DNA from: SAR86 cluster bacterium
GTDB lineage: Bacteria; Pseudomonadota; Gammaproteobacteria; Magnimaribacterales; TMED112
DNA: 64,000 nt
Reading direction: 5' to 3'
Assembly (NCBI GenBank): GCA_023703535.1
Contig: CP097967.1
Span: forward strand, 796,156 to 860,155
Shown: one piece after another, positions 1-64,000 of the stretch
Numbering within the stretch: the stretch's first letter is position 1
Layout: the number at the start of each line of letters is the position of its first letter
Notes under the pieces: model-generated
What the model was told of the DNA's origin: nothing
Database searches by the model: none
What the model saw: the letters and a program-made list of their open reading frames with translations, nothing else
Made by a program: the position numbers and the translations under genes

Positions 1-14
1 AGATAAATAATTTA

Positions 15-761
15 TTGCAAACCTTTAAGAAGTTGAGAGACCCATCACAGGGCTGTCCTTGGGATAAGGAACAAGATTTTAAATCAATAGCTAATTGTTC
101 TATTGAGGAGGCATATGAAGTTGCCGATGCTATTGAAAGAGAGGATTTTAATGATTTAAAAGAAGAATTAGGTGATTTATTTTTTCAAATTATTTTTCAT
201 TCGGGCATGGCTGAAGAAAAGAAACTTTTTAATTTTGAAGAAGTTGTTAAAGAATTAAATGATAAATTAATCAGAAGACATCCCCATGTTTTTGACAAGA
301 AGCAAGAAATGAGTGCATCTGAAAGTTTGGAAATTTGGGAGAAAGAAAAAAAGAAGGAAAGAGAGAAAAAAAACTTAATTTCACTGATGGATGATATACC
401 AAAAAATCTTCCAAGCTTAACAAGAGCAAAGAAAATTCAAAAAAGAGCAAAATCTGTTGGTTTTGACTGGCAAAATGAAAGTGATGTTATAAGAAAAATT
501 GATGAAGAGATTGATGAACTAAAAAGAGCAAAGGTTTCTCAAAAAAAAGAGGATATTTCTGAAGAAATTGGTGATCTTTTCTTTACTCTCGTAAATTTAT
601 CAAGGCACTATAATCTCGAACCAGAAGATATTATAAGAAAAGCTAATTTGAAGTTTGAAAAAAGATTTAGAAAAATGGAAGATGAAGCAAACAAAACTAA
701 GGTTAACTTAGAAGATCTTGAAATTAATGAGTTAGAAGCATTATGGCAAAAAATTAAATGA
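15..761 (+). CDS. mazG: Nucleoside triphosphate pyrophosphohydrolase MazG (5' end probably lies upstream of the window)
   Basis: LRDPSQGCPWDKEQ, EEAYEV, EELGDL, KLIRRHPHVF and a second EEIGDL motif. The frame is open back to base 3, so TTG at 15 is unlikely to be the true start. Confidence 0.95.
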   Translation: MQTFKKLRDPSQGCPWDKEQDFKSIANCSIEEAYEVADAIEREDFNDLKEELGDLFFQIIFHSGMAEEKKLFNFEEVVKELNDKLIRRHPHVFDKKQEMSASESLEIWEKEKKKEREKKNLISLMDDIPKNLPSLTRAKKIQKRAKSVGFDWQNESDVIRKIDEEIDELKRAKVSQKKEDISEEIGDLFFTLVNLSRHYNLEPEDIIRKANLKFEKRFRKMEDEANKTKVNLEDLEINELEALWQKIK

Positions 762-1654
762 AAAGATTTTTCATAGGATCAATTACTTTTGTTTTAGTTT
801 TATTTAATGCTATTTGGATAATATTAGCAGTAACTCCTATAGGACTTTTAAGATTTCTCCCCTCAAGGAGAATAAAAATTGGCGTTCTTAAATTTAATGA
901 AAGACTTGGGGAGTATTATTTAAATGGTAATAAATTTATTCAAGATTTGATGCATAAACCAAAATATCGGGTTGAGGGAATGGAGCACTGCAAAATGGAT
1001 GTATGGCAATTTACTACAATTAATCACCTAAGTTGGGCTGACATTTTTTTATTTCTTTACTTCACTAATTTTAAAGCTACCTGTCCAAGAATATTTATGA
1101 AAGCTGAACTTTGGTGGTTGCCAATAACTTGGGCTGCAAATATTGGTTTAGGTATGCCTTTTGTTAAGCGTAGGAAAAAGGAGGATATTATTAAAAATCC
1201 TCAACTTGCTCTCCATGATAAAAACGCAACTATTAAAGCTTGTGAAATTTATAAGCTATTTCCTACAAATGTATGCGGTTTTATTGAAGGCACTAGAATT
1301 GATAAAGAAAAATATGATAATTCAAAAAGTAAGTTTAAAAATCTAATGCCTCCAAAAATTGGTGGCATGGGCTATACCCTTGAGGTAATGCCTTACATTG
1401 ATACTTTGACTGATATTACTTTGATTTATAAATCCTCAAAAAGAACATTTTGGAATTTCTTATGTGGTGATATGAATGAAGCAACTGTGTTGATTAATTC
1501 ATTTGATATCCCAAATCATTTAAGAGGGAAAGATTATTCCGTTGATAATGAAGGTAGAGAAGAATTTAGAAATTTCCTTGAAGAGATTTGGCAAAAGAAG
1601 GATGAAGCAATTGAAAGAGAGAAAAAGAAGTTTGGGATTGAAAAAGTTTTTTAA
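758..1654 (+). CDS. Lysophospholipid acyltransferase (PlsC/YihG-like)
   Basis: NHLSWAD (HX4D) and FIEGTR motifs, N-terminal TM helix; ATGA overlap with mazG. Confidence 0.85.
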   Translation: MKRFFIGSITFVLVLFNAIWIILAVTPIGLLRFLPSRRIKIGVLKFNERLGEYYLNGNKFIQDLMHKPKYRVEGMEHCKMDVWQFTTINHLSWADIFLFLYFTNFKATCPRIFMKAELWWLPITWAANIGLGMPFVKRRKKEDIIKNPQLALHDKNATIKACEIYKLFPTNVCGFIEGTRIDKEKYDNSKSKFKNLMPPKIGGMGYTLEVMPYIDTLTDITLIYKSSKRTFWNFLCGDMNEATVLINSFDIPNHLRGKDYSVDNEGREEFRNFLEEIWQKKDEAIEREKKKFGIEKVF

Positions 1655-3584
1655 GTTATCTCTATTAACAATACTAGTAAGTTGTGCAGCAGAAAATAAG
1701 CCTGAGGTTAATTATGCTGAGGAATTTAAATCGATTTTAGCAGCCTTTGAAAGTTCTTCTATATTAGATTTAGAGAACTCTTATTTTGAAAAAGAGGATT
1801 TTTTAGAGGCTTATCTTGATCAGCTTGATTCACAAAAAAACTATTTTTCCCAAAATGATGTGAGTTTAATTAAAGATTTCAACGAAGAAAATAAAGATAT
1901 CTTTTTAACATTAAATTTAGCTACTAACTCTTTTTACAATATTTATGAGGAATCGCTTAGAGTCAGGAAAAGTTTGCTCAATAAACATAAGTTTGATTTT
2001 GAAAAAATTGAATATGTTGGATTAGAAAATAGAGTTGACTACTTCATTAATGAAGATGAAAGGAAAGATTTTTACAGAAAAATCGTGAAGAACGAATTAC
2101 TAAATCTTCTTATCGAAGATGAAAATTTCAATGAAGCAAAAAATGTTTTAAATAAAAGATATTCAGACAGAATTTCCTACATTAAGAAAACAAGATCAGA
2201 AGATAAATTTTCAGTTTTAGCAAATAATTTCCTTTCACTAATAGATCCTCACGCAACTTATTTCTCAGATAGAGATCTAGATGATTGGAATTTAAGGATG
2301 AACTTGTCTTTTGAAGGGATTGGCGCAGTCTTAAGTTATAAAAATGAAACTGCAAGAATTGAAGAGTTAATGTCTGGAGGGCCAGCTCTGAAATCAAAAG
2401 AGATAAATGTTGGTGACAAGGTGCTTGCTGTTGGGCAAGGAAAAAAAGGGAAACTTACTAATGTAATTGGATGGAGATTAGATGATATTGTTGAAATTAT
2501 CAGGGGTGAGGAAGGTAGTTTCGTAAGACTGAAAATCGAAAATGAAAATGAGAAAAAAATAGTTACTCTCGAAAGAGGACAAATTATTTTAGAAGAAAGT
2601 GATGTCTCCTCAGAAATTATAAATTATGGTGGAAAAAATCTTGGTTATATAAAAGTTCCGTCTTTTTATAGTGATATTGAATGTTTCAGAAATCAGGGAT
2701 TCTCATGTAAAAGTGTTTCTTATGATGTAAGAGACTCTTTATTAGAATTTAACAGAAAAGATATCAATGGAATAGTTATAGACCTTCGAAATAATTCTGG
2801 TGGATATCTGCATGAAGCCGATCAATTAACAAGACTTTTCATTGATTACGGGCCAACTGTCCAAGTTAAAGGGACTGAAGATGATGTCGATGTTTATACA
2901 GCCTGGAGATCAATTAAAACTTGGAATAAGCCAATGATTGTTTTAGTAAATAAATTTTCTGCATCTGCATCTGAAATTTTTGCTGGAGCAATACAAGATT
3001 ACAACAGGGGTTTAATTATTGGTCAAAATACTTTTGGAAAAGGAAGTGTTCAAGGATTTAAAAAAACAAATCTAGGTCAAATCAAACTTACTGAGTCACT
3101 TTATTATCGTGTGACTGGCAAGCCAACTCAGATTTTTGGAGTACAGCCAAATCTTGAAATACCAACTTTACTAGATGTTGAAGAATTTGGAGAAAGCAAA
3201 TATTCTGCAGCCATTAAACCAACAACAATATCTGAAGCTGCTTTTTTTAAAAAGACAGCAATAAATGAAAGCAAATACAAAAAAATTCTTGATCAAAATA
3301 TTGCTGAATCTTCATACTATCAATCACTTAGTGATATTAAAAAATCTAGAGGAGTACAAAAGACTAAACTTTCTTTAAATCTTGAGGAAAGAAAGCAGAT
3401 TTATAAAGACAATAGAGCGAATTCACTAGAATTAGTAAATCAAAGAAGAAGCTTATCTAACCTCGAGCCATTTTCATCATATGAGGACTTTGAGAATTTT
3501 ATTGATGATGAAGACTTTGAAATCGATGCTGAAATTGATCAATCAGCTAAAATTCTATATGAGATAATTGAGACAAAAATCTAA
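1638..3584 (+). CDS. prc: Carboxy-terminal processing (tail-specific) protease, S41 family, probable lipoprotein
   Basis: PDZ region (GIGAVL), DLRNNSGG, SASASEIFAGAIQDY, GKGSVQ. Likely start is TTG at 1638 (LKKFFKLSLLTILVSC lipobox) rather than 1542. Confidence 0.9.
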   Translation: MKKFFKLSLLTILVSCAAENKPEVNYAEEFKSILAAFESSSILDLENSYFEKEDFLEAYLDQLDSQKNYFSQNDVSLIKDFNEENKDIFLTLNLATNSFYNIYEESLRVRKSLLNKHKFDFEKIEYVGLENRVDYFINEDERKDFYRKIVKNELLNLLIEDENFNEAKNVLNKRYSDRISYIKKTRSEDKFSVLANNFLSLIDPHATYFSDRDLDDWNLRMNLSFEGIGAVLSYKNETARIEELMSGGPALKSKEINVGDKVLAVGQGKKGKLTNVIGWRLDDIVEIIRGEEGSFVRLKIENENEKKIVTLERGQIILEESDVSSEIINYGGKNLGYIKVPSFYSDIECFRNQGFSCKSVSYDVRDSLLEFNRKDINGIVIDLRNNSGGYLHEADQLTRLFIDYGPTVQVKGTEDDVDVYTAWRSIKTWNKPMIVLVNKFSASASEIFAGAIQDYNRGLIIGQNTFGKGSVQGFKKTNLGQIKLTESLYYRVTGKPTQIFGVQPNLEIPTLLDVEEFGESKYSAAIKPTTISEAAFFKKTAINESKYKKILDQNIAESSYYQSLSDIKKSRGVQKTKLSLNLEERKQIYKDNRANSLELVNQRRSLSNLEPFSSYEDFENFIDDEDFEIDAEIDQSAKILYEIIETKI

Positions 3585-4384
3585 TGAAAATAATATCTTT
3601 TAATATCAACGGTATGAGGGCTAGACCACATCAGCTTGAGGAAATAAAGAAAAAATATGATCCAGATGTAATAGCTTTACAAGAAATTAAAGTAAGTGAT
3701 GAGGATTTTCCTCCTGAAATTCCTGAGAGCTTAGGCTTCAAGTATTTTAATTATGGGCAAAAATCTTTTCATGGTGTTGCGATTTTTTCTAAAGAGGAAC
3801 CGATTAAAGTAGTCAAGGGCTTAGATGGCGGTAAAGACGAAGAACAAAAAAGATTTATTCAATGTGATTACGAAACTGAAATAGGCACAATTTCAATATG
3901 TAATTCCTACTTTCCTCAAGGTGAAAACCGTAAACATCCATTAAAATTTCCCTATAAAGATAGATATTACAAAAGAATTACTGAGTACTTATCAGGGTTA
4001 GATAATCATATTGTCCTAACAGGAGATTTTAATATTGCACCAAACCGTAATGACATTGGGATGAATGAGGATGGGATTAAGAGATGGTTACGTGAGGGTC
4101 ATACTGCCTTTTTACCTGAAGAGCTGGAATGGTATGAAAAACTCACAAATATCGGTCTTAAAGATGTCTGGAGAGAGAAAAATAGTGAATCTCTGAAATG
4201 TACCTGGTTTGATTACAGATCTAGAGGCTTCGATCAAAATCCCAAAAGAGGTTTAAGAATTGACCATTTCTTACTTTCTGAAGGACTTCAAGATAAGTAT
4301 GTTTCATCAGAAATAGATCACGAGATAAGGGCGATGGAAAAGCCATCAGATCACTGTCCTGTCTCTTTAGAAATAAAAGTTTAG
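3584..4384 (+). CDS. xthA: Exodeoxyribonuclease III / AP endonuclease
   Basis: SFNINGMRAR, LQEIK, YFPQGE, GDFNIAP, GLRIDH, SDHCP motifs. Confidence 0.95.
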   Translation: MKIISFNINGMRARPHQLEEIKKKYDPDVIALQEIKVSDEDFPPEIPESLGFKYFNYGQKSFHGVAIFSKEEPIKVVKGLDGGKDEEQKRFIQCDYETEIGTISICNSYFPQGENRKHPLKFPYKDRYYKRITEYLSGLDNHIVLTGDFNIAPNRNDIGMNEDGIKRWLREGHTAFLPEELEWYEKLTNIGLKDVWREKNSESLKCTWFDYRSRGFDQNPKRGLRIDHFLLSEGLQDKYVSSEIDHEIRAMEKPSDHCPVSLEIKV

Positions 4385-4390
4385 CGCAGC

Positions 4391-4696
4391 CTAAAAAATC
4401 TTGTGCTTGCCTTTCAGGATTTCCCAAAACATCATATAGTCGCTAAGCAAGCTGTAAAAGGGATAGGTAAATGTTGCTGGTTTATTTTTTTCAACAAAAA
4501 AATGACTTACCCATGCAAATCCATAACCAGAAAGTAAGGCGAAAACAAAATTTATAGGCTCAAGCGTGATGACTAATCTGATAATAAAAAAAATTGAAAG
4601 CGCTGTTCCAATAAAATGAAATAGCTTTGTTGTTTTATCTGAATGTTCAGTTAGATAATACGGATAAAATTCTTTTAAAGTTTTATATTTTTTCAC
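4391..4696 (-). CDS. DUF962/Mpo1-like small membrane protein
   Basis: FYPYYLTEH, HFIGT, GYGFAWVSHFFVEKNKPATF pattern; GTG start. Confidence 0.85.
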   Translation of the reverse strand: MKKYKTLKEFYPYYLTEHSDKTTKLFHFIGTALSIFFIIRLVITLEPINFVFALLSGYGFAWVSHFFVEKNKPATFTYPFYSLLSDYMMFWEILKGKHKIF

Positions 4697-4702
4697 AATT
4701 AA

Positions 4703-4711
4703 ATTATAACA
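4703..4711 (-). promoter_or_regulatory. Extended -10 promoter (TGTTATAAT) 6 nt before the GTG of the DUF962 gene; leaderless-type
   Basis: Minus strand reads TGTTATAAT-TTAATT-GTG; no Shine-Dalgarno between. Confidence 0.55.
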
Positions 4712-4762
4712 ATCCTTTATTGTATTTTAGTAAAAAAGTTATAGATAAACTAAAATACAAGA

Positions 4763-6907
4763 ATGAAAAATCATCTTATTATAGTCTCAGTCTTATCTCT
4801 TCTAAGTGGCTTAATTTTAGCTCAAGAAGATGTTCAAATTATTAAACCAGGTGCGCCTGGACAAAGTAGTGAAATCATTGGAGAAGAACAAGCTATCCAA
4901 ATTGCTGACTCCTCATACATTAAAGCTGATGTTGACTTTCTGCAGGGTATGATAATGCATCATGAGCAAGCAGTATTAATGTCTTCCTACGTGCAGTCCA
5001 GAACAAATTCAAAAAATATTAATGATTTAGCAGGCAGAATTGACGCTTCACAAAAAGATGAAATTGATTTTATGCAATCCTGGTTAAGTGATAGAGATGA
5101 AAAAACAATGGGCATGATGAAAATGATGAAAGGTATGGCAACTGATTATCAATTAGAACAATTGAGAGGTTCAGTAGGAGTTGAGTTTGATCGTCAATTT
5201 TTACAACTAATGATTAATCACCATGATGGTGCGGTAGAGATGGTTAAAGACCTAAGAGACTATCGTGGTTCGGCCTACGATCCAGTCTTAAATCAATTTG
5301 TCTCAGATCTTGTTAATGATCAGGGAGTTGAAATAGAGAGAATGAATCTTCTTCTTACAGGCCTTTCAACTGATCCAAGAGCAGGTTTATCAGCGGGTTT
5401 ATACACAGCTGAAGAAGCCATTTTAAATTTAGAATTAGTTGCCACATTGAAAAAGCCAACTGGTTTTTATGATCCTAAGAACCCTGAAATGAAAGGTTCA
5501 GAAGATGCTGACTCAAAAGATGATGATGAAGTATTAACTATTGAGGAGGCTTCAAGAAAACTAAGATCTCCAATGCTTTCCTTTTCAAATACTGATATGG
5601 CATTTAAAGATAATCTTTTGGTAGCTGGTAGTTACCATGGATTTAATATTTATGAACTTCAAGATAATGGCATACCAAACCTCATTACATCAGTAGTTTG
5701 TCCAGGAGGACAAGGCGATGTTTCAGTTGTAGAGAATATTTTAATTATGTCTGTTGAAGAAACTAGAGGTCGTGTAGATTGCGGCCTTGATGGAGTTGGA
5801 CCAGATGCAAGTCCAGAGCGCTTCAGGGGTATTAGAATTTTTGATATCTCAAATATTAAGAAGCCTAAACAAGTAGGTGCCGTCCAAACATGTAGAGGGT
5901 CACATACTCACTCTGTGGTTGCTGGACCGACTGCAGATAACAAAATTATTGTTTATAACTCTGGAACAGGGAGAGTTAGAGAAGAGGATGAACTGGATGG
6001 ATGCATTGGTAATATTGCTGGTGACACTCGCACAGCCTACTTCAGTATTGATGTTATAGAAATCCCTATAAATGATCCTGCGAGCTCAAGAATAGTAAGC
6101 AGTCCAAGAGTTTTTGCTGATAATGATAAGGGGATTATTGCTGGCCTGTGGAGAGGCGGTGACCATGGAGACGGAACCCAAGATACAAGACCTACGAATC
6201 AATGTCACGATATAACAGTATTTCCTTCTGCAGGAATTGCAGCAGGAGCATGCTCAGGAAATGGAATTTTATTTGATATTTCTGATCCTTATAAACCCAC
6301 AAGAATAGATGCAGTAACAGATCCAGGTTTTGCTTACTGGCATTCAGCAACATTCAATAATGACGGTACTAAAGTTGTATTTACAGATGAATGGGGTGGC
6401 GGTGGTCGAGCAAGATGCCGAGCTTGGGATCCACTTACATGGGGTGCAGATGCAATCTACGATATTGTTGATGGCAAACTAATATTTAAAAGTCATTATA
6501 AGATGCCAGCTCCACAATCAGAATCAGAAAATTGTGTTGCACATAATGGCTCAATCATTCCAATTCCTAACAGAGATATATTTGTTCAAGCTTGGTATCA
6601 AGGCGGGATGTCAATAATGGACTTTACTGACTCATCTAACCCAGTGGAAATAGCTTATTTTGATAGAGGTCCAATTTTTAAAGATACTCTTACGACTGGT
6701 GGATATTGGTCAACATATTTCTATGAAGGGTTCATTTACGGAACTGAAATAACAAGAGGTTTAGATGTTTTTAAACTAAAGCCTAGTGAATTTTTAAGTA
6801 AGGAAGAGATAGCAGCAGCAGCTAAAGCTCGACCAGTACTTGGTCCAGATAGAGTGTTTAATCCACAACAACAAGTTCCACTGACTTGGCCTGCAGGCTT
6901 GCAATAA
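4763..6907 (+). CDS. Secreted DUF305 (ferritin-like) plus LVIVD beta-propeller fusion protein
   Basis: Signal peptide; DUF305 motifs FLQGMIMHHEQA and FLQLMINHHDGA; C-terminal CPGGQGDVSV, CRGSHTH, CHDITV, WHSATFNNDG, CVAHNG, EIAYFDRG. Confidence 0.8.
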   Translation: MKNHLIIVSVLSLLSGLILAQEDVQIIKPGAPGQSSEIIGEEQAIQIADSSYIKADVDFLQGMIMHHEQAVLMSSYVQSRTNSKNINDLAGRIDASQKDEIDFMQSWLSDRDEKTMGMMKMMKGMATDYQLEQLRGSVGVEFDRQFLQLMINHHDGAVEMVKDLRDYRGSAYDPVLNQFVSDLVNDQGVEIERMNLLLTGLSTDPRAGLSAGLYTAEEAILNLELVATLKKPTGFYDPKNPEMKGSEDADSKDDDEVLTIEEASRKLRSPMLSFSNTDMAFKDNLLVAGSYHGFNIYELQDNGIPNLITSVVCPGGQGDVSVVENILIMSVEETRGRVDCGLDGVGPDASPERFRGIRIFDISNIKKPKQVGAVQTCRGSHTHSVVAGPTADNKIIVYNSGTGRVREEDELDGCIGNIAGDTRTAYFSIDVIEIPINDPASSRIVSSPRVFADNDKGIIAGLWRGGDHGDGTQDTRPTNQCHDITVFPSAGIAAGACSGNGILFDISDPYKPTRIDAVTDPGFAYWHSATFNNDGTKVVFTDEWGGGGRARCRAWDPLTWGADAIYDIVDGKLIFKSHYKMPAPQSESENCVAHNGSIIPIPNRDIFVQAWYQGGMSIMDFTDSSNPVEIAYFDRGPIFKDTLTTGGYWSTYFYEGFIYGTEITRGLDVFKLKPSEFLSKEEIAAAAKARPVLGPDRVFNPQQQVPLTWPAGLQ

Positions 6908-6945
6908 TTTTTCATTTCTTATAATTTTTTTATATAAGGAAAATT

Positions 6946-7260
6946 ATGAAAAAACTTTTTTTTACATTACTTGTTATTGCAACATCTATGATTTCTTTTG
7001 CTGATGATCATAAAGAAAAAAAAGATGTTGATATGAAAAAAATAAAGAGTGAATTAGGTTACTGGGAAGCTAAAGATTGCAAGGCAGTCAGTGATGCTGC
7101 TGGCTTAATGCTTTACCTTTCTTATCAAAGTTTAGAAGATTCTGATAAGTTTAAAAAAGAGGGTAATAAAAGAAAGGCAGATGAGCTTGCAAGTGAAGGT
7201 GTTGTCTTGGCTCAGCTTGCAGCTGATTATGCAACTACTTTTAGTGCTTTTTGCAAATAA
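6946..7260 (+). CDS. Small secreted hypothetical protein (predicted mature N-terminus DDH, two Cys)
   Basis: Signal peptide ending SFA; SD-like AAGGA upstream; 104 aa. Confidence 0.75.
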   Translation: MKKLFFTLLVIATSMISFADDHKEKKDVDMKKIKSELGYWEAKDCKAVSDAAGLMLYLSYQSLEDSDKFKKEGNKRKADELASEGVVLAQLAADYATTFSAFCK

Positions 7261-7263
7261 AAA

Positions 7264-8133
7264 TTAAAGACGAATTGTTAAACCAACTCTGAAGTTCCAA
7301 AAATCATCATCGCCACTAATGCTGGTTGGTCTTTGAGCATCTAAAGGGGTAAATGAACTCGCAACTCCTATGTTCCAATTTTCACTAATGTCATAGTGAA
7401 AACCAAAACTAAAAGTTTGTGTTGTGCCACTTGAATAAATAGTTACCATTTCTCTTCCTATTTCAAGAGGTGCGTCTATTTCAACAAAGTTATCCAGGTT
7501 ACTAGTTGCAAAAGATATCCAAGGATGAATTTCAGATGAGCTATTAAAGGATAGAAAAAGCTCTGCTCCCTCATGATCCATTTGTAATTTATCATCTGAC
7601 AGACCTACACATCCAGAGTTATTCTGAGGAGTATAAGGAGCGTATTTAATTTTATCTTCGTCGCATGTGACACTTGCTACTGCCCCTCCTCTTAGTAAAA
7701 ATAAACGTAATCCCAAAGCAACTTTTTCATTATTTATCAATGGCCTTGATAATGCAGCACCCCATAACCCAACTGGCTTAGCGCCATCAATTTCAAGGGG
7801 TGGCGTCCATGACATTTCGGCGTTTAAATTCCAAGGTAATCCAAAATTTGCTCTTAATCTTCCAAAGGCAGGAGATTTATTTAAATCTTCATCTTTCAAA
7901 CCGCCGAAGCCAATTTTTTGCTGCTCTTCAGTAAGATGAGGTATAGAGCTAAGCTCTGCTGAAATTGAAATATCACCAAAATCTACTGAGTGAGGTGGCA
8001 TTTGCCCCAGATTTTGTGCTGAAGTTGTCATGAAAGCCATGCCCCATCCTTCTGGGCTATCAATATCAACCTCCTGATTGCTAAATAGAAAATTCGAAAA
8101 TAATACTGCAAAAATTAATTTAAATTTTTTCAT
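7264..8133 (-). CDS. Secreted hypothetical protein, possible outer-membrane beta-barrel
   Basis: Signal peptide; alternating hydrophobic strands ending WNFRVGLTIRL. Confidence 0.6.
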   Translation of the reverse strand: MKKFKLIFAVLFSNFLFSNQEVDIDSPEGWGMAFMTTSAQNLGQMPPHSVDFGDISISAELSSIPHLTEEQQKIGFGGLKDEDLNKSPAFGRLRANFGLPWNLNAEMSWTPPLEIDGAKPVGLWGAALSRPLINNEKVALGLRLFLLRGGAVASVTCDEDKIKYAPYTPQNNSGCVGLSDDKLQMDHEGAELFLSFNSSSEIHPWISFATSNLDNFVEIDAPLEIGREMVTIYSSGTTQTFSFGFHYDISENWNIGVASSFTPLDAQRPTSISGDDDFWNFRVGLTIRL

Positions 8134-8229
8134 ATGAATGCTTAATAAAAATTGGATTATATTTGTTACCTATTTTTGAATATTTTGTCACAATAAATTT
8201 AGATAATAAAATTAATCATAGGAGAAAGT

Positions 8230-8679
8230 ATGACAAAATTTTTAATACAGTTTTCTTTAATTTTTTGTATTTCTATTTTGGCGGATGATCATATAGATGC
8301 AAATGCAAAATTTTCTGAGTGTAAGGGTAAGGTGGCGAACTACTATTTATCAAATTTGATAGATGGTGGTAGTGTTGAAGGATGGCTCAAAGCAGCCGCA
8401 ATGCATGAAAAATACTATAACGATCGTAACTTTAAGGTTGAGGTACTTACCGAAATGCAATATTCAGTTGATGAAGATGGTAATGTTTCCGATAAATTTG
8501 TATCTCTCGATACTTTAGTTGTTTGGAATAGTCTTAGTGCTAGAAATGAATTTCAAAAATATTTGGATAATAGAAGTTCTGAGCAAATAGAGAAGGATGA
8601 AAAAGAATTTTCTGCTTTTGTAAATCTTTATGAAAAGAATACAAAAGTTACTGAAAGAAAAAGACTCTGCATGTTATAG
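8230..8679 (+). CDS. Secreted hypothetical protein (predicted mature N-terminus DDH, two Cys)
   Basis: AGGAG SD; signal peptide ending ILA; 149 aa. Confidence 0.75.
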   Translation: MTKFLIQFSLIFCISILADDHIDANAKFSECKGKVANYYLSNLIDGGSVEGWLKAAAMHEKYYNDRNFKVEVLTEMQYSVDEDGNVSDKFVSLDTLVVWNSLSARNEFQKYLDNRSSEQIEKDEKEFSAFVNLYEKNTKVTERKRLCML

Positions 8680-8687
8680 GCAAATTT

Positions 8688-10211
8688 TTATTCCCACTCA
8701 ATAGTTGCTGGTGGTTTGGAAGTTACATCGTACACTACCCTACTTATACCACCTACTTCGTTAACTATTCGTGTTGAGACGTGTTGAATGAATTCATTTG
8801 GTAGATTAGAGACATTTGCTGTCATAAAATCTGTTGTTTCTACAGATCTCAAACCAATCACATCTGCGTAAATTCTATTATCTCCCACCACCCCAACGGA
8901 TTTTATTGGCAAATAGAAAGCATACGCTTGGCTAGCTTGATCATAAAGGTCATGCTTTTTAAGCTCAGATAAAAAGATATGATCTGCTTCTCTTAACTTC
9001 TCACATCTCTCCTCAGTTATTTCACCGATTATTCTTATGCCTAAACCAGGTCCAGGAAATGGATGTCTGCCTATTATTTCATTAGGTAGATCAATTGCCT
9101 TGCCAATTTTTCTAACCTCATCTTTAAACAACATCCTAAATGGTTCCAGCAATTTAAGATTCATCCTCTCTGGCAAACCCCCAACATTATGATGGGACTT
9201 TATTACTTTAGCTTTTGATTTTGAATTACCGGCAGACTCTATGACATCAGGATAAATTGTACCTTGTGCAAGCCAAACAATATCCTCATAGTTCTTTGCT
9301 TGCTCCTCAAAGACTTCGATAAAGGTTTTGCCAATTATTTTTCGTTTTTCTTCTGGATCTTTAATGCCTTTAAGGGCGCTAAGAAATCTATCCTGTGCAT
9401 TAACTAGATTAACTTCAAGGCCAATCTTTTCTGCTAGATTCTGGACGACATTTTGAGCCTCATTTTTTCTTAAAAGGCCATGATCAACCATTACACAAAT
9501 GAGTCTTTCACCTAAACTTTTGTAAAGCACACTAGCCAACACAGTAGAATCAACACCACCACTTAAAGCTAATAAAACTTTGCCATCTTGTACTTTTGTA
9601 TCTACTTCATCAGCAATAGTTTTTAAAATATCCTCTTCAGTCCATCTTCTCTCTACATCACATTCTTTAATAAAGTTATCTATAATTTCTAATCCTTTTT
9701 TTGTATGTGTTACTTCAGGATGGAACTGAAGTCCGAAATATTTTTTTTCACTGTTTTCAAATGCTGCTATTGGTGAATTATCAGATACCGCCACTGTCTC
9801 GTAACCATCTGGTAAAGAAGTCACTTTGTCGCCATGAGACATCCAAACATCTAAATTCTTATCTAAATTAGAAAATAAAGATGATTTATTTTGAAGAGAG
9901 ACCTGTGCATAACCAAATTCTTTCTTCCCTTCATTCTCAACACTCCCCCCTTCCTGAAAAGCTAGAACCTGCATCCCATAACAGATTCCTAAGACTGGTT
10001 TATTCGAATTAAAAATAGATTCATTAATAGTTGGATTTCCCTCTATATTTGATGTTTCCGGGCCTCCAGATAAGATGAAACCTTGTACTTCATCTAGTGC
10101 AGGAAGCTCATCCCAAGGGCAGACTTCTGAGTAAACTTTTAATTCTCTAAGTCTGCGTGCGATGAGTTGAGTGTATTGAGAGCCAAAATCAACAACTAAG
10201 ATTTTTTCCAT
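8688..10211 (-). CDS. guaA: GMP synthase (glutamine-hydrolysing)
   Basis: DFGSQYTQLIARR, GICYGMQ, QFHPEV, SGGVDS, IKSHHNVGGLP, KPPATIEWE. Confidence 0.99.
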   Translation of the reverse strand: MEKILVVDFGSQYTQLIARRLRELKVYSEVCPWDELPALDEVQGFILSGGPETSNIEGNPTINESIFNSNKPVLGICYGMQVLAFQEGGSVENEGKKEFGYAQVSLQNKSSLFSNLDKNLDVWMSHGDKVTSLPDGYETVAVSDNSPIAAFENSEKKYFGLQFHPEVTHTKKGLEIIDNFIKECDVERRWTEEDILKTIADEVDTKVQDGKVLLALSGGVDSTVLASVLYKSLGERLICVMVDHGLLRKNEAQNVVQNLAEKIGLEVNLVNAQDRFLSALKGIKDPEEKRKIIGKTFIEVFEEQAKNYEDIVWLAQGTIYPDVIESAGNSKSKAKVIKSHHNVGGLPERMNLKLLEPFRMLFKDEVRKIGKAIDLPNEIIGRHPFPGPGLGIRIIGEITEERCEKLREADHIFLSELKKHDLYDQASQAYAFYLPIKSVGVVGDNRIYADVIGLRSVETTDFMTANVSNLPNEFIQHVSTRIVNEVGGISRVVYDVTSKPPATIEWE

Positions 10212-11671
10212 TAATCTGCTCTATAATTTGGTGCCTCTTTGGTAATGCTGACGTCATGAACATGACTCTCTAAAACACCAGATCTAGTAATTTTTTGGAA
10301 TTGTACTTTCTTCTTTAATTCTTCAATATTTTTTGATCCTGTATAGCCCATGCCCTGTCTTAGACCGCCCTCTAACTGATACACAACATCTTTTAACCAA
10401 CCTCTAAAAGGCACCCTACCCTCTATTCCTTCAGGAACTAGTTTATCTGTATCGATATCTTCACCTTGCATATATCTATTTGCATCTGTTCTTTTTGACA
10501 TAGCGCCGATTGAACCCATGCCTCTATAAGTTTTAAAACTTCTGCCCTGATATAACTCAACCTCTCCTGGCGCTTCCTCTGTTCCAGCCAGTGCACTGCC
10601 TAACATTACTGAATCTGCTCCAGCTCCAATAGCTTTTACAATATCTCCAGAAAATCTTACTCCACCATCAGATATAACTGGAATATCTTTAGCTGCTTGC
10701 ACAACATTTAACACAGCTGATAGTTGCGGGACTCCAACTCCAGCAATTATTCTAGTAGTACAGATTGATCCCGGACCAACACCTACCTTCACTGCATCTA
10801 CTCCCGCATCAATTAGTGCTTTTGCACCTTCTGCAGTAGCAACATTACCACCAATAATTTCAATCTTTGGAAATTTCTTTTTTACTTCCTTTACAGCATT
10901 TATAACTCCTTCAGAGTCACCGTGGGCACTATCTAGAACAAATACATCTACACCTGCTGCTGAGAGCTTTTCTGCTCTTTCCATTAAATCACTACTTACT
11001 CCAAGTGCAGCACCAACAATGAGTCTTCCTTCAGAGTCTCTTGAAGCCAAAGGATAATCGATAGATTTTTCAATATCTTTCATTGTTATCATTCCCGAGA
11101 GTTTATTGTGATCATCTAAAATAAGGACTTTCTCAATTCTATTTTTGTACATAAGTGATTTAACAACATCCTGACTTTCTCCTTCTTTTACAGTTATAAG
11201 TTTTTCTTTGGGAGTCATAATTTCTGCAACTGTCTGTTCCATATCTCTCGCATATCTAAAATCTCTGCCAGTCACAATTCCCTTTAATTCATCCTCATCG
11301 ACTACCGGCATACCTGATATATTTAACTCAGAAGTAAGCTGTTTAAGTTCCTCTATGGTATTGCTACTTTTAATTGTTATAGGATCTTTCACTATTCCAC
11401 TCTCAAACTTCTTAACTTTTTTAACTTCTAATGCCTGCTCATCAGGAGAGTTATTTTTATGAATTATTCCTATACCGCCAAGAGAAGCTAGTGCAATTGC
11501 CATTTTGGATTCTGTAACCGTATCCATAGCAGCGGAACAAAAGGGAAGATTTAAAGAAATGTTTTTTGTAAATCTAGATTTGAGTAAAACTTGTTTAGGT
11601 AGGACATCAGAGTGCATTGGTAAAACCAATACGTCGTCAAAAGTTAATGCTTCTGCAAGTACCTTTTCCAT
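10211..11671 (-). CDS. guaB: IMP dehydrogenase
   Basis: LTFDDVL, CBS pair, [15 protein letters not shown]; TAATG coupling to guaA. Confidence 0.99.
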
Positions 11672-11706
11672 AATATAGTATATAACAAATGGTATTTTGA
11701 TTCCAT

Positions 11707-12444
11707 ATGGCCTTTAAGTTAGCGGTATTTTTAATGTTGGGAAGTATTCTCGCAAGCTGGGGAACTTATATTTATGATAATTATAGATTTCTTACTACAA
11801 CAAGTTACAAAAAGATACTTACTGCTAGATCAAAGTGCGATCACTGTGAAAAACAACTTAAATTAATCAATTTAATTCCTTTTTTCTCTTATATTTTTCA
11901 ACGAGGTAAATCATCTTGCTGCAACAAACCAATCAGCAGGAAATATTTCTACATAGAAAGTTTGGGAATTTTAGTTGGTGCGATAATGGCCTTTTTTGAT
12001 CAAATAAGCGTTGGCCTTCTCATAAGTTTATTAATATTTTTAATCTTCTTGGATGAAAGGTATAAAGAAATTCCGATTACACTCAACTTGCTAATTATTA
12101 TATTGGTGACTATTAGCATTCCTAATATTTCTCTAAATAATTTTGTTGCTCCTTTAATTGTTATGGCCTTTCTTTTATTGATTTACTTTGGGTTTTTGTT
12201 AATAAAAAAGAAAGAGGGAGTGGGCTTAGGAGACATCATACTTATTTTCAGCATCTCTCTTTTCATTGGCTTCCCTAATATTCTTTATTTAATAACCATT
12301 GCCTCATCATTACTACTTTTAAAAATAATATTCACCCAAAAGTATAAAGAGCAGCATGCATTTGGCTCATGGCTAGCTGGAGTATTTTTGACTTTTATTT
12401 TATTCCAAGAATTTTATGTGTTTGAAGGCTCAGTGACCATCTAG
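11707..12444 (+). CDS. Prepilin peptidase (A24, PilD/GspO-like)
   Basis: RSKCDHC...LIPFFSYIFQRGKSSCC Zn-binding N-domain, GLGD motif, multiple TM helices. Confidence 0.85.
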   Translation: MAFKLAVFLMLGSILASWGTYIYDNYRFLTTTSYKKILTARSKCDHCEKQLKLINLIPFFSYIFQRGKSSCCNKPISRKYFYIESLGILVGAIMAFFDQISVGLLISLLIFLIFLDERYKEIPITLNLLIIILVTISIPNISLNNFVAPLIVMAFLLLIYFGFLLIKKKEGVGLGDIILIFSISLFIGFPNILYLITIASSLLLLKIIFTQKYKEQHAFGSWLAGVFLTFILFQEFYVFEGSVTI

Positions 12445-13024
12445 GATTTTGCATACAAAAATCTAAAGAGGCTTTTAAATTTTTCGAATAACTCTTTGAA
12501 TCCATTGGTTGAATATAAAAATCATCAAAATCAAAACTCATAAAATCATTGGGATCATAATTTTCTTGGGGATGAATAACTTTTATTTCGTTTCCTGATT
12601 TAAGCTTTATATTTGTATTGGCTTTTGGACTCATACAAATCCAATCTATACCTTTAGGAGCTGGAAGAGTGCCATTCGTTTCGATAGCAATATAAAAACC
12701 TTCCTCTTTAAACGCAGAAATTAAATCACTATCAAGTTGAAGTAAAGGCTCACCGCCCGTACATAAAACTCTTATTTGTTTTGATGTGCTTAACCATAGC
12801 AATTTAACTCTTTTTATAAGTTCTTTTGCAGAGTAAACGCCTCCATTAATACCATCTGTCCCATAAAAATCTGTATCACAGAACTTACAAATTGCTGAAG
12901 CTCTATTTTTTTCTTTGCCACTCCACAAGTTACAGCCAGAAAACCTTACAAAGACAAAGTCTTTTCCAGTATTAGTTCCCTCTCCTTGTTGTGTGAAGAA
13001 AATTTCTTTAATTTTATAGGTCAT
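12395..13024 (-). CDS. queE: 7-carboxy-7-deazaguanine synthase (radical SAM)
   Basis: EIFFTQQGEG, RFSGCNLW...CKFCDTDF (long CX14CX2C variant), TGGEP, LQTHK. Confidence 0.93.
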   Translation of the reverse strand: MTYKIKEIFFTQQGEGTNTGKDFVFVRFSGCNLWSGKEKNRASAICKFCDTDFYGTDGINGGVYSAKELIKRVKLLWLSTSKQIRVLCTGGEPLLQLDSDLISAFKEEGFYIAIETNGTLPAPKGIDWICMSPKANTNIKLKSGNEIKVIHPQENYDPNDFMSFDFDDFYIQPMDSKSYSKNLKASLDFCMQNPRWSLSLQTHKILGIK

Positions 13025-13662
13025 AATGGATCTTCGATATTATTGATTTTAAATGCATTTTGCCTCTCTAGACATGCGCTACACTTACCGCAAGGATTCT
13101 CTTTTCCCTCATAGCAAGTCCAGGCTTTAGAATAATCTAAATCCATATTTAGACCCTCTTTTATAATTTCACCTTTAGTCATTCCCTTAAAGGGAGCTTC
13201 AAAAATAATTTCATGGTAATCACAAATTTTTAATACTTCTCCTAGTTTTGAAATAAATTCTGGTCGACAGTCTGGATAAATTTCATGATCGCCAGCATGT
13301 GCTGCATACCATAGATATTGAAGTTTATTCTTTATAGCTAGTGATGCAGCAATCGAAATCATTATCATATTTCTGTTTGGCACAATGGTTTGTTTCATTT
13401 TTTCTTTATCATAGTTCCCTTCAGGGATTTTTGAATCACCTACTAAGGCAGAGTTTGAAAGTAAATCAGCAATATCAAGTTTTACTACTTTGTGATTTAT
13501 ACCTAATTCAAGACAATTATTCTTTGCGTAATCAATTTCTTTTTTATGCTTTTGACCATAATCAAAAGTGATAGCCTCGACCTTTTTGAAATTTTGAAGT
13601 GCTTTATTTAAAAGAGTATATGAATCCAGTCCACCTGAATAAACTACTAATGCACTACTCAT
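13021..13662 (-). CDS. queC: 7-cyano-7-deazaguanine synthase
   Basis: SGGLDS, VPNRN, YPDCRPEF, CYEG..PCGKCSAC. Start at 13662 (MSSALV) gives an ATGA overlap with phhB. Confidence 0.95.
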   Translation of the reverse strand: MSSALVVYSGGLDSYTLLNKALQNFKKVEAITFDYGQKHKKEIDYAKNNCLELGINHKVVKLDIADLLSNSALVGDSKIPEGNYDKEKMKQTIVPNRNMIMISIAASLAIKNKLQYLWYAAHAGDHEIYPDCRPEFISKLGEVLKICDYHEIIFEAPFKGMTKGEIIKEGLNMDLDYSKAWTCYEGKENPCGKCSACLERQNAFKINNIEDPL

Positions 13663-13985
13663 GCAAGGGAATCTGTTTTGGCAGCACAAATAAAATCATT
13701 TTTATGTAGCCCTTCTATTTTATGGCTCCACCAATACACGGTAACTTTACCCCACTCAAGAATGATTTTAGGATGATGATCTTCTTCATCTGCCATTTCT
13801 GCAACTTTTTTAGTAAAGTCAACAGCCTCCATATATGATGAGAATTTAAAATCTTTAACAAGTTTTTCTACTCCGTCATCCAAAATATTCCAATCTGGCA
13901 ATTCTTTTAAAAAAGTCTTTTTTTCGTCATCAGTAACCTTTGGGGCTCCAATTCTGCAAGCTTCACACTTATTATTCTCAAGCAT
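13659..13985 (-). CDS. phhB: Pterin-4-alpha-carbinolamine dehydratase
   Basis: CEACR N-terminus, EEDHHP, WWSHKIEGLHKNDFICAAK. Confidence 0.92.
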   Translation of the reverse strand: MLENNKCEACRIGAPKVTDDEKKTFLKELPDWNILDDGVEKLVKDFKFSSYMEAVDFTKKVAEMADEEDHHPKIILEWGKVTVYWWSHKIEGLHKNDFICAAKTDSLA

Positions 13986-13986
13986 C

Positions 13987-15384
13987 TTAAAAATATGGTT
14001 TAGTTAGATTTTTTGGATCTAACAGAGTTTCAAGTTCACTTCTTTCAATCGTTGTCATTTCTTCTGCCACGTCTATTATTGAGCGCTTTTCTTTATAGGC
14101 CTTTTTTGCAATTTCTGCAGCTTTTTTATAACCAATGACCCTATTAAGAGCTGTTACAAGTATTGGATTTCTATTTAAATTTTCTGAAACATTCTTTTCG
14201 TTTACTTTGAAAGTTTTTATACATTTTTTTGCCAGTAATGGCATTGCATTACCAAGTAAATTTATGCTTTTAAGAAGGTTGTAGGCAATAACAGGAAGCA
14301 TTACATTCAGTTGGAAATTTCCACTTTGGGCAGCAATTGATATTGTTAAATCATTCCCGATTACATCTGCACTTGCCATAGCAACAGCCTCTGGAATGAC
14401 AGGATTAACCTTTCCTGGCATTATGCTGCTACCAGGCTGCAATGCTTCAAGCTCTATGTCTGATAAACCAGTTAAAGGGCCGCTATTCATCCATCTCAAA
14501 TCATTAGAAATCTTCATCAGAGCAAGTGCTAAATTTTTAAGAGCACTTGATGCTTCTGCTGCAACATCTTGTGCCGCTAAATGCTGATAAAAATTGCTTG
14601 CTGGTTTCACGCTTATACCAATTGTTTTTTTCACTTCTTGGCAAAAAACTTTTGGAAAGTCTTTATGTGAATTTATACCGGTTCCAATTGCTGTACCTCC
14701 TTGAGGCAGCTCAGAAAGTCTTTTAAAGGAGGAATTAAGTGAATTTTTACAACCTCTAAGCTGAGCAGACCAGGCAGAAAGTTCTTGAGAAAATTCTATT
14801 GGCATTGCATCCATAAGATGTGTTCTGCCAGTTTTTACTACTCCTTTTAACTTTACCTCCTTCTTATCAATTTCCTTAATCAAAACATCCAGTCCAGGTA
14901 GTAATAATTCTTTCATATCTAACAATGCGCTAATGCATATAGCTGTAGGGATAGTGTCATTGCTGCTTTGACTCATATTCACCTCATCATTAGGGCTAAT
15001 TTGATCCCTTAATTTTGCAGAGGCTAAATTAGCTATAACTTCATTTGCATTCATATTTGTGCTCGTTCCAGAACCTGTTTGAAAAATATCAATAGGAAAA
15101 TGATCATCAACATCTCCATTTATTACTTTTTTTGCTGCTGATTTTATTGCTTCGCTTTTTTTGTTATTTAGAATTCCTAGATCATTGTTTGCAATAGCTG
15201 CAGAATATTTAATTACACCTAAAGCTTTTAAAAAGGAGCGACCAAAAGGAAATTTAAATTTAATTCCACTTATGGGGAAATTCTCAATAGCACGTTGTGT
15301 TTGTGCTCCCCATAACGCATCTTTTGGGACTTTAATCTCACCAAGACTGTCAGTCTCGACTCTAGTTTTTAGATTTTTACTCAT
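13987..15384 (-). CDS. fumC: Fumarate hydratase class II
   Basis: WGAQTQR, QTGSGTSTNMNANEV, GRTHLMDA, GSSIMPGKVNP signature. Confidence 0.97.
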   Translation of the reverse strand: MSKNLKTRVETDSLGEIKVPKDALWGAQTQRAIENFPISGIKFKFPFGRSFLKALGVIKYSAAIANNDLGILNNKKSEAIKSAAKKVINGDVDDHFPIDIFQTGSGTSTNMNANEVIANLASAKLRDQISPNDEVNMSQSSNDTIPTAICISALLDMKELLLPGLDVLIKEIDKKEVKLKGVVKTGRTHLMDAMPIEFSQELSAWSAQLRGCKNSLNSSFKRLSELPQGGTAIGTGINSHKDFPKVFCQEVKKTIGISVKPASNFYQHLAAQDVAAEASSALKNLALALMKISNDLRWMNSGPLTGLSDIELEALQPGSSIMPGKVNPVIPEAVAMASADVIGNDLTISIAAQSGNFQLNVMLPVIAYNLLKSINLLGNAMPLLAKKCIKTFKVNEKNVSENLNRNPILVTALNRVIGYKKAAEIAKKAYKEKRSIIDVAEEMTTIERSELETLLDPKNLTKPYF

Positions 15385-15396
15385 GATTTCTTATGA

Positions 15397-15412
15397 ATTA
15401 TAATTTATTATA
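15397..15412. promoter_or_regulatory. Overlapping divergent -10 boxes between fumC and the aldolase gene
   Basis: ATTATAATTTATTATA carries TATAAT on both strands within a 35-bp divergent gap. Confidence 0.4.
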
Positions 15413-15419
15413 AATCCAT

Positions 15420-16256
15420 ATGGCTACTGCAGATAATTTAGATACACCTATTGCTAAGAAAATTGATCTTTCCAAGGGTAAACTACCTTTTAAAGGTAAG
15501 GGTCTTTCTGGTTGCGTAGACATAAATTCAAAATCAATTGAAGAGCAAAGAAGATATGGTGTGGAGCGTCTTGCAGCTGCATACAGAATATTTTCAAGTC
15601 ACGGATTTGACCTTGGTTTAGTAGGCCATATCTCTTTCAGAGATCCAGAATTTAAAGATTGCTTTTGGATAAACCCACTCGGATATCATTTTTCACAAAT
15701 GAAGGTTTCTGACCTTTGTTTAATGAATCAAAATGGTGAATTAGTTTATGGAAAAGAAAGAACAGGAGATGCTGCACAATCGATTCACTCTAATATCTAT
15801 AAGAGTAGACCTGATATAAATGCGGTAGCACATGCTCACCCAATGTATGGCAAAACATTTTCTACACTTAACAAAGAACTGAAACCAATCACTCAAGACT
15901 CATGCGCATTTTATAAGAGAACTGCAACATTCACAGATTATGATGGAGTGGCAAATGGACCTGACGAGGGAATTAATATCGCGAAAGCTCTAGCTGACAA
16001 AGATTTTCTTATCTTGCAGAATCATGGAATATTGACAACTGGAACTATGGTTGAGACAACGCTTTGGTATTTTCTTAACATGGAAGAGGCATGCAAATCT
16101 CAACTGCTAGCTGAAGCGGTTGGAGAGCCGATTGTTATTCCTGATAAAGTTGCAATTCACACTAGAGACTACGTTGCAAATGACTTATCTGCTTTTGCAA
16201 GTATCCAGCCTCTTCTAGATGTTCTTTGGGAAAAAGAGCCAGAATTTTTAGATTAA
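15420..16256 (+). CDS. Class II aldolase/adducin family protein
   Basis: RLAAAYRIF, GHISFRDP, IHS, HAH, LQNHG Zn-binding pattern. Confidence 0.88.
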   Translation: MATADNLDTPIAKKIDLSKGKLPFKGKGLSGCVDINSKSIEEQRRYGVERLAAAYRIFSSHGFDLGLVGHISFRDPEFKDCFWINPLGYHFSQMKVSDLCLMNQNGELVYGKERTGDAAQSIHSNIYKSRPDINAVAHAHPMYGKTFSTLNKELKPITQDSCAFYKRTATFTDYDGVANGPDEGINIAKALADKDFLILQNHGILTTGTMVETTLWYFLNMEEACKSQLLAEAVGEPIVIPDKVAIHTRDYVANDLSAFASIQPLLDVLWEKEPEFLD

Positions 16257-17671
16257 GTAATTACAGCTTGAACTTCTAAATATTCCTCTAGTCCAAAAGT
16301 GCCGTGCTCCCTTCCATTACCGGACATTTTAAATCCTCCAAATGGTGCAGGATAATCCCCACGCGAAATCCGATTGACTATTACTTGTCCGGCTCGAATT
16401 CTTTTAGCTATTTCATGTCCTTTGTCTATATCGGAGCAAGAAACCATACTCGATAATCCATACGGAGTATCATTGGCAATTTCGACTGCCTCATCTATGT
16501 CTTTATATGGAATTAGGCAAATAACTGGACCAAATATTTCTTCCTGAGCTATTTGCATTTCATTTTTAACATTTGTGAAAATTGTAGGCTTAACATAAAA
16601 ACCCTTGTCTAATCCATCTGGCCTGTCAACTCCACCTAAGGCTAATTCAGCTCCTTCATCTATACCTTTCTGAATTAGTGCTTGCACCTTCTCAAATTGT
16701 GTTTTATTTGAGATAGGGCCTAAAAAAGTTTCTTCATTATTAGGATCTCCAGTTTTCATTTTCTGTGTTGCAATGCATGCATATTCTGTTGCCTCTTTGA
16801 TCAAATTTTCAGGTATGAGCATTCTTGTAGGTGATGAGCATGACTGGCCAGTGTTGAAAAAGCATTGCTTGATTCCCATTTCAACAGCTTTTTCTAAATC
16901 TGCATCTTCAAGGATTATATTTGGAGATTTTCCCCCTAATTCTAATGAGACCCTTTTGATATTGTCTGCAGCATGTTTTTGTATATCAATACCAGCTCGA
17001 GTTGAACCGGTGAAAGATATCATCTCTAAATCATCGTGTTGGCTCATTGCTCTACCAACAATATCTCCTCTACCATGTATAAGATTAAAAATTCCTTTTG
17101 GTAAAGAAGTCTTATCAACAACTTCAGCAAGAAGATGAGCTGCACCAGGTGTTATTTCACTAGGCTTAATTACAAATGATGTCCCTGCAGCAATTGCCGA
17201 AGCAACTTTAGTACACATTTGATTTAGTGGCCAATTCCATGGAGTTATCATTCCAACTGGACCAATTGGTAATTTATTTAAAGTAATATTGTCATGCTTT
17301 TCATCAAAATCGAAGGTCTCTAAAACTGTTAAAGTATTTTTGAAATGGATTGTTCCACTACCAAATTGAGCTCCATAAGATATTTTTTTTGGTGCACCCA
17401 TTTCTTTTGATATTGCATCAGCAAATTCTTGTCTTCTTGATTCCATTCCCTCAATGATTTCACTAAGAATTTTCTTTCTTTCCTCAATAGATAGTTTTGA
17501 GGCAATTTCAAAGCTGTTCTTCGCAGAAGCAACTGCGGCATCTACATCCTTTTTGCTTCCGGAAATTACATATCCAATAATCTCCTCAGTTGATGGGTTT
17601 ATTAAATCAATTTTTTCATCGCCATCAGGAGTGATGAATTCACCATTGATGTAAAACTTATCTATATCCAT
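16253..17671 (-). CDS. Aldehyde dehydrogenase
   Basis: ITPWNWP, FTGSTRAG, LELGGKS, catalytic Cys in GQSC, EEIFGPV, PFGGFKMSG. Confidence 0.95.
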   Translation of the reverse strand: MDIDKFYINGEFITPDGDEKIDLINPSTEEIIGYVISGSKKDVDAAVASAKNSFEIASKLSIEERKKILSEIIEGMESRRQEFADAISKEMGAPKKISYGAQFGSGTIHFKNTLTVLETFDFDEKHDNITLNKLPIGPVGMITPWNWPLNQMCTKVASAIAAGTSFVIKPSEITPGAAHLLAEVVDKTSLPKGIFNLIHGRGDIVGRAMSQHDDLEMISFTGSTRAGIDIQKHAADNIKRVSLELGGKSPNIILEDADLEKAVEMGIKQCFFNTGQSCSSPTRMLIPENLIKEATEYACIATQKMKTGDPNNEETFLGPISNKTQFEKVQALIQKGIDEGAELALGGVDRPDGLDKGFYVKPTIFTNVKNEMQIAQEEIFGPVICLIPYKDIDEAVEIANDTPYGLSSMVSCSDIDKGHEIAKRIRAGQVIVNRISRGDYPAPFGGFKMSGNGREHGTFGLEEYLEVQAVIT

Positions 17672-17725
17672 GTGTCTATTTTAACTTATATAAGGAAACA
17701 TAATGCTATATCAACATTCATAAAA

Positions 17726-19132
17726 TTATAAATTCTTTAAGTCTTGAAATGCCTCTATTGCCTTTTGCCTCGATATTTTTAAGTCAACTAGAGGTTTAAA
17801 ATATCCATATTTCTCTGGCTCAGATGGCATATGAATTTCGCTTATTGGGCAATCTTTTAATTCTGGTATCCAAAACTTTATATAGTCACCTTTAGGATCA
17901 AATCTTAAGGACTGAGTTTCAGGATTCATTATCCTAAAATATGGGGCTGCATCTGTGCCTGTTGAAGCACTCCATTGCCAGCCTCCATTATTAGATGCTA
18001 TGTCACCATCAACTAAATTTTCCATAAAATACTTTTCACCCTCTTGCCAATTGATAAGAAGATTTTTACTCAAAAACATTGCTGTTATCATTCTCAAACG
18101 ATTATGCATCCAACCTGTTTCATTCATTTCTCTCATACCTGCATCAACAATAGGTATTCCTGTTTCCCCTTTTTTCCATCTATTCAGTGCACTTTCATCA
18201 ATATTCCATTTAATATTGGAAGTATTTGATATGAATGGTTTTCCCATCGAAACTTTAGGGAAGTTATAAATTATATGTTTATAAAACTCTCTCCAAAGAA
18301 TCTCTGATACCCAATGTACGATACCTTTATCGCCCTCATCTAAGAAACCATTATTATTTTCCATTGCCTTAACAAGACACCATTTTGATGAAACTATTCC
18401 AGAATTTATGTAGGGTGATAGTTTTGATGTTGCCTCTATACTTGGAAAATTTCTATCCTCTTTATACTTTGAGCCTTTAGTTGAAAGAAAACTTTTAATT
18501 TTTTCTTGAATAAATTCTTCACCAGTTTCCCAGTAATGAGAATTAGAAGTATCACTTTGAGAAATATATTCAGTAATGTCTGTACTTTTTAGATCTGAAG
18601 CTTCTTTTTTTTCAGGTATTGGCAAGAGCTTAAGTTGCTCATCTTTAAGTTCAGCAAACCACTTCCTCTTAAAAGGACTGTAGACACTAAAGTTTGTATC
18701 GCTTTGTGTTTTTAAAGTTCCAGGAGCATGTATTACTTGATCATGATAATTAAAAACCCCTATACCTTTTTCTTTAAGTTTAGAAAAAACTTTTCTATCT
18801 CTTCTTAGCTCATTAATTGGATATTCATTATTAAAATAGAGATTATCTACTTTATTATCCTGAGAAAATTTCAAAATTTTTTCTGCTATATTCTCATAAT
18901 CTTTAGTTTCTAAGATAACTAACGGGATGTTAAGTTTCTCTAAGCTATCTCTGAGTTTTAATAATGACCTAAACCAAAAATTAATTTTTACTTTTGCATC
19001 ATCGTGCTCTTTCCATTGAGATTGAGTAACAATAAAAATTCCAATGACTGATTTTGATGTAAGACAAGCATTATAGAGAGCAGGATTATCCTCAACTCTA
19101 AGGTCGTTTCTAAACCAACAAACTGATCTCAT
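17726..19132 (-). CDS. phrB: Deoxyribodipyrimidine (CPD) photolyase, class I
   Basis: WFRNDLRVEDN, TSKLSPY, WREFY, GWMHNRLRM, NNGGWQWSASTG. Confidence 0.95.
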   Translation of the reverse strand: MRSVCWFRNDLRVEDNPALYNACLTSKSVIGIFIVTQSQWKEHDDAKVKINFWFRSLLKLRDSLEKLNIPLVILETKDYENIAEKILKFSQDNKVDNLYFNNEYPINELRRDRKVFSKLKEKGIGVFNYHDQVIHAPGTLKTQSDTNFSVYSPFKRKWFAELKDEQLKLLPIPEKKEASDLKSTDITEYISQSDTSNSHYWETGEEFIQEKIKSFLSTKGSKYKEDRNFPSIEATSKLSPYINSGIVSSKWCLVKAMENNNGFLDEGDKGIVHWVSEILWREFYKHIIYNFPKVSMGKPFISNTSNIKWNIDESALNRWKKGETGIPIVDAGMREMNETGWMHNRLRMITAMFLSKNLLINWQEGEKYFMENLVDGDIASNNGGWQWSASTGTDAAPYFRIMNPETQSLRFDPKGDYIKFWIPELKDCPISEIHMPSEPEKYGYFKPLVDLKISRQKAIEAFQDLKNL

Positions 19133-20076
19133 ACTAATTTTATTAACTGTTCTCTAAGCTTTTGTCTATATTCAGTAACAAAACTATGAACACCGCCCTC
19201 ATACTTATCTTTTGAATGATGAAGTTCATTCAATCTCAAGATTTTCAATATCCCTTTTTTTTCGAAACCTTCGATTATGTCGTGGTGATGTTCTCTTTTT
19301 AAAGGGCCTCTAAGCTCAATGACATTTACGAAATATCCCCTTGAGATAATTTCTAAAATCATGCTGGTACTATCAGCAGTTACGAATATGTTGGAATGCG
19401 AATCTATGGCATTTTGTAAAATTTCAAATGAAGTATCTTTTAGATCTAGGAATTCGTGTTTTTTTCCAGCATTCTCCTTAAGATTTGCCCATGCAAATTT
19501 TGGAGTTCTTCGTGAATTTAAAAAAGTAGTATTGATATTTTTAAATTCATAAGAGAGTCTATACCAATCTTTTTCACCATAGTCGTAGCCACTACCATCA
19601 CCACCAAGCATTACTAAACTCTGTTTTTTAGGTTCGATTTTTTTTGAATAAGGTTTAAATTTTGTAGGTGGAATTACAGTTGAAATAACTTTAAAAGCAG
19701 AACTGATGTCTTCTTTTGTTGAAATTATTCCATTAAATTTTTTCATCACCCTAAATTTAGGAGTACCAATGTAGACAATTTTTGCCTTCGTTTTAATAGA
19801 TACAAGATATGCAGGCATCACAGTTCTGGAACCAGAGCATATAACTAGATCATACTTTTTGTCACCAATGCTTGGATTTAGCAATCTAAGAATAAATAAA
19901 TAAAAATTTTCTTTAAAAAAAGTAAAAAGCTTCTCTAGAAACCCAGGCAAAGAGATAAAATCTTTTCCCAAAAATAGGACATCTTTTTCATGATCATAAT
20001 CTTGAATCACATCTCTTAAGCCTAGACACTGTGTTAAATGACCTGACTTTTTATCAGCAACTACAGCAATCTTCAT
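19129..20076 (-). CDS. ELM1/GtrOC1-family putative glycosyltransferase
   Basis: KKSGHLTQCLGL, LGGDG, SRRTP, VTADSTSM family pattern. Confidence 0.8.
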   Translation of the reverse strand: MKIAVVADKKSGHLTQCLGLRDVIQDYDHEKDVLFLGKDFISLPGFLEKLFTFFKENFYLFILRLLNPSIGDKKYDLVICSGSRTVMPAYLVSIKTKAKIVYIGTPKFRVMKKFNGIISTKEDISSAFKVISTVIPPTKFKPYSKKIEPKKQSLVMLGGDGSGYDYGEKDWYRLSYEFKNINTTFLNSRRTPKFAWANLKENAGKKHEFLDLKDTSFEILQNAIDSHSNIFVTADSTSMILEIISRGYFVNVIELRGPLKREHHHDIIEGFEKKGILKILRLNELHHSKDKYEGGVHSFVTEYRQKLREQLIKLV

Positions 20077-20801
20077 ATTTTTCCATTAGAAAAGCTAACA
20101 GAATACCTGCTCTCTGAAATCTCTTCAAAATTTACTGAACCTCCTGCTTCTTCGATTAAAGAAATCCCTGCAGCAAAGTCCCATATATACACTCCTTTTT
20201 CAGTATAAAAATCGCATTTTCCAGAAGCGATGTATGCGCAAGATAAGGCTGCGCTTCCAAACATTCTTACCTTCTTAAATTCCTTTAGCAAAGATATAAA
20301 TTCTTCGTTAACTTTCATTTCCTTAGAAGAAGGGAAGCCTGTTGTCAGATATCCCTTCTCTCTTTTATCTACATCTGAGACCTTGATTTTTTGACCATTT
20401 AAAAATGCCCCCATTCCTTTTGCTGACTCAAACATTTCATCGGTATTGAAATTATAAATGACTCCAATTAACCCTTCTGTACCTTTGAGAAGTGCAATTG
20501 ACACACAACATTGATCAAGTCCTCTGAAATAATTTGAAGTGCCATCTAGAGGATCTATTACCCATAAATAAGAATTTTCTGAAATTGAATTTCCTCCAAA
20601 CTCTTCTCCAAGCACTGGAATTCCAGTATCTTTAAGTGATTTTTTAATTCTTGTTTCTGTAGCTCTATCAATTTCAAGCTTTATATCTCTGCCCTCTTCA
20701 GAAAAAATTTGTTTTGTCTTATTTTTATTATCAAGAAGGAAATTTCCTGCTTCACGAGCTATTTCTTTTGCAATACTAAGATTTTCCTTTAAATTCATCA
20801 C
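20073..20801 (-). CDS. suhB: Inositol monophosphatase family protein
   Basis: WVIDPLDGTSNY, RMFGSAAL, WDFAAG. Confidence 0.88.
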   Translation of the reverse strand: MMNLKENLSIAKEIAREAGNFLLDNKNKTKQIFSEEGRDIKLEIDRATETRIKKSLKDTGIPVLGEEFGGNSISENSYLWVIDPLDGTSNYFRGLDQCCVSIALLKGTEGLIGVIYNFNTDEMFESAKGMGAFLNGQKIKVSDVDKREKGYLTTGFPSSKEMKVNEEFISLLKEFKKVRMFGSAALSCAYIASGKCDFYTEKGVYIWDFAAGISLIEEAGGSVNFEEISESRYSVSFSNGKI

Positions 20802-21792
20802 TATTTTGAAAGGGCCTCCAAGAGTCTTCGCACATTTCTTTTAGACCAAACTTTGATTTCCAACTTATCATTTTATTTGATTTAGTTGGATCTGCATAAC
20901 ATACAGGAACATCACCTGCTCTTCTTGAGGAAAATTCTATAGGCACCTCTTTTCTACTAGCAGCCATGAAGGTTTTCAGTAAATCTAATACTGAAACTTT
21001 TTTTCCTGTCCCTAAATTAAGCTCAATAAATCCTTTACTATGCAAAATAAACTTTACAGCATCTAAGTGTCCAGAAATTAAATCTTCGATATGTATATAA
21101 TCCCTTTCAGCAGTGCCATCATTTGTTTCATAATCATTGCCAAATACAGTAAATTTTTTATCTACACCAAGAGCAACTCTAATAATTTTCGGCATTATAT
21201 TGCTCTGATTATCCGAGATACTTTCAACGATCAAGCCATCTTTGTGAGAGCCAATAGGATTAAAGTATCTTAGACTGGCAACGTTAATGAGGCTTTTTTC
21301 TGCAAGGTCTTTGAGGATGAACTCAATTGCCAGCTTAGTTTTACCATAAGTTGATTCAGGAATAAGATTTGTGTCCTCGGTCAGTGGTTGTATTTTTGAT
21401 TGTCCATAAACTGATGCAGACGAAGAAAAAACTAAAGCCTTTAATCCCTCATCCTCCATTGCTTTAAGAACATTAAAAGTTGAGTCAAGATTATTTCTCC
21501 AGTATTCATTAGGAATTTTTTCAGATTCTTCAACAGATTTTAATGAGGCAAAATGAATAACACATTCAATTTGTTTATTAGAAATAAAATTTTTAACTTT
21601 TTCTAGTTCAGTAGATAAGTCAATTTTTTCAAATATGAAATCATTTGGGAACTTGCTCTCTAGTATCTTTATATTTGTTTCATCGGAATTAATAAAATTA
21701 TCACAACCATAAACCCTAAAGCCTTTTTTTAATGCCTCATAGGAAAATGATGCTCCGATGTAGCCTGCCGCACCCGTAACTAACAAATTCAT
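20776..21792 (-). CDS. galE: UDP-glucose 4-epimerase
   Basis: GAAGYIG, FSSSASVYG, YGKTK, LRYFNPIG, DGTAERDYIH. Confidence 0.93.
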   Translation of the reverse strand: MNLLVTGAAGYIGASFSYEALKKGFRVYGCDNFINSDETNIKILESKFPNDFIFEKIDLSTELEKVKNFISNKQIECVIHFASLKSVEESEKIPNEYWRNNLDSTFNVLKAMEDEGLKALVFSSSASVYGQSKIQPLTEDTNLIPESTYGKTKLAIEFILKDLAEKSLINVASLRYFNPIGSHKDGLIVESISDNQSNIMPKIIRVALGVDKKFTVFGNDYETNDGTAERDYIHIEDLISGHLDAVKFILHSKGFIELNLGTGKKVSVLDLLKTFMAASRKEVPIEFSSRRAGDVPVCYADPTKSNKMISWKSKFGLKEMCEDSWRPFQNSDEFKGKS

Positions 21793-22826
21793 GTTTTAGA
21801 GAAAAAATCCTTGGGCGCCAATAAAAAATAAATAAAAAGATAAAACATAAAGAATATCAAACAAAGGATTTGAAGCATCGAGGTATCTTGAGAAAAATAG
21901 TTAGCGCCTAGCAAAAAGGGAAAGTACAGCACAAAAGTTAGCAAAGTGACTAAACTGTGATTCAGGTTCTCAGATGAGAAACTCATTTTTTTTACCCTTC
22001 TATAAATAAGATGATGTAGGTGTTTATTGTCTGGTTCAAGAGCAGAGTATTTAGAAATAATTCTCCTTGCTATAGAAAATATCACATCAGTCAGTGGATA
22101 AATCAACATCAAAAGAACATACCAAGGTGATAAATCATTTGATTGATAGTACTTGATGAGGCCCACTGAGATTGCAGCACCCAAAAAATATGCGCCACCA
22201 TCTCCAAGGAAAATTCTTCCTAAAGGGAAATTTAAAATAAATATCCCCAAAATTGATGAAAACAAAGCCACAAGATAGTAGTAAAACTCCAATGAAGTGG
22301 AGCTTTGAGGAAATACAATTATTGAAATACATGTTGAAAGGCAAAATAACAATAACAACCCATTTATTCCATCGAGCATATTGAATGCATTAATCATTCC
22401 AGATAAGGCAATGCAAATGAATATAATTACAAAAATTTCATATTGAAAAAGTAGATCTATAAATGGAATTTCTAAACTTTCAGCTTTAGTTCCTAGAAAG
22501 TAATAACACAATAATGAAGATGGGATGATTAACATCAATCTAACAAAGGGTGGAATAGAGATTTTCATATCATCAATAAATCCCACCAGGAATACTGGAG
22601 ATGTGCAAAGAAGTAAATTTCGTAAAAACTCGTATTCACTTTCATCTGATATATTTGAAGCTATTAGAAGGGATAAAAATATAGCAATGCCGCCAAATCT
22701 TGAGACAGATTGTTTGTGTAAGGTTTGAGGAGACTCTCTCAGGTTTTTAATGCCAGCACGCACCAGAAACATGTCAAGAAATATTAGAGAGCTTGCTACA
22801 AATAATGATATTAGAAAAACAGTCAT
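21789..22826 (-). CDS. Polyprenyl-phosphate N-acetylhexosamine-1-phosphate transferase (WecA/MraY family)
   Basis: Multi-TM; GFIDD, NAFNMLDGINGL, FLGDGGAY, HLHH. Confidence 0.9.
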   Translation of the reverse strand: MTVFLISLFVASSLIFLDMFLVRAGIKNLRESPQTLHKQSVSRFGGIAIFLSLLIASNISDESEYEFLRNLLLCTSPVFLVGFIDDMKISIPPFVRLMLIIPSSLLCYYFLGTKAESLEIPFIDLLFQYEIFVIIFICIALSGMINAFNMLDGINGLLLLFCLSTCISIIVFPQSSTSLEFYYYLVALFSSILGIFILNFPLGRIFLGDGGAYFLGAAISVGLIKYYQSNDLSPWYVLLMLIYPLTDVIFSIARRIISKYSALEPDNKHLHHLIYRRVKKMSFSSENLNHSLVTLLTFVLYFPFLLGANYFSQDTSMLQILCLIFFMFYLFIYFLLAPKDFFSKT

Positions 22827-23071
22827 TTGATTTTAATCCAAATTATTCTCTTTCATTACATAAATGAAAAATCGAAAACATTATAATTCATATACTTTCC
22901 CAAGGAAAAATAATTGTCTGGAACATAAGTAGTTATTAATTTCAAGATGATTCTTTTAATTCAATAAAAATTTCACATAAATGTAATTTAGTTTTTACTG
23001 GCATTTTGCTTGCAATATTGTTGTTAATGTCTAATATAAACAGATATCGTCTTGTTAGGGGGCTAGAGGAT

Positions 23072-23129
23072 AGTTGACTTAAAACCCAAATGTAGATGCT
23101 AAATTATTTACATTTTCGTTTTTTCAACT
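23072..23129 (+). promoter_or_regulatory. Long imperfect hairpin in the leader of the Pro/Thr-rich gene
   Basis: AGTTGA/TCAACT, AAAAC/GTTTT and AAATGTAGAT/ATTTACATTT stems nest (21 bp, 8-nt loop). Function unknown. Confidence 0.35.
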
Positions 23130-23204
23130 TATTATTTGCGATTCTAACTATAAGGATATAAACTGTTGTTTAGGAGAAACACGGTAGCTTAGGAGACTGA
23201 CAAT

Positions 23205-23753
23205 ATGAAAGATATTTTAAGAATAATTTTGGCAATAGCATTTTTGCCATACGCACAGCTAGTAGCTGACGAGGAAGCATCAACAGCCGCAACGAATAAT
23301 GATGAAGCAGTTGTTGAGGATGAAGTAGAAGTAGATGAAGATTCATCTGAAGACGGTGGATTACTTGATAATCTATCTGTAGGGCAAATTGCAGGTGCTC
23401 TAGCGGGATTAGTTGCAGCATCACAACTTGCTGACGATGATGATCCAGAACCTACACCGGCTCCTACACCAGCGCCAACACCGGCTCCGACACCAGCGCC
23501 AACACCGGCTCCGACACCCGCGCCTACACCAGCGCCTACACCGGCTCCGACACCAGCGCCTACACCGGCTCCGACACCAGCGCCAACACCGGCTCCGACA
23601 CCAGCGCCTACACCAGCGCCAACACCGGCTCCTACACCAGCGCCAACACCGGCACCGGAAGTGGTTAGCACAACTACAACTACTACAACTACAAGTACCA
23701 CATCAACAGGTACAAGTACTGCGACTGATACTGATACAACAGCGCAACTGTAG
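23205..23753 (+). CDS. Secreted Pro/Thr-rich protein, YjbE/GfcA-like
   Basis: AGGAG SD; signal peptide, acidic stretch, hydrophobic [13 protein letters not shown] segment, (PTPA)17, poly-Thr tail; next to yjbH. Confidence 0.75.
23451..23654 (+). repeat. Coding minisatellite, 17 x 12 bp (CCN ACA CCN GCN) encoding PTPA
   Basis: Read directly: 204 bp, units differ only at third codon positions; strongly GC-rich against the AT-rich background. Confidence 0.97.
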
Positions 23754-23770
23754 TAAGTTAATAAATATTG

Positions 23771-23801
23771 AAAAGAGCATCTTAGGATGCTCTTTTTTTT
23801 T
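23771..23801 (+). terminator. Intrinsic terminator, possibly bidirectional
   Basis: AAAAGAGCATC-TTAG-GATGCTCTTTT perfect hairpin followed by a T-run, 17 bp after the stop. Confidence 0.9.
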
Positions 23802-24066
23802 GGATATAGTTTTAATATTTTGATCATTACCTCAAGGGAAACTGTATAAATCTAATAAGCAGACATCTCTATAAGAAGAGATTTAATGATATGTGTGGCT
23901 CTAAAAGTAGCTTTTTTAAGAGCTAAAAAAATATTCACCTTTTGATGAGGAAGTTCATTTAAATTTAGGATCACTACGAATAATGAATATTCATTGGTGA
24001 ATGTTTATTTCAAGATTTCAGGGGTGCAGACAACTAAAATGAAAAAGGAAAATAAGTAGAAAGTTT

Positions 24067-26163
24067 TTAGTCGAAGATTGATGATTGTTCAACCATGAAA
24101 TACAGTTCACGGTTCATAGCAATTTTTGCGCCGCCATCTCTAGTTAGAGGCCTATAACCTGTTCCAACAACACCGGCAGCTCTATAGTTTTTAGACCTAA
24201 AAAGAGTGAAAAAATCTACAGGTATCATGACGTAAATACCTTTATCAAAACTTCCCTCTCCAAAATCCTCAAAACTAACATCTGTTCTTGTAAAGAAGGC
24301 GCCCATTCTAGAACCATTATCAAATGACCTTGATAGATCTACCGTATAACCAACATCCTTAGCTAAGTACTTACCATAGGATAACTTTAAATTTAATTTA
24401 AAAAATGGCTCTCTTGCATAAAAATTAATATTTGAAGTTGTTGTTTCATATTCTCTAAAACCTGATAATGACTTATCAAATGCTCTTTGCCTCACTCTTG
24501 CGGTATCAAAGCCTATAGCAAATTTACTGTTATATGGTTTATATAAATACTCTAATCTTAGTCCTCCAAACATAAGCTCAAAATGTCCGGCTGAAGCAAA
24601 AACGTAATGACCATTTTTAAAGCCTCTAACATAATCCAATTGTGCAAACTCAAAACCCTCTTTTCCTTGTTTTAGATATTGCTGTATTAAAACCCTAACA
24701 GGTTCTAACCTCGTAGTCTCAGGAAAGTAATTTAATTTCTTGTAATCATCAGTTAAAGGGTACGTATAAAGCGTATTAAATTCGAGGTGCCTATTAAAAA
24801 GAGCAACAAAATTTACATTCAATGATAACTCTCTAAATGCAAATTTATTGACCGAACCAACATGAGTTTTAAACCCTGGTCTGAAACCATATGTGAAGAC
24901 TGGATATTTTATAATTGGTTTAAAATCTTGAATTTTATTATTAGCAATGTATCCATCTTCAAACTTTTTATCCCAATCAAAAGTTACATCGGTGTTTTGT
25001 GCTAAAAGTACGTAAGGACCAAATTGCGGGACAGTAACTACGTTTTTAATGAAGCTGTATTTTCCTCTAACGTAATCTTCAACTACAAGTCTGGCATCAT
25101 CTTCATTGTTATAAAGGCTTTGAGCATAATTTATGTATAGTGTTTTTTCCTTTTCATCGTAATGCGCTTTTTGTACTAAAATTCCATTTGAGTTTAGATC
25201 TTCTAATAATGATAAGTAAACTTTGTACTCAAAATCTGAATAATCACCTTGGGTATTTAGAAGTACTGGATCTTTCTTTTTTGCAAAATTAAAACCAGCC
25301 TGCCATCTAAAAGCAAGTTGAGACATATTTTCATAATAAAGACCGAAGTTTAAATTCTTGTTTACTATCACCTCATATCCAAGACTTATTGGTGAGTCTA
25401 AAGATTCGAACCTATCTCCTTCACATTCCCTACAAAAATCAGCTAATTCATGATCAATGCTGTCATATTCTAATTTGATCTTAGAATTCACAGGATAAAA
25501 TCTAGCTTTTGGAATTACATATTCAACGCCACCAAATACTGAAGTAGTGCCTCTAAACCATGTTGATACTCCTGGAACACCTCCCATAAGTCCCAAACTG
25601 TAACCACTACCCCTTTGATCAAACTTATCAGTTAATATTGAAAGAGGATTTCCACCAATGTTGTCAGTACTGCCAAGAGCTCCCCAACCTAGACCTGCAG
25701 TAAGATCAAACCTTCCAAATGATTTACTTGCAACTACATATTCAGATGCTGTTAATGATGTGCCAGCAAAATCTACTAGTCCAACTGCTACATTAGGCAA
25801 ATACTCACAGAATGCGTAATCTAGGCCATAACATTCACCCTCTTTAAAAAGCCTTGCTTTCAAACTAAAGCCTTTATCTTTTTGAGATTGCATGCCTCCA
25901 GGTCCTCTTTCGAAGTCTGGATAACCTAATGAATTGATATCTGTATAGAATAAAGCACCTTCAAACCAGTCATATGGAGAAAATTGAAAAACATACTTTC
26001 CATAAGGATCGTATCTTGAGTAATTAAATGATACCTTGCCCTCATTATTAAACCTTGCATTAGGCATTTTAATAAGCCCAGAATAATCAACTAGAGAGCC
26101 TGTTAAAAATTCATTTGAATTTAAATTAAACGCAACTGCAAAAAGTAGAATAAGCTTTTTCAT
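24067..26163 (-). CDS. yjbH: YjbH/GfcD-family outer-membrane polysaccharide export protein
   Basis: GLIKMPNAR, QFSPYDWFE, DFAGTSL..SEYVVASK, YLAKDVGYTVDLSRSFDNG, GEGSFDKG, LTRDGGA. Confidence 0.9.
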   Translation of the reverse strand: MKKLILLFAVAFNLNSNEFLTGSLVDYSGLIKMPNARFNNEGKVSFNYSRYDPYGKYVFQFSPYDWFEGALFYTDINSLGYPDFERGPGGMQSQKDKGFSLKARLFKEGECYGLDYAFCEYLPNVAVGLVDFAGTSLTASEYVVASKSFGRFDLTAGLGWGALGSTDNIGGNPLSILTDKFDQRGSGYSLGLMGGVPGVSTWFRGTTSVFGGVEYVIPKARFYPVNSKIKLEYDSIDHELADFCRECEGDRFESLDSPISLGYEVIVNKNLNFGLYYENMSQLAFRWQAGFNFAKKKDPVLLNTQGDYSDFEYKVYLSLLEDLNSNGILVQKAHYDEKEKTLYINYAQSLYNNEDDARLVVEDYVRGKYSFIKNVVTVPQFGPYVLLAQNTDVTFDWDKKFEDGYIANNKIQDFKPIIKYPVFTYGFRPGFKTHVGSVNKFAFRELSLNVNFVALFNRHLEFNTLYTYPLTDDYKKLNYFPETTRLEPVRVLIQQYLKQGKEGFEFAQLDYVRGFKNGHYVFASAGHFELMFGGLRLEYLYKPYNSKFAIGFDTARVRQRAFDKSLSGFREYETTTSNINFYAREPFFKLNLKLSYGKYLAKDVGYTVDLSRSFDNGSRMGAFFTRTDVSFEDFGEGSFDKGIYVMIPVDFFTLFRSKNYRAAGVVGTGYRPLTRDGGAKIAMNRELYFMVEQSSIFD

Positions 26164-26181
26164 GAAGTATTATATTTTACT

Positions 26182-28794
26182 TTAATCACTTATAGCATTT
26201 AAAGATGCTGCAGCAAAAGCAATGTCTGAAACTGATCTTGTAATGACCTGTACTAATGGTAATCCTGAAATTCCCCCCAGCTTCTTCGGCACTACAATAG
26301 TATCGCCTGGCGCCAGTCTATAGAAGTCTGAAGAGAAGTAATTTCCACTAACTGGTCTAGCTGTTCCATCAGAGGAAATTACGTATACCTCTCTTTTATT
26401 GGCATATTTAGTAAATCCTCCAGTTGATTCTATGTAAAAATTAAGGTCTTTATTGTCTTGGAAAACAAGTGTTGAACTGGAGTTCACTTCACCTATAACA
26501 CTTATAATTTGTGGTTTATTAAAAACATATATCTCATCATCTTGCTCTAGAATCAATTCTTTTGCAGTTTTGCTCTCAGGTGATAGATCTCCAACAACTC
26601 TGCCAATAGGTTCAGTTTGATCAGCTAAATTGAATATGGAAACAAGTTCTCCGACTGAACCACCTGTTTGTGCTGAATTTGCGTTTGTAAGATTGTAAAA
26701 GATTCCATCCAATAACTTTTTCTTTGAGTTTTCTAAAGCTTCTTTTTCTGCTCTTTTAACTGATGCTCTTGAAAGGAAAATAGATTTGCTTGATGCAGTA
26801 CTTTTTAATCCACCTGATCGTCTGTAAAGCTCTTCGAGTGTAGTGCCCGGAAGCAATGTATATTCTCCAGGATTATTTACTTCTCCCATAACCTTAACTC
26901 TTACATATTTAGAGCTTATTGAAGGAACAGTGAGTGAAGCATTTATAGGATTTTTAACCAAATATCTTTTATCTGGTGATAAAACAGAGATATTGTTTGA
27001 TAAGTCGATATATTCGACCATACTTTTCTCTGCCATTGGGGTATAACCGCCAATAAAATCTATAATTTTATTTATCTCAACCGATCCAAAAACTGGATAC
27101 AGTCCATTTCTTGTAAACTCTCCCTCAACTGTAATTGCATGTGATTTCAAAAGTTTAAATATTTCTGGATTTGTAAGTAAAAATTCATACTTAAGGAGTT
27201 TAGAGCTTGCATCAGCCATCTTTCTTTGTTCTAGCTCTCTTTGATTTTTATAGTCTTCAAGAGCATCTTCGCCGACAATCTGAGATTCAAATCTAGATTG
27301 AACTGAATCCTCAATAAAGTTTTCATTAAATCTCTTTTCTATTTCCCTTTTTAACGCATTGGATGTTTGTGGCTGTGGAGCAGACAGATCAGATTCTTCT
27401 ACGGATTCAACTGCCACAACTTCAAAAAAGCTCTTAAGCAATCTATTCTCAAGTTTATCCAAGTCCTCCGCTGATTCCTGAAGAAGATCGTTAAATACTT
27501 TAATATCTTCATTAGCAAAAAATCTTATGACTGAATTAGGCTTCACTTCAATATCTCTGTAGGTATCTGCATCAGATAAGCTAAATGGAGAAAGCTTAAA
27601 ATTTCCAACATCATTCATTACCACTCCAAAGAAAGGATAGACATTGTCAGCAAACTCAAGATTTTTTATAAGCTCATTTAATTTAATATTTTCTGAATAA
27701 ATGAAATCATTTTGCTTTACGGGGCCCACTACAACTGGGTTTAGGTTTGTTTCCAAACCTTTGCCTCTTATATCCATTGATAAAATTTTTGTTACATCTT
27801 CAAATTGATCTGAAGCAGATATTTGTTTGTTTGTAATCTGATCTTGATCAACATAATTAATTACCAATCTATCCATATCAGCATCAAAAAGCGCTTCTTG
27901 TGCAAATGTAAGAATGTCACTAATAGTATCTGTTTTCTTTATTTCATAAGTTAAAGGTCTATTGACTTTTCCTTTAACTTCAACAAAGTTGATAGCAGGT
28001 GGAATGAATACTGTATCACCTGGTCTTAAAGTCTTATCACCTGATCTGTCTCCAAAAATTAACTGTTTATAAAAATCAAATGGATATGTTTCTTCCCCTC
28101 TTTTAATTTGCATGTTTCTTAATGAGCCATAATCCTCTACCCCGCCGGATAGAATTAATAAATTTGATGCAGTTGTTAGGGGATTTACGGTGTATGCTCC
28201 AGGATTTTTTGCAGCTCCTAATACAAAAACTTGAAATGGCTGTAAATCTTGCATAGAAATTATTACTTCAGTTCCAAGAGAAGTTTTTGAATATATTTCG
28301 TTAACCTTGATGTTTACTTGTTCAAGAGTTAATCCTGCAATTTGTACATCACCTATTACAGGCATTTGAAGAACACCATTTAGACCTACTCTCAACTGCC
28401 TTTTAAGTTGATCTGCTCCTACAGTTATTACCTCTAAAATATCGCCTGGATTGATTTGATAAGTATTAGGTATTGGTAAATCTATAAGAGGAGCATAAGA
28501 ACTTGGAGTTTTTGTAAAAAAGTCGTATCCAAATTTTCTCTTTGAACCAAGCAATGTTGATGCATAAGTGTTCTCAGTTTTATCAAATAATGAACTAGCG
28601 ACAGGAGGCATTGTAGCCATCATTCCCATGCCCAACATCCCTGCTCCAGCATCTCCAGCAGTTAATTGTCCTATAACCTGTGCTCTAGCCTCAGGTGGCA
28701 GCATATTCAAATAATTTAAATTTTCTTGTGAAAGGTTTTGTGAGCCCATTTTTAGTGATAAAAAAGAGGCAATTAAAATAAGTATAAGTCGCAT
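26182..28794 (-). CDS. Polysaccharide export protein with multiple SLBB domains (Wza/KpsD/OtnA-like)
   Basis: FGYDFF, YQINPGD, VFVLGAAKNPGAY, repeated V.GEVN.PG.Y units, LAPGDTIVVP. Confidence 0.9.
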   Translation of the reverse strand: MRLILILIASFLSLKMGSQNLSQENLNYLNMLPPEARAQVIGQLTAGDAGAGMLGMGMMATMPPVASSLFDKTENTYASTLLGSKRKFGYDFFTKTPSSYAPLIDLPIPNTYQINPGDILEVITVGADQLKRQLRVGLNGVLQMPVIGDVQIAGLTLEQVNIKVNEIYSKTSLGTEVIISMQDLQPFQVFVLGAAKNPGAYTVNPLTTASNLLILSGGVEDYGSLRNMQIKRGEETYPFDFYKQLIFGDRSGDKTLRPGDTVFIPPAINFVEVKGKVNRPLTYEIKKTDTISDILTFAQEALFDADMDRLVINYVDQDQITNKQISASDQFEDVTKILSMDIRGKGLETNLNPVVVGPVKQNDFIYSENIKLNELIKNLEFADNVYPFFGVVMNDVGNFKLSPFSLSDADTYRDIEVKPNSVIRFFANEDIKVFNDLLQESAEDLDKLENRLLKSFFEVVAVESVEESDLSAPQPQTSNALKREIEKRFNENFIEDSVQSRFESQIVGEDALEDYKNQRELEQRKMADASSKLLKYEFLLTNPEIFKLLKSHAITVEGEFTRNGLYPVFGSVEINKIIDFIGGYTPMAEKSMVEYIDLSNNISVLSPDKRYLVKNPINASLTVPSISSKYVRVKVMGEVNNPGEYTLLPGTTLEELYRRSGGLKSTASSKSIFLSRASVKRAEKEALENSKKKLLDGIFYNLTNANSAQTGGSVGELVSIFNLADQTEPIGRVVGDLSPESKTAKELILEQDDEIYVFNKPQIISVIGEVNSSSTLVFQDNKDLNFYIESTGGFTKYANKREVYVISSDGTARPVSGNYFSSDFYRLAPGDTIVVPKKLGGISGLPLVQVITRSVSDIAFAAASLNAISD

Positions 28795-28944
28795 AGTATG
28801 TGGATTTTATACCTTAAACATTAAAGTCTCAATGAAATGAGCCTCTAAAACGGCTTTATGTAAGAGAAATTAGCATATTTATCCCAATTTTCTGCATTTT
28901 TAGTGATTATCATGTGATAATTCCCTTTCATAAAAAAAGAATAG

Positions 28945-29958
28945 ATGAAAAAAGTTATTATTACAGGTTCTGCAGGCTTTATTGGCTTTCATACTGCACT
29001 AAGATTTCTCAAAGAAGGGTTTGAAGTATATGGAATAGATGATCTTAATGATTATTACGACCCAAATCTTAAAGAGGATAGAAATAAAATATTAGAACAA
29101 GATAAAAATTTTAATTTCATTAAAGCTGATATATCAAAAGTTGAAATTAAAAATAAATATAATGAGATAAATCCAGAATTGTTTATAAACCTTGCTGCGC
29201 AAGCAGGAGTCCGACACTCAATTACAAATCCAGAGGATTATATAAAAGCTAATATCGACTCTTTTTTGCACATAATGGAATTTGCAAAAGATAGCAAAAA
29301 CTTAGTTCGAACATTATATGCATCTACAAGCTCTGTTTATGGTGGAAATATTAGACAACCTTTTCAAGAATCACATGGAGTTGATCACCCTCTTCAATTT
29401 TATGCCGTATCTAAAAGAACAAATGAATTAATGGCGCATGCTTATTCAAATCTTTATGGAACAGAATGCATTGGATTAAGATTCTTTACTGTTTATGGTC
29501 CATGGGGCAGACCTGATATGGCATTGTTTAAATTTACAAAAAATATACTTGAAGATAAAGAAATTGATGTTTACAACAACGGCAATCACAGCAGAGATTT
29601 TACATATGTCGATGATATTGTTGAGGGAATCTATTTATCATCTATTTCAAAAAAAGAATTGATCGATTCAAATTTCGATTCGAAGGATCCTTCTAGATCT
29701 TTCTGTAAAAGCATTATATTTAATCTTGGAAGAGGAAAACCAGAAAATCTTGAAGATTTTATTGATGAGATTGAGAGTAATCTTGGAAAAAGAGCAAAAA
29801 GAAATTTAATGCCCCTTCAGCCTGGAGATGTGCCAGATACTAGTGCAGATATTTCTGGTTTGAAAGATTTTTCTGGTTATGAACCTAAAACATCCATTAA
29901 AATTGGAGTGAAAAACTTTATTGACTGGTACAAAGAATATTACAAGGTAAATTTATGA
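28945..29958 (+). CDS. NAD-dependent epimerase (UDP-glucuronate 4-epimerase, CapI-like)
   Basis: GSAGFIG, LAAQAGVRHS, ASTSSVYG, YAVSK, FFTVYGPWGRPDMA. Confidence 0.9.
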   Translation: MKKVIITGSAGFIGFHTALRFLKEGFEVYGIDDLNDYYDPNLKEDRNKILEQDKNFNFIKADISKVEIKNKYNEINPELFINLAAQAGVRHSITNPEDYIKANIDSFLHIMEFAKDSKNLVRTLYASTSSVYGGNIRQPFQESHGVDHPLQFYAVSKRTNELMAHAYSNLYGTECIGLRFFTVYGPWGRPDMALFKFTKNILEDKEIDVYNNGNHSRDFTYVDDIVEGIYLSSISKKELIDSNFDSKDPSRSFCKSIIFNLGRGKPENLEDFIDEIESNLGKRAKRNLMPLQPGDVPDTSADISGLKDFSGYEPKTSIKIGVKNFIDWYKEYYKVNL

Positions 29959-30923
29959 AAAAAATTCTAATAACGGGAGCTGCGGGATTTATAGGTTCCC
30001 ACTTAACTGAAAGATGTGTTGAAGAGGGATTCGAGGTTATAGCTTTTGATAGATATAACTCAGAAAATCATTGGGGATGGCTTGAGAATTCAAAACATAA
30101 AGGTAATTTTGAAATGGTTCTTGGTGATATAAGAGATTTTGATAGTGTAAGTAATTCAATGCAAAATGTGGATTGTATATTTCACCTAGCTGCATTAATT
30201 GGGATTCCATATTCATACAACTCACCTCTTGCATATATCAAAACAAATATTGAGGGGACATATAATGTGCTTCAATCGGCTAGAGAAAAAAGTGTTGAAA
30301 ATATCCTTATAACAAGTACCAGTGAGACTTATGGAACTGCTCAAAAAATTCCAATGGATGAGGATCATCCAAAGGTAGGGCAATCACCCTACTCTGCAAC
30401 AAAAATAGCAGCTGATCAATTAGCAATTAGCTTTCATAAATCTTTTGATCTTCCCATAAAGATAGTTAGACCTTTCAATACTTATGGTCCAAGACAATCC
30501 TCAAGGGCAATTATACCTAATATTACTTCACAACTTATCGTTGGTAACGAAGTTAACTTAGGAAATATTGAACCTACAAGGGACTTTACTTATGTAGAGG
30601 ACACCTGTTCTGGTTTTCTTCAGATAATGGAGTCAGCAAAGCTAATTGGAGAAGAGGTTAATATTGGAATGAATGAAGAAATTTCTATTAAGGAATTGGT
30701 TTCAAAAATTGCTGGAATATTAGGAAAGGAATACAAAATTGTTGGTCAGGACGAAAGAAAAAGGCCAGAAAATAGTGAAGTTGAGAGACTTAATTGTGAT
30801 AACTCAAAAATAATGGCTGCTACAGAATGGCAACCAAAATTTGATTTAGACTCAGGTTTAGAGGAAACAATTAAATGGTTAAAAGATAATTCATCTGAAA
30901 AAATGGGTGAATATAATGTCTAA
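29955..30923 (+). CDS. legB: NDP-GlcNAc 4,6-dehydratase (LegB-like)
   Basis: GAAGFIGSHL, HLAALIGIPYSY, TSTSETYG, YSATK, RPFNTYGPRQS. Confidence 0.85.
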   Translation: MKKILITGAAGFIGSHLTERCVEEGFEVIAFDRYNSENHWGWLENSKHKGNFEMVLGDIRDFDSVSNSMQNVDCIFHLAALIGIPYSYNSPLAYIKTNIEGTYNVLQSAREKSVENILITSTSETYGTAQKIPMDEDHPKVGQSPYSATKIAADQLAISFHKSFDLPIKIVRPFNTYGPRQSSRAIIPNITSQLIVGNEVNLGNIEPTRDFTYVEDTCSGFLQIMESAKLIGEEVNIGMNEEISIKELVSKIAGILGKEYKIVGQDERKRPENSEVERLNCDNSKIMAATEWQPKFDLDSGLEETIKWLKDNSSEKMGEYNV

Positions 30924-32064
30924 AAGGATACCTCTTTCAGAACCTTTTTTCTTTGGTAAAGAAAAAGACTATGTCCGGGATGCAATAGAATCTACTTGGA
31001 TTAGTGGTAGTGGCAAATATCTAGAAAAATTTGAAAGCTCAATTGGAGAAATAACTGACTCTCCTTATGTTGTCGCATGCATGAATGGAACATCTGCTCT
31101 TCATTTAGCTTTAACAGCTGCAGGTGTTAAAAGTGGTGATGAAGTGCTAGCACCAACACTAACATTCATCTCATCAATAAATTCAATTCTTTATTCAAAA
31201 GCTTCTCCTGTATTTTTTGATAGCGATGAATTTTTCAATATTGACCAAAATAAGGTGATTAATTTTTTAGAAAATAATTGTGAACAAAAAAATAGTGAAA
31301 CTTTTAATAAAAGAACTGGAAAAAGAGTTGCTGCCATAATTGTGGTGCATGTTTGGGGTAATGCTTGTAATTTTGAAAAACTGATAAAAATTTGTAAGGA
31401 AAGAAATATTTTAATAATTGAAGATGCAGCTGAAAGCCTTGGTACCACATATACATCAGGAGATTTTAAAGGGAAGCATACAGGCACAATCGGTGATTTT
31501 GGCTGTATTTCATTCAATGGAAATAAAATCGTCACTGCGGGAGTTGGTGGAGCTGTTCTCACTGCTTCAGAACATTCTTTTAAAAAAGTTGATTACTTAT
31601 CTAAACAAGCAAAAGATGATTCTTTTAATTATGTTCATAATGAAATGGGGTTTAATTATCGATTAAGCAATATTAATGCAGCTTTAGGGCTTGCACAGGC
31701 AGAAAATTTAAAAGCTATTTTAGAAAAGAAAAATGATATTCATAACTTATATAAAAAATACTTCAAAGAGAATGAGAAATTTGAAATCATGGATACTCCT
31801 GATTACGCCAGAAATAATAATTGGTTAAATATTTTAAAAGTTTTAAACGGGAATAAAGATGGGATCTTAAATAGACTTAACGACAATGGTATCGAAGCAA
31901 GACCAATTTGGAAATTATGTCACGAGCAAGAATATTTAAAACATTTTGAAGAGATTGATATTACAAATGCAATTGAACAAGCAAATAACTGTATTTGCTT
32001 GCCTTCTTCTGTTGGTCTTAATGAAGAAGATATAAAATATATTTCAGGAGTCATAAATGAGTAA
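30916..32064 (+). CDS. legC: PLP-dependent sugar aminotransferase (LegC family)
   Basis: NGTSALHLAL, EDAAESLG, SFNGNKIVT, GFNYRL; likely start ATG 30916. Confidence 0.88.
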   Translation: MSKRIPLSEPFFFGKEKDYVRDAIESTWISGSGKYLEKFESSIGEITDSPYVVACMNGTSALHLALTAAGVKSGDEVLAPTLTFISSINSILYSKASPVFFDSDEFFNIDQNKVINFLENNCEQKNSETFNKRTGKRVAAIIVVHVWGNACNFEKLIKICKERNILIIEDAAESLGTTYTSGDFKGKHTGTIGDFGCISFNGNKIVTAGVGGAVLTASEHSFKKVDYLSKQAKDDSFNYVHNEMGFNYRLSNINAALGLAQAENLKAILEKKNDIHNLYKKYFKENEKFEIMDTPDYARNNNWLNILKVLNGNKDGILNRLNDNGIEARPIWKLCHEQEYLKHFEEIDITNAIEQANNCICLPSSVGLNEEDIKYISGVINE

Positions 32065-32674
32065 AGTCCTTATTTTTGGATGTGGAGGTCATGCAGTCTC
32101 TTGTTTCGAAGTTCTAAAATGTGAGGGTCATGAAATAGCAGGTTTTGTTAAAAAATCTGACGAGGCTCTAGAAAAAAATATAATCAAATTTAATTCATCG
32201 CCAGAAATCCAAATCTTTTCAGAAACAGATGATCTTATGAAAATTAGTTCAAAAGCAGTTATTGGGATTGGCCAAATAAAAACTTGTGAGCCAAGAAAAA
32301 ATCTTTTTAAAAAATTAAGTTTAGATGGATTTGACCTAATAAATGTAATTTCTTCTCAAGCAAATTTGAGCAAATACACTTCTTTAGGAAAGGGTGTCTT
32401 TATTTTTAAGGAAGCAATAATTAACGCTAATGTAAGTATAGGAAATAATTGCATAATAAATACTGGCTCAATAATTGAACATGATTGTAATATCTCTAAC
32501 GATTGCCATGTATCAGTTGGTTCGATTATTAATGGAAATGTTGATGTAGGAGCAGGAACATTTATTGGGAGTGGTGCAGTTATAAAAAATGGTATATCAA
32601 TAGGTGATAGCTGTGTAATTTCTGCAGGAAAATATGTTTCTGAAAATGTGCCATCTGGAACAGTATTGAAATGA
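32057..32674 (+). CDS. Hexapeptide-repeat sugar acetyltransferase (NeuD/PglD-like)
   Basis: IFGCGGHA N-domain plus left-handed beta-helix repeats (INTGSIIEHDC). Confidence 0.9.
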   Translation: MSKVLIFGCGGHAVSCFEVLKCEGHEIAGFVKKSDEALEKNIIKFNSSPEIQIFSETDDLMKISSKAVIGIGQIKTCEPRKNLFKKLSLDGFDLINVISSQANLSKYTSLGKGVFIFKEAIINANVSIGNNCIINTGSIIEHDCNISNDCHVSVGSIINGNVDVGAGTFIGSGAVIKNGISIGDSCVISAGKYVSENVPSGTVLK

Positions 32675-33696
32675 GTACAATAATAATTGCAGAAGCAGGA
32701 GTAAACCATAACGGAGATGTTTTAATTGCCAAAGAACTTATAAATGTAGCCAAAGATTCAGGTGCTGATTACGTAAAGTTTCAAATTTTTAAAAGTGAAC
32801 TTCTTTCAACTGCCGAAGCTAAAAAAGCAGAATATCAAAAAAAAGATGATAAAAACGAATCTCAAAAAGAGATGTTAGAAAATCTTGAATTCGATTTTAA
32901 TGTATTTAAAGATCTAAAAAATTATGCTGACGAAATAGGAATTGGTTTTTTGGCATCTGCATTTGATAATGAATCCTTAGAATTTCTGATCGATTTAAAA
33001 CTTGATTTTATCAAAATTCCATCAGGAGAAATTAATAATGTGCCTTATCTTGAGAGGATTTCAAAAGAAAAGGTTGAATTGATTCTATCAACTGGTATGT
33101 CCACTATAGATGAAATATCCAGGGCATTGGAAATTCTACTAAAAGGCAAAAAAATAACTAAAGATAAAATAATTATCCTCCATTGCAATACAGATTATCC
33201 AACTAAAATTGAAGATGTAAATTTAAGAGCAATAGAAGAAATTAAGAAAAATTTTGGATGTAGGATTGGATATTCAGATCACACACTAGGAAATAATGTA
33301 TCAATGGGTGCAGTTTGTATGGGGGCAAAAGTTATCGAAAAACATATTACAACAAACAAAAATCTTTCTGGACCCGATCATAAAGCAAGTATGGATCCCG
33401 ATGAGTTTACGAAATTTGTTAAGGATATTAGAGATACTGAAATTTTTCTTGGAAAAAATAGAAAAGTACCATCTAAAAGTGAATTAAGAAACATTAAACA
33501 TGCTAGAAGATACATTGTTGCTCTTAAAAATATTAAAAAAGGTGAACAATTTTCTAAAGAAAATATTACTTCAAAAAGGACGAGCTCTGGTATATCAATT
33601 GAAAACTGGAATGATGTTATTGGAAAAGAGGCAGAACAAGACTTTTCTAAAGATTCAATTATAAAAATTCCAAATGGAGGTTTTTATGAAGACTAG
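32671..33696 (+). CDS. neuB: Nonulosonic acid synthase (NeuB/LegI)
   Basis: IAEAGVNHNGD, VKFQ, KIPSGE, LSTGM, LHCNTDYP, GYSDHT, EKH, C-terminal SAF domain. Confidence 0.95.
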   Translation: MSTIIIAEAGVNHNGDVLIAKELINVAKDSGADYVKFQIFKSELLSTAEAKKAEYQKKDDKNESQKEMLENLEFDFNVFKDLKNYADEIGIGFLASAFDNESLEFLIDLKLDFIKIPSGEINNVPYLERISKEKVELILSTGMSTIDEISRALEILLKGKKITKDKIIILHCNTDYPTKIEDVNLRAIEEIKKNFGCRIGYSDHTLGNNVSMGAVCMGAKVIEKHITTNKNLSGPDHKASMDPDEFTKFVKDIRDTEIFLGKNRKVPSKSELRNIKHARRYIVALKNIKKGEQFSKENITSKRTSSGISIENWNDVIGKEAEQDFSKDSIIKIPNGGFYED

Positions 33697-34828
33697 TATA
33701 TGTTTTGTATCCTCTACTAGAGCTGATTACAGCCTCCTATTACCTTCAATTAAAGAGTGTCTATCAAGAAAAAGTAAGGGTGTGAAAACAAGTGTCATTG
33801 TTACTGGCTCACATACGATTAAATCTCAAGGTGAAACAATTAATCATTTCAAAAAAGATAAAATTCCAATAAGTTATAGTTTCAAAATTCTTGATAAGAC
33901 AGATTCAAAAGGTGTAAAAGATAATTTTAAAAAATCCTTTGATGGCTTCTTTGCAGCATATGAAAAAATCAAACCTGATGTGGTTGTGCTGTTGGGAGAT
34001 AGATATGAAATTTTTTGTGCTGCTGTTACTGCACATATGAAAGGTATAAAAGTTGTTCATCTGCATGGTGGAGAATTAACACTTGGTGCATATGATGATG
34101 CCTATCGACATAGCATAACTAAATTTTCATACCTTCATTTCACAGCAAGTAAAAATTACAGAAAAAGAGTTATTCAATTAGGTGAGAACCCAAGAAAAGT
34201 ATTTAATGTCGGGCCGCTTGCAAGGGAGTCAATCAGTCATGTTAAGTTCCTTAAAAAGTCAGAACTTGAAAAAAGATTGAAGTTAAAACTCAAACAAAAT
34301 GTAATTCTTGCTACATTTCATCCTGAAATTGGAAGTGAAGAAAAGAATAAACAAAATCTGATGAACTTTATTAATGTTTTGGGCGAATTAGAAAATGTAT
34401 CAGTTTTATTTACGTCTCCAAATTTAGATTTCTTAGGCAATGAAGTAAAAAAACTTCTGAAAGAAAAAATTAAAGACTTTGAAAATATTGCATATTTTGA
34501 ATCTCTAGGCTTTGAACTTTATTACAGTTTAATGAGATTTACTAAATGTGTTGTAGGGAATTCTTCCAGTGGCATCATTGAAGCTCCAATAATGGGAGTA
34601 AGTTCTATTAATATTGGCAAACGACAGGAAGGAAGAGATCAAGAAAAAACCACTGTAAATAGCTCATTTAATAAAAGTGAATTGAAAAATAAGATAGAAA
34701 AAGTTTTACAACAAAAGAAGCAAAGCAAAAAAAATATTAAAAATGTTTCTAAACCATCTAAAATAATTGTTAACAAAATTATCGAGATGTGTAAAAAAGA
34801 TATTTCAAAGAAATTTTACGATTTATAA
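33686..34828 (+). CDS. neuC: Hydrolysing NDP-sugar 2-epimerase (NeuC/LegG)
   Basis: TRADY, LGDRYE, HLHGGE, GNSSSG, GKRQEGR; GGAGG SD supports start 33686. Confidence 0.93.
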   Translation: MKTSICFVSSTRADYSLLLPSIKECLSRKSKGVKTSVIVTGSHTIKSQGETINHFKKDKIPISYSFKILDKTDSKGVKDNFKKSFDGFFAAYEKIKPDVVVLLGDRYEIFCAAVTAHMKGIKVVHLHGGELTLGAYDDAYRHSITKFSYLHFTASKNYRKRVIQLGENPRKVFNVGPLARESISHVKFLKKSELEKRLKLKLKQNVILATFHPEIGSEEKNKQNLMNFINVLGELENVSVLFTSPNLDFLGNEVKKLLKEKIKDFENIAYFESLGFELYYSLMRFTKCVVGNSSSGIIEAPIMGVSSINIGKRQEGRDQEKTTVNSSFNKSELKNKIEKVLQQKKQSKKNIKNVSKPSKIIVNKIIEMCKKDISKKFYDL

Positions 34829-34830
34829 AA

Positions 34831-35871
34831 ATGGAAATTAATAAAAAACAATCGCTTAAGGATGCTTTAAAAAAAATGTCTATTGAAGGCAAAAAGTGTC
34901 TGATTGTAATTGATGATAAGAAAAAATTCTTAGGCACTTTAAGTGATGGTGATATCAGAAAGGCATTGCTAAAGGGAAAAAATCTAAAAACACTTATCAA
35001 AGATTTTTTTAATTCAAAATCTACCTTCTTTACAGAATCAAATTTTAAAGAATCCGATGCTAAAGAGCTGTTTCAAAAAGAAAGATTTGAGGTTATTCCG
35101 GTTATAAAAAAGAATGGAGAAATCTTGAAAATTCTTGAATGGACTGATTATTTTGGACCAAAACAAAGGGATAATGATTTAAAAGGAGTACCAGTAGTAA
35201 TAATGGCAGGTGGTAAAGGCACAAGGCTTAAACCTTTTACGCAAATTTTGCCAAAACCTTTAATACCCATTAATAATAAAACGGTTTTAGAGAGAATAAT
35301 TGAGCCATTCCATTTCTCTGGCGCTAATAATTTTTTTCTTACTGTAAATTATAAGGCTCGAATTTTAAAAGCTTTTTTTGAGGAACTTGAACCTGATTTT
35401 AAGGTAAATTTCATTGAAGAAAAAAAACCTCTTGGCACAGCTGGATCTATAAAGAATATTCCAAAAAAAATTAAGTCATCATTTTTTGTTACTAATTGTG
35501 ATGTAATTTTTAAAGTTGATAGTAAAGAGATAATGAATTTCCATAATACAAACAATTTTGATATCACTTTGGTTGCATCAACAAAAGAGATAACCATACC
35601 TTATGGTGTTTGCAATACTTTTAAAAATGGACAACTAAATAATATTGAAGAAAAGCCAACCTTTGACTATCTTGTGAACACGGGGCTATATATTCTTAAA
35701 CCAGAGTTATTAAAACTTATACCTAAAAATAAATATTTCGATATGACTGATCTTATTAATGCCGCGAAGAAAAGGAAGAAGAAAATTGGTGTATTCCCAA
35801 TTGATGAAAATGAATGGGTCGATGTTGGTCAATGGGAAGAATATGAAAAGGCTAAATCAAGATTAGAGTGA
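34831..35871 (+). CDS. CBS-domain nucleotidyltransferase (PtmE-like)
   Basis: N-terminal CBS pair (GTLSDGDIRK), MAGGKGTRL, PKPL, PLGTAG, NCD. Confidence 0.9.
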   Translation: MEINKKQSLKDALKKMSIEGKKCLIVIDDKKKFLGTLSDGDIRKALLKGKNLKTLIKDFFNSKSTFFTESNFKESDAKELFQKERFEVIPVIKKNGEILKILEWTDYFGPKQRDNDLKGVPVVIMAGGKGTRLKPFTQILPKPLIPINNKTVLERIIEPFHFSGANNFFLTVNYKARILKAFFEELEPDFKVNFIEEKKPLGTAGSIKNIPKKIKSSFFVTNCDVIFKVDSKEIMNFHNTNNFDITLVASTKEITIPYGVCNTFKNGQLNNIEEKPTFDYLVNTGLYILKPELLKLIPKNKYFDMTDLINAAKKRKKKIGVFPIDENEWVDVGQWEEYEKAKSRLE

Positions 35872-36782
35872 TAAAAAAAAAGGTTAGTCTATTAGGCTTT
35901 GGCTCAATTGGAAAAAAGCATTTTTCAAGTCTTAAAAAATTTATTCCTGAAAAAAATATTCAAATTATCTCGTCTCAAGATTTAGAAATTGAAAATATAT
36001 CCAAAAATATTCAAGATCTTGATAAGTTTGATCCTGATATAATTATAGACTGCACTCCGACACACCAACATCTTAAAAACTGCAACTACATTGAGAAATC
36101 TTTAAAAAATAAATACATACTTGTAGAAAAACCTATCTTCGTAAAAAACGAACAATTCTCAAGTGAAAATAATACGTATTTTTGTGCTTATAACCTGAGA
36201 TTTCACCCTTTTATCGAAATTATAAAAGAGAATATTTCTCAAAATAATATAGAAAAAATAATATTTAACTGTCTCTCTTACCTTCCAAACTGGAGGAAAA
36301 AAGACTACACAGAAAGTTATAGCTCAGATGCAGAAACTGGCGGAGGTGTAGCATTGGAGCTTAGTCATGAAATAGATCTTGCCCTTTCTATTTTTGGTTC
36401 CCTTCAAATAAAAAAATGTATTTATAAAAAGCAATCAGATTTAGATATACAGGCAAATGATTTTTTATTTTTGGATTTGGAAACTAAAAATAAAATTAAA
36501 TGTGAAATCACATTAGATATCGCAAATAACGACGAACAAAGAGATATAACTCTATTTTCTGATAAGGTAAAAATTAATTTAGATTTTCTTACATCAGAAA
36601 TTAAATATATTTCTCCTAAAACAAATGCAATCCTCGATACAAAAAAAACAAATTTCTTTATTCAAAATACTTATGATGAACAAATTAAATCTTTACTTGA
36701 TAATGATGTAAAAAAACTATGTACTTTAGAAGAAGCTTTAAAAGTTTTAGAGTTTATTGAGGGACTACAAGATAATGAATAA
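35868..36782 (+). CDS. Gfo/Idh/MocA oxidoreductase (PtmF-like)
   Basis: GFGSIGKKH, VEKP, YNLRFHP, YLPNWR, GGGVALELSHEID. Confidence 0.85.
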   Translation: MIKKKVSLLGFGSIGKKHFSSLKKFIPEKNIQIISSQDLEIENISKNIQDLDKFDPDIIIDCTPTHQHLKNCNYIEKSLKNKYILVEKPIFVKNEQFSSENNTYFCAYNLRFHPFIEIIKENISQNNIEKIIFNCLSYLPNWRKKDYTESYSSDAETGGGVALELSHEIDLALSIFGSLQIKKCIYKKQSDLDIQANDFLFLDLETKNKIKCEITLDIANNDEQRDITLFSDKVKINLDFLTSEIKYISPKTNAILDTKKTNFFIQNTYDEQIKSLLDNDVKKLCTLEEALKVLEFIEGLQDNE

Positions 36783-37461
36783 TTTATGTACGATTTGTGC
36801 ACGTTCTGGTTCAAAAGGTGTGCCAAATAAAAATATTAAGAAAATTGCAGGAAAACCACTGATTCAACACACCATAGAACAAGCAAAAAAAAGCAAAATT
36901 TTCTCAGATATCATTGTTTCATCTGATTGTAAAAAAATTTTAAAAATAGCTGAAAAACTTGGAGTTCATACCTTAAAAAGAACTAATCAATTATCAAAAG
37001 ACTTTGTTGGCAAAGTTGATGTAATTAGAGATGCAGCTATAAAAGCCCAAAAAATGTTGGACAAAAAATTTGATAATGTAATCGATTTGGATGTAACCTC
37101 GCCATTGCGTCAAGTTAGTGACATTCATAATTCTTTTAAAAAATTTCAAAATGGAAATTATCAAAATTTAATTACTGGCTGCGTGGCTAGAAAAAATCCA
37201 TACTTTAATATGATTGAAATTAAAAAAAATGTATTGAGCATTTCAAAAAGAACAAATAAAAAAATATATTCTCGACAAAAATCACCTCAGGTTTTTGAAA
37301 TGAATGCATCAATATATATCTGGAAGAATAAAGCCTTGATGAATAAAAGTAATTTAGTAACATCAAAGACTGCCTTTTATGAAATGCCTGAGGAAAGGTC
37401 AATTGATATCGATACGATGCTAGATTGGAAAATAGTTTCTTTCCTCATGGAGAAAAAATAG
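36775..37461 (+). CDS. Acylneuraminate cytidylyltransferase (NeuA/LegF/PtmB-like)
   Basis: CARSGSKGVPNKN, LDVTSPLR, MNASIY, SIDID; likely start 36775. Confidence 0.92.
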   Translation: MNNLCTICARSGSKGVPNKNIKKIAGKPLIQHTIEQAKKSKIFSDIIVSSDCKKILKIAEKLGVHTLKRTNQLSKDFVGKVDVIRDAAIKAQKMLDKKFDNVIDLDVTSPLRQVSDIHNSFKKFQNGNYQNLITGCVARKNPYFNMIEIKKNVLSISKRTNKKIYSRQKSPQVFEMNASIYIWKNKALMNKSNLVTSKTAFYEMPEERSIDIDTMLDWKIVSFLMEKK

Positions 37462-38222
37462 TGTCTATTAAAAATAAAAAAATTTACGTTTTAGGTGGTA
37501 GTGGAACAATAGGTTTACCTGTTGCAAAATTTCTTAAAGATAATGGGGCTAAAGTCATAAACCTAGATATTAATAATTCAAATAATGATTTTATTTTCGA
37601 AAAAATTGATGTCGCTGAATTAGAGGATATTGAAAAAAAATTATTAGAAATAACTGAAAAACATGGAGATCCTGACGTTTTCATAAATTGCTCTTACCCT
37701 AAAACTGATGAATGGGCAGATCTAACATTTAAAACCTCAAATTTAACTAATTTTAAAACAAATCTAGATCTTCATCTCTTAAGTTATATTTGGATTTCTA
37801 ATTTATTTGCGCAGCAAATGGTAAGAAAAAATACCAATGGAAGTATTATTTTAACAAGCTCAATATATGCAACTATTCCGCAAAAGCAAAATCTGTATGA
37901 AGGAACAAATTTAAGTGAAAATATTGCCTACCCAGTAATTAAGGCAGGAATTAATCAACATTGTAAGCAAATGGCATCTTTCTACGGAAAAAATAATATT
38001 AGAGTGAATACTGTTAGTCCAGGTGGTTTAGAGGGGAAAATTGCAGGAAAAGAATTGCAACAAGATGAAGCTTTCAAAGAAAAGTATATTTCTAGAACGC
38101 CGATGAAAAGAATGTGTAAGCCATCAGACCTTGTTCAAACATATCTGTTCCTATCTTCAAATGATTCCAGTTATATAACTGGTCAAGACTTTATAGTTGA
38201 TGGTGGATTTTCTTTAAATTAA
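37461..38222 (+). CDS. SDR oxidoreductase (PtmA-like)
   Basis: GGSGTIG, SSIY, YPVIKAG, IRVNTVSPGG, ITGQDFIVDGG; likely GTG start at 37461 after GGAG. Confidence 0.88.
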   Translation: MSIKNKKIYVLGGSGTIGLPVAKFLKDNGAKVINLDINNSNNDFIFEKIDVAELEDIEKKLLEITEKHGDPDVFINCSYPKTDEWADLTFKTSNLTNFKTNLDLHLLSYIWISNLFAQQMVRKNTNGSIILTSSIYATIPQKQNLYEGTNLSENIAYPVIKAGINQHCKQMASFYGKNNIRVNTVSPGGLEGKIAGKELQQDEAFKEKYISRTPMKRMCKPSDLVQTYLFLSSNDSSYITGQDFIVDGGFSLN

Positions 38223-39244
38223 TCCTTTATAAACTTAAAAGTGCAACCGAAAGGCTTTTCTCCCCATTTGGAAATCTTTTTTGACTCATTCTCCATAACT
38301 TTATGTACAGAAAAACCATTTTGACTGGCTTTTTCAACTATAAACTTTCTTGAAAGCAGCTGCACATGACTAGAGCAAAAAATTATTTCATCCTTCGATG
38401 AAAAGAAGCCATTTTTTTTGGAATTAGCATAATTTTCTGCAAGCTCTGCTAAGGGTGTTGAAAGATAAAGTGCTCCATTTTGCATTAAGTGATAATTTGC
38501 AGACTCAAAAAATGAAGAACAATCATTAAAATGCTCTATGCTATGGAAACTATAAATCAATGAAAAAGATTCTTTCTTAAATAAACTTTTTTCATAAAAT
38601 TCATTTTCAATGTCTAAATCTAAAAATTTCTTTGAAGCCTTATATTGCCCAACTGATGGCTCAACGCCTTTTACATCGAAACCTTTCTTTTTAATTAAAT
38701 CAAGAATTTCTCCAGTTCCTGAACCTACATCAAGGATTTTTTCATTTGGAAAATTATTTTTTGAGGACTCTTTGATTATAAAATCAGAAAATCTAGAAAT
38801 ATATTGATTGTGTTTTTCATTCGAATCTTTGATTTTTGAGAAATAGTGAATATCGTCGTCCCCTACTCTATTTGATCTATTATTTTTTAATATAAGATTT
38901 AGACTTCCACATTTTTGACACTTTTTATATTTCAATAAGTCGTTTTTACTGGTAATAAAATATTTATATTTTAAAAAACTTTGCCTAAGCCAAGGCCAAA
39001 AAAATAGAAACCTTAATCTATAAAATACTGATCCCAAGAAACTTGAATCTAATAAAGATACATAGCCAGCTAAATCAATTTTTGCTATTTGTTTGGCATC
39101 CAAACTGCCTGAACAAATATTGCAGTGATTCTGATCAGACTCAAATCTGTTTCGAAATTTTGCAAAATACCAAAAAAGACTGCAAAAAACTTTGAAATAA
39201 ATAAAAGCTAGAACTTTAAAAATCATATAAAAATTATATTCCAA
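38219..39244 (-). CDS. Class I SAM-dependent methyltransferase with N-terminal Cys pairs
   Basis: ILDVGSGTG, HSIEH, CNIC...CQKC; start may be ATG 39226. Confidence 0.8.
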   Translation of the reverse strand: MEYNFYMIFKVLAFIYFKVFCSLFWYFAKFRNRFESDQNHCNICSGSLDAKQIAKIDLAGYVSLLDSSFLGSVFYRLRFLFFWPWLRQSFLKYKYFITSKNDLLKYKKCQKCGSLNLILKNNRSNRVGDDDIHYFSKIKDSNEKHNQYISRFSDFIIKESSKNNFPNEKILDVGSGTGEILDLIKKKGFDVKGVEPSVGQYKASKKFLDLDIENEFYEKSLFKKESFSLIYSFHSIEHFNDCSSFFESANYHLMQNGALYLSTPLAELAENYANSKKNGFFSSKDEIIFCSSHVQLLSRKFIVEKASQNGFSVHKVMENESKKISKWGEKPFGCTFKFIKD

Positions 39245-39306
39245 AGGTTTTTTTTTAAAAACTTCAAATAAGGGCTCTATTATTTCTTATGTTTAACTTA
39301 ACAAAG

Positions 39307-39315
39307 TGTTAGAAT
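39307..39315 (+). promoter_or_regulatory. Extended -10 (TGTTAGAAT) upstream of the amidotransferase block
   Basis: 12 nt before ATG 39328 in a short divergent gap. Confidence 0.45.
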
Positions 39316-39327
39316 GTGGCATTTATT

Positions 39328-40437
39328 ATGGCTAAAGAAGTTTTTTGGTGCAGTTCCTGTCTAAATATGTCTACAAGACCTCGAATTACTTTCGATCAAG
39401 AGGGTAGATGTAATGCATGCCAATGGTCTGATGAGAAAAAGACATTTAATTGGAAAGAAAGAGAAGAAGAGCTTAAGAAAAATCTAAAAAAATATACTAA
39501 TGCCTCAGATAATTACAAAGTCATAGTTCCAGTAAGTGGTGGCAAAGATGGCTCATACATTGCTCACAAACTCAAAAGCGACTATGGCGTTGAGCCATTG
39601 TGTGTAACTGTAAGACCACCCTTAGAAACAAAAATAGGACAAGAGAATGTTTATAACTTTGTAAGTTCAGGTTTTTCACATGTACATGTAAGTCCCGATG
39701 AAGAGGCAATGGCTGCTCTGAATAAATATGGTTTTATCGAAAAAGGCTTCCCTTATTATGGATGGTTAATTTGTATTCATACTGCAGTTCTACAAATAGC
39801 TAAAAGGTTTAATATTGGACTTATTTTTTATGCTGAAGACGGAGAAATTGAATATGGCGGATCAACAGAAAAGAAATTTCAGGCTACTTATGATGTCAGT
39901 TATCAACGAAAGGTTTACCTTGAGGGAGGATATGAGAAAGTACTTGAAAAAGCTAGGCTTGATGAATCAAAGTTATTCTGGTTTAAATTTCCAAGTGAGG
40001 AAGATTGCAAAAAAATTACGCTTACGCATTGGTCTTATTATGAGGCTTGGGATTCATACAGGAATTATCTTGTTGCAAAAGAGCATTGTGGTCTGAAAGA
40101 AACTGAAGATACAAATACTGGAACCTTTACTAATTTTGCCCAGAATGACCAGGCACTTTATGCTTTACATGCTTATTTAATGTATCTGAAATTTGGATTT
40201 GGAAGAGCAACTCAAGATGCTGGAATTGAAATAAGAAGAGGTGCAATGACGAGAGATCAAGCAATCAGTCTCGTGAATTTATATGATAATAATTATCCAG
40301 AGAATTTCTTAGATCTATATCTCGATTATTATGAAATGACCGAAGACGATTTCAATAAAGTCATTGATAAATGGGTAAATAAGGATTTATTTGATAAAGT
40401 AAATGGAAGATGGCAACCAACATTTACCATTAAATGA
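39328..40437 (+). CDS. N-acetyl sugar amidotransferase (WbuX/PseA/WbpG-like)
   Basis: C..C...STRPRI....G.CNAC, VSGGKDGS PP-loop, EDGEIEYGG, KFGFGRAT; likely start 39328. Confidence 0.92.
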   Translation: MAKEVFWCSSCLNMSTRPRITFDQEGRCNACQWSDEKKTFNWKEREEELKKNLKKYTNASDNYKVIVPVSGGKDGSYIAHKLKSDYGVEPLCVTVRPPLETKIGQENVYNFVSSGFSHVHVSPDEEAMAALNKYGFIEKGFPYYGWLICIHTAVLQIAKRFNIGLIFYAEDGEIEYGGSTEKKFQATYDVSYQRKVYLEGGYEKVLEKARLDESKLFWFKFPSEEDCKKITLTHWSYYEAWDSYRNYLVAKEHCGLKETEDTNTGTFTNFAQNDQALYALHAYLMYLKFGFGRATQDAGIEIRRGAMTRDQAISLVNLYDNNYPENFLDLYLDYYEMTEDDFNKVIDKWVNKDLFDKVNGRWQPTFTIK

Positions 40438-41051
40438 CAACATCTTCTACTGCAATAATTGATTATAAAATGGGGAACATTTGGTCTCTAAAAAATGCTC
40501 TTGATAATTTAAAAATAAAATATCAACTTGTATCAGATCCAGAAAAAATAAATGATTTTTCTCATATAATTCTTCCAGGGGTAGGCTCTGCTAGAGAAGC
40601 TTATAACAGATTAGAAAAAAGTGGTTTTGTAGAGAGTATTAAAGAAGCTGTACTTGAGAAAGAAAGAAAAATTCTTGGTATCTGTGTTGGTATGCAATTA
40701 ATGGGTTCGTCAACAGAAGAGGATGGTGGATCAAAAGGCATTGGCTTCTTTAAAAATAAGGTGTTAAAACTAAAAGAAAACGGTGGTATTAAGCTACCAC
40801 ATGTAGGTTTTAATAATGTTCAAACAAATGAAAGTGTACTTTTTGATGGATTAAAGCAAAAAGACTTTTATTTTGTCCATTCGTATGCGATGGAGTCTAC
40901 AAGTGGTGACTATGAAGCAGGTACTACAGACTACAAACAAAAATTTGTATCCGTAGTTGAAAGAGAAAATATTTTTGGTACGCAATTTCACCCAGAAATT
41001 AGTCAGAAAAATGGCTTAATTCTACTAGATAATTTTTTTAAAAAATGCTGA
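40434..41051 (+). CDS. hisH: Glutamine amidotransferase, HisH paralogue (WbuY-like)
   Basis: GNIWSL, LPGVGS, GICVGMQ, PHVGFN, FVHSY, QFHPE. Confidence 0.9.
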   Translation: MTTSSTAIIDYKMGNIWSLKNALDNLKIKYQLVSDPEKINDFSHIILPGVGSAREAYNRLEKSGFVESIKEAVLEKERKILGICVGMQLMGSSTEEDGGSKGIGFFKNKVLKLKENGGIKLPHVGFNNVQTNESVLFDGLKQKDFYFVHSYAMESTSGDYEAGTTDYKQKFVSVVERENIFGTQFHPEISQKNGLILLDNFFKKC

Positions 41052-41815
41052 AAAAAAGAATTATATTTACTCTACATTATGATAAGGGCTTCTTTAACTT
41101 AAGTAGAAATTTCAGACTACAAAAGATTGGTGACCTCAATTGGTTATTAAAAAACTACAATTTCTTAAAAATTGCCGAGTCAATAGATGAATTAATCATA
41201 ATTGATGTTTCTAGAGATAATAGAGAGCACGATAAATTTTTGGAGAATGTATCAGAAATTACTAAAAATATTTTTGTTCCAGTATGTTTAGGGGGAGGCA
41301 TAAGAACACTTGAATATGCCAAGAAACTTTTTGAGTCTGGTGCAGATAAAATTAACTTAAATACCTCACTGTTTCATGACCCATCTTTAGTTGATGAAAT
41401 AAGTAAAACTTATGGAGCCCAAGCAATAATTGGACATATTGATTTTAGAAAAAAAGAGAATGATTACTATGTTTATACGAACAATGGAGCTAAAGAATTT
41501 TCAAAAATAGATATAGCTTTTATGGAAAAAATTCTTGAACTTAATTTTGGAGAGCTCCTTCTTCATTCTATGGACAAAGATGGTACTGGGATGAATTTTG
41601 ATTATGAAATTATGAAACATCTTCCCCAAAATAATAAAAAACCATTAATATTTAGCGGTGGTGCTGGGAACTATCACCACCTCAAAGAGGGTCTAGCACA
41701 TAAAGACATAGATGCAGTATCAACAGCAAATTTATTAAATTTTGTTGGAGATGGTTTAATAAATGCAAGAAAAATAATGTTAGATGAAAAATATCCTCTA
41801 GCTAAATGGGAATAA
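41045..41815 (+). CDS. hisF: HisF-like cyclase paralogue (WbuZ-like)
   Basis: KKRII, DELI, VCLGGGI, GADKI, MDKDGT, SGGAG; follows wbuX-hisH. Confidence 0.88.
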   Translation: MLKKRIIFTLHYDKGFFNLSRNFRLQKIGDLNWLLKNYNFLKIAESIDELIIIDVSRDNREHDKFLENVSEITKNIFVPVCLGGGIRTLEYAKKLFESGADKINLNTSLFHDPSLVDEISKTYGAQAIIGHIDFRKKENDYYVYTNNGAKEFSKIDIAFMEKILELNFGELLLHSMDKDGTGMNFDYEIMKHLPQNNKKPLIFSGGAGNYHHLKEGLAHKDIDAVSTANLLNFVGDGLINARKIMLDEKYPLAKWE

Positions 41816-43165
41816 ATGAAAAGAGTACTATTTATTGTTGATCACAAACATAGAGATCTCGCTGCTTCAGCTCTTATAGGATTTTATCTTAAAAAAGATG
41901 GTTATGAAGTCGCATATTGTGCACCATGGCACGAAGATAAAATTGTTAAAGAATTCTCTCCAAACATAATAGTTTTACCAAAACCGATATATAAAAATCA
42001 TATTTTCGCTAGTTGGAAAATTAATGATATTAAGGTAGCTGTCAACGATGTAGAGGGAAATTTACAACAGAAAGAGTTCGGATTTTTAAAGCCAAAAATT
42101 TTTCCAGATCAATATTTTTACTGGAACGAAATTTTTTATGAAAGGCAAGGAGAATTCTTTGAAAAAGAACAAAATGGGTTTACTGGTAAAGCTCCAGAAA
42201 GAATACTTATAGGTTGTCCAAGGATTGATTTTTTACACCCAAAGTTTGATTCAGTTAATAAAACCAAGAAAGAGCTATTAAATGAATTCATAATACCTTC
42301 AGATAAAAAAATTATCACAATAGCAACTGCTGGTTCAAGTGCTGATTTATCAGATGAAGACCTTCATAAAGTTCAAGAGAATGTAAATACGAGAAATTCA
42401 AACCCTCCTGACGTCTTTCTTGAGGCCTCAATATACAGAGAGTTAAGAGAAATGACAGTAAAAATTATCGAAGAAGTTGCTGCAAATTTTCCACAATATC
42501 ATGTTGTTTTAAAGCCACATCCTAATGAAGTTCCAAAATTTTGGGTCGAACTTGTTGAAGAAAAGAATCTCAAAAATATCACTATAATGAAATCAGGAAC
42601 AATAAATGATTTATTGAACTTGGCTGATATACATATGGCTCATAACGTATGCACATCAACTTTTGAAGCAATGATTAAAAGAGTTCCATCAATAGAAATG
42701 CAAACTGAAAGAAGTAAGATCTTGTTTTCTGAGAAAGATTTAAAATTACCATTATTTCCAGTGAAAAATGCTGATGAAGCACTCAGATCTATAATTAAGA
42801 TCGAAGATGATAGAAATAAATGTACTGATAAAGGCTTTTTGTTGGCTAATGAATTTTGTGAAAAATGGTACGGAAAGTTTGATGGGAAAAGATGCTTGGA
42901 ATATGCTGAAAATATCAAAAAGCTAAGCAATAAAAAGATTTTGCTTTCAAAACTATCGAAGACCAAGATGTATTTTAGATTTATTATTGGAAACGAAATT
43001 TCAAAGCTGATAGGGAAATTTCAAAGACTAAGCATGAAAAAGATTTTAGAAAAGGTTAAGGGGATTAAACAAAAGGATTGGACTGATGAAAGGCATGATA
43101 AAACTATACAACCTGGTGATGAAAAATTTTGGTTTGAGAAATTTGAAAAAATAATAAATGAGTGA
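41816..43165 (+). CDS. Surface carbohydrate biosynthesis protein, probable GT-B fold
   Basis: IVDHKHRD start, GCPRIDF, LKPHPNE motif; context. Confidence 0.6.
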   Translation: MKRVLFIVDHKHRDLAASALIGFYLKKDGYEVAYCAPWHEDKIVKEFSPNIIVLPKPIYKNHIFASWKINDIKVAVNDVEGNLQQKEFGFLKPKIFPDQYFYWNEIFYERQGEFFEKEQNGFTGKAPERILIGCPRIDFLHPKFDSVNKTKKELLNEFIIPSDKKIITIATAGSSADLSDEDLHKVQENVNTRNSNPPDVFLEASIYRELREMTVKIIEEVAANFPQYHVVLKPHPNEVPKFWVELVEEKNLKNITIMKSGTINDLLNLADIHMAHNVCTSTFEAMIKRVPSIEMQTERSKILFSEKDLKLPLFPVKNADEALRSIIKIEDDRNKCTDKGFLLANEFCEKWYGKFDGKRCLEYAENIKKLSNKKILLSKLSKTKMYFRFIIGNEISKLIGKFQRLSMKKILEKVKGIKQKDWTDERHDKTIQPGDEKFWFEKFEKIINE

Positions 43166-44108
43166 ACTTCATAGAAAAAATACATATCAAAATAAAACTA
43201 TATTTATTGATGGTATGTGGAGATGTGGAAAATCGTTGCTTACTCCTCTTGTAGGTGCTCTAGATAATGTAGATAAAGTAAAATTTGACTACCACTCTGA
43301 ATGGGTATCTGTTCTGCATTTTCTTGGGAAGGTGGATTTAAATACAACAAAAATTCTTCTAAATATGTATTCAGATCTTACAACTTATAATAATTTTCTT
43401 GGTAGAGAGATTAATATCAGACCAAAAGATGACTCTGGGATTTTTAAAAATCCAAAATCACTCAACTATTTATTAAGAATATTTAAAGATGATACCTCTG
43501 ATATATCAAAAGAAATTGAAATTAAAAAACCTATACAGCTTATTAATACTCATAATGTCTTTCAAATTAGTGAGCCACTAGTAGAAAGTTTTAATGAAAG
43601 GCTCCTTTTTCTAAGGTGTGTAAGAAATCCTGTTTATAATATCCTCGATTGGGCTGAATACTTCGAAAAAGTAGGCGAGGATCCAAGAGAAATGAATTTT
43701 TATTTGAGTAAGAAACAGATTCCATGGTTTGTTTCTCAAGATAATCAAGATTTATTTGCCAGCGTCTCTTTAATAGAAAAGGCTGCAATTATGTATATTG
43801 AACTTGAGTCACTCTCAGAAAAAATTGAGAGCAAAAAAATCTTTAATGAGAAAAATTTACTTGTAATTCCCTTTGAAAAATTAACTAAAGATCCAAACTT
43901 TTTTATGTCTGAAATTTGCAAAAGACTAGATATTGCAAATGACAAAAGTTACCAAAAACTTTATAAAAAATTAAAACTACCAAGACCTTCTAACTCAATT
44001 GATGAAAATAAAGCTCTTAAAGATAAGATAATTCAAAAAATTGAAAATCACTCTATAAAAAATAATTTAGAGAACCTTATTAGTATTTATGAATCAAAAT
44101 ATTCATAA
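43158..44108 (+). CDS. Sulfotransferase-like protein
   Basis: DGMWRCGKSLL (5'-PSB-like loop) and VRNP (3'-PB-like). Confidence 0.65.
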   Translation: MSELHRKNTYQNKTIFIDGMWRCGKSLLTPLVGALDNVDKVKFDYHSEWVSVLHFLGKVDLNTTKILLNMYSDLTTYNNFLGREINIRPKDDSGIFKNPKSLNYLLRIFKDDTSDISKEIEIKKPIQLINTHNVFQISEPLVESFNERLLFLRCVRNPVYNILDWAEYFEKVGEDPREMNFYLSKKQIPWFVSQDNQDLFASVSLIEKAAIMYIELESLSEKIESKKIFNEKNLLVIPFEKLTKDPNFFMSEICKRLDIANDKSYQKLYKKLKLPRPSNSIDENKALKDKIIQKIENHSIKNNLENLISIYESKYS

Positions 44109-44742
44109 GTTTGATACCTTAGAAACCTGGCAGCATGCTATTTGCAAACATCTTAGTCGTTTTAGCTCAGATGCTAATCTAATAGTTCCTGGAGGTTCAA
44201 CGCCTATTTTTTTATTTAAAAAATTTTTTAATGAAAAAAGATTTAACCAATTGATTTTAAGCGACGAAAGAATTACGAGTGATAAGGAGAGAAGTAATTT
44301 TCTTACAATATCTTCTTTAACAAATTCCAATATTTTTAAGTTATGTGATTTTCCAATTAGTAACCATAAAAATATTTCATTAAACAAGATCTCCGATGCT
44401 TTGAATAAGATCAAACATCCTGATATTGCTTTACTTGGATTGGGTGATGATGGTCACTATGCATCAATATTTCCCTCAACCGAAGTTATTGAAAATGATG
44501 AAAGTAATAATTTGAAAATAATTTCTACAAAAATTGGTGGTAGTTTTGAATATAGAATTACACTTTCAGAAAAATATATTAAGAGGACTAATGAGATTCT
44601 TTTTATAGCTAAAGGTAAGAATAAATATGATCTTATAAATAAAATTGAAAACAAATCTGAAGAGGTTACTAATTTACCAATCGGCAAGCTTATAAATAGT
44701 TATAATGGGAAACTTAATATAATGTATTGTGTAAATGACTAG
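44089..44742 (+). CDS. 6-phosphogluconolactonase-family protein
   Basis: PGGSTP, SDER, LGLGDDGHYASIFP, RIT. Confidence 0.85.
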   Translation: MNQNIHKFDTLETWQHAICKHLSRFSSDANLIVPGGSTPIFLFKKFFNEKRFNQLILSDERITSDKERSNFLTISSLTNSNIFKLCDFPISNHKNISLNKISDALNKIKHPDIALLGLGDDGHYASIFPSTEVIENDESNNLKIISTKIGGSFEYRITLSEKYIKRTNEILFIAKGKNKYDLINKIENKSEEVTNLPIGKLINSYNGKLNIMYCVND

Positions 44743-45661
44743 ATTGAAAGTTCATATAACTACCCTTCCATTTAATAAAGACAACTTGGCTTTTCTCGAA
44801 AAATCATTTGATGTGACAATAAATCCTCTTGGAAGAAAAATTAAGAATGAAGAAGTTTATGAACAAGTTAACAAAGCAGATTATGTTATTGCTGGAACTG
44901 AAAAATATGATCAAGAATTACTAAGCAAGCTAGTAAATTTGAAAGGTATATCAAGAGTTGGCATTGGAATAGATAATATCGATTTAGATATTGCAGCAAA
45001 AAATAATATAAAAATTTTTAATACTCCTGAAGAGCCAGCAATAGGAGTTGCTGAACTTACACTAACATTTATATTAAATTTGTTGAGGGAAATTTCTTCG
45101 CATCAACATAATTTAAATCAAGGCAATTGGAAGAGAACATTAGGTAAATCCCTTAATGAAGCAACTATCTCATTAATTGGAGGTGGAAGAGTTGCAAAAA
45201 ATGTTAGTAAATTTTTACTATCTGCAGGAGTCAAAAAAATAAAAGTTTTTGACATACTTGATTTAAGTACTGACCCAGACTGGAGACATGAAAGTATATC
45301 TATTTGTGGATTTGAAGAGTGTCTTAGCAATTCTGATATTGTTTCCCTGCATGTGCCTATGAATGAGGAAAATAAAAATATGATTTCTAAAAAAGAACTC
45401 TTAGTTATGGGTAAAAACTCATATTTGATAAATGTTAGTAGAGGTGGATTGGTTAACGAGGAAGATTTATACGAAGCTTTAAATTCCAATCTTATTAAAG
45501 GTGCAGCTTTAGACGTATTTGCAACTGAACCTTATGAGGGAAAGCTTTTAGAATGTAAAAATCTAATTGCAACACCACATGTAGCATCATCAACAGAATA
45601 TGTTCGAGACCAAATGGAACGAAGGGCTTGCGAAAATTTAATCAATTTATTGGATGAGTGA
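44735..45661 (+). CDS. D-2-hydroxyacid dehydrogenase (phosphoglycerate dehydrogenase-like)
   Basis: RVGIGIDNID, LHVP, NVSRGGLV, LDVF..EP, TPHVAS. Confidence 0.9.
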   Translation: MTRLKVHITTLPFNKDNLAFLEKSFDVTINPLGRKIKNEEVYEQVNKADYVIAGTEKYDQELLSKLVNLKGISRVGIGIDNIDLDIAAKNNIKIFNTPEEPAIGVAELTLTFILNLLREISSHQHNLNQGNWKRTLGKSLNEATISLIGGGRVAKNVSKFLLSAGVKKIKVFDILDLSTDPDWRHESISICGFEECLSNSDIVSLHVPMNEENKNMISKKELLVMGKNSYLINVSRGGLVNEEDLYEALNSNLIKGAALDVFATEPYEGKLLECKNLIATPHVASSTEYVRDQMERRACENLINLLDE

Positions 45662-46286
45662 TATTAAAGAATTAATTTTTAGTTCAAAAATCATCTTTTG
45701 GGACTTTGATGGAGTAATTAAAAAATCAAATCAAGTAAAAAACGACGCTTTCTTCAATTTATTTGAAGATATTAAAAAAGAGCAAAAAGAGTATATTCTC
45801 AGCCATCATATTAACAATCAGGGGTTATCAAGATTTAAAAAAATTCCTTATTACATGGAGTATTTAGGTATAGAGATAAAAGAAAGTAATGTTCAAGCAT
45901 ATCTTAATAGATTTTCGGAATTAGTATTCGATGGTGTGATCAATTCAGATTGGGTTGAGGGGGTGCTTGAAATATTGAGTGAGTTAGATAAATCGATATT
46001 GATTACTGCTACACCACAGGATGAAATTGAAAGAATTATTGAAAAAATTGAAATAGGGAAATTCTTCAAAAAAGTTTATGGCTCACCAAAAACAAAAATT
46101 GAGTGTGTTGAAGATTTTATCGAATCAAAAGATATAAATTTAAATAGCTGCCTATTCATTGGTGATTCAAAATCAGATCTTCAATGTGCTAATCACTTTG
46201 ATATGAAGTTTCTTTTTATCAAGAATGAATACAATAAACACGTGATTGTTGATGAGGATATTCCTCAAGTAGAGAATTTTTTATAG
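45654..46286 (+). CDS. HAD-superfamily phosphatase
   Basis: WDFDGV motif I, ITAT, GSP.K, FIGDSKSD. Confidence 0.88.
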   Translation: MSDIKELIFSSKIIFWDFDGVIKKSNQVKNDAFFNLFEDIKKEQKEYILSHHINNQGLSRFKKIPYYMEYLGIEIKESNVQAYLNRFSELVFDGVINSDWVEGVLEILSELDKSILITATPQDEIERIIEKIEIGKFFKKVYGSPKTKIECVEDFIESKDINLNSCLFIGDSKSDLQCANHFDMKFLFIKNEYNKHVIVDEDIPQVENFL

Positions 46287-46308
46287 CTTAGGTATATTAC
46301 AACTGGAG

Positions 46309-46314
46309 TATAAT
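46309..46314 (+). promoter_or_regulatory. Internal -10 box (TATAAT) upstream of the kdsB-like gene
   Basis: Perfect TATAAT 11 nt before ATG 46326, in the only sizeable gap of this operon. Confidence 0.35.
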
Positions 46315-46325
46315 GTTCAGAATTT

Positions 46326-47075
46326 ATGAATAATACAATCTGCATAATACCGGCTAGGATGGGCTCTTCAAGATTCCCTGGGAAAGCTTTAGAAAAGATT
46401 TGTGATATTGAAATGCTTCATCATTGCTTTATAAGGGCAAAGTTAGCAGAATGCTTTTCCGATATCTACATAGCTACTCCAGATCAGGAAATTCATGATT
46501 TTAGTAAATCTATTGGTTGCAAATCTATAGATACTAAAGATACTCATACAAGATGTACCGAAAGAATAGCTGAAGCAATTACAAAAATTGATGATTCTTT
46601 TGAAAATGTTGTACTTTATCAAGGAGATGAGCCTTTATTTTCTCCTGAAATTTTGAAAATGCTTGCAAATTACATTTCGAATAATGCTGACAGAACAGTT
46701 ACTCTTATGGATGAGATCTCAGAAGAACAAGCCGAAGATTTAAATAATCCAAAAGTAGTAGTTGATCTAAATAATTATGCTGCATTCTTTTCTAGAGCTG
46801 CAATACCAGGATCTCTTAAAGGTCATAGTGAAAAGTTCTTTAAACATATAGGAGTTGTAGCTTTTAAGAAGTCTCTTCTTTATGAATATGCCAATATGGC
46901 TGAGGGTCCTTTAGAACGTGCAGAAAGTATCGATATGTTAAGATTCACTGAACATAGTGTTCCAATTAAAATGCTTTTATGTGAATCTAAAACAATAGGT
47001 GTTGATACGCCTAAAGATTTGGAAGATGTAGAAAAGCTTATGGTCAATGATAGTTATTATTTAAGGTATAAATAA
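46326..47075 (+). CDS. kdsB: CMP-Kdo synthetase-family cytidylyltransferase
   Basis: IIPARMGSSRFPGKAL, QGDEP, LERAESIDMLR, GVDTPKD. Confidence 0.88.
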   Translation: MNNTICIIPARMGSSRFPGKALEKICDIEMLHHCFIRAKLAECFSDIYIATPDQEIHDFSKSIGCKSIDTKDTHTRCTERIAEAITKIDDSFENVVLYQGDEPLFSPEILKMLANYISNNADRTVTLMDEISEEQAEDLNNPKVVVDLNNYAAFFSRAAIPGSLKGHSEKFFKHIGVVAFKKSLLYEYANMAEGPLERAESIDMLRFTEHSVPIKMLLCESKTIGVDTPKDLEDVEKLMVNDSYYLRYK

Positions 47076-47076
47076 A

Positions 47077-47955
47077 ATGGCAAAAAAGGTATTAGTTGTA
47101 GGTGGCTCAGGTTTCTTAGGAAGCCATGTTGCAGATGAACTTACTGAGAAAGGTTATGAAGTAACTATATTCGATCAGAAAAAATCAACTTGGATAAATG
47201 ACAATCAGAAATTTATAGAAAGCGACTTACTTGACAGAGAACATGTAATTAAAAGTCTAGAAGGATTTAACTTTGTCATTCATTTTGCTGGTATCGCAGA
47301 TATTGGAGAGTCAAAAGAAAAACCGCTTGAAACTATCGAAACAAATATTATTGGGACAGCAAATCTTCTTGAAGGATGTAGAAAAAATAAAATTGAAAAA
47401 TTTATTTTTGCTTCATCTGTCTATGTATTCAGCAAATATGGTTCCTTTTATGGAAAATCAAAACAGGCCTGTGAATTACTGATTGAGGAGTATCAAAATG
47501 AGTTTAACCTCGACTATATTCATGTTAGGTATGGCTCTTTATATGGTCCTAGAGCGCAAGAATGGAACGGTTTAAAAAAATACATATCAGAAATTATAAA
47601 AAATAAACAAATAGATTTTTCAGGAAATGGTGAGGAAAAGAGAGAGTACATTCATGTTAAAGATGCTGCAATTATGACGGCAAGTCTTTTAGAGAGCGAT
47701 GAAAAAAATATTGCTGTGAATATTACAGGCCATCAAGTAATAAGCACCTTGGATTTATTTAAATTAATCTTTGAGGTACTGCAACTTGAAGAAAAGATTA
47801 ATTTATCAAAAGAATCAAATGTTGTTTCTCATTACAAAATTAGCCCATATAGCTTTCAACCTAAAGAATCAAAGAAACTTGTTCCTAAAAAATTTATAGA
47901 TATTGGCCAAGGAGTATTAGAAATAATTCACGAAATAGAGGATTCTAAGAATTAG
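47077..47955 (+). CDS. NAD-dependent epimerase/dehydratase
   Basis: GGSGFLG, HFAG, ASSVY, YGKSK, RYGSLYGP. Confidence 0.88.
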   Translation: MAKKVLVVGGSGFLGSHVADELTEKGYEVTIFDQKKSTWINDNQKFIESDLLDREHVIKSLEGFNFVIHFAGIADIGESKEKPLETIETNIIGTANLLEGCRKNKIEKFIFASSVYVFSKYGSFYGKSKQACELLIEEYQNEFNLDYIHVRYGSLYGPRAQEWNGLKKYISEIIKNKQIDFSGNGEEKREYIHVKDAAIMTASLLESDEKNIAVNITGHQVISTLDLFKLIFEVLQLEEKINLSKESNVVSHYKISPYSFQPKESKKLVPKKFIDIGQGVLEIIHEIEDSKN

Positions 47956-48409
47956 ATTCTCTTAATTCCAAAACATAATCACTACAAACACCAAAAATTT
48001 CTTTATCTAATTTTATTTTTGAAACTTCCATATCCCATTCAGGCATCACCAAAATCGAGTTTTTCAGAAGTTTTTTTCCAGGATAAACCCATACAAAATT
48101 CTTAGAAGTTAGGGTGTAGTCATCTTCTTGATGCCAGAAATAATTTGCATCTTGAAATAAGTTGATATGGTTTAGCGCCTCTAAATCTTTGCAATGAATC
48201 CAAAACCTATCAATGCTATCAAGTAAAAAGTCTTTTGATATTGGATATTGATTATAATCGTGTCCCAAGAAAAGGTTATTACTCTCATCACATCTTAGAT
48301 CAATTTCAACATCGAAACCTTTTTCTAAAGCCTCACAGATTTGATCAGGATTATTTTCTTTATCTTTGTCAGGTCCTTGAAATAGACCCCGATGAGCTAT
48401 GAATTTCAA
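47945..48409 (-). CDS. PLC-like/glycerophosphodiester phosphodiesterase-like small protein
   Basis: IAHRG, EN, GFDVEIDL, LGHD, WIHCK, GVCSD. Confidence 0.75.
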   Translation of the reverse strand: MKFIAHRGLFQGPDKDKENNPDQICEALEKGFDVEIDLRCDESNNLFLGHDYNQYPISKDFLLDSIDRFWIHCKDLEALNHINLFQDANYFWHQEDDYTLTSKNFVWVYPGKKLLKNSILVMPEWDMEVSKIKLDKEIFGVCSDYVLELRESNS

Positions 48410-49776
48410 TTTTTAAAGTGATTATGATAAAAATCTAAATCTTCAGGTGTACCTAAGCCCCACATTTCTTCAACATCATAAATTTTTATCTTTTTCTTAT
48501 CTTCAATAGCTTGATTAAAGACAGGGCAAACATAGAATTCGTTATTTACACGTATGTCTTTTTGTATCATATCTTCAGCATATTTCACATAATCAGATCC
48601 TTTGCTCCAATAATAGACCCCAACAGTTGCATCTTCAGAAATCACTTGCTTTTCTGCAACTTCAGTTACAAATCCATCGTCACCTGATTTTGCATAAGAC
48701 CATTTTGGATGAGTTGCCTTAAAGGTTAAGATTCCTCCGTCTACTTTGCTTTCAGACATGTTGTACATGGTGTTTGAAGCATTCCATTTAATGTATTGAT
48801 CAGAATTAGCTATAACTAATGGATTGTCATTGTTTATAAATTCTTTAGCTAATAGTGTTGTGCAAGCTGCACCCTCAGTAACTCCGCTTATTTCAATTAC
48901 CTCACAATTAGGTCTTATGGCTTTCAAAAATGATTTCATATTATATTTTTCATTATGTTCTTTCTGAATAATGAATATGAATCTACCCTCTATAGCTAAC
49001 GACTCAACAACAACCTGTATCATTGGTTTGCCAAAAACTTCTATTAACGGTTTAGGAAACGTATATCCTGCTTGTGCAAACCTTGAGCCTGCTCCAGCGC
49101 ATGGAATAAGAACATTTATATTAGGATCAGTCCAAATTTGGTTCATGCTGCTATTATCAAACTTTTTAAGATAATTTGGTAGATTCTTCTCGACGAGATC
49201 TCTAGGATTTTTAACGGCAAATAGATTAGCTCCAGAATCTAGCGCTCCTTTTCTTCCAACAAAGGAATCCTCTATTATTACTGTTTGTTTGGGTGTAACT
49301 CCTGCTTTTAGCATGCACTGCCAATACATCTCAGGATAAGGTTTAGGAAATTTTACATCATCATTACTCACAAAATAGTCAACATCATTTATTACATCAA
49401 TTTTCTGGAGCATTTTTTCTACTGTTGATCGAATGCTATTACTTGCGACCATTACCATATAATCCTTCGAAACTTCTTTAACGAGCTCTGTAATACCCTC
49501 AATTCTAATATCAATCTCATCAAGTACTTCAATGGTTCTTGTTTGCTTCTCTTCCCATATTTCTTTAAAAAACTTTTTATCTAAACCTTTTTCTTCATTA
49601 AGAATCTCAAGCTTTCTTTTAGTTGGTAGTCCATCATATTTTTCAAGATGCTCCTCGTAAGTGATAGATATATTAAATTTAGCTAATGATTTATTAAGTG
49701 CTTCGAAATGAAGCATTTTAGACTCCATTAGAACGCCATCAAGGTCGAAAATAACTAATATATCTTGGTTTTTCAT
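48406..49776 (-). CDS. HAD phosphatase plus sugar nucleotidyltransferase fusion
   Basis: N-domain FDLDGV...KPYP...IEDS; C-domain IPCAGAGSRF, FPKPLI, TEGAACT, NSDQ, GLGTPED. Confidence 0.88.
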   Translation of the reverse strand: MKNQDILVIFDLDGVLMESKMLHFEALNKSLAKFNISITYEEHLEKYDGLPTKRKLEILNEEKGLDKKFFKEIWEEKQTRTIEVLDEIDIRIEGITELVKEVSKDYMVMVASNSIRSTVEKMLQKIDVINDVDYFVSNDDVKFPKPYPEMYWQCMLKAGVTPKQTVIIEDSFVGRKGALDSGANLFAVKNPRDLVEKNLPNYLKKFDNSSMNQIWTDPNINVLIPCAGAGSRFAQAGYTFPKPLIEVFGKPMIQVVVESLAIEGRFIFIIQKEHNEKYNMKSFLKAIRPNCEVIEISGVTEGAACTTLLAKEFINNDNPLVIANSDQYIKWNASNTMYNMSESKVDGGILTFKATHPKWSYAKSGDDGFVTEVAEKQVISEDATVGVYYWSKGSDYVKYAEDMIQKDIRVNNEFYVCPVFNQAIEDKKKIKIYDVEEMWGLGTPEDLDFYHNHFKN

Positions 49777-49787
49777 AGAATTTGGTA

Positions 49788-49839
49788 ATTATATTGAACT
49801 TTCTGATTAATACAATTTAATTAGAACTTAACATATAAT
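49788..49839. promoter_or_regulatory. Divergent pair of -10 boxes
   Basis: TATAAT on minus (49788-49793) and plus (49834-49839), each 11 nt from its start codon. Confidence 0.4.
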
Positions 49840-49850
49840 ATTCGACTATC

Positions 49851-50819
49851 GTGAAATTTGGTCTAATTATCCAAGGCCCTCTATTATCAATAGGTAGAGG
49901 TGTAAGTTCGTACAAAAAAAAGGCAGAAACGAGCGAAAATGAAATCATTAAACACCAATGTGATGAAACAATAATTTCTAATATTGAAAACTATGGAAAT
50001 TTGTTCGAGAAAATAATTATTTCTACTTGGAAAGATGAAAAGATCTCAAAAAAATTATCAGAATATATAAAGTCTAAAAATAATGTTGAAATCTATCAAT
50101 TTTCCAAAAGTGATGTTCCAGAACTGCCAAAATTAAAAGTGCCATCTTCTTGGAGCAAAGAGATGAGCTCTATTATGAATGTAAACAATAATTTAAATCA
50201 GTACACAGGATGCAAGTTGGGGTTGGTGAAATTAAAGGATGTTGATTTTGTTATAAGAGTAAGGACTGATCAAGAAATTAATATACAAAAATTAAAGGAA
50301 TTTATATTAGAAAACCCAAAAAAGATCGTAGTTCCTGGAATATTTTTTGAAAATTATATATATCAAATTGCGGACTTTTATTTTGGTGGCAGTTATAAAA
50401 ATATTCTTAATTTTTTTGAAGCATGTTCAAAAAATATTTTTGATTTTTCCCCACATATTAATCCGATATCTTGTCTAGCAAATAGTAAATACCTTGATGA
50501 ATTAAATATGAATTCTGAGGTACTTTATTATTCAAAGGAGTCTTTTCAGTACAAAATTATGCAAAATTTCGTAATTAGTAAGGCATTGTTACCAAGTCCC
50601 AGCAGCATTTATCAAAAAATTTCTTGGCGAGGAGAAAAGGCTGGAACAGAGTGGAAAAATCAAAATAAAAACATATATTTCTATGAAAATTTCTCAGATA
50701 TTAAACAATTGGTATTGCCTGAGTCTAATAGAATAATAGATTCAAAACTTTATAGCTCTAAATCAAACTTTTTTACTAAAGTACTAAGAAGATTAATTAA
50801 ATTAGAATTATTCAAATGA
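49851..50819 (+). CDS. WavE-like LPS synthesis protein
   Basis: LIIQGP, IISTW, NNN..Q, RVRTD pattern; GTG start. Confidence 0.65.
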   Translation: MKFGLIIQGPLLSIGRGVSSYKKKAETSENEIIKHQCDETIISNIENYGNLFEKIIISTWKDEKISKKLSEYIKSKNNVEIYQFSKSDVPELPKLKVPSSWSKEMSSIMNVNNNLNQYTGCKLGLVKLKDVDFVIRVRTDQEINIQKLKEFILENPKKIVVPGIFFENYIYQIADFYFGGSYKNILNFFEACSKNIFDFSPHINPISCLANSKYLDELNMNSEVLYYSKESFQYKIMQNFVISKALLPSPSSIYQKISWRGEKAGTEWKNQNKNIYFYENFSDIKQLVLPESNRIIDSKLYSSKSNFFTKVLRRLIKLELFK

Positions 50820-52561
50820 AAGAATATTTAATACGTATTTACTCATTACTTTATGAAGATAAAAAAAGACTTCCATTACTGCTTGTACTGTTTTTACTTA
50901 CTTCATTTTTTGATGCGTTAAGCCTAGCGATTTTATTTCCATTTATACAAATACTTGTGAATTTTCAGGATTTTCAATCTAGTTATGGATGGTTTTTTGA
51001 GAGCATAAACCTTACTTCGAAATCGGAAATTATTACATTCTTAGGCATTACACTTGTTTCACTATTCATTATTAAAGCTCTTGCTTCAATCTTGGTAAAC
51101 TGGGCCATTTTAAGAATAACCTACAATAGACAAGCAAAGATTAAAACATCTCTACTACATAAATACCTTAATATGCATTACAGAAAGTATATAGAAGGAA
51201 ATAGTGCCAGATACATTCAGATGATTCAAACAATGAGTATGCAATTCATTAAAGTTTTGCAAGGATTTTTAAGGCTTCTTTCAGATGGTCTTATTTTTCT
51301 TTCGATAGTAATTGTTTTAGCTATTGTTGAAGGCCCACTTTTAATTTATGTCGGCGGCATGATGATAGTTCTTCTTTTAATATATGACATTTTTTTCAAA
51401 AAACTTTTAGATAGCCAAAGTAGAGCTATTACTGACTCTAGTGTACAAGTCACAAAAACAGTAAATGAATCAATCCAAGGTCTTAAAGAAATTAAGATTC
51501 TTGGAAAACAAAACTTTTTTGAAGATATTCTTAAGGAAAATGTAGACATTTATGCAAAAAATAATATTTATGCTGATCTAATAAGAACGCAGCCAAAACA
51601 CATTATTGAGTTGATATTTGTAATTGCTTTTACTTTGGCAGTTGTGTTCTTTACTCCATTACAAAACGATTTTCAGAGCTTAATACCCACGCTTGGAGTA
51701 TTTCTCTTTGCTGCAATTAGGTTAATGCCTACCCTTAATCAAATGCTTGCTTCTGTAAATGTTCTTAGAATAGGCTACTATCCCACTACCCTTCTTTTTG
51801 AGGACATGACAACAAAACAAGACCTTGAAGAAGATGATTATAAAGCAAATGTCTTAAAAGATGGCTTCACCTCCATGCTTTTGAAAAATGTATTTTTCTC
51901 ATATAAAAATGATAAAGAACATCAATTAAATGGTATTTCATTACAGGTTGATAAAAATAAATCGATAGGTCTTTTTGGACAATCTGGATCAGGAAAAACA
52001 ACTCTTGTCGACGTGATGTTAGGTCTACTAGAGCCAAGTAAAGGCGAGATTCATTTAAATAACAAAATTGTAAAAAATAATAAAGAATTTAGAAATTTAG
52101 TGGCATATATTCCACAAGATATTTTCATAATTAACGACTCAGTAAAAAACAATATAACTTTAACTGGGAGGGATGAAGTTATTGATGATGTTTTATTAGA
52201 AGATGTAGTGTTGAGATCAAGACTTAAAGAGGTTATCAATAATCTCCCTGAGGGAATTAATACAAATATTGGAGAAAGAGGAGTAAAGCTTTCTGGAGGT
52301 CAAAAACAAAGAATTGCTATAGCTCGAGCACTCTATAACAAAAGAGAAGTTCTTATTATGGATGAGGCAACTAGTGCTTTGGATAATAATACGGAAAAAG
52401 AAATAATTGATGAAATAAGAAAGCTAAAAGGTAAAGTTACTATGGTAGTAATAGCGCATAGGCTTACAACACTGCAGCACTGTGATGAAATTTATGAAAT
52501 TAGTAATGGAAGAATTAGTGAAAAATATAACTATGAAGACATAAGTAAAAGTAAAAAATAA
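50816..52561 (+). CDS. ABC transporter permease/ATPase (MsbA/PglK-like glycolipid flippase)
   Basis: TM domain, GQSGSGKT, LSGGQ, MDEATSALD, IAHRL. Confidence 0.92.
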   Translation: MKEYLIRIYSLLYEDKKRLPLLLVLFLLTSFFDALSLAILFPFIQILVNFQDFQSSYGWFFESINLTSKSEIITFLGITLVSLFIIKALASILVNWAILRITYNRQAKIKTSLLHKYLNMHYRKYIEGNSARYIQMIQTMSMQFIKVLQGFLRLLSDGLIFLSIVIVLAIVEGPLLIYVGGMMIVLLLIYDIFFKKLLDSQSRAITDSSVQVTKTVNESIQGLKEIKILGKQNFFEDILKENVDIYAKNNIYADLIRTQPKHIIELIFVIAFTLAVVFFTPLQNDFQSLIPTLGVFLFAAIRLMPTLNQMLASVNVLRIGYYPTTLLFEDMTTKQDLEEDDYKANVLKDGFTSMLLKNVFFSYKNDKEHQLNGISLQVDKNKSIGLFGQSGSGKTTLVDVMLGLLEPSKGEIHLNNKIVKNNKEFRNLVAYIPQDIFIINDSVKNNITLTGRDEVIDDVLLEDVVLRSRLKEVINNLPEGINTNIGERGVKLSGGQKQRIAIARALYNKREVLIMDEATSALDNNTEKEIIDEIRKLKGKVTMVVIAHRLTTLQHCDEIYEISNGRISEKYNYEDISKSKK

Positions 52562-53430
52562 TGAGAGCCTTCTGTTACATTCAAAAAAAATACTATAAGT
52601 GGAAGATTGATCTAATAGCAGATGATTTATTTAAAGGCGAAAAGAAAAATTGTGAAATTGAAATAGTTTATCCAGAAAATTTTTCATTAAATACTCTTTC
52701 CAAAAAGAAGAAATATGATTTTCTAGTTGGCTGCAATGTTGATGATTTTAAATTCCAGCTACTGTATAAATTTTTAGATTTCGATAAATTTATTACCTTT
52801 GATGAGGGTCAAAGAAATATAAATGAAAATGATAAATATTATTCCAAGAATTTTTCTTTTGAAAATCAAAAAAAGTTTTATTTTTTGAATAAAATTTGTG
52901 GCTTTCCATTACCTTTTGGAAAGCTCCTGGAGAAAAGTGATAAACACTATTCGTTTTTTGACCCAAAAATTTTTAATCATCCTATTAAATCGACCACGTT
53001 TCTTAAGAAGAAAAAAATTACAAAAAAGATTACAAAGATATTCTTTGGAGTAAGTAGCAATTGGGTTTTTAGTCATAGAGAAGATCTTTTGAATAAACCA
53101 AAAATCATAGAGAAGAAAATAAATGAAGCAGCTTTGAAAATAAATAAACTGTGTCCTGATCTATACATCCCCCACCCCAGAGAAGATGAGAGAATACTAG
53201 AATTACTTAATGAGAATATTACTGTTGTAAATTGTCCAAATGGAAGTGAGGATTTTGTTAATAAATTAGCTTTAAATAATGAAATTGAGGTATTTACAGA
53301 AAAATCAGGGATAGTTTTTGATCTTAACAAAAAAATAAAAATTTCTTTTATTGATTTATTTAATAGGTTTAGTAAATCTGAATACGACAAGTTTAAAAAT
53401 CAATATAAAGAATTTAAGAAAAGCAATTAA
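52561..53430 (+). CDS. GT52-like CMP-ulosonate (sialyl-type) transferase
   Basis: TFDEG (D/E-D/E-G motif) and PHPRE (HP motif), as in Lst-type sialyltransferases. Confidence 0.7.
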   Translation: MRAFCYIQKKYYKWKIDLIADDLFKGEKKNCEIEIVYPENFSLNTLSKKKKYDFLVGCNVDDFKFQLLYKFLDFDKFITFDEGQRNINENDKYYSKNFSFENQKKFYFLNKICGFPLPFGKLLEKSDKHYSFFDPKIFNHPIKSTTFLKKKKITKKITKIFFGVSSNWVFSHREDLLNKPKIIEKKINEAALKINKLCPDLYIPHPREDERILELLNENITVVNCPNGSEDFVNKLALNNEIEVFTEKSGIVFDLNKKIKISFIDLFNRFSKSEYDKFKNQYKEFKKSN

Positions 53431-53674
53431 ATCGAAATGTTAGGTAAACTGTTGTAAATTGTCCAAATGGAAGTGAGGATTTTGTTAATAAATTAGCTTT
53501 AAATAATGAAATTGAGGTATTTACAGAAAAATCAGGGATAGTTTTTGATCTTAACAAAAAAATAAAAATTTCTTTTATTGATTTATTTAATAGGTTTAGT
53601 AAATCTGAATACGACAAGTTTAAAAATCAATATAAAGAATTTAAGAAAAGCAATTAAATCGAAATGTTAGGTAA
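53221..53674 (+). repeat. Exact tandem duplication, 2 x 227 bp (53221-53447 and 53448-53674)
   Basis: Copies compared base by base with no mismatch seen; unit spans the last 69 codons plus stop of the GT52-like gene and the start of the next gene. Confidence 0.95.
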
Positions 53675-54542
53675 AGATAGTAAAAAAAATATTCAATTTC
53701 CCGTACAAAAACAAGGCACACCAAGTGTAGTAGTTTTAGAAGACTTTTTTAATGAAGAATTTATAAGAGAAGCTAATAATGATTTTGAAGAGTTTATAAA
53801 AAAATCATCTGAGGTCGATTTTCTTAGTTTTGGAGAAACACGAAAAAATCTATCTTCAAGAGGATCTAGATATGAGGAAATTGTCAAATCGTCAAAATCT
53901 ATCAACAAAATTTGTGAATATATTAAGTCTGAGGAATTCTTTAAAAAATGTATTAAAAATTCGACTGAAGCATTCAATAAAAAAGGATTAAAAATAAAAA
54001 TTCCAAAATTTAATCAAAATTCCTTTGACTCTCTTAGGTTTGCTAAAAAATTCTCTATCTTATGGGCACTTAATAAGCTTCGCTTTGTTTTGTTTCGAAT
54101 TCCCTTTTTTGGAGACTTATTTGAGAGATTAAGTTTATCTATTTTTGGAAACGTAGCTCCTACTATTGATGTTGCACAATCTGCAATGGGTTATGAAGTT
54201 GGAATGCATACTGATAGCAGATTTAAACTCATGGCCGGAATTATTTATTTAAATACAACAAAAAATGATAGTGACGGGGAAACAGAGTTTTGGAGCTCCG
54301 AAGGTCTTTCAAACCTTGAAAATCAAAAAAGATATCCAGATAAGGAGGATATTAACAATTCCAAACTTTTAATGAGTGTTAAACCTAAGGCGGGAAGAAC
54401 TGTTTTATTCATAAACTCAAATGATGCTTATCATAGTGTTAAGAAATTTAAAGGAGATAAAAGGAACATCATATATTTTTCCTTTTCTGTTCCTATTTTA
54501 GATAATATCTGGAAAACAGATTTTAAAGTTAAATCTCTTTAA
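53664..54542 (+). CDS. 2OG-Fe(II) oxygenase superfamily protein
   Basis: HTD, GIIYLN, GETEFW, AYHSV, R (HXD...H...R triad). Confidence 0.8.
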   Translation: MLGKDSKKNIQFPVQKQGTPSVVVLEDFFNEEFIREANNDFEEFIKKSSEVDFLSFGETRKNLSSRGSRYEEIVKSSKSINKICEYIKSEEFFKKCIKNSTEAFNKKGLKIKIPKFNQNSFDSLRFAKKFSILWALNKLRFVLFRIPFFGDLFERLSLSIFGNVAPTIDVAQSAMGYEVGMHTDSRFKLMAGIIYLNTTKNDSDGETEFWSSEGLSNLENQKRYPDKEDINNSKLLMSVKPKAGRTVLFINSNDAYHSVKKFKGDKRNIIYFSFSVPILDNIWKTDFKVKSL

Positions 54543-55365
54543 TTGCTTCAAGCATGTGTTGATGAACAACATCCTCTTTGCCTACCAGATCATTAGCTAA
54601 ACAAAAGCCTATGACTGCCTGCATAAGATTCATTCGTGAGCCATCAATACAATTAAGAGAAAGAGAGCTTGCATCTCTTAATAGTTTTGAAGGACTGTTT
54701 ATATAATTAACATCGAATAACAGAGCTTCTTTGTTAATTAAACTTAATTGACTAGTTGAAAGAATAGAATCTTCATTATTTCCATCTTTACCTATAGAGG
54801 TGCAATTTATAAGAACATCATAGCTTCCTATATCAAAATTAAGCGAACCATAATCTTTAAAATTCATTCCAAAATCGGTAAATAAACCAGAAATTTCCTG
54901 ATTTCTTCCATAAACATCTACATCAAAATTTTTATTTTGATTAGAAAGTTGATAGCACAATGATTTTGAAACTCCTCCAGTTCCAAGAATGCATACCCTT
55001 TGAATATCTAAATCTTTTTTTACAGAACTAATTGATTCGAGTAAAGCTAAGGTATCAGTATTAGCTGCTGTAAACTTGCCTTCAGAATTAAAGAAACAAT
55101 TTTTTGGCTCAATAAAACTACCATTATCATCTGCAAAATAATTAGCAACAACTTCTTTAAGTGGTGCTGCTACGGCTCCACCAATAAAATCAGGTTTTGT
55201 TGTTTCTGAATCTAAGAATTCTATTGCATCGCTTTCATGCTCTATATCTACAGTAGTCATTTCTGCATCAATATCGAGCGCATTAAAAGCAGCATTCCAT
55301 AAAATAGGAGAACGAGCACCCTTTGAAACATCTTTCCCTATTATTACCGCCCTCTTCATCGTCAA
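54529..55365 (-). CDS. Divergent shikimate dehydrogenase-family protein
   Basis: RSP, PLK, NTD, LGTGG, MNLMQA; several substrate residues changed. Confidence 0.8.
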   Translation of the reverse strand: MTMKRAVIIGKDVSKGARSPILWNAAFNALDIDAEMTTVDIEHESDAIEFLDSETTKPDFIGGAVAAPLKEVVANYFADDNGSFIEPKNCFFNSEGKFTAANTDTLALLESISSVKKDLDIQRVCILGTGGVSKSLCYQLSNQNKNFDVDVYGRNQEISGLFTDFGMNFKDYGSLNFDIGSYDVLINCTSIGKDGNNEDSILSTSQLSLINKEALLFDVNYINSPSKLLRDASSLSLNCIDGSRMNLMQAVIGFCLANDLVGKEDVVHQHMLEAIKEI

Positions 55366-56237
55366 ATTACTTCTTTAGAAACTGCTTTTGCAACGTTATC
55401 CATTTTTTTCATGAGAGAATTAAACGTTTCAAAGTTGATTGGTTGCAAAGGATCAACAGCAGAATTTTCTGGATCTGGATGAACCTCTAACATTATTGAA
55501 TCAGCTCCAGATGCAATTGATGCAAGTGTCATTGGTTCGACCCAATCACGCCAGAAGGTTGCATGGGATGGGTCTGTAGCAACTGGAATATTTGTTATTT
55601 CTTGTGTTGCTGGAACAACTTGTAAATCCAATGAAAATCTAGAAGTTGCCCTGTGAGTATGTGGAATTGACATTCCTCTCTCACATAAAATTAATTTTGT
55701 ACAGCCCTCCTTAAGAGCGTACTCAGCTGCTCCCAACCAATCTCTTAATGAGGCACCATAATGTCGTTTAAGCATTATAGGGAAACCTGTCTTTGCTGAT
55801 TCTACAATTAGAGGATAATTTTGCATGTTTCTAGATCCAATCTGAAGAATATCTGTAGCATCGCATACTGCATCTAAATGTTTTTCTTCCATAACTTCAG
55901 TTATGACAGGTATTTCAACCTCCTCTCTGGCTGATTTTAACCACTTTAGACCATCTAAGCCCGTTTCTGTATATTTCTCATTTCTATAAGGAAAACTTAA
56001 AGGTTTGAAAGCTCCACCTCTTAGAAAACTAGCACCTGAAGCTTTTACTGACTTCGCAGTTTCTATGATGAGTTCTTCTGACTCAACCATGTTTGGACCT
56101 GCCATAACAGGAATCTTTTTACCATTAAAAACAACACCTGCTATTTCGAAAGGTTCTTTTGAAAAATTAGCTACTAAAGGTATTTTGGACTTTATATCCT
56201 CTTCAGTTATATCTTTTCCGGGAAACTTGTTATACAT
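55362..56237 (-). CDS. Divergent type I-beta DAHP/KDO8P synthase-family protein
   Basis: AGPNMVES, RGGAFKP, QIGSRNMQN, LKR, LCERG, DPSH, EVHPDP, AVD; no regulatory domain. Confidence 0.9.
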   Translation of the reverse strand: MYNKFPGKDITEEDIKSKIPLVANFSKEPFEIAGVVFNGKKIPVMAGPNMVESEELIIETAKSVKASGASFLRGGAFKPLSFPYRNEKYTETGLDGLKWLKSAREEVEIPVITEVMEEKHLDAVCDATDILQIGSRNMQNYPLIVESAKTGFPIMLKRHYGASLRDWLGAAEYALKEGCTKLILCERGMSIPHTHRATSRFSLDLQVVPATQEITNIPVATDPSHATFWRDWVEPMTLASIASGADSIMLEVHPDPENSAVDPLQPINFETFNSLMKKMDNVAKAVSKEVI

Positions 56238-57291
56238 CTTGCCCTAGTTTAGCTGATCTCACATCATCAGAAAATGAAATTATTGAATTATTCTCCACAG
56301 ATGAATATAAAGCATGAATATATTTTATTGAATCTAAACTGGATTCTGCACTTGTAGGAAAAATAATTTTTCCTGAATCATTAAAATTTTTACTAATTTC
56401 TTTAAGCATATGATAATGACCGTTACCATAACCATTTTTTACAGTTTCTGAGTTCTCTTTAAGTTCATTTGATAGCTCCACTCCATCAAGCTTAACTCTT
56501 GTAAGCTCATTTAAAGCGATACCTCCAACTGAAATTTGATATTTATCAGTCACCACTTCTAATGATGCTGAAAAATCTTCAGGTCTCACAGCGGTCGTTG
56601 CTTCAATTGTAAAAAATCCACCCTTTAAAAGTGTTCCAGACGCAACAAAAGTATCCTCAGCCTCAAGTTTATTATTGATATTTCCAGAGAAACCAGATAA
56701 AAATTGCGGAGGGCCAAATAAATAAAATAGAGCATCAATATGGTGTATTGCTTGTTGGCTAATTACTCCACCATCTGTTTTCCATCTCCCGTGCCATTCA
56801 TCATTGTAATAATCTTGAAACCTACACCACTGCAATTTAACACTTGCTGAAATGATTTTTCCAAAATCATTTTGTGAAAAGAGATTTTCAATATATTTAA
56901 TAGGTTTATTCAGTCTGTTTTGAAATACACCTCCGTAAAGAACATTTTTTTCTTTAGCAAGTGCCATATTTGCAACAACATCCTCTACGTTAAGACCTAT
57001 AGGTTTTTCACACAGAACATTAACTCCATTTTGTAAAAGTACCTTTGAGTTTTCAGCATGACTGCCTGATGGAGTAGTAATTATTGCAATATCAACATCA
57101 TCTTTGCTTACCTCATCTATTGAAGCAAAGGTCTTACCTGAATTCTCTTTTTCCCATTTGCTCCTTGATTCTGCATACTGGTCTATGCCTACAGAAAAAA
57201 TATATTCATCAGATAAATTTTCTTTAATAACTTCAGCATAATGTTGAGCTGCTCGCCCTAAACCTATGAAAGCTAGTTTTAATTTACTCAA
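56230..57291 (-). CDS. Gfo/Idh/MocA oxidoreductase (WlbA/WbpB-like)
   Basis: GLGRAA, CEKP, QNR, WCRFQDYY..WHGRWKTDGG, QAIHHID. Confidence 0.85.
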   Translation of the reverse strand: MSKLKLAFIGLGRAAQHYAEVIKENLSDEYIFSVGIDQYAESRSKWEKENSGKTFASIDEVSKDDVDIAIITTPSGSHAENSKVLLQNGVNVLCEKPIGLNVEDVVANMALAKEKNVLYGGVFQNRLNKPIKYIENLFSQNDFGKIISASVKLQWCRFQDYYNDEWHGRWKTDGGVISQQAIHHIDALFYLFGPPQFLSGFSGNINNKLEAEDTFVASGTLLKGGFFTIEATTAVRPEDFSASLEVVTDKYQISVGGIALNELTRVKLDGVELSNELKENSETVKNGYGNGHYHMLKEISKNFNDSGKIIFPTSAESSLDSIKYIHALYSSVENNSIISFSDDVRSAKLGQDV

Positions 57292-58609
57292 ATTTCACCT
57301 CAAACTTACTCATTTCTTCTTCAGTGCTTATTTCAATCATATCAGCTTGATTAAGTTGGGGGATAAGATTTACCCTTTTTTGTAAAAAGTTCCCATTCCT
57401 TAAATCTGATGCATTAAGTGTGCACCCAAAACCAAATGGACAAATCATCACTGATGATTCCTCCAATTCTCTTGGTAATAGCTGATTATTTATTGCTATT
57501 TCACTTTCCTCTCCTCTTGTAAAACATATTCTTTTTTCTTCATGGCTATAAAGTGTTGGTAGAAATGCTGATTCGTAAAAACTATCTACCAAATTTTTAA
57601 AACTACTCTGATCTCTAAAAGGGTAGTTAACAGAAGAAAGAGTAATAGAATTAGGTATATATTTTTGATTTTCAAAATCTAAAAGACAATCTTTTAATAC
57701 ATCATTTAAGGAGGTGTCATAGTCTTTTGTGCTTCTATCAAAAATATTGAGTCCAGATTCTTCTGCTTGCTTCAAAGCCTTTTTATCAATTCCACAAAAT
57801 ACTATGTCTTCAAAAACCGAACTTTTTTTTGCATCACTTATAACTTTTCGCAAAAGACCAAGACGAAAGTTGTCATATTTTTCTCTATCAAAAATAATAA
57901 GTATGTCTTTTGTTTTTCCTTTATATTCACAAAGATTTTCACTCTTAAATTCGTCTGCTTCCATTATTTGAACAATTTTTTTAGCTCTTTTTTTATCTGC
58001 TTCCTGATGTATGCCATGATGATGAAAAACTACTGCATCCGGCTCATATACAATCTTGAGTTTATTCTTTATAACTTCTTTTCCCCAAATTCTGTCCTCA
58101 ATATTAGTCACTTCATCATCGAAACGAAATTTCTCCCAGGTTTTTCTTGTAAATGCTGAGTTGGCGTTGTGAAAAAAAGAATCCTTTTCCTGAACTCTCT
58201 TATCATTTCCAAATGTCAAAAATAAATCCCTTTTATCGAGATAATGTGATGAACTTGTGGGTACTTGCTTTCCATAAACACCCGCAATTTTTTCATCTTC
58301 TAAATCACTTACTAAATTTTTAAGCCAATCTTTCTCTTTGGGAATGCAGTGAGCAGACAAACATATCAGATAATCTCCTGAAGAGTTTTCAATTCCATAA
58401 TTTATTGCGTTTCCTGGTTTAAATTCTTTGAGGGTAACTACTTTTACATTCCATTCTTTTGCTTTTTCAACAGTCTTGTCTGTGGAACAGTTATCTACAA
58501 TAATTACCTCAAAATTTTTGTAATCCTGTTTGAAAATTGCATTTAAACAAATAGAAATCCATTTTTCTTCATTCTTTGTTCTAATTATTATGGAAGCTTT
58601 TTTCATCAT
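57284..58609 (-). CDS. GT2 glycosyltransferase with C-terminal degenerate cytidylyltransferase-like domain
   Basis: SIIIRTKNE, VDNCSTD, LSAHC, NANSA, IEDRIW; C-half has YPFR and IEISTEEE echoing NeuA motifs. Confidence 0.75.
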   Translation of the reverse strand: MMKKASIIIRTKNEEKWISICLNAIFKQDYKNFEVIIVDNCSTDKTVEKAKEWNVKVVTLKEFKPGNAINYGIENSSGDYLICLSAHCIPKEKDWLKNLVSDLEDEKIAGVYGKQVPTSSSHYLDKRDLFLTFGNDKRVQEKDSFFHNANSAFTRKTWEKFRFDDEVTNIEDRIWGKEVIKNKLKIVYEPDAVVFHHHGIHQEADKKRAKKIVQIMEADEFKSENLCEYKGKTKDILIIFDREKYDNFRLGLLRKVISDAKKSSVFEDIVFCGIDKKALKQAEESGLNIFDRSTKDYDTSLNDVLKDCLLDFENQKYIPNSITLSSVNYPFRDQSSFKNLVDSFYESAFLPTLYSHEEKRICFTRGEESEIAINNQLLPRELEESSVMICPFGFGCTLNASDLRNGNFLQKRVNLIPQLNQADMIEISTEEEMSKFEVKFE

Positions 58610-59340
58610 ATTTTCTCTGGTACCGGAGGTAAATTGTCAAAATCATTCTCTTTGATCCATTCGGCTGCCTTATTAGCTAAAAATAAATCAAAATTATTAT
58701 GTATGTCTAACGCTGAAAAGCTTCTATTATCTGTTATCAGCTTAACATTGTCACCAATTCTACGCCCATTCCTCCAAAGGTTTGAACGAGATGCACAAGC
58801 TAACCCAGTATCTTCCCTGTATGATTTTCTTCTAACTTGTCTACTCTCATAAACACTCATCCATTCTTTTAGACGTATTGGATTATTATCAATTACCTCC
58901 CAAAAGTTTTTGTGAGTTTCATTAGCGACGAATACACTCTCTAATTCATTATTTTCTTCAAGTGCATCTATAGCATGATCTATCCATCCATCTCTTCTGA
59001 ACAAATCAGTACATGTTAAAAAAACGCATATATCAAAGCTTTGTTTAAATATTTTTTCTGACTCCAATAAAGAATACTTTAATGTCTCCTCAGTGGTTGT
59101 TAAATCACCTGAAACATCACTAGTACGCAAAAACGGAACTTCTGCACCATATTTTAAAGCAACCTCCCTTATGTCTTTATCGTCTGTAGAAACAACTATT
59201 TTCGAAAGTTTCTTAGATCTTTTAGCTGCCTCGATTGGCCATGCAATTAAAGGATGACCCAAGAATTCTCTTAAATTCTTTTTCTCAAGCCCTTTAGAAC
59301 CTCCCCTTGCAGGGATTATTGCTATACTATTACTCTGCAT
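58606..59340 (-). CDS. Acylneuraminate cytidylyltransferase-family protein (NeuA-like)
   Basis: IIPARGGSKGLEKKN, VVSTDD, GAEVPFLR, LDIH. Confidence 0.9.
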   Translation of the reverse strand: MQSNSIAIIPARGGSKGLEKKNLREFLGHPLIAWPIEAAKRSKKLSKIVVSTDDKDIREVALKYGAEVPFLRTSDVSGDLTTTEETLKYSLLESEKIFKQSFDICVFLTCTDLFRRDGWIDHAIDALEENNELESVFVANETHKNFWEVIDNNPIRLKEWMSVYESRQVRRKSYREDTGLACASRSNLWRNGRRIGDNVKLITDNRSFSALDIHNNFDLFLANKAAEWIKENDFDNLPPVPEKI

Positions 59341-59356
59341 TAAAGGTAGATTTTAC

Positions 59357-60523
59357 ATGATAAGTATAGTAATTCCATCTAGAAATGATGACATTGAAGT
59401 TTTTCAAAAAACCATTAACGCAATAAAAAAACAAACTGTATTGCCAAAAGAAATTATTATTGTTGATTCAAGTACTGATAATTCAATAAAAAACTTTTTA
59501 CAAAAGCAAAAATTAAAGCTAATTAATCTTATTTACAAAAAAATTGATGGGTCATTTGCAGGAAAAAGTACAAATATTGGAATGTCTCTTGCAACACAAA
59601 AGTTTATTGGTTTGCTTGATACCAAAACAATTCCAAATGATACATGGATAGAAAAATACATAAAACAATTGGAAAGAGATAACTCAGATTTGATTTTTGG
59701 AAATACAAAATTCTTCTCTAAAAATAGATTTCAAAAAATACTAAGAATTCTTTCATATGGTGACGCGTCACATGAAACAGTTCCTGGAACTATATTTAAG
59801 CGCAGTAAATTCGGCAAAAAAATGTTTTTCATTGAAAATGTCAGATCATCATATGATATTGAGTGGAGAGAGAGACAAAAAACTCTTTTGAAAACTTCTT
59901 TAGGTAATGAGATTGAAATAGAGTATGGAGAATTTCCAAATTCATTCTTGGATGCTGCAAAAAAATACTTTATTTATAGTTTTTATACTGCAATTGTAAA
60001 TGTTCAAAAGGATGCGAAAGATCTATATTTATCAATTTTTATAATCTTATCCGCATTAGTCATACCAAGATGGAATTTTTTTCTTGAAGGCTGGGATGAA
60101 AATCCGCTCTATATTGCAGATGTAACAAAAAAATACTTTTTATCACTATTGGTAATTTTTTTGAGTTTTTTAATTGCATCAAGATTTTTTCCTAAACAAG
60201 TAGAAAATAGGCTTCCATTTATTACTCTTAAATACACAGTTTTTCTTTTTATCTTTCTTTCTGTTTTTAATTGGAATGCAGTAGTGGCTGACTGGGTAGA
60301 GGATACTGTTTTTTACATTCCACATATCACGAAAATTTTTGTGGTTTTAGTTTTGGTTTCCTCTGTATTGGTTAGAGGACTTTTTAAACCAGTAAGCAAC
60401 AAAGTTAAATTAAATTATCTTCTTCCCTTTAGGTGGTTATTTATTGGCACTATTGGGCTAATACTGGATATTGTTAAAGCTCCTGGTTACATAATAGGTT
60501 CCTTGATTTCAAAATTTAGATAA
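59357..60523 (+). CDS. GT2 glycosyltransferase with C-terminal membrane domain
   Basis: SIVIPSRND, IIVDSS, LLD, followed by several TM helices. Confidence 0.8.
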   Translation: MISIVIPSRNDDIEVFQKTINAIKKQTVLPKEIIIVDSSTDNSIKNFLQKQKLKLINLIYKKIDGSFAGKSTNIGMSLATQKFIGLLDTKTIPNDTWIEKYIKQLERDNSDLIFGNTKFFSKNRFQKILRILSYGDASHETVPGTIFKRSKFGKKMFFIENVRSSYDIEWRERQKTLLKTSLGNEIEIEYGEFPNSFLDAAKKYFIYSFYTAIVNVQKDAKDLYLSIFIILSALVIPRWNFFLEGWDENPLYIADVTKKYFLSLLVIFLSFLIASRFFPKQVENRLPFITLKYTVFLFIFLSVFNWNAVVADWVEDTVFYIPHITKIFVVLVLVSSVLVRGLFKPVSNKVKLNYLLPFRWLFIGTIGLILDIVKAPGYIIGSLISKFR

Positions 60524-61253
60524 AACTTTTTATATCAAGAAACTCTGATTCAATGTTGTAAGATTTAGAAATTCTTTTTGGGATTTTTAATGCTTTAATT
60601 TTTAAGCTCTTTGAAAATGAATTCATAAATCTTAAGAAATTAAGTGGACTCCCATTTAAGTCATTTTTATACTCTTGTAATTGTTGAATTATGTAATCTT
60701 TCACAATAAAAATACTCTGATCTGCTAACCCCTCGTCCCAATTTATTTCTATTTTGTTATCAATTGAGAGATGAATATCCTTAACAAAGTCAGAATTTTC
60801 TTTGAGCACATATTTCACATAAGGATTTTTATCAAATATTAAGGGTACAAAAATGTCAGCACCCTCAGAAATATTTAAATGCTTTTCAAATGCAGATGTT
60901 GAATCGATAATAAAAGTATCGCCCCAGCACACAAATATTAGACTACCATTTGCTTTAAAACTACGTAATCCATCTAAAACAGCTTGTCCATCCCCTGAAC
61001 CAGACTCACTTTCAATGAATTTAATCTTAGATAAAAAATGATCCTCAATATTTTTGTTGAACAATTCTTTTGAAGATTTATCTTTAGGTATTGGTATTAT
61101 TATTGTTTCAAAATACTTATTAACTTCCTCTAAAAGATAATTTATCGCTGCTCTACCATTAATTTTTAGTAGTTGCTTTGGTACTGATGATTTCATTCTT
61201 GATGATTTTCCAGCACATGGAATTATAATTTTTCTCAAGAATCTGATCTCCAT
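60516..61253 (-). CDS. Nucleotidyltransferase (GlmU-N/IspD-like fold)
   Basis: IPCAGKSSRM, PKQL, GDGQAV, WGD. Confidence 0.8.
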   Translation of the reverse strand: MEIRFLRKIIIPCAGKSSRMKSSVPKQLLKINGRAAINYLLEEVNKYFETIIIPIPKDKSSKELFNKNIEDHFLSKIKFIESESGSGDGQAVLDGLRSFKANGSLIFVCWGDTFIIDSTSAFEKHLNISEGADIFVPLIFDKNPYVKYVLKENSDFVKDIHLSIDNKIEINWDEGLADQSIFIVKDYIIQQLQEYKNDLNGSPLNFLRFMNSFSKSLKIKALKIPKRISKSYNIESEFLDIKSFI

Positions 61254-63427
61254 TTCGAGCTATTTGCGCCCATTATTAATGATGAAATTTTTAAATTATC
61301 ATGTTTGCCTGAATCAATAGATTCAAAATCTTCAGCGAGTATTTCTTTAAGATCTAATTGATATAATTCACTCATATTTAACCTTATGTATCTGGAATCT
61401 TGTTTTGATGGAGAATTTGAGATAATTACATCAAAAAGTTCAGGTACCTGAAAATTAAGTTTTCCCTTTTGATTTAAATAAAACCTTGCCTGTTTAATTT
61501 GATCTGCAGCTGTAAATTCTGGCGTTTCATTATCATGATCAATATTTGTTATAAAAAACTTTTGTGCTGAAGATTTTGAAATCTCTTCAGTTAATCCTTT
61601 TGTCCAATAAGTTGGATATAAACTGCTGTATTGAGTACCAGGACCATATATTATTATGTCAGCTTTTCGAACTGCTAAAGCAGTATCTTGGCTAAGGTCA
61701 GGGAATGGTGATGATATATTTTCAAGAAATTGTTTTTTCTTAATAAGCCCTGTTAAAGATTCAAATTGTTTCTCTTCTTCTTCTGATAGTGGGTATGTTT
61801 TATAAAAAATTTCAAAAATTGGTGTTTTTCCCTCATAACCTACAATTTCTGACTCGTCTTTCAGAAGCTTTCCATCCTCTGTAAGACCAAAAAGATAACC
61901 AGCTTCTGATGAATTAAGGAAAACCTCATTTGGCAAATTGAAGGCATCTCTCACCATAAGTTCAACTTTCTTTATATCCCCATATTTATGCTCTAGAGAA
62001 CCATAAATAATATTAGACAAGGCAAAATCTTGGATTTCTAATGATTTATTTTGCTCTTCAGAAATTTTTTTAAAATGTGAAAGCGAATCACTAATTATCT
62101 CTTGCATCTGATAATTCATTTTTTGGTAATAAGGGAAAAACTCTGATTTATAATTTTGATTATCTAAAAGCTTAGAAATATCATTTTTAAAATCAAGAAA
62201 GTCACATGATGTACGGCTTTTAAAAAAATCGAGCCCCTCTCCTTCAGGATAATAAAATTCATATTGAGTTTCTTGGACTTTTCTTAAATCAGAAGGTCCT
62301 AAAATTTTGTAATCAAAAAAAGCTCTTATCGCGCCAGTTGAAAGGCCATCATCATAAGCATTAATAATATTTGTTAAATTTAAATTAACGTCATTTACTT
62401 TTGAAAACTCTCTAAGTCCATCACATAAGTTTATCGAGCCTCTTCCTCCTGAAAATACGACTACATTCAAACCATTTTGATTAATATCATAAAATCCTTT
62501 TTTTCCTTGAATACCATGAAGATATCCTTTGAAAAAATAGCGAAGATTTATTAGAAAATTGTGATAATTAGAATGAAAGAATAAAAAAAATAAGCCTGCA
62601 GTAAACTTTAAATTGTGAGCAAGCAAGTATAAAAACCACCCAACCGAGAATGATTTGAAGTTCTTTTTAAGAAATAATAATGATCCTCTTGTTGAGTAAT
62701 ATAACCATTGTTTATTTGCATATTTATTTTTGCTGCCTGTTTTAGTATCGTGATAACCAATAGCTTTCGGAGTAAAGCGATGAATATTTTTCGCTTTTAT
62801 AGAACGGTACATCAGATCATGATCGTCGTAATAGAGAAAGTAATCTTTATCAAACCAACCAATTTCTTTTTCTATTTTTCTGGAAATTAATACCATACAT
62901 CCATTTAGGGCATCAAGAGTTCTAGCTTCAGAGAATTTTTCGTGATTAGTCTCATTAACACCAATACCCTTTGCTATTGCATAGTAAGGTTTTAAGTCGG
63001 CACCAATAGCATGCAATGTATCCTTATTTTGAAAATAAAATACTTTTCCGCCAACAAAAGTATGTTTTTCTGATTTTTCTGCTTCATTAACTAGCTCAGC
63101 AACACAATCTTTATCAAGTACTACATCTTCGTCCATTTTTAGCATGTATTTCCAATCCTCACGAATAACCTTTAAGGCTTCAATATATGAACCTGATGAA
63201 CCAGAATTTAATTTTAAATCTAGAAGTTTTATTTTTTTGTTATCTATTTCCCTAGAAAAGATTTTTTTAATTTCAGATACTGTTCCGTCATTAGAGTTAT
63301 TGTCTACAACAATTACCTCAAATGAATCCTCTGGATAATTTTGTGAAAGAATGGATTGAATGCTTTCATTGATAATGTACTTTCTGTTATAACTTGCTAC
63401 AACGATGCTAACAAAAGGTTTTTTCAT
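61235..63427 (-). CDS. GT2 glycosyltransferase fused to CofD/YvcK (UPF0052) domain
   Basis: N: SIVVASYN, VVDNNSND, MDED, YYDDHD. C: SGGRGS, YDDGLSTG, GPSDLRK, GPGTQYSSLYP. Confidence 0.85.
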   Translation of the reverse strand: MKKPFVSIVVASYNRKYIINESIQSILSQNYPEDSFEVIVVDNNSNDGTVSEIKKIFSREIDNKKIKLLDLKLNSGSSGSYIEALKVIREDWKYMLKMDEDVVLDKDCVAELVNEAEKSEKHTFVGGKVFYFQNKDTLHAIGADLKPYYAIAKGIGVNETNHEKFSEARTLDALNGCMVLISRKIEKEIGWFDKDYFLYYDDHDLMYRSIKAKNIHRFTPKAIGYHDTKTGSKNKYANKQWLYYSTRGSLLFLKKNFKSFSVGWFLYLLAHNLKFTAGLFFLFFHSNYHNFLINLRYFFKGYLHGIQGKKGFYDINQNGLNVVVFSGGRGSINLCDGLREFSKVNDVNLNLTNIINAYDDGLSTGAIRAFFDYKILGPSDLRKVQETQYEFYYPEGEGLDFFKSRTSCDFLDFKNDISKLLDNQNYKSEFFPYYQKMNYQMQEIISDSLSHFKKISEEQNKSLEIQDFALSNIIYGSLEHKYGDIKKVELMVRDAFNLPNEVFLNSSEAGYLFGLTEDGKLLKDESEIVGYEGKTPIFEIFYKTYPLSEEEEKQFESLTGLIKKKQFLENISSPFPDLSQDTALAVRKADIIIYGPGTQYSSLYPTYWTKGLTEEISKSSAQKFFITNIDHDNETPEFTAADQIKQARFYLNQKGKLNFQVPELFDVIISNSPSKQDSRYIRLNMSELYQLDLKEILAEDFESIDSGKHDNLKISSLIMGANSSKWRSDS

Positions 63428-64000
63428 TTTGAAAGTTCCTCATAAATTGAAGTATATAACTTTAATCCTGACTTTAATGAAAATTCTTTTTTGCCAATTT
63501 CAATACACTTTAAATTTAGTTTCTCTTTATTATTATTTGGATTTACAAATTTAAAAACTTTCTCTATATCGCCTTTAGCAAAATTTGTAATAATTCCACA
63601 GCCTTGCTTAGTTAAGTATTCAATATCATCGTTAAACCGATTGCATATAATTGGGACTCCGCACATAAGAACCTCTCCTATTTTTGTAGGCATAGAGGCT
63701 TTAACTGAAAAGTTTTCATTCAAATAAAATATACATGCATTAAAGTTATTAATTTGACTAACTAGTTCTTTCTTATCTCTAATAAATTTAATTGAAATCT
63801 TTTCAAGATCTTTGAATCCAGTTTCTCTAGCTATACTCATTATCTTAGATTCAGGGGTTGAAGAATATATGTCTAGGTAAGCATCTCTATGCTTTTGAGA
63901 AAACAAATTGAAAAAATTTAAAACTTTTTGAAAATTATATGCTGTATCAAGAGTTCCCAAATAACCGAATCTTATAGTTTGATCCTCATCTTTTTTTATT
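63424..64000 (-). CDS. Glycosyltransferase (GT4-like), C-terminal part; gene starts beyond the window
   Basis: Frame open to the window end (FGYLGTLDTAYNF), SMPTKIGEVLMCGVPII. Confidence 0.7.
   Translation of the reverse strand, partial: IKKDEDQTIRFGYLGTLDTAYNFQKVLNFFNLFSQKHRDAYLDIYSSTPESKIMSIARETGFKDLEKISIKFIRDKKELVSQINNFNACIFYLNENFSVKASMPTKIGEVLMCGVPIICNRFNDDIEYLTKQGCGIITNFAKGDIEKVFKFVNPNNNKEKLNLKCIEIGKKEFSLKSGLKLYTSIYEELSK

Follow-up and report, generated by a model that had tools for sequence, protein, structure and literature searches.

The window analysed here is a 64,000-nucleotide stretch (C1:796156–860155) of a 1.07 Mb SAR86 genome. A preliminary description of this DNA had proposed that it contains five coupled genes with overlapping stop and start codons, encoding a NeuA-like cytidylyltransferase, a GT2 fusion, a WlbA-like dehydrogenase and homologues of DAHP synthase and shikimate dehydrogenase, inside a glycan island. 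An ORF check of the window recovered five ORFs at 54529–59340 with the boundaries given in that description, all on the minus strand (Table 1). The genes overlap by 4, 8, 8 and 4 nt (ATGA, TTGAGTAA, ATGTATAA and TTGA, in gene order) and form one polycistronic unit. The cassette is transcribed: contigs from four marine metatranscriptomes, in which contaminating DNA is not fully excludable, bridged all four gene junctions at 97–100% identity and covered 55.1–59.3 kb, and their depth dropped on both sides of the cassette. The island setting is real as well, since the window encodes a WecA-like initiating transferase, YjbH, a Wza/SLBB exporter and several glycosyltransferases. A legionaminic-acid-type NeuB cluster and a further KdsB-like module are also found in the window; with these, the island has two CMP-ulosonate modules besides the cassette, and it also encodes polysaccharide export and a GT52-like protein. 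Domain models and solved relatives upheld all the family assignments except in part that of the GT2 fusion, as described below.

Table 1. Features of the cassette and the nearby GT52-like gene (positions within the window).
Feature	Position	Strand	Length	Match or remark
Cytidylyltransferase, NeuA/PseF/KdsB family	58606–59340	minus	244 aa	PF02348 (CTP_transf_3), 90 bits
N-terminal motif IIPARGGSKGLEKKNL	59272–59319	minus		
GT2 fusion	57284–58609	minus	441 aa	
GT-A (GT2) domain of fusion	57950–58609	minus		PF00535, 106 bits
S85-A-H87 (CLSAHC)	58346–58363	minus		At DxD position of GT-A domain
C-terminal domain of fusion	57287–57916	minus		Degenerate cytidylyltransferase paralogue; hhalign, Foldseek
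WlbA/WbpB-like Gfo/Idh/MocA oxidoreductase	56230–57291	minus	353 aa	PF01408, PF02894, PF22725
EKP motif	56998–57018	minus		Kept
DGGxxxxQAxHxxD	56734–56778	minus		Kept
Predicted ulosonate synthase; DAHPS/KDO8PS-family PEP aldolase paralogue (type I-beta DAHP-synthase homologue)	55362–56237	minus	291 aa	PF00793, 171.6 bits
Motif AGPNMVES	56079–56102	minus		
Motif RGGAFKPLSFPYRNEKY	55971–56021	minus		
Motif ERGMSIPHTHRATSR	55638–55682	minus		
Motif DPSHATFW	55551–55574	minus		
AroE-family dehydrogenase paralogue	54529–55365	minus	278 aa	AroE-family models
Motif KGARSP	55306–55323	minus		Altered substrate motif
Motif GGAVAAPLK	55156–55182	minus		Altered substrate motif
GT52-like (sialyltransferase-family) gene	52561–53430	plus		PF07922, E 1.9e-9; near cassette

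The best NCBIfam match of the cytidylyltransferase was TIGR03584 (PseF), at 118 bits and under its cut-off, and its nearest solved relative was the Aeromonas caviae CMP-Pse5Ac7Ac synthetase (9ftb, E 2.5e-24). In the adjoining 441-residue protein, the Glycos_transf_2 match spans residues 6–156, and a predicted structure model of the N-terminal domain showed a GT-A fold, closest to the ordinary inverting transferases TarS, TarP, PcManGT and WrtF. The domain has no DxD; in alignments with TarS and PcManGT, S-A-H falls on that motif, and S85 and H87 were invariant (n = 26 homologues). The C-terminal domain aligned with the stand-alone cytidylyltransferase family (hhalign probability 100%, E 1.7e-41, 207 columns) and with 9ftb (Foldseek TM 0.71, normalized to the target), but its P-loop-like motif has decayed, reading ILIIFDREKY where the cytidylyltransferase has IIPARGGSKG. 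In Thalassobaculum-type loci the degenerate domain is fused to the cytidylyltransferase rather than to GT2, and at one locus (L053) it is a separate gene. The protein is a GT2-domain fusion as proposed, but it pairs a DxD-less GT-A domain with a degenerate copy of the cytidylyltransferase and is only a candidate for the installing transferase. The GT-A gene holds a fixed place across phyla at 37–42% identity, conservation that is unusual for an acceptor-specific transferase, and we know of no CMP-ulosonate transferase in family GT2.

The synthase was matched by DAHP_synth_1 and, at 259 bits against a cut-off of 267.75, by TIGR01361; it fell below the cut-off in every NCBIfam DAHPS and KDO8PS model. 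As a NeuB-family protein it scored just 23 bits (PF03102), and no SAF domain was found. Against solved structures it scored far better with DAHPS (E 1e-57) than with KdsA (E 1e-17), and its public annotation is 3-deoxy-7-phosphoheptulonate synthase. With type I-beta DAHPS (A. pernix 1VS1, P. furiosus 1ZCO, T. maritima 1RZM) it shares the (beta/alpha)8 PEP-aldolase family at 42–48% identity, the PEP-binding blocks LRGGAFK, G(S/A)RN, LKR and ERG, including the PEP-binding Arg and Lys, and the metal-site His, Glu and Asp. It resembles the unregulated core form of these enzymes, without an ACT or chorismate-mutase domain. Alignment to 1VS1 and 1ZCO showed two insertions and the changes Cys to Asn and KPRT to KPLS; by analogy with DAHPS/KDO8PS structures, the Cys and the Arg of KPRT are presumably a metal ligand and the aldose-phosphate binder. 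Across the type I-beta comparison, KPRT(S) becomes KPL(S/T)F with a three-residue insertion (PYRxxKY), ERGIRT becomes ERGxxxxHTH(R/K), DPSHxTG becomes DPSHATFW, and the N terminus gains a conserved segment, NKFPGKD. The resulting clade signature (GPN, KPL[ST]FPYRxxK, ERGxxxxHTH[RK], DPSHATFW) occurred in none of 24 canonical DAHPS controls, all of which read GPC, KPR[TS], ERGIRT and DPSHxTG. The clade (SH-aLRT 100) lies beside type I-beta DAHPS and has members in Alpha-, Beta- and Gammaproteobacteria, Prochlorococcus, Acidobacteriota, Actinomycetota, Nitrospirota and SAR324, with Rhizobium and Azospirillum MAGs or isolates among the carriers. The lengthened beta2-alpha2 loop holds an invariant Arg85 and Lys88, which could still bind phosphate; a phosphatase would then be needed, and none was conserved in the cassette across 56 paralogue loci.

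Both GFO_IDH_MocA domains, N- and C-terminal, were matched in the WlbA-like enzyme, which among solved proteins aligned best, over its whole length, with WlbA 3Q2I (E 1e-39) and 3Q2K (E 1e-35). With these UDP-GlcNAcA 3-dehydrogenases it shares the blocks TTPSGxH, EKP, QNRxN, WxGxWxxDGGxxxxQAxHxxD, VGGxAxNE and YGxGH. Unlike WlbA/WbpB systems, the cassette has no partner aminotransferase (WbpE/WlbC), and an AroE-like reductase is paired with the enzyme instead. This last protein scored 93–98 bits with AroE-family models, against cut-offs of at least 200. Its solved relatives are SdhL HI0607 (1NPY) and 5-ketofructose reductase (7COK). Like them it has the AroE fold, a catalytic Lys/Asp pair (in PLK and NTD) and a glycine-rich dinucleotide motif; 7COK provides a precedent for an AroE fold that reduces a keto sugar. 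It differs from these family outliers in that SxS has become ARS, with a family-invariant Arg, and NVT has become AVA. ARS, K and NTD are conserved across the family, although identity across phyla is just 26–34%. An alternative ATG of the AroE-like gene lies 6 nt downstream and would give a 2-nt gap with no overlap.

The preliminary description had noted that aroB and aroD/aroQ are missing from the window, which is correct: aroB lies at C1:930945 and aroQ at C1:105909, and the SAR86 genome has no type I dehydroquinase. Canonical members of these enzyme families are also present elsewhere in the genome, namely an aroG-type DAHPS (350 aa), aroE adjoining hemF, kdsA within pyrG-kdsA-eno, and kdsB. 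Within the genus, canonical aroE belongs to the core, being present in 28 of 30 genomes. The genes for the synthase and its AroE-like partner are confined to the same five genomes, side by side in each; the remaining 25 have neither. Unlike type I-beta DAHPS, then, the synthase gene is accessory and lies in a glycan island, with a product below the NCBIfam cut-offs. We surveyed ±9 kb around the synthase in 56 non-redundant paralogue loci, with 24 canonical DAHPS loci as a control. The commonest partner was the AroE-like gene (45/56), followed by the WlbA-like gene (41), the cytidylyltransferase (39) and the GT2 fusion (32); at ten more loci the GT2 and cytidylyltransferase-like domains were split between ORFs, and at two a different GT-A gene took that slot. 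Any other real gene family was found at 15 loci at most, and none of the 24 control loci had any of the partners. The genes are thus co-conserved across phyla while their flanks vary, and the cassette, common to SAR86, SAR11, Prochlorococcus and many other bacteria, is accessory and probably mobile. Thalassobaculum-type loci have no WlbA-like gene beside the cassette; in three of them a 35%-identical one lies about 7 kb away on the opposite strand. A homologue of the GT52-like gene, 50–53% identical, directly follows the AroE-like gene in 80%-identity relatives (L006–L008), and the gene is absent from loci outside SAR86. It is a candidate CMP-ulosonate transferase, loosely associated with the cassette.

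The cassette probably makes a CMP-activated 3-deoxy-2-ulosonic acid, apart from the known products of KdsA or NeuB/PseI/LegI. This reading is the best supported because canonical copies lie elsewhere and the genes are co-conserved, both of which favor it. The product is most likely an acidic, Kdo- or sialic-acid-like surface sugar, and the route is best read as undescribed; a literature search found no paper describing the cassette or the route. The earlier proposal of a ulosonate pathway is thus supported in part, as regards shikimate paralogues in a co-conserved cassette, while its choice of sugar (for example, a heptulosonate) and its redox order were pure inference. We infer the substrate, chemical steps, step order and acceptor as follows. 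The synthase, derived from a type I-beta DAHP synthase, would condense PEP with an aldose that is bound unlike erythrose 4-phosphate and is either non-phosphorylated or bears another anionic group; like metal-independent KDO8P synthases it carries Asn where the metal Cys would be, and it has Leu at the position of the aldose-phosphate Arg. The WlbA-like enzyme would oxidize a ring hydroxyl to a ketone and the AroE-like enzyme would reduce a ketone, together inverting or otherwise tailoring one center, most likely C4 of the ulosonate by analogy with NDP-sugar 3-dehydrogenases and quinate/shikimate 3-dehydrogenase. These redox steps may precede condensation rather than follow it, because the similarity to WlbA suggests that the substrate is a sugar acid linked to a nucleotide. 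The PseF/NeuA-like enzyme would form the CMP-sugar, with the degenerate paralogous domain probably as its partner subunit, and the GT-A domain or the neighboring GT52-like enzyme would install the sugar in the island's capsule- or LPS-type glycan. The lack of DxD in the GT-A domain fits a metal-independent monophosphate donor.

A different order of events, following the logic of the Pse and Leg routes to a CMP-ulosonic or ulosaric acid, is possible but rather unlikely. The two oxidoreductases would first epimerize a nucleotide-linked sugar acid, for instance a UDP-hexuronate, at C3; the GT-A domain without DxD, together with the nucleotide-binding pseudo-cytidylyltransferase domain, would then release the aldose in free form by hydrolysing the nucleotide sugar; the synthase would join this non-phosphorylated, carboxylate-bearing aldose to PEP, the cytidylyltransferase would activate the product, and a transferase outside the cassette, for example the GT52-like one, would install it. 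The full-length match to WlbA agrees with the first step, and the fixed place of the GT-A gene within a biosynthetic cassette and the adjacency of the GT52-like gene in both SAR86 lineages agree with the later ones. All NeuB-type routes that we know of free the aldose from a nucleotide sugar and condense it in that form, and the lost phosphate-binding Arg and the lack of a conserved phosphatase fit such a substrate. Against this, we know of no GT-A enzyme that serves as a dedicated nucleotide-sugar hydrolase, and the nearest folds are inverting transferases; AroE-fold enzymes, to our knowledge, act on small free acids or sugars and never on nucleotide sugars; no UDP-sugar 6-dehydrogenase was conserved in the 56 paralogue loci; and Thalassobaculum-type cassettes have no adjoining WlbA-like gene.

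Somewhat less likely again is that a variant enzyme set makes a known sugar (Kdo, DAH or 3-deoxy-lyxo-heptulosaric acid, Dha), so that the route but not the sugar would be new. The synthase retains the whole PEP site and is 42–48% identical to true DAHP synthases, and we know of no genes for Dha. Dha, reported from Rhizobiaceae LPS, is an established constituent of bacterial LPS (Russa et al. 1991, cited in PMC5713287), and Rhizobium and Azospirillum are among the carriers of the synthase. However, the host already has kdsA and kdsB, the aldose-binding motifs are unlike both KPRT (DAHPS) and KANRS (KDO8PS), and the carriers have no link to any known sugar analysis. It is very improbable that the homologues are spare or differently regulated shikimate isozymes, or that the set builds a cyclitol (an alternative in the preliminary description) or aminoshikimate-type small molecule, despite Pfam and NCBIfam families and a public annotation that read as DAHP synthase and shikimate dehydrogenase, because no DHQ-synthase-like sugar-phosphate cyclase was found in any of the 56 loci by a search that found one near two canonical controls, and the canonical pathway is complete elsewhere, the paralogues are accessory while aroE is core, the E4P-phosphate Arg, metal Cys and shikimate-binding SxS/NVT motifs are altered, and the paralogues always accompany cytidylyltransferase and glycosyltransferases.

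Compared with known systems, the cassette follows the outline of the Kdo pathway (KdsD, KdsA, KdsC, KdsB, then WaaA/GT30 or KpsS/KpsC), in which a DAHPS/KDO8PS-family synthase acts ahead of a CTP_transf_3 cytidylyltransferase and the sugar is then transferred to a surface glycan, and the cassette synthase shares Asn at the metal position with metal-independent KdsA. Unlike that pathway, it has no KANRS motif, isomerase or KdsC-type phosphatase, but has two extra oxidoreductases and a GT2-like transferase candidate, and the host's own Kdo genes sit apart from it. Unlike the nonulosonic acid pathways (NeuC/NeuB/NeuA; PseB-I/PseF; LegB-I/LegF), its synthase is not of the NeuB family, and an aminotransferase, an acetyltransferase, a dehydratase and a hydrolysing epimerase are all missing from its core. 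With these pathways it shares a cytidylyltransferase nearest to PseF and perhaps a free-aldose substrate, and it adjoins a complete Leg-type cluster.

The five-gene cassette probably serves to produce a CMP-activated 3-deoxy-2-ulosonic acid through a synthase descended from DAHP synthase (DAHPS); we are far less sure of any particular sugar structure. All five genes are in tandem on the minus strand, with stop/start overlaps of 4, 8, 8 and 4 nt in the order of transcription; what the preliminary description had seen of them was confirmed in every detail. In a genome scan with one genome per species, the locus was 99% identical to the SAR86 MAG MED-G79, which puts the host genome in the SAR86 cluster. 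At least 18 marine metatranscriptome runs contained 35–51% of the sampled words of the stretch, and contigs in four runs, 97–100% identical, covered 55.1–59.3 kb. All four gene junctions were spanned by single contigs (e.g., 55963–57685 and 57883–58847 in run X2, and 55125–55576 in run X1), while the depth was about zero at 53.4–54.4 kb and low past 59.5 kb. These contigs are consistent with one transcript unit, with the proviso that contig data may include DNA carry-over. No RNA elements were found in the window by Rfam.

Table. Genes of the cassette and other features of the surrounding island (window positions).
Feature	Position	Strand	Length (aa)	Match or contents
Five-gene cassette	54529–59340	−		five genes listed next
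Cytidylyltransferase, 1st transcribed		−	244	CTP_transf_3
GT2 fusion, 2nd transcribed		−	441	GT2 domain in first ~200 residues
WlbA-like oxidoreductase, 3rd transcribed		−	353	Gfo/Idh/MocA
Synthase, 4th transcribed	55362–56237	−	291	DAHP_synth_1
AroE-like protein, 5th transcribed	54529–55365	−	278	AroE family
Legionaminic-acid-type cluster, complete	28945–38222	+		two SDR dehydratases/epimerases, DegT aminotransferase, PglD-like acetyltransferase, NeuB with SAF, hydrolysing 2-epimerase, CBS-nucleotidyltransferase (PtmE-like), Gfo-like protein, own cytidylyltransferase, SDR
Glutamine amidotransferase and cyclase pair	40434–41815	+		HisH/HisF-like
ORF	43158–44108	+	316	weak sulfotransferase match, E 6e-4
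KdsB-like module	44089–47955	+		6-phosphogluconolactonase/GlcN6P-isomerase-like, D-2-hydroxyacid dehydrogenase, HAD hydrolase, KdsB-like cytidylyltransferase, SDR epimerase
HAD phosphatase–NTP_transferase fusion	48406–49776	−	456	
2OG-Fe(II) oxygenase	53664–54542	+		
GT2–CofD/YvcK-like fusion and MobA-like nucleotidyltransferase	60516–63427	−	730 (fusion)	overlapping genes

The cassette paralogues are not the housekeeping shikimate genes. The host genome, a single contig of 1.07 Mb, holds canonical copies elsewhere (an aroG-type DAHPS of 350 aa, aroE beside hemF, aroB and aroQ), which favors the earlier suggestion that the cassette contains recruited paralogues. It also has kdsA elsewhere, in the arrangement pyrG–kdsA–eno, and a type I dehydroquinase is absent from it. 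Among 30 species-level genomes of the host genus, the AroE model matched one core copy in 28, including all seven of high quality. A further, weaker copy was matched in just five genomes, and these are the carriers of the DAHPS paralogue. In those five the AroE-like and synthase genes are adjacent; the pair is thus accessory and co-inherited, and the true pathway is core. Together with the aroG-type enzyme elsewhere, this accessory distribution is indirect evidence against the synthase making DAHP for aromatic amino-acid synthesis. The synthase is 98–99% identical in the five genomes (G010, G016, G017 and G020 among them) and absent from the other 25, and the island may have moved among the five recently.

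When ORFs called in the 9-kb flanks of all loci were searched with the five window proteins, the paralogue loci nearly always had partner genes and none of the 24 canonical DAHPS control loci had any, so the predicted co-conservation of the five genes held. Clustering of the flank ORFs placed the AroE-like protein in 45 of the 56 non-redundant paralogue loci, the WlbA-like protein in 41, the cytidylyltransferase in 39 and the GT2 fusion in 32, with GT2 and the second domain split into two ORFs in 10 more loci; these counts are lower bounds, several loci being on short contigs. No other genuine family occurred in more than 15 of the 56. The next most frequent (GT4, ABC exporter, TPR, GT1/28, radical SAM, NeuB, AsnB-like amidotransferase, carbamoyltransferase and DegT aminotransferase) are variable contents of glycan loci.

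Gene order varies between lineages. The order cytidylyltransferase–GT2 fusion–oxidoreductase–synthase–AroE-like is shared by SAR86, many SAR11, Prochlorococcus AG-363-A16 and Denitromonas; other SAR11 have oxidoreductase–AroE-like–synthase, and in one SAR11 subgroup a different, 280-aa GT-A protein occupies the GT2 slot. The Thalassobaculum group has the order synthase–AroE-like–small SAF-domain protein–GT2–pseudo-cytidylyltransferase/cytidylyltransferase fusion, with no WlbA-like gene beside the cassette. The small protein (≈185 aa) occurs in six loci, for example between AroE-like and GT2 at 6625–7173 of locus L056; SAF is the C-terminal domain of NeuB-type synthases. In Nisaea the synthase seemingly stands alone, with NeuA-type genes ≈17 and ≈44 kb away, apparently on the same scaffold (estimated coordinates), and the set is probably merely spread out. 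The flanks of the cassette also differ from lineage to lineage. With its partners conserved and its order and flanks varying, the set behaves like a functional cassette whose genes are transferred together. A Pseudomonadales MAG (L013:5495–8599) has a 1035-aa ankyrin-repeat protein inserted between the WlbA-like gene and the synthase.

The synthase matched PF00793 with 171.6 bits and keeps the PEP-binding LRGGAFK, GSRN, LKR and ERG as well as the metal-site His, Glu and Asp of solved type I-beta DAHP synthases. Where those enzymes have AGPCSVES, KPRTSPY, ERGIRTFE and DPSHxxG, it has AGPNMVES, KPLSFPY with a three-residue insertion, ERGMSIPHTHR and DPSHATFW, respectively. It therefore lacks both the metal Cys (GPC..E) and the KPR(T/S) that characterize type I-beta DAHPS. 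GPN was found in 58 of 60 paralogue-locus rows with a readable motif, and GPC in 24 of 24 canonical controls; KPL[ST]FPYR appeared in every paralogue row where the motif was captured, and KPR[TS] in all 24 controls, KPLSF and the insertion being invariant in the clade. The protein fell below the cut-offs of TIGR01361 (259 vs. 267.75) and NF006421 (296.6 vs. 335). It is not a KdsA either, scoring 88.7 against a cut-off of 314 with TIGR01362 and having KPLSF, not the KANRS present in the KdsA of the same genome. Nor is it of the NeuB type: its PF03102 match (23.2 bits) was barely over the cut-off and overlapped the DAHPS match, and the domain search found no SAF domain in it.

The Cys is a metal ligand in DAHPS and KDO8PS, and an Asn in its place marks the metal-independent KDO8P synthases. 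Asn49 of the synthase aligns with this Cys, and by that residue the enzyme would go with the metal-independent group. In DAHPS structures, KPRT binds the phosphate of erythrose 4-phosphate through its Arg and Thr. With the PEP blocks kept and the metal Cys and KPRT Arg changed, the synthase should still use PEP, with either another aldose or one that is bound differently.

More than 100 homologues of the synthase, 68–100% identical, were found in marine metagenomes; the signature residues and an N-terminal NKFPGKD segment were invariant in 16 of these. Among the best 80 of at least 595 matches in the scan of one genome per species, identity dropped sharply from the paralogues (≥50%) to ordinary DAHP synthases of Bacteroidota and Bacillota (≤48%). 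In a maximum-likelihood tree the paralogues formed a single clade on a long stem (SH-aLRT 100). The clade mixes Alpha-, Beta- and Gammaproteobacteria, Prochlorococcus, Acidobacteriota, Actinomycetota, Nitrospirota, SAR324 and Chloroflexota, and its branching does not follow organismal relationships. Its basal member, from a Nitrospiraceae MAG (L060, synthase at 9001–9858), still has the Cys (GPCTVE) and already has KPLSF and the HTH insertion, which suggests that the change at the aldose site preceded loss of the metal ligand.

The cytidylyltransferase matched PF02348 with 90 bits, and its IIPARGGSKG..KN motif is kept in 42 homologues. It reached the cut-off of no equivalog model, scoring 118 against 205.7 with TIGR03584 (PseF) and at most 51 with the KdsB models; of 217 profile positions, just the N-terminal 131 were matched. 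The nearest solved relative, 9ftb, is by its Foldseek title the CMP-Pse5Ac7Ac synthetase of Aeromonas caviae. A second, degenerate copy of this family forms the C-terminal half of the GT2 fusion. Residues ≈225–441 had no match in Pfam, and their profile, built from 26 homologues, aligned with that of the stand-alone cytidylyltransferases over 207 columns (hhalign 100%, E 1.7e-41); the modeled half also resembled 9ftb (Foldseek TM 0.71, target-normalised). In this domain the GGSKG..KN stretch of the nucleotide-binding motif is gone; almost nothing of the motif is left in the two SAR86 lineages (ILIIFDREKY), and the Asp-x-Asp region near the C-terminus is not retained. Most lineages have the domain joined to GT2, the Thalassobaculum group has it joined to the active cytidylyltransferase, and locus L053 has it as a separate ORF, which is Rosetta-stone behavior. 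We read it as a putative non-catalytic partner subunit or CMP-sugar-binding module.

The N-terminal half of the fusion is a GT-A domain (PF00535, 106 bits). An AlphaFold model of the whole protein had two alpha/beta domains (pLDDT 87.7, pTM 0.86), and the folds nearest to the modeled GT-A half were those of TarS, TarP, PcManGT and WrtF, all ordinary inverting transferases. The predicted fold would agree with a transferase or a hydrolase and does not decide between them. The GT2 half shows good conservation, and at the position of the DxD of TarS and PcManGT the protein has S85-A-H87, invariant in 26 homologues. Transferases acting on CMP-linked donors do not require a metal for diphosphate stabilisation, so the missing DxD would suit a CMP-sugar donor; it would equally suit another reaction. 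To our knowledge, no CMP-ulosonate transferase is known in GT2.

The oxidoreductase had rightly been called WlbA-like, since its full length aligned with WlbA, a UDP-GlcNAcA 3-dehydrogenase, from both Chromobacterium and Bordetella (E 1e-39 with structure 3q2i, residues 3–339, and 1e-35 with 3q2k). Conservation of the catalytic Lys (EKP) and of the DxxxH His (QAIHHID) would place it in the WlbA/WbpB subfamily. The AroE-like protein keeps the catalytic PLK (K70) and NTD (D104) and the glycine-rich loop of AroE across 45 homologues. Its shikimate-binding motif is altered: the carboxylate-binding SxS reads A-R-S, with the Arg invariant in the family, and NVTxPxK reads GGAVAAPLK (NVT to AVA). With TIGR00507 (AroE), it scored 93.5 against a cut-off of 200.2. 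Among its nearest relatives of solved structure are SdhL HI0607 and 7cok; the latter, a 5-ketofructose reductase, indicates that an AroE fold is able to reduce a keto sugar. Quinate and the pyranose form of a 3-deoxy-2-ulosonic acid are almost isosteric, with C1(OH)(COOH), C2H2 and C3-OH of quinate matching ulosonate C2, C3 and C4; by this analogy, the AroE-like enzyme would act at C4 of the ulosonate. A WlbA-type "3-dehydrogenase", working two atoms from the anomeric center, would by the same reasoning hit the same carbon.

The cassette lies in a polysaccharide island that extends from ≈19 kb to the end of the window and includes a WecA-like initiating transferase, YjbH, a Wza/SLBB exporter, an ABC transporter, a GT52-like gene and several GT2 genes. 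Three of the four CTP_transf_3 genes of the host genome fall inside the window, from which it appears that the island encodes three separate CMP-ulosonate activating enzymes. The KdsB-like module has no synthase of its own. Its homologues were found beside the cassette only in the SAR86 relatives L006–L008 and in Pelagibacter HTCC9565 (L066:1839–5850), immediately upstream in both cases; a functional link is possible, the loci with both being too few for such a claim. The HAD–NTP_transferase fusion is shared with the nearest relatives only. The GT2–CofD/YvcK-like fusion and its MobA-like partner also adjoin the cassette in L006–L008, with 75% identity, and are missing from SAR11 and the other loci. 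The gene of the 2OG-Fe(II) oxygenase runs toward the AroE-like gene from the opposite strand, with a 14-nt overlap at its end; among the loci, only those of the closest relatives (L012 and L014) share it. As KdoO hydroxylates Kdo, this oxygenase could be a hydroxylase of the cassette sugar.

The main rival to the scheme in which the GT-A protein transfers the finished sugar has the same class of product and follows the Pse/Leg order, in which a nucleotide-sugar acid is tailored first, the free aldose is released by the GT-A protein, and condensation and activation follow. The strong similarity of the oxidoreductase to WlbA favors this order, as does the missing phosphatase: BLAST with the HAD protein of the window found homologues only in SAR86 relatives and Prochlorococcus MIT 9302, a weak negative because HADs are diverse, and the clustered neighboring ORFs held no conserved phosphatase (again weak, for the same reason), kinase, isomerase or UDP-sugar 6-dehydrogenase family. 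The absence of this last family and the likeness of the GT-A domain to ordinary transferases both argue against the Pse/Leg order. A known sugar is another possible product, for example 3-deoxy-lyxo-heptulosaric acid (Dha), which, according to the reference list of PMC5713287, has been reported from the LPS of Rhizobiaceae. The cyclitol offered as an alternative in the preliminary description is rejected, since BLAST with the host AroB against all ORFs of 86 loci hit two canonical control loci only and no paralogue locus, and without a cyclase a carbocyclic product is unlikely.

A full-text literature search found no description of the cassette. Public records name the synthase 3-deoxy-7-phosphoheptulonate synthase and the AroE-like protein shikimate dehydrogenase, so that metabolic reconstructions of SAR11, SAR86 and Prochlorococcus count both as aromatic amino-acid genes. 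If the ulosonic-acid reading is correct, the two would point to an acidic surface sugar not yet described and to a third enzymatic route to this class of acids. The cassette, accessory within the genus and spread across phyla, is located in glycan islands that vary between strains of the most abundant marine bacteria; on established ideas, phage receptors and grazing resistance are decided in such islands. Its enzymes are small and look soluble, and there are cultured carriers (Thalassobaculum litoreum, T. fulvum, Prochlorococcus MIT 9302, Pelagibacter HTCC9565 and HIMB1483, and Denitromonas iodatirespirans), so the hypothesis is directly testable.

A more far-reaching reading is tentative, and we give it slightly less than even credence. 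In it, the synthase would have branched off DAHP synthase, would be metal-independent and would join PEP to an aldose that has no phosphate and possibly bears a carboxylate; the resulting sugar acid would be none of the known Kdo, Kdn, Neu, Leg or Pse acids. One ring position would be tailored by the pair of WlbA-like oxidase and AroE-like reductase, CMP activation would be carried out by a heterodimer of active and degenerate cytidylyltransferases, and the sugar would serve as a strain-variable surface decoration in SAR11, SAR86 and Prochlorococcus strains. The KPL-type enzymes would then stand beside KdsA and NeuB/PseI/LegI as a third class of glycan ulosonic-acid synthase, so far unrecognised. 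The cassette itself would belong among the ulosonic-acid biosynthesis cassettes, and could be more than another of these if its sugar is new.

Follow-up and report, generated by a model that had tools for sequence, protein, structure and literature searches.

A shikimate dehydrogenase-like protein with an apparently rebuilt substrate pocket, encoded in a probable glycan cassette of marine bacteria and probably acting on an ulosonic acid

The role of the Lys/Asp dyad in the shikimate dehydrogenase (SDH) family has been described, and Arg150 has been linked to a preference for NADPH (PMC7144000). 5-Ketofructose reductase is also an SDH-family enzyme (PMC7954740); the 5-keto-D-fructose reductases of Gluconobacter/Tatumella (PDB 7cok and 7col) have the SDH fold, depend on NADPH and act on a keto-sugar rather than a carbocycle, which by analogy offers a precedent for a sugar substrate in the family. 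Other described members are SdhL/HI0607 (1npy), YdiB (1npd and 1o9b) and two Pseudomonas proteins (3pwz and 4k28, which we take to be Ael1- and RifI2-type); like the protein described here, they are SDH-family paralogues in which the dyad is conserved and the substrates are altered or unknown, and we know of none of them from a CMP-sugar operon. AroE itself is a housekeeping enzyme, whereas the SDH-like protein of this report is encoded by an accessory gene in a glycan operon.

We analyzed a 64,000-nucleotide stretch of a SAR86 genome (the window), in which the SDH-like gene occupies positions 54529-55359 of the minus strand and encodes 276 amino acids from its ATG. An earlier note on this DNA gave the listed open reading frame (54529-55365, minus strand), which runs to a TTG at 55365; all the motifs that the note described were found in the translation, but translation most probably starts from the ATG at 55359 instead, since homologues and the Atlas record begin at MKRAV and the two codons upstream of this ATG are not conserved among orthologues of the genus. 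This ATG follows the stop codon of the gene upstream by two bases. A scan for promoters and terminators gave fewer promoter-like sites than in shuffled sequences and no terminators. The gene is genuine and represents a conserved branch of the SDH family: the protein has the N-terminal substrate domain, the Rossmann domain and the Lys/Asp dyad of the superfamily, and its AF2 model (pLDDT 94.1) has the SDH fold, matching SDH structures of all classes with a Foldseek probability of 1.00 and TM scores of 0.73-0.81. On Pfam models it scored just above the cut-off for PF08501 (29.2 bits against 27) and below it for PF01488 (18.8 bits against 24.3).

None of the AroE, YdiB or SD-like NCBIfam equivalog cut-offs was reached. 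The best-scoring equivalog, NF001316, gave 97.8 bits against a cut-off of 247, TIGR00507 (AroE) 93.5 against 200.2, NF009202 (PRK12550, the SD-like class, of which HI0607/SdhL is the solved example) 63 against 306, and NF009390 (YdiB) 31.5 against 349; in the ESM Atlas the protein fell in generic "shikimate dehydrogenase family" clusters only. A profile of the new family, run against PDB chains, scored highest on canonical AroE (1nvt, 169 bits) and lower on 4k28 (127), YdiB (108), HI0607 (107) and 3pwz (71). In a quick IQ-TREE tree, built without named SdhL, RifI or Ael1 rows, the family was split from AroE, E. coli YdiB and other paralogues by a branch with SH-aLRT 98 and did not cluster with housekeeping AroE, in agreement with the reading of the earlier note; for SdhL, RifI and Ael1 the comparison was made through PDB profile scores and NCBIfam cut-offs in place of tree rows. 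A PRK12550 search for named SdhL-type sequences covered 121 genomes from the class to which Marinomonas belongs and gave no match, and no AHBA or antibiotic genes, the context looked for as RifI/Ael1-type, were found at the locus. The unnamed clade can be recognized by the signature A-[RK]-S-P-x-[LI]-W-N, the lack of Asn at position 59, M-N-x-x-Q-A and a DAHP synthase (DAHPS)-like neighbour with KPL[ST]FPY, all of which were present here; G-G-A-V-x-x-P-x-K is a further motif of the clade.

The protein had been proposed to be a paralogue of AroE, and a canonical AroE was indeed found separately in the same genome (G000:C1:13793-14530, outside the window), with SLS, NIT and the K, N, D, Y and Q residues, and with a higher score on the aroE model than the SDH-like protein. 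Also outside the window were DAHPS, dehydroquinate synthase (DHQS), DHQase II and chorismate synthase, the genome having one DHQS, one DHQase II and a separate KdsA. Marinomonas, Thalassobaculum and Prochlorococcus MIT 9302 each have a member of the SDH-like family together with an AroE that scores higher on the aroE model. Of 30 genomes of the genus, 5 had the SDH-like gene, as did 6 of the 266 from the order; for most of the 41 relatives sampled first, the only match was weak and at the level of AroE.

To describe the active site we used E. coli AroE numbering for the reference residues, statistics from 144 relatives, and a second alignment of 24 members 29-65% identical to the SDH-like protein. 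The catalytic Lys (in PLK), Asp (in NTD) and late Gln that had been noticed earlier were all present, as K70, D104 and Q249, corresponding to AroE K65, D102 and Q244; Lys70 lies in GGAVAAPLK (55156-55182, minus strand), Asp104 in NTD (55054-55062, minus strand) and Gln249 in MNLMQA (54616-54633, minus strand). Also kept from AroE were S16, N86 and Y215, as S19, N89 and Y221. Among the 144 relatives K70, N89, D104 and Q249 were invariant, Y221 was present in 138, and the equivalent of Arg150, the NADPH-type Arg, in 134; in the 24-member alignment the dyad and 26 columns were invariant.

In the substrate pocket, by contrast with AroE, the shikimate-binding set S14/S16/N59/T61/N86/Y215/Q244 is incomplete, with S14, N59 and T61 all replaced by Ala. 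The AroE motif SxSPxxH is replaced by ARSPILW (55296-55317, minus strand), in which ARS itself, within GARSPILWN, covers 55309-55317; the earlier description of SxS as changed to ARS held for the first Ser (S14 to A17), but the loss is limited to that residue, S16 being kept. GxNVTxPxK reads GGAVAAPLK, just as described, with N59 aligned to A64 and T61 to A66. Two changes beyond those listed earlier, H20 to W23 and L241 to N246 (the latter in MNLMQA), were family-invariant, as S14A, H20W and L241N occurred in 144 of 144 members. Residue 15 was Arg or Lys in all 144, Asn59 was kept in none, and the Thr61 position held Ala in 97 and Thr in 45. As far as alignment can tell, the catalytic machinery has been kept in this family and the substrate pocket rebuilt. 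Because the substitutions are fixed across the family, we attribute them to selection for another substrate and not to decay, and because Ser16 and Tyr215 are kept, carboxylate binding has probably been retained rather than lost. We propose that binding of the carboxylate would fall to Ser19, Tyr221 and the invariant Arg/Lys18, that replacement of Asn59 and Thr61 by Ala would leave space for an exocyclic tail, and that two invariant residues, Trp23 and Asn246, would make new contacts with the sugar.

Five translationally coupled genes, all on the minus strand, make up the operon, and the SDH-like gene comes last. The first (58606-59340) encodes a CTP_transf_3 cytidylyltransferase, PseF/NeuA/KdsB-like and a predicted CMP-ulosonate synthetase. 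The second (57284-58609) is a fusion of a GT2 glycosyltransferase domain to a C-terminal domain of about 200 amino acids; weak CTP_transf_3 Pfam matches among homologues of this C-terminal domain hint at a cytidylyltransferase-like nature, and BLASTP gave no significant similarity between this domain and the stand-alone cytidylyltransferase (E 0.27). The third (56230-57291) encodes a WlbA-like Gfo/Idh/MocA dehydrogenase whose closest relatives of solved structure are 3q2i and 3q2k (E 1e-39), presumably WlbA nucleotide-sugar (UDP-sugar) 3-dehydrogenases. The fourth (55362-56237, protein P0002), whose stop precedes the SDH-like ATG by 2 nt, encodes a PEP aldolase like type I-beta DAHPS but without a regulatory domain, in which GPNMVE places Asn at the metal Cys and KPLSFPY stands for the lost KPRTS; the phosphate-binding Arg of KPRTS is Leu throughout the DAHPS-like family. 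In the same island, outside the conserved cassette, a GT52 (sialyltransferase-family) protein encoded at 52561-53430 on the plus strand is a candidate CMP-ulosonate transferase, and a gene for a 2OG-Fe(II) oxygenase (53664-54542, plus strand) converges on the SDH-like gene with a 14-nt overlap at its 3' end; the oxygenase is possibly a tailoring enzyme, and no homologue of it was found in 80 loci. The SDH-like gene is surrounded by glycan synthesis genes, with no aroD or quinate-utilisation genes at the locus.

Tara, JGI and Prochlorococcus contigs had the five genes in this same order. We examined 80 genome loci that span many phyla: within 8 kb of the SDH-like gene, 66 had the DAHPS-like gene, 70 CTP_transf_3, 66 GT2 and 51 Gfo, and the cassette's five families were the only recurrent ones. 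The DAHPS-like gene directly adjoined the SDH-like gene in 46 of 52 loci; in three genomes it lay elsewhere, more than 8 kb away. Within the order the two genes occurred in the identical 6 of 266 genomes, adjoining every time. Literature searches on the gene combination, the SDH classes and capsular heptulosonic acids found no description of the five-gene cassette or of this SDH clade.

From the retained residues we predict an active SDH-fold oxidoreductase, probably NADP(H)-dependent. We think it rather probable that this enzyme no longer takes part in aromatic amino-acid synthesis and is the fifth member of a mobile, strain-variable cassette that builds a 3-deoxy-2-ulosonic acid, similar to Kdo or sialic acids, and activates it with CMP for use in a surface glycan; most likely the cassette makes an undescribed acidic cell-surface sugar in many marine bacteria. 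The substrate, site and direction of the SDH-like reaction we infer as follows. The DAHPS-like aldolase would condense PEP with an aldose, probably unphosphorylated since the phosphate-binding Arg is Leu throughout its family. In its pyranose form the product would have a carboxylate-bearing C2, a CH2 at C3 and a carbinol at C4, so that C2-C3-C4 would repeat the 1,3 relationship seen in C1-C2-C3 of quinate or shikimate. On the best reading, the SDH-like enzyme would act before CMP activation as a ring-carbinol/ketone oxidoreductase on this 3-deoxy-2-ulosonic acid, oxidising or reducing C4, less likely C5, through its intact dyad; the choice of C4 is suggested by the chemical analogy with quinate only. 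The C2 keto group would not be the target, because the CMP-transferase needs the anomeric C2 hydroxyl and is co-conserved. The PseF/NeuA-like enzyme would then make the CMP-sugar. The SDH-like and WlbA-like enzymes may work as a pair, one oxidising and one reducing, to invert one ring stereocentre; as Gfo/Idh/MocA was absent within 8 kb in 29 of 80 loci, such an epimerising pair may not be obligatory. The usual donors of GT2 enzymes are NDP-sugars and not CMP-sugars, so the role of the GT2 fusion and the order of steps are tentative. The earlier suggestion of a non-shikimate oxidoreductase acting on the product of the adjacent synthase agreed with all the computational tests, namely the missed equivalog cut-offs, the tree, the separate canonical AroE, the fixed pocket changes, and synteny and co-occurrence.

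Since the best solved relatives of the Gfo protein presumably act on nucleotide-linked sugars, the redox steps could instead precede condensation. The SDH-like enzyme would then act on the aldose precursor or on a nucleotide-linked sugar, such as the keto product of the WlbA-like enzyme, and the GT2-fold protein would free the modified aldose for the synthase; NeuC and PseG, GT-fold hydrolases that free the aldose for NeuB-type synthases, are precedents, and the synthase-like enzyme, without its phosphate-binding Arg, would need a free aldose. Yet the SDH pocket is a small one that shuts around a ligand of about 170-250 Da, and it would have to change greatly to admit a nucleotide sugar; no such change was seen in a model superposing on AroE at TM of about 0.8. 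The kept Ser19 and Tyr221 and the invariant Arg/Lys also point to an acid substrate, that is, one formed after condensation, and the SDH-like gene is coupled to the synthase gene and not to the Gfo or GT2 genes. We consider this order of events unlikely. A different product, a carbocyclic shikimate- or quinate-like glycan unit made by the DAHPS-like and SDH-like pair with ring closure borrowed from the housekeeping dehydroquinate synthase and dehydratase, would fit the descent of both proteins from shikimate-pathway enzymes and the single copies of DHQS and DHQase II in the genome. We find it very improbable, as no cyclase or dehydratase occurred in the cassette or recurred nearby in the 80 loci, the E4P-phosphate site of the synthase-like enzyme is lost while DHQ synthase needs the 7-phosphate, shikimate-binding Asn59 is lost and Thr61 is lost in two thirds of members, and an ulosonate-type CMP-transferase is co-conserved.

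The annotation of family members as "shikimate dehydrogenase" in source records, and the fact that the family profile scores best on canonical AroE structures, would be expected if the protein duplicated or backed up AroE, or were a quinate/shikimate dehydrogenase like YdiB. Set against these, the protein falls below every equivalog cut-off and in a separate clade, is sparse in both genus and order, has its shikimate ligands replaced family-wide, and belongs to an operon of glycan genes; a back-up role thus seems slightly less probable again. Decay to a non-catalytic paralogue might be suspected from the weak Pfam scores (29 bits) and from evolution faster than that of the synthase-like partner (44% identity for the SDH-like protein and 72% for the partner, both compared with one relative genome), but the dyad and 26 columns remain invariant among members only 29-65% identical, dN/dS was 0.13-0.24 (four orthologues of the genus), the reading frame was intact in every locus and the AF2 model is confident, making this hardly credible.

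Returning to an enzyme that acts on the synthase product, two proteins labelled by annotation pipelines as aromatic amino-acid enzymes appear to have been co-recruited into glycan synthesis. If so, sugar acids would be a new substrate class for the SDH family, the pathways to Kdo and to sialic, legionaminic and pseudaminic acids would be joined by a new one for an ulosonic acid, and the labels "shikimate dehydrogenase" and "DAHP synthase", which inflate metagenome counts of the shikimate pathway, would be corrected for a clade of at least about 124 clusters at 50% identity. The chances seem to us evenly balanced that the clade is a sixth functional class of the SDH family, its comparison with SdhL, RifI and Ael1 having been made through profile scores and cut-offs: a dedicated ulosonic-acid ring dehydrogenase/ketoreductase that, with a remodelled DAHP synthase, would make an undescribed CMP-activated 3-deoxy-ulosonic acid. 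This acid would decorate the cell surface in some strains of abundant marine bacteria (Pelagibacteraceae, Prochlorococcus, SAR116) and in many uncultured phyla. In very abundant ocean bacteria the cassette is part of surface-glycan islands that vary between strains, and the surface sugars of such islands are thought to matter for recognition by phage and grazers. The question is directly testable in cultured carriers: Prochlorococcus MIT 9302, Marinomonas ostreistagni, Thalassobaculum litoreum and Nisaea denitrificans.

Compared with AroE (E. coli 1nyt, M. jannaschii 1nvt and A. aeolicus 2hk9), the SDH-like protein has the same two-domain fold (TM 0.73-0.81) at 17-24% identity and has in common with it the dyad, the equivalents of Asn86, Tyr215, Gln244 and Arg150, and the Gly-rich loop; it differs by S14A, H20W, N59A, T61A (Thr in a third of the family) and L241N, of which S14A, H20W and L241N are family-fixed. 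HI0607 has Ala at the Asn59 position, as here, and HI0607, YdiB, 4k28 and 3pwz all scored lower on the family profile than canonical AroE. The 5-keto-D-fructose reductase 7cok was among the best matches by both sequence and fold (22% identity), but it is catabolic, acts on a neutral ketose and lies outside glycan cassettes. At the level of the pathway, the Kdo (KdsA, KdsC phosphatase, KdsB) and NeuB/NeuA nonulosonate routes follow a logic like that proposed here, condensation of PEP with an aldose and then CMP activation by a CTP_transf_3 enzyme. The cassette differs in that its synthase is an offshoot of DAHPS I-beta where those pathways have KdsA or NeuB, in that it has no phosphatase where the Kdo pathway has KdsC, and in its two extra oxidoreductases, SDH-like and Gfo, which are without counterpart in the Kdo pathway.

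The ORF at 54529-55365 (minus strand), to which an earlier note had assigned the gene, gives a 278-residue translation containing all of the motifs listed there (GARSPILWN, GGAVAAPLK, NTD, and MNLMQA), and the coordinates of each were verified; only the start needed revision. The TGA of the upstream gene precedes an ATG at 55359 by two bases, the Met at 55359 is the start of all close homologues and of the Atlas record, and the two codons ahead of it vary among genus orthologues; therefore, the shikimate dehydrogenase (SDH)-like gene appears best placed at 54529-55359. The Pfam model Shikimate_dh_N recognized the protein barely above its cut-off (29.2 vs. 27). An AlphaFold2 model (mean pLDDT 94.1, pTM 0.90, with 24 relatives as input) matched solved SDH-family structures of every class (AroE, YdiB, HI0607, quinate dehydrogenase, and 5-ketofructose reductase) with TM 0.73-0.81 at 17-24% identity, and pairwise dN/dS among four genus orthologues was 0.13-0.24. 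We concluded that the SDH-like protein is real, folded, and under constraint.

The proposal that this gene is a paralogue held up, as the same 1.07-Mb genome contains a better aroE match, at 13793-14530 of C1 (the contig of the window's genome), with canonical SLS, N-I-T, K, N, D, Y, and Q. A housekeeping DAHP synthase, KdsA, one dehydroquinate synthase, a type II dehydroquinase, and chorismate synthase are also encoded outside the window. All NCBIfam shikimate/quinate dehydrogenase equivalogs were missed widely by the SDH-like protein (best, 97.8 bits vs. 247), including TIGR00507 (93.5 bits vs. a cut-off of 200.2), the YdiB model (31.5 vs. 349), and PRK12550 (63 vs. 306). Marinomonas ostreistagni, Thalassobaculum litoreum, and Prochlorococcus MIT 9302 each carry a clade member plus a higher-scoring AroE. 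When the suggested phylogeny was run as a quick maximum-likelihood analysis covering 77 sequences, none of them a named SdhL, RifI, or Ael1, a branch with SH-aLRT 98 isolated 66 clade members from the AroE and YdiB of E. coli, from the AroE of the window's genome, and from the remaining paralogues in those genomes. With the family profile, solved chains scored 107 (HI0607), 108 (YdiB), 127 (4k28), and 71 bits (3pwz), all below M. jannaschii AroE at 169 bits. These comparisons argue that the SDH-like protein is not AroE.

When 1.84 billion cluster representatives were searched, 460 matched at E ≤ 1e-10; A-[RK]-S-P-x-[LI]-W-N was present in about 124 of the best 150 of these matches, and canonical SxS/NVT proteins emerged only near E 1e-18. 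Residue states were tabulated for 144 family members in E. coli AroE numbering. K65, D102, and Q244, the catalytic Lys and Asp and the late Gln that the earlier note had reported as present, were retained in all 144, as was N86; Y215 was retained in 138 and R150 in 134. The reported alteration of SxS and GxNVTxPxK was borne out: S14 was Ala in every member and N59 was never Asn (Ala in 104, Ser in 22, Cys in 10); S16 was retained throughout, and T61 was Ala in 97 and Thr in 45. Residue 15 was Arg in 137 and Lys in 7, and H/Q20 and L241 were invariably Trp and Asn, respectively. The pocket changes are family-defining. In SDH enzymes catalysis is carried out by the Lys/Asp pair, substrate recognition depends most on contacts with the C1 carboxylate and C4 hydroxyl, and NADPH preference is explained by Arg150, Thr151, and Arg154 (PMC7144000). 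From these roles and the 144-member residue states, we infer that SDH chemistry is retained in the family, that NADPH-type cofactor use probably is as well, and that the carboxylate site is kept in part and the pocket is rebuilt on the side recognising the ring hydroxyls.

The SDH-like gene closes a run of five minus-strand genes, each overlapping or almost abutting the next. The products of the first four are a CTP_transf_3 cytidylyltransferase, for which PseF was the best-matching model; a protein in which a GT2 domain is joined to an additional C-terminal domain; a Gfo/Idh/MocA dehydrogenase, whose top solved relatives (3q2i and 3q2k, E 1e-39) we take to be WlbA; and a type I-beta DAHP-synthase-like protein without the regulatory domain, in which the metal Cys is Asn and KPRTS is KPLSF. 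The five genes occurred in unchanged order on one Tara Oceans contig, two other metagenome contigs, and one Prochlorococcus assembly; on one more contig the synthase-SDH pair was together with the remaining functions scattered nearby. A pattern scan with one genome per species yielded 80 loci, in Pelagibacteraceae and other alphaproteobacterial single cells, SAR116, Prochlorococcus, Thalassobaculum, Nisaea, Roseibium, Azospirillum, Marinomonas, Actinomycetota, Acidobacteria, Uhrbacteria, Nitrospiraceae, and Sulfurovum. By tblastn, 66 of the 80 had the synthase-like gene no farther than 8 kb from the SDH-like gene, 70 the cytidylyltransferase, 66 GT2, and 51 Gfo. Clustering of all ORFs across these loci gave only the five cassette families as recurrent; the next commonest (ABC exporters, TPR proteins, other glycosyltransferases, methyltransferases, and 2OG oxygenases) reached at most 16 of 80. 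An alternative layout (Gfo, SDH-like, DAHPS-like, GT2 fusion, cytidylyltransferase), with a more distant synthase (38-51% identity), was seen at loci L053, L057, L100 (Patescibacteria), L096 (Sulfurovum), L069 (Nitrospiraceae), L045, and L058. At the Nisaea loci L065, L066, L068, L073, L078, and L095, the SDH-like gene is first in a smaller module that also has a short GT2, the cytidylyltransferase, and a 2OG oxygenase, with a GGDEF gene upstream; here the distance to the DAHPS-like gene exceeds 8 kb, and in one complete chromosome it is about 21 kb.

The synthase-like gene directly adjoins the SDH-like gene at 46 of the 52 loci having both in full, 39 times upstream and 7 downstream, and its product carries KPL[ST]FPY at 52 of 53 loci. 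Nisaea and Azospirillum genomes without a copy within 8 kb have one elsewhere (62-63% identity). Among all 266 genomes, from 22 genera, of the order to which the window's genome belongs, six have the SDH-like gene, five of them among the genus' 30 genomes (the window's genome counted) and one in another family; the synthase-like gene is in the identical six, abutting it every time. Since related genomes are not independent, this co-occurrence counts as at least two independent gains, but it is still complete. The two proteins differ in conservation: across phyla, canonical cassettes show 57-70% identity for the synthase-like protein vs. 27-35% for the SDH-like protein, and one relative genome gives 72% vs. 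44%, a rate gap unusually large for two coupled genes. We concluded that the SDH-like gene, in a surface-glycan island, has genes for a PEP-aldolase-like enzyme and a CMP-ulosonate-type cytidylyltransferase as obligatory genomic partners, and that its product has an intact SDH catalytic apparatus and a family-specific pocket. The family-specific pocket and the co-occurrence in six of 266 genomes support, at the sequence level, the earlier note's suggestion that the substrate differs and may be the product of the adjacent synthase.

An ABC exporter gene and one for a GT52 protein of the sialyltransferase family also lie in the island; such a pair would fit a glycan that bears a CMP-derived ulosonic acid and has to be assembled by transfer and then exported. 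The exporter is a fusion of membrane and ATPase domains (50816-52561, plus strand), with the GT52 gene directly after it (52561-53430, plus) and, upstream, a 322-residue ORF (49851-50819, plus) for which no credible Pfam family was found. Another CTP_transf_3 cytidylyltransferase gene (139 bits) lies at 46326-47955 (plus), with an NAD-dependent epimerase/dehydratase gene after it; thus, in addition to the Kdo pathway of the genome, the island is predicted to encode two CMP-sugar synthetases. A 456-residue fusion of HAD phosphatase and NTP_transferase (sugar-1-phosphate nucleotidylyltransferase) is at 48406-49776 (minus), and at 60516-63427 (minus) a MobA/IspD-like nucleotidyltransferase gene is overlapped by a 730-residue GT2-CofD fusion. 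Because separate CofD, HAD, GT2, and NTP_transf_3 genes lie near the cassette on the Tara contig (L016), the island may carry a CofD/GT2/nucleotidyltransferase module along with it as well. In several unrelated loci, including the window (53664-54542, plus), the contig with scattered cassette functions, L066, and L074, the SDH-like gene is adjoined by 2OG-Fe(II) oxygenase genes of differing Pfam families; one type occurs at 9 of 80 loci. These oxygenases may hydroxylate the sugar acid as tailoring enzymes, much as KdoO does for Kdo.

A search of the available literature library found no description of either the five-gene cassette or the SDH-like clade. The evidence points to a novel functional variant inside a known enzyme family, in a pathway that is undescribed yet recurrent; new here are the residue-level signature, the split from AroE and YdiB, the order-wide complete co-occurrence with the synthase, and the argument on the target carbon. 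The synthase-like enzyme would produce a 3-deoxy-2-ulosonic acid, and the SDH-like enzyme would act at a position other than C2, because the C2 hemiketal is required for CMP activation. Pyranose C2 (carboxylate), C3 (CH2), and C4 (CHOH) mirror quinate C1-C2-C3, and by this analogy C4 would be the likeliest site, since the equivalent quinate position is that oxidised by SDH-family enzymes. Replacement of Asn59 and Thr61 by Ala would give space for an exocyclic tail at C6, Trp23 and Asn246 (SDH-like numbering) would be new sugar contacts, and Arg/Lys18 (same numbering) could provide an extra charged contact to the carboxylate or another anionic group. One carbon could also be oxidised by the WlbA-like dehydrogenase and then reduced again by the SDH-like enzyme, yielding an epimer. 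That the SDH fold can handle keto-sugars is shown by 5-ketofructose reductase.

The main alternative is that the redox steps could precede condensation, because the Gfo gene is not always near the SDH-like gene, nucleotide sugars are substrates of WlbA-type enzymes, and CMP-sugars are not normally used by GT2 enzymes.

Follow-up and report, generated by a model that had tools for sequence, protein, structure and literature searches.

The alpha-carboxyketose synthases are usually listed with three main members, namely DAHPS, KDO8PS, and NeuB. Unregulated type I-beta DAH7P synthases (DAH7PSs), such as the enzymes of A. pernix (1VS1) and P. furiosus (1ZCO) and the core of the T. maritima enzyme (1RZM), combine a (beta/alpha)8 fold with PEP-binding Lys/Arg/Lys/Arg/His residues, a Cys-His-Glu-Asp metal site, and a KPR(T/S)S loop with an Arg and a Ser/Thr that contact the phosphate of E4P, and they have no regulatory domain. 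In a I-beta enzyme, P55, R56, and T57 are the E4P-binding residues (PMC12202928), and DAHPS requires a metal, whereas metal-independent KDO8PSs exist (PMC12531865). The non-metallo KDO8PSs of the E. coli and N. meningitidis KdsA type produce a 2-keto-3-deoxy sugar acid, which is activated with CMP for a surface glycan. It is the Asn at the Cys site that makes KDO8PS metal-independent, and we know of no case in which such an exchange has been shown to confer metal independence within the DAH7PS lineage. In the systems of the third type, NeuB, PseI, or LegI condenses PEP with a non-phosphorylated aldose, and the resulting ulosonic acid is converted by NeuA, PseF, or LegF to a CMP-sugar for surface or flagellin glycans.

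We analyzed a stretch of 64,000 nucleotides from a 1.07-Mb SAR86 genome, in the following called the window. Its gene D (55362..56237, minus strand) codes for a protein of 291 amino acids that is, according to Pfam, alignment, and family signature, a putative PEP:aldose synthase derived from type I-beta DAH7PS, and that is annotated in the database as '3-deoxy-7-phosphoheptulonate synthase'. The gene starts with ATG and overlaps by 8 nt with the stop of the upstream gene. The two unusual motifs singled out by the original prediction, AGPNMVES and GGAFKPLSFPY, were re-read from the DNA (gca ggt cca AAC atg gtt gag tca and ggt gga gct ttc aaa cct TTA agt TTT cct tat). As at least two base changes each would be needed to turn AAC into a Cys codon (TGY) and TTA into an Arg codon, these substitutions are not single-base errors. 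In the alignment to the P. furiosus enzyme (1zco), N49 corresponds to Cys31, L80/S81/F82 correspond to Arg62/Thr63/Ser64, and H225, E251, and D262 correspond to His201, Glu227, and Asp238; Cys31, His201, Glu227, and Asp238 are the positions that we take to be the metal ligands. D thus has Asn49 in place of the metal-site Cys and retains the other three residues, and its loop reads KPLSF. The PEP-binding residues Lys78, Arg136, Lys157, Arg187, and His225 are retained (alignment to 1vs1/1zco) and, together with Glu251 and Asp262, are invariant across the family; judged from these residues, the catalytic scaffold is intact. The AlphaFold model (pLDDT 87) found its best PDB matches in 1vs1/1rzm/1zco (TM 0.79-0.83), with KDO8PS at about 0.75; the confidence of this model is low in the substrate loops (pLDDT 57-70).

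Pfam assigned DAHP_synth_1 alone, covering residues 38-282 (2e-50, 171.6 bits), and detected neither an ACT nor a chorismate-mutase domain, as had been noted before; a SAF domain was not detected by Pfam either, and the Pfam NeuB match was weak (23.2 bits). D shares 36-43% identity with type I-beta DAH7PSs, but it scores below the cut-offs of the curated models TIGR01361 (259 versus 267.75 bits), PRK08673 (296.6 versus 335), and PRK12595 (215 versus 279). With KDO8PS, identity falls to 21-23%, the KANRS loop is absent, and the respective models are far from their cut-offs (TIGR01362, 88.7 versus 314; PRK05198, 89.7 versus 242). This bears out the view of the original prediction that the protein matches neither DAH7PS nor KDO8PS. 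The Asn at the metal-Cys site with retained His/Glu/Asp is a trait shared with non-metallo KDO8PSs and not a sign of membership in that class. D also differs from the NeuB family, as it belongs to another branch of the superfamily, lacks the SAF domain, and does not have NeuB as its best-matching domain.

The residue exchanges are a conserved family signature. None of the 120 nearest homologues in the database (56-100% identity) deviates from AGPNM[VI]E and GGAFKPL[TS]F, and the same Asn and KPL[ST]F motifs were found in all 27 full-length Asn-type GTDB genome loci, with one loop variant (L041); a further locus, L045, is a fragment without the motif regions and is not counted among the 27. As the Asn and KPLSF motifs are conserved in the 120 homologues and the 27 loci, their occurrence in D is not due to chance. 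At the canonical loop positions, Arg was found in 80/80 and Ser in 78/80 sequences of the comparison set, versus 100% Leu and Phe in the family. The other aldose loops deviate as well: besides R62 to L and S64 to F, we found KRG changed to KRH, IRTF to xHTH, TRN to SRF, DPSHAxG to DPSHATFW, and SDG to VDP, and in the family FPY is followed by an inserted RNE and CERG by an inserted PHT. In total, about 20 more family-specific aldose-loop substitutions and these two three-residue insertions distinguish D from type I-beta DAH7PSs. On the aldose side, the family has lost two arginines and acquired many aromatic and His residues; the whole aldose pocket has been rebuilt, well beyond the two residues. 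Within the same beta2-alpha2 loop, Arg85 and Lys88 have been gained, both without variation in the Asn clade, and the family further shows conservation of His159, His193, His195, and Arg196. These residues could hold a phosphate or a carboxylate at a shifted position, and the pocket therefore does not prove a non-phosphorylated aldose. Most Cys-type members, which have KPxTF in common with the Asn clade, have no Arg85.

The alignment and tree with DAH7PS and KDO8PS that had been proposed as a check placed the protein in a separate clade inside type I-beta DAH7PS. The Asn clade is monophyletic (support 100) and is nested among Cys-retaining KP[LCA]TF relatives, with which it forms the KPxTF clade (support 99). 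D shows the signatures of this family (KP[LCA][TS]F, LKRH, CERGxxxxHTH, DPSH[AS]TF; monophyly). Like other members, it is linked to genes of the CTP_transf_3 and GT2-CTP_transf_3-like types, and in many cases Gfo and SDH-like genes belong to the same neighborhood. The Asn clade includes SAR86, SAR11, SAR324, some Prochlorococcus, Thalassobaculaceae, Azospirillum, and others. The search matches of the Cys type were MAGs only (Nitrospirota, Acidobacteria, Chloroflexota, Patescibacteria, Deltaproteobacteria), with no well-studied host of known glycan among them; the MAG taxon labels 'Bifidobacterium', 'archaeon', and 'Rhizobium' on short contigs are probably binning errors. Full-text literature searches found no description of the family.

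The SAR86 genome encodes at other locations a canonical type I-alpha (AroG-type) DAH7PS with GPCSIHD and KPRTT and its own non-metallo KDO8PS (KdsA, L008) with GGVNVIES and KANRSS, and aroE and aroB are also located elsewhere. D is thus distinct from the canonical enzymes, and a role as the sole or housekeeping DAH7PS or KDO8PS was rejected because of these separate genes. D is accessory, being carried by 5/30 species of the genus, and is under strong purifying selection: pN was 0.004 and pS 0.11 in comparison to L016 of the same species, dN/dS was 0.06 in comparison to L013, and 18/20 listed metatranscriptome variants inside D were at third codon positions. Relaxed selection, which the original prediction had named, together with a lack of activity, as a refuting sign, was not found, pN being far below pS. 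Marine metatranscriptome contigs, which may include DNA carry-over, cross all four operon junctions (S-D, D-G, G-T, and T-C), and the coverage drops on the flanking plus-strand genes. A sequencing error or pseudogene was also rejected in view of the two-base changes, the family conservation, the low pN, and the transcripts.

D is the fourth gene of a five-gene operon with the order C, T, G, D, S, all on the minus strand. The first gene, C (58606..59340), encodes a putative CMP-ulosonic-acid synthetase of the NeuA/PseF type (Pfam CTP_transf_3, 2.5e-25), whose best NCBIfam match was PseF (118 bits versus a cut-off of 205.7), with KdsB models at 31-51 bits. T (57284..58609) is predicted to combine an N-terminal GT2 (GT-A) domain (Pfam GT2, residues 6-156) with a C-terminal cytidylyltransferase-like domain. 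Pfam gave no match for the C-terminal domain of the window's own T, but CTP_transf_3 matched T orthologues, the C-terminal half of the L027 and L028 orthologues was matched by the C query, and in Nitrospirota T is split into GT2 and CTP_transf_3 genes. The fold model of T resembles two-GT-A-domain polymerases. S85-A86-H87 replaces the DxD motif, since the alignment to TarS sets SAH on its DSD motif, and S85, H87, and C88 are invariant; as DxD is absent, T may not be the transferase.

G (56230..57291) encodes a Gfo/Idh/MocA dehydrogenase that appears WlbA-like by Pfam and PDB matches and may oxidize a secondary alcohol of a sugar. Its best PDB matches with full-length alignment were 3q2i (1e-39) and 3q2k (1e-35), presumably WlbA UDP-GlcNAcA 3-dehydrogenases. 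Unlike in the WlbA/WbpB pathway, no DegT aminotransferase follows G in the window; a class I/II aminotransferase follows G in some SAR11 loci. S (54529..55365), the start of which overlaps the stop of D, encodes a shikimate-dehydrogenase-like oxidoreductase (Pfam Shikimate_dh_N) and is an extra paralogue, as all aroE models were far below cut-off and a better aroE match is present elsewhere in the genome. Its best PDB matches were the SdhL protein HI0607 and the 5-ketofructose reductase 7cok, and the latter, a solved structure, provides a precedent for a sugar-ketone substrate in the SDH family. K70, N89, NTD102-104, GxGG, Y221, and Q249 do not vary among 20 orthologues, and S retains the catalytic Lys/Asp of SDH as well as the Ser/Tyr/Gln that bind the carboxylate, a residue set that would fit a hydroxy-acid substrate in ring form.

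To see which genes accompany D, 30 family loci from many taxa were compared by all-against-all clustering. C/T recurred in 25 loci, S in 21-25, and G in 17, where it adjoins D; all other neighbor families were found in at most 7/30 loci. The association extends to Cys-type relatives, with C and T next to D in Patescibacteria and Chloroflexota, G adjoining D also in Planctomycetia, and G, S, a GT2 gene, and two CTP_transf_3 genes accompanying D next to flagellin in Nitrospirota. As G and S are missing from some loci (Patescibacteria, Chloroflexota, Nisaea), their role is accessory. A conserved phosphatase partner was rejected, as the clustering gave only C/T, S, and G. The operon lies in a glycan island and not beside aro genes. 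The window also contains a bona fide NeuB cluster (28945-38222; its NeuB scores 293.6 bits and has a SAF domain) and a plus-strand gene for a GT52 (sialyltransferase-family) glycosyltransferase (52561..53430; Pfam Glyco_transf_52, 1.9e-9), a candidate user of CMP-sugars in the island, which is not a conserved companion of D in other taxa.

Taking these aspects together, we estimate a probability of roughly two in three that D is a synthase that uses PEP and an aldose to form a new ulosonic acid for CMP activation, and that it derives from a type I-beta DAH7PS and no longer serves the shikimate pathway. It is the genomic context, i.e., the CMP-sugar operon and the glycan island, that points to this purpose, and the original prediction had made no use of it. 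The aldose that D would condense with PEP would not be bound by the E4P-type phosphate site and would most simply be a neutral, non-phosphorylated sugar. The product would be an ulosonic acid (alpha-carboxyketose, 2-keto-3-deoxy sugar acid), which C would activate as a CMP-sugar, and G and S might tailor the sugar or its precursor by oxidizing one hydroxyl that is then re-reduced. The CMP-sugar would enter a strain-variable surface glycan with the participation of T, and the product is therefore most likely an acidic sugar for the cell surface. The proposed route corresponds to that of NeuB/PseI/LegI and, with respect to the CMP-activated 2-keto-3-deoxy sugar acid, also to that of KDO8PS, from which it differs by the absence of a linked phosphatase or isomerase and by a cytidylyltransferase of the NeuA/PseF rather than the KdsB type. 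The SAR86/SAR11-type enzymes are probably metal-independent, by analogy with non-metallo KDO8PSs, in which Asn likewise replaces Cys and His/Glu/Asp stay; this likeness suggests a parallel switch from a metallo to a non-metallo enzyme.

The aldose could instead still be phosphorylated or otherwise anionic, without being E4P or A5P, in which case Arg85, Lys88, the conserved His residues, and Arg196 would bind it and an unlinked phosphatase would act before CMP activation, following the logic of KdsA, KdsC, and KdsB. The strict conservation of the new basic residues agrees with this, and there are HAD phosphatase genes in the window (45654-46286 and 48406-49776), albeit outside the D cassette. 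We nevertheless regard an anionic aldose as unlikely, as HAD queries matched no family locus except L016 of the window's own species, most Cys-type members with the same KPxTF motif lack Arg85, and the pocket is aromatic-rich, with both canonical cationic residues replaced by Leu/Phe and His.

The homologies of D, S, and G to DAHPS, shikimate dehydrogenase, and inositol-dehydrogenase-like Gfo proteins could also be taken to indicate a shikimate-like or cyclitol pathway, in which a DAH7P analogue is converted to a quinate-, shikimate-, or aminoshikimate-like carbocycle for attachment to a glycan or for a secondary metabolite. This is highly improbable: a search of the window and the 30 loci revealed neither a DHQ synthase or sugar-phosphate cyclase homologue nor a dehydratase, the cyclase reaction requires the phosphate that the site of D would no longer bind, the most constant partners are of the cytidylyltransferase type that activates 2-keto-3-deoxy acids, and G is much closer to WlbA (1e-39) than to inositol dehydrogenase (about 1e-11). 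Marginally less probable still is an ordinary additional DAH7PS isozyme (E4P + PEP to DAH7P) or a decaying, inactive copy. The annotation and the score just below the TIGR01361 cut-off would suit an isozyme, but the metal Cys and the Arg for the E4P phosphate, the equivalent of which is among the E4P-binding P55, R56, and T57 (PMC12202928), are missing throughout the Asn clade, and the gene is patchy in the genus and situated in a glycan island rather than with aro genes; decay is countered by purifying selection and transcription.

For the ulosonic-acid synthase proposed here, the wider meaning is more tentative. With a little less than even chances, the DAH7PS/KDO8PS lineage has a third, hitherto unrecognized functional branch, a neutral-aldose glycan ulosonic-acid synthase, of which the SAR11/SAR86/SAR324/some Prochlorococcus clade became metal-free independently, and whose previously undescribed CMP-keto-acid-sugar product is neither Kdo nor one of the nonulosonic acids made by NeuB. 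The alpha-carboxyketose synthases would then acquire a fourth natural specificity, and a second, independent natural switch from a metallo to a non-metallo enzyme would inform on the role of the metal in the chemistry. A new acidic sugar would be present on the strain-variable surface of some of Earth's most numerous cells, and other phyla would carry it on flagellins. Hypervariable glycan islands are thought to govern phage susceptibility, and the product could determine recognition by phages and grazers in the sea.

Thousands of database entries of the family carry the label of the shikimate-pathway DAH7P synthase and occasionally that of an N-acetylneuraminate synthase, with some members named 'N-acetylneuraminate synthase family protein' by NCBI. 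These labels lead to distorted metabolic reconstructions for SAR11, SAR86, and many MAGs. As the family has cultured carriers, namely Pelagibacter HTCC9565, Nisaea denitrificans, Thalassobaculum fulvum, and Azospirillum sp. ST 5-10, the function of D is directly testable.

The gene under study (D) is an ORF of 291 aa at 55362-56237 on the minus strand, with an 8-nt overlap between its start ATG and the stop of the gene upstream. Reading of the codons confirmed the two motifs on which the original prediction was built, AGPNMVES at the metal-Cys site (GCA GGT CCA AAC ATG GTT GAG TCA) and GGAFKPLSFPY in the loop equivalent to KPRTS (GGT GGA GCT TTC AAA CCT TTA AGT TTT CCT TAT); the Asn is at least two base changes away from Cys, as is the Leu from Arg. 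Pfam detected one DAHP_synth_1 domain (2e-50) and a marginal NeuB match and, as predicted, no ACT or chorismate-mutase domain. Among solved structures, D matched best those of two unregulated type I-beta DAH7P synthases, from A. pernix (E 2e-57) and P. furiosus (1e-55), and KDO8P synthase structures matched much more weakly (~1e-17). Asn49 aligns with the metal Cys (Cys31 of 1zco), His225, Glu251, and Asp262 with the remaining three metal ligands, and Leu80-Ser81-Phe82 with Arg62-Thr63-Ser64 of 1zco, while the PEP-binding residues Lys78, Arg136, Lys157, and Arg187 are retained in the alignment. Two insertions of three residues follow FPY and CERG. An AlphaFold model based on 56 family sequences (pLDDT 87, pTM 0.88) gave TM scores of 0.79-0.83 with I-beta DAH7PS structures and of about 0.75 with KDO8PS. 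Its only weak segments were the beta2-alpha2, beta6-alpha6, beta7-alpha7, and beta8-alpha8 loops, which are those forming the aldose site.

None of the curated NCBIfam models reached its cut-off on D (TIGR01361, 259 with a cut-off of 267.75; PRK08673, 296.6 with 335; KDO8PS models, about 89 with 242-314), in agreement with the view that the protein fits neither DAH7PS nor KDO8PS. The host genome (SAR86 cluster, 1.07 Mb, single contig, 95% complete; nearest public MAG MED-G79, 99% identical) encodes a canonical type I-alpha DAH7PS of 350 aa outside the window (GPCSIHD, KPRTT) and, between pyrG and eno, a non-metallo KDO8PS (GGVNVIES, KANRSS). Given these separate canonical genes, a role of D as sole or housekeeping DAH7PS or KDO8PS was ruled out. 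Elsewhere, the genome also carries its sole aroB and an aroE with a better match than the shikimate-dehydrogenase-like gene of the operon.

In a search of a collection of 5.8 billion proteins, all 120 proteins closest to D (56-100% identity) carried AGPNM[VI]E and GGAFKPL[TS]F. Scanning one genome per GTDB species, we found this Asn signature in SAR86, Pelagibacteraceae (including cultured HTCC9565), Rhodospirillaceae, Thiotrichaceae, SAR324, Magnetovibrio, Azospirillum sp. ST 5-10, Nisaea denitrificans DSM 18348, Thalassobaculum fulvum KCTC 42651, an Ilumatobacteraceae MAG, and a Prochlorococcus single-cell genome; as cultured carriers exist, the prospects for experiments on D are good. The labels 'Bifidobacterium', 'archaeon', and 'Rhizobium' on short MAG contigs with the signature are probably binning errors. 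Relatives that keep the Cys (40-50% identity) share KP[LCA]TF, LKRH, CERGxxxxHTH, and an N-terminal KDI[ST]xxDL, and come from Planctomycetia, Nitrospirota, Acidobacteria, Chloroflexota, Patescibacteria, and Deltaproteobacteria. The alignment and tree proposed as a check on the original prediction (maximum likelihood, 121 sequences, quick search, SH-aLRT support only) placed D in a single clade of KPxTF proteins (99) within type I-beta DAH7PS. The Asn forms constitute one sub-clade (100) nested among Cys forms, which suggests that, in this sample, the substrate site was remodelled first and a single Cys-to-Asn switch followed.

A comparison of conserved columns showed that, relative to canonical I-beta enzymes, the entire aldose side has been remodelled in the D family: R62 is replaced by L, S64 by F, KRG by KRH, IRTFE by xHTHR, TRN by SRF, DPSHAxG..L by DPSHATFW..W, and SDG by VDP, and an inserted R85 has no canonical counterpart; K88 is likewise invariant in the clade of D. 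Full-text searching found no paper on the family, which databases name 3-deoxy-7-phosphoheptulonate synthase or, rarely, N-acetylneuraminate synthase family protein.

D belongs to an operon of five genes, C-T-G-D-S, with overlapping stop and start codons. C (58606-59340) is a cytidylyltransferase (CTP_transf_3) nearest to PseF and NeuA. G (56230-57291) is a Gfo/Idh/MocA dehydrogenase that aligns over its full length with the WlbA sugar 3-dehydrogenases (3q2i and 3q2k; 1e-39). S (54529-55365) is shikimate-dehydrogenase-like, with SdhL HI0607 and an SDH-family 5-ketofructose reductase as nearest matches; it retains the catalytic Lys70 and Asp104, as well as Ser, Tyr221, and Gln249, whose AroE counterparts hold the ring carboxylate. 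T (57284-58609) combines a GT2 with a second domain. Its GT-A part has an invariant Ser85-Ala86-His87-Cys88, with Ser-Ala-His at the DxD position of TarS, and its C-terminal half is cytidylyltransferase-like, an assignment based on matches of C as query in two homologous loci (L027 and L028), on Pfam matches of orthologues, and on the split of T into a GT2 and CTP_transf_3 pair in Nitrospirota.

Among 30 D-family loci, the recurrent neighbours were C/T (25), S (21-25), and G (17), and no other neighbour cluster occurred in more than 7. D-C-T is the widest-conserved core of the cassette, and since this trio is conserved across phyla, T may act in biosynthesis instead of as the final transferase. 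The Cys-type loci read G-D-S in Planctomycetia, D-C-T in Chloroflexota, rSAM/SPASM-D-T-C in Patescibacteria, and S-G-D-S-NeuB-GT2-CTP_transf_3-CTP_transf_3 in Nitrospirota, there immediately downstream of flagellin, csrA, and fliW. In Nisaea, D is the last gene of an operon that also contains TPR, GT4, and GT28-like genes and recalls flagellin glycosylation of the FlmG type. No D-family locus contained a DHQ-synthase homologue, and HAD phosphatase genes were present only in L016, which comes from the same species as the window, and there they lie outside the cassette. A radical-SAM/SPASM gene adjoins D in a SAR11-lineage locus (L010, 8895-10729) and in a Patescibacteria locus without G and S (L100, 6775-7767); it could encode a BtrN-like radical dehydrogenase in place of NAD-dependent oxidation.

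In the simplest mechanism consistent with the evidence, D would join PEP and an aldose into a 2-keto-3-deoxy sugar acid, one hydroxyl would be oxidised by G or, in some lineages, by a radical-SAM dehydrogenase, S would re-reduce the oxidised position, which an aminotransferase would aminate in some SAR11 loci, and C would form a CMP-sugar for the glycan machinery of the island. The cationic and the polar contact to the E4P phosphate are both lost, the pocket has become rich in aromatic and His residues, and no phosphatase is linked, all of which favours a neutral aldose and would liken D to NeuB-family enzymes. Judged from the newly conserved Arg85, Lys88, and Arg196, an anionic substrate is possible. 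Non-metallo KDO8PS has Asn at the Cys position and keeps His, Glu, and Asp, which is exactly the pattern of D. DAHPS needs a metal, and metal-independent KDO8PSs exist (PMC12531865); D may therefore be metal-independent, a reasonable reading that the original prediction had put forward as a possibility.

D is functional. In comparison to the 99%-identical relative L016, pN was 0.004 and pS 0.11, and dN/dS was 0.06 against an 80% relative and 0.16 against a SAR11 copy, in line with strong purifying selection. Marine metatranscriptome assemblies from several studies contained 35-51% of the operon k-mers, and metatranscriptome contigs at 95-100% identity covered 55100-59300, bridging all four operon junctions. 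The plus-strand genes flanking the operon had almost no such coverage, which argues against simple DNA carry-over. Within D, 18 of the 20 variants listed from these contigs were third-codon-position changes. D is an accessory gene: only 5 of the 30 species in the genus have it, yet at 98-100% protein identity, as would be expected if the glycan island had passed as a whole from species to species rather than by vertical descent.

The window also holds a complete legionaminic-acid-type NulO cluster (28945-38222) with its own NeuB (NeuB+SAF, 32671-33696) and its own cytidylyltransferase (CTP_transf_3, 36757-37461), two SDR dehydratases/epimerases, a DegT aminotransferase, a PglD-like acetyltransferase, a hydrolysing 2-epimerase, a PtmE-like CBS-NTP_transferase, and Gfo-like and SDR genes. 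As this cluster and a third CTP_transf_3 cassette have their own cytidylyltransferases, C appears to be the dedicated activator of a separate sugar. A HisH/HisF-like pair (40434-41815) after the legionaminic-type cluster could make an acetimidoyl group. A small cassette at 44089-47955 (Glucosamine_iso/6PGL-like, D-2-hydroxyacid dehydrogenase, HAD phosphatase, CTP_transf_3, SDR epimerase) may be another uncharacterised route to a CMP-activated acid sugar; a cassette of this type adjoins that of D in Pelagibacter HTCC9565 (L044, 2848-6853), there with an HpcH/HpaI pyruvate aldolase. Three conserved island ORFs of 322, 373, and 449 aa (49851-50819, 39316-40437, and 41816-43165) had no significant Pfam match. 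At 60516-63427, a 730-aa fusion of GT2 and CofD (2-phospho-L-lactate transferase) is followed by a MobA/CofC-like NTP_transf_3 gene, an arrangement that suggests a phospho-linked glycan decoration of lactyl, glyceryl, or enolpyruvyl type; it is also conserved in L013, the relative with 80% identity. Finally, 53221-53447 and 53448-53674 form an exact tandem duplication of 227 nt (100% identical) that takes in the 3' end of a GT52 gene and a spacer. Four contigs with an identical D protein (L001-L004) have a single copy, which offsets gene coordinates by 227 nt. The duplication could have arisen in assembly, or it could be real and recent.
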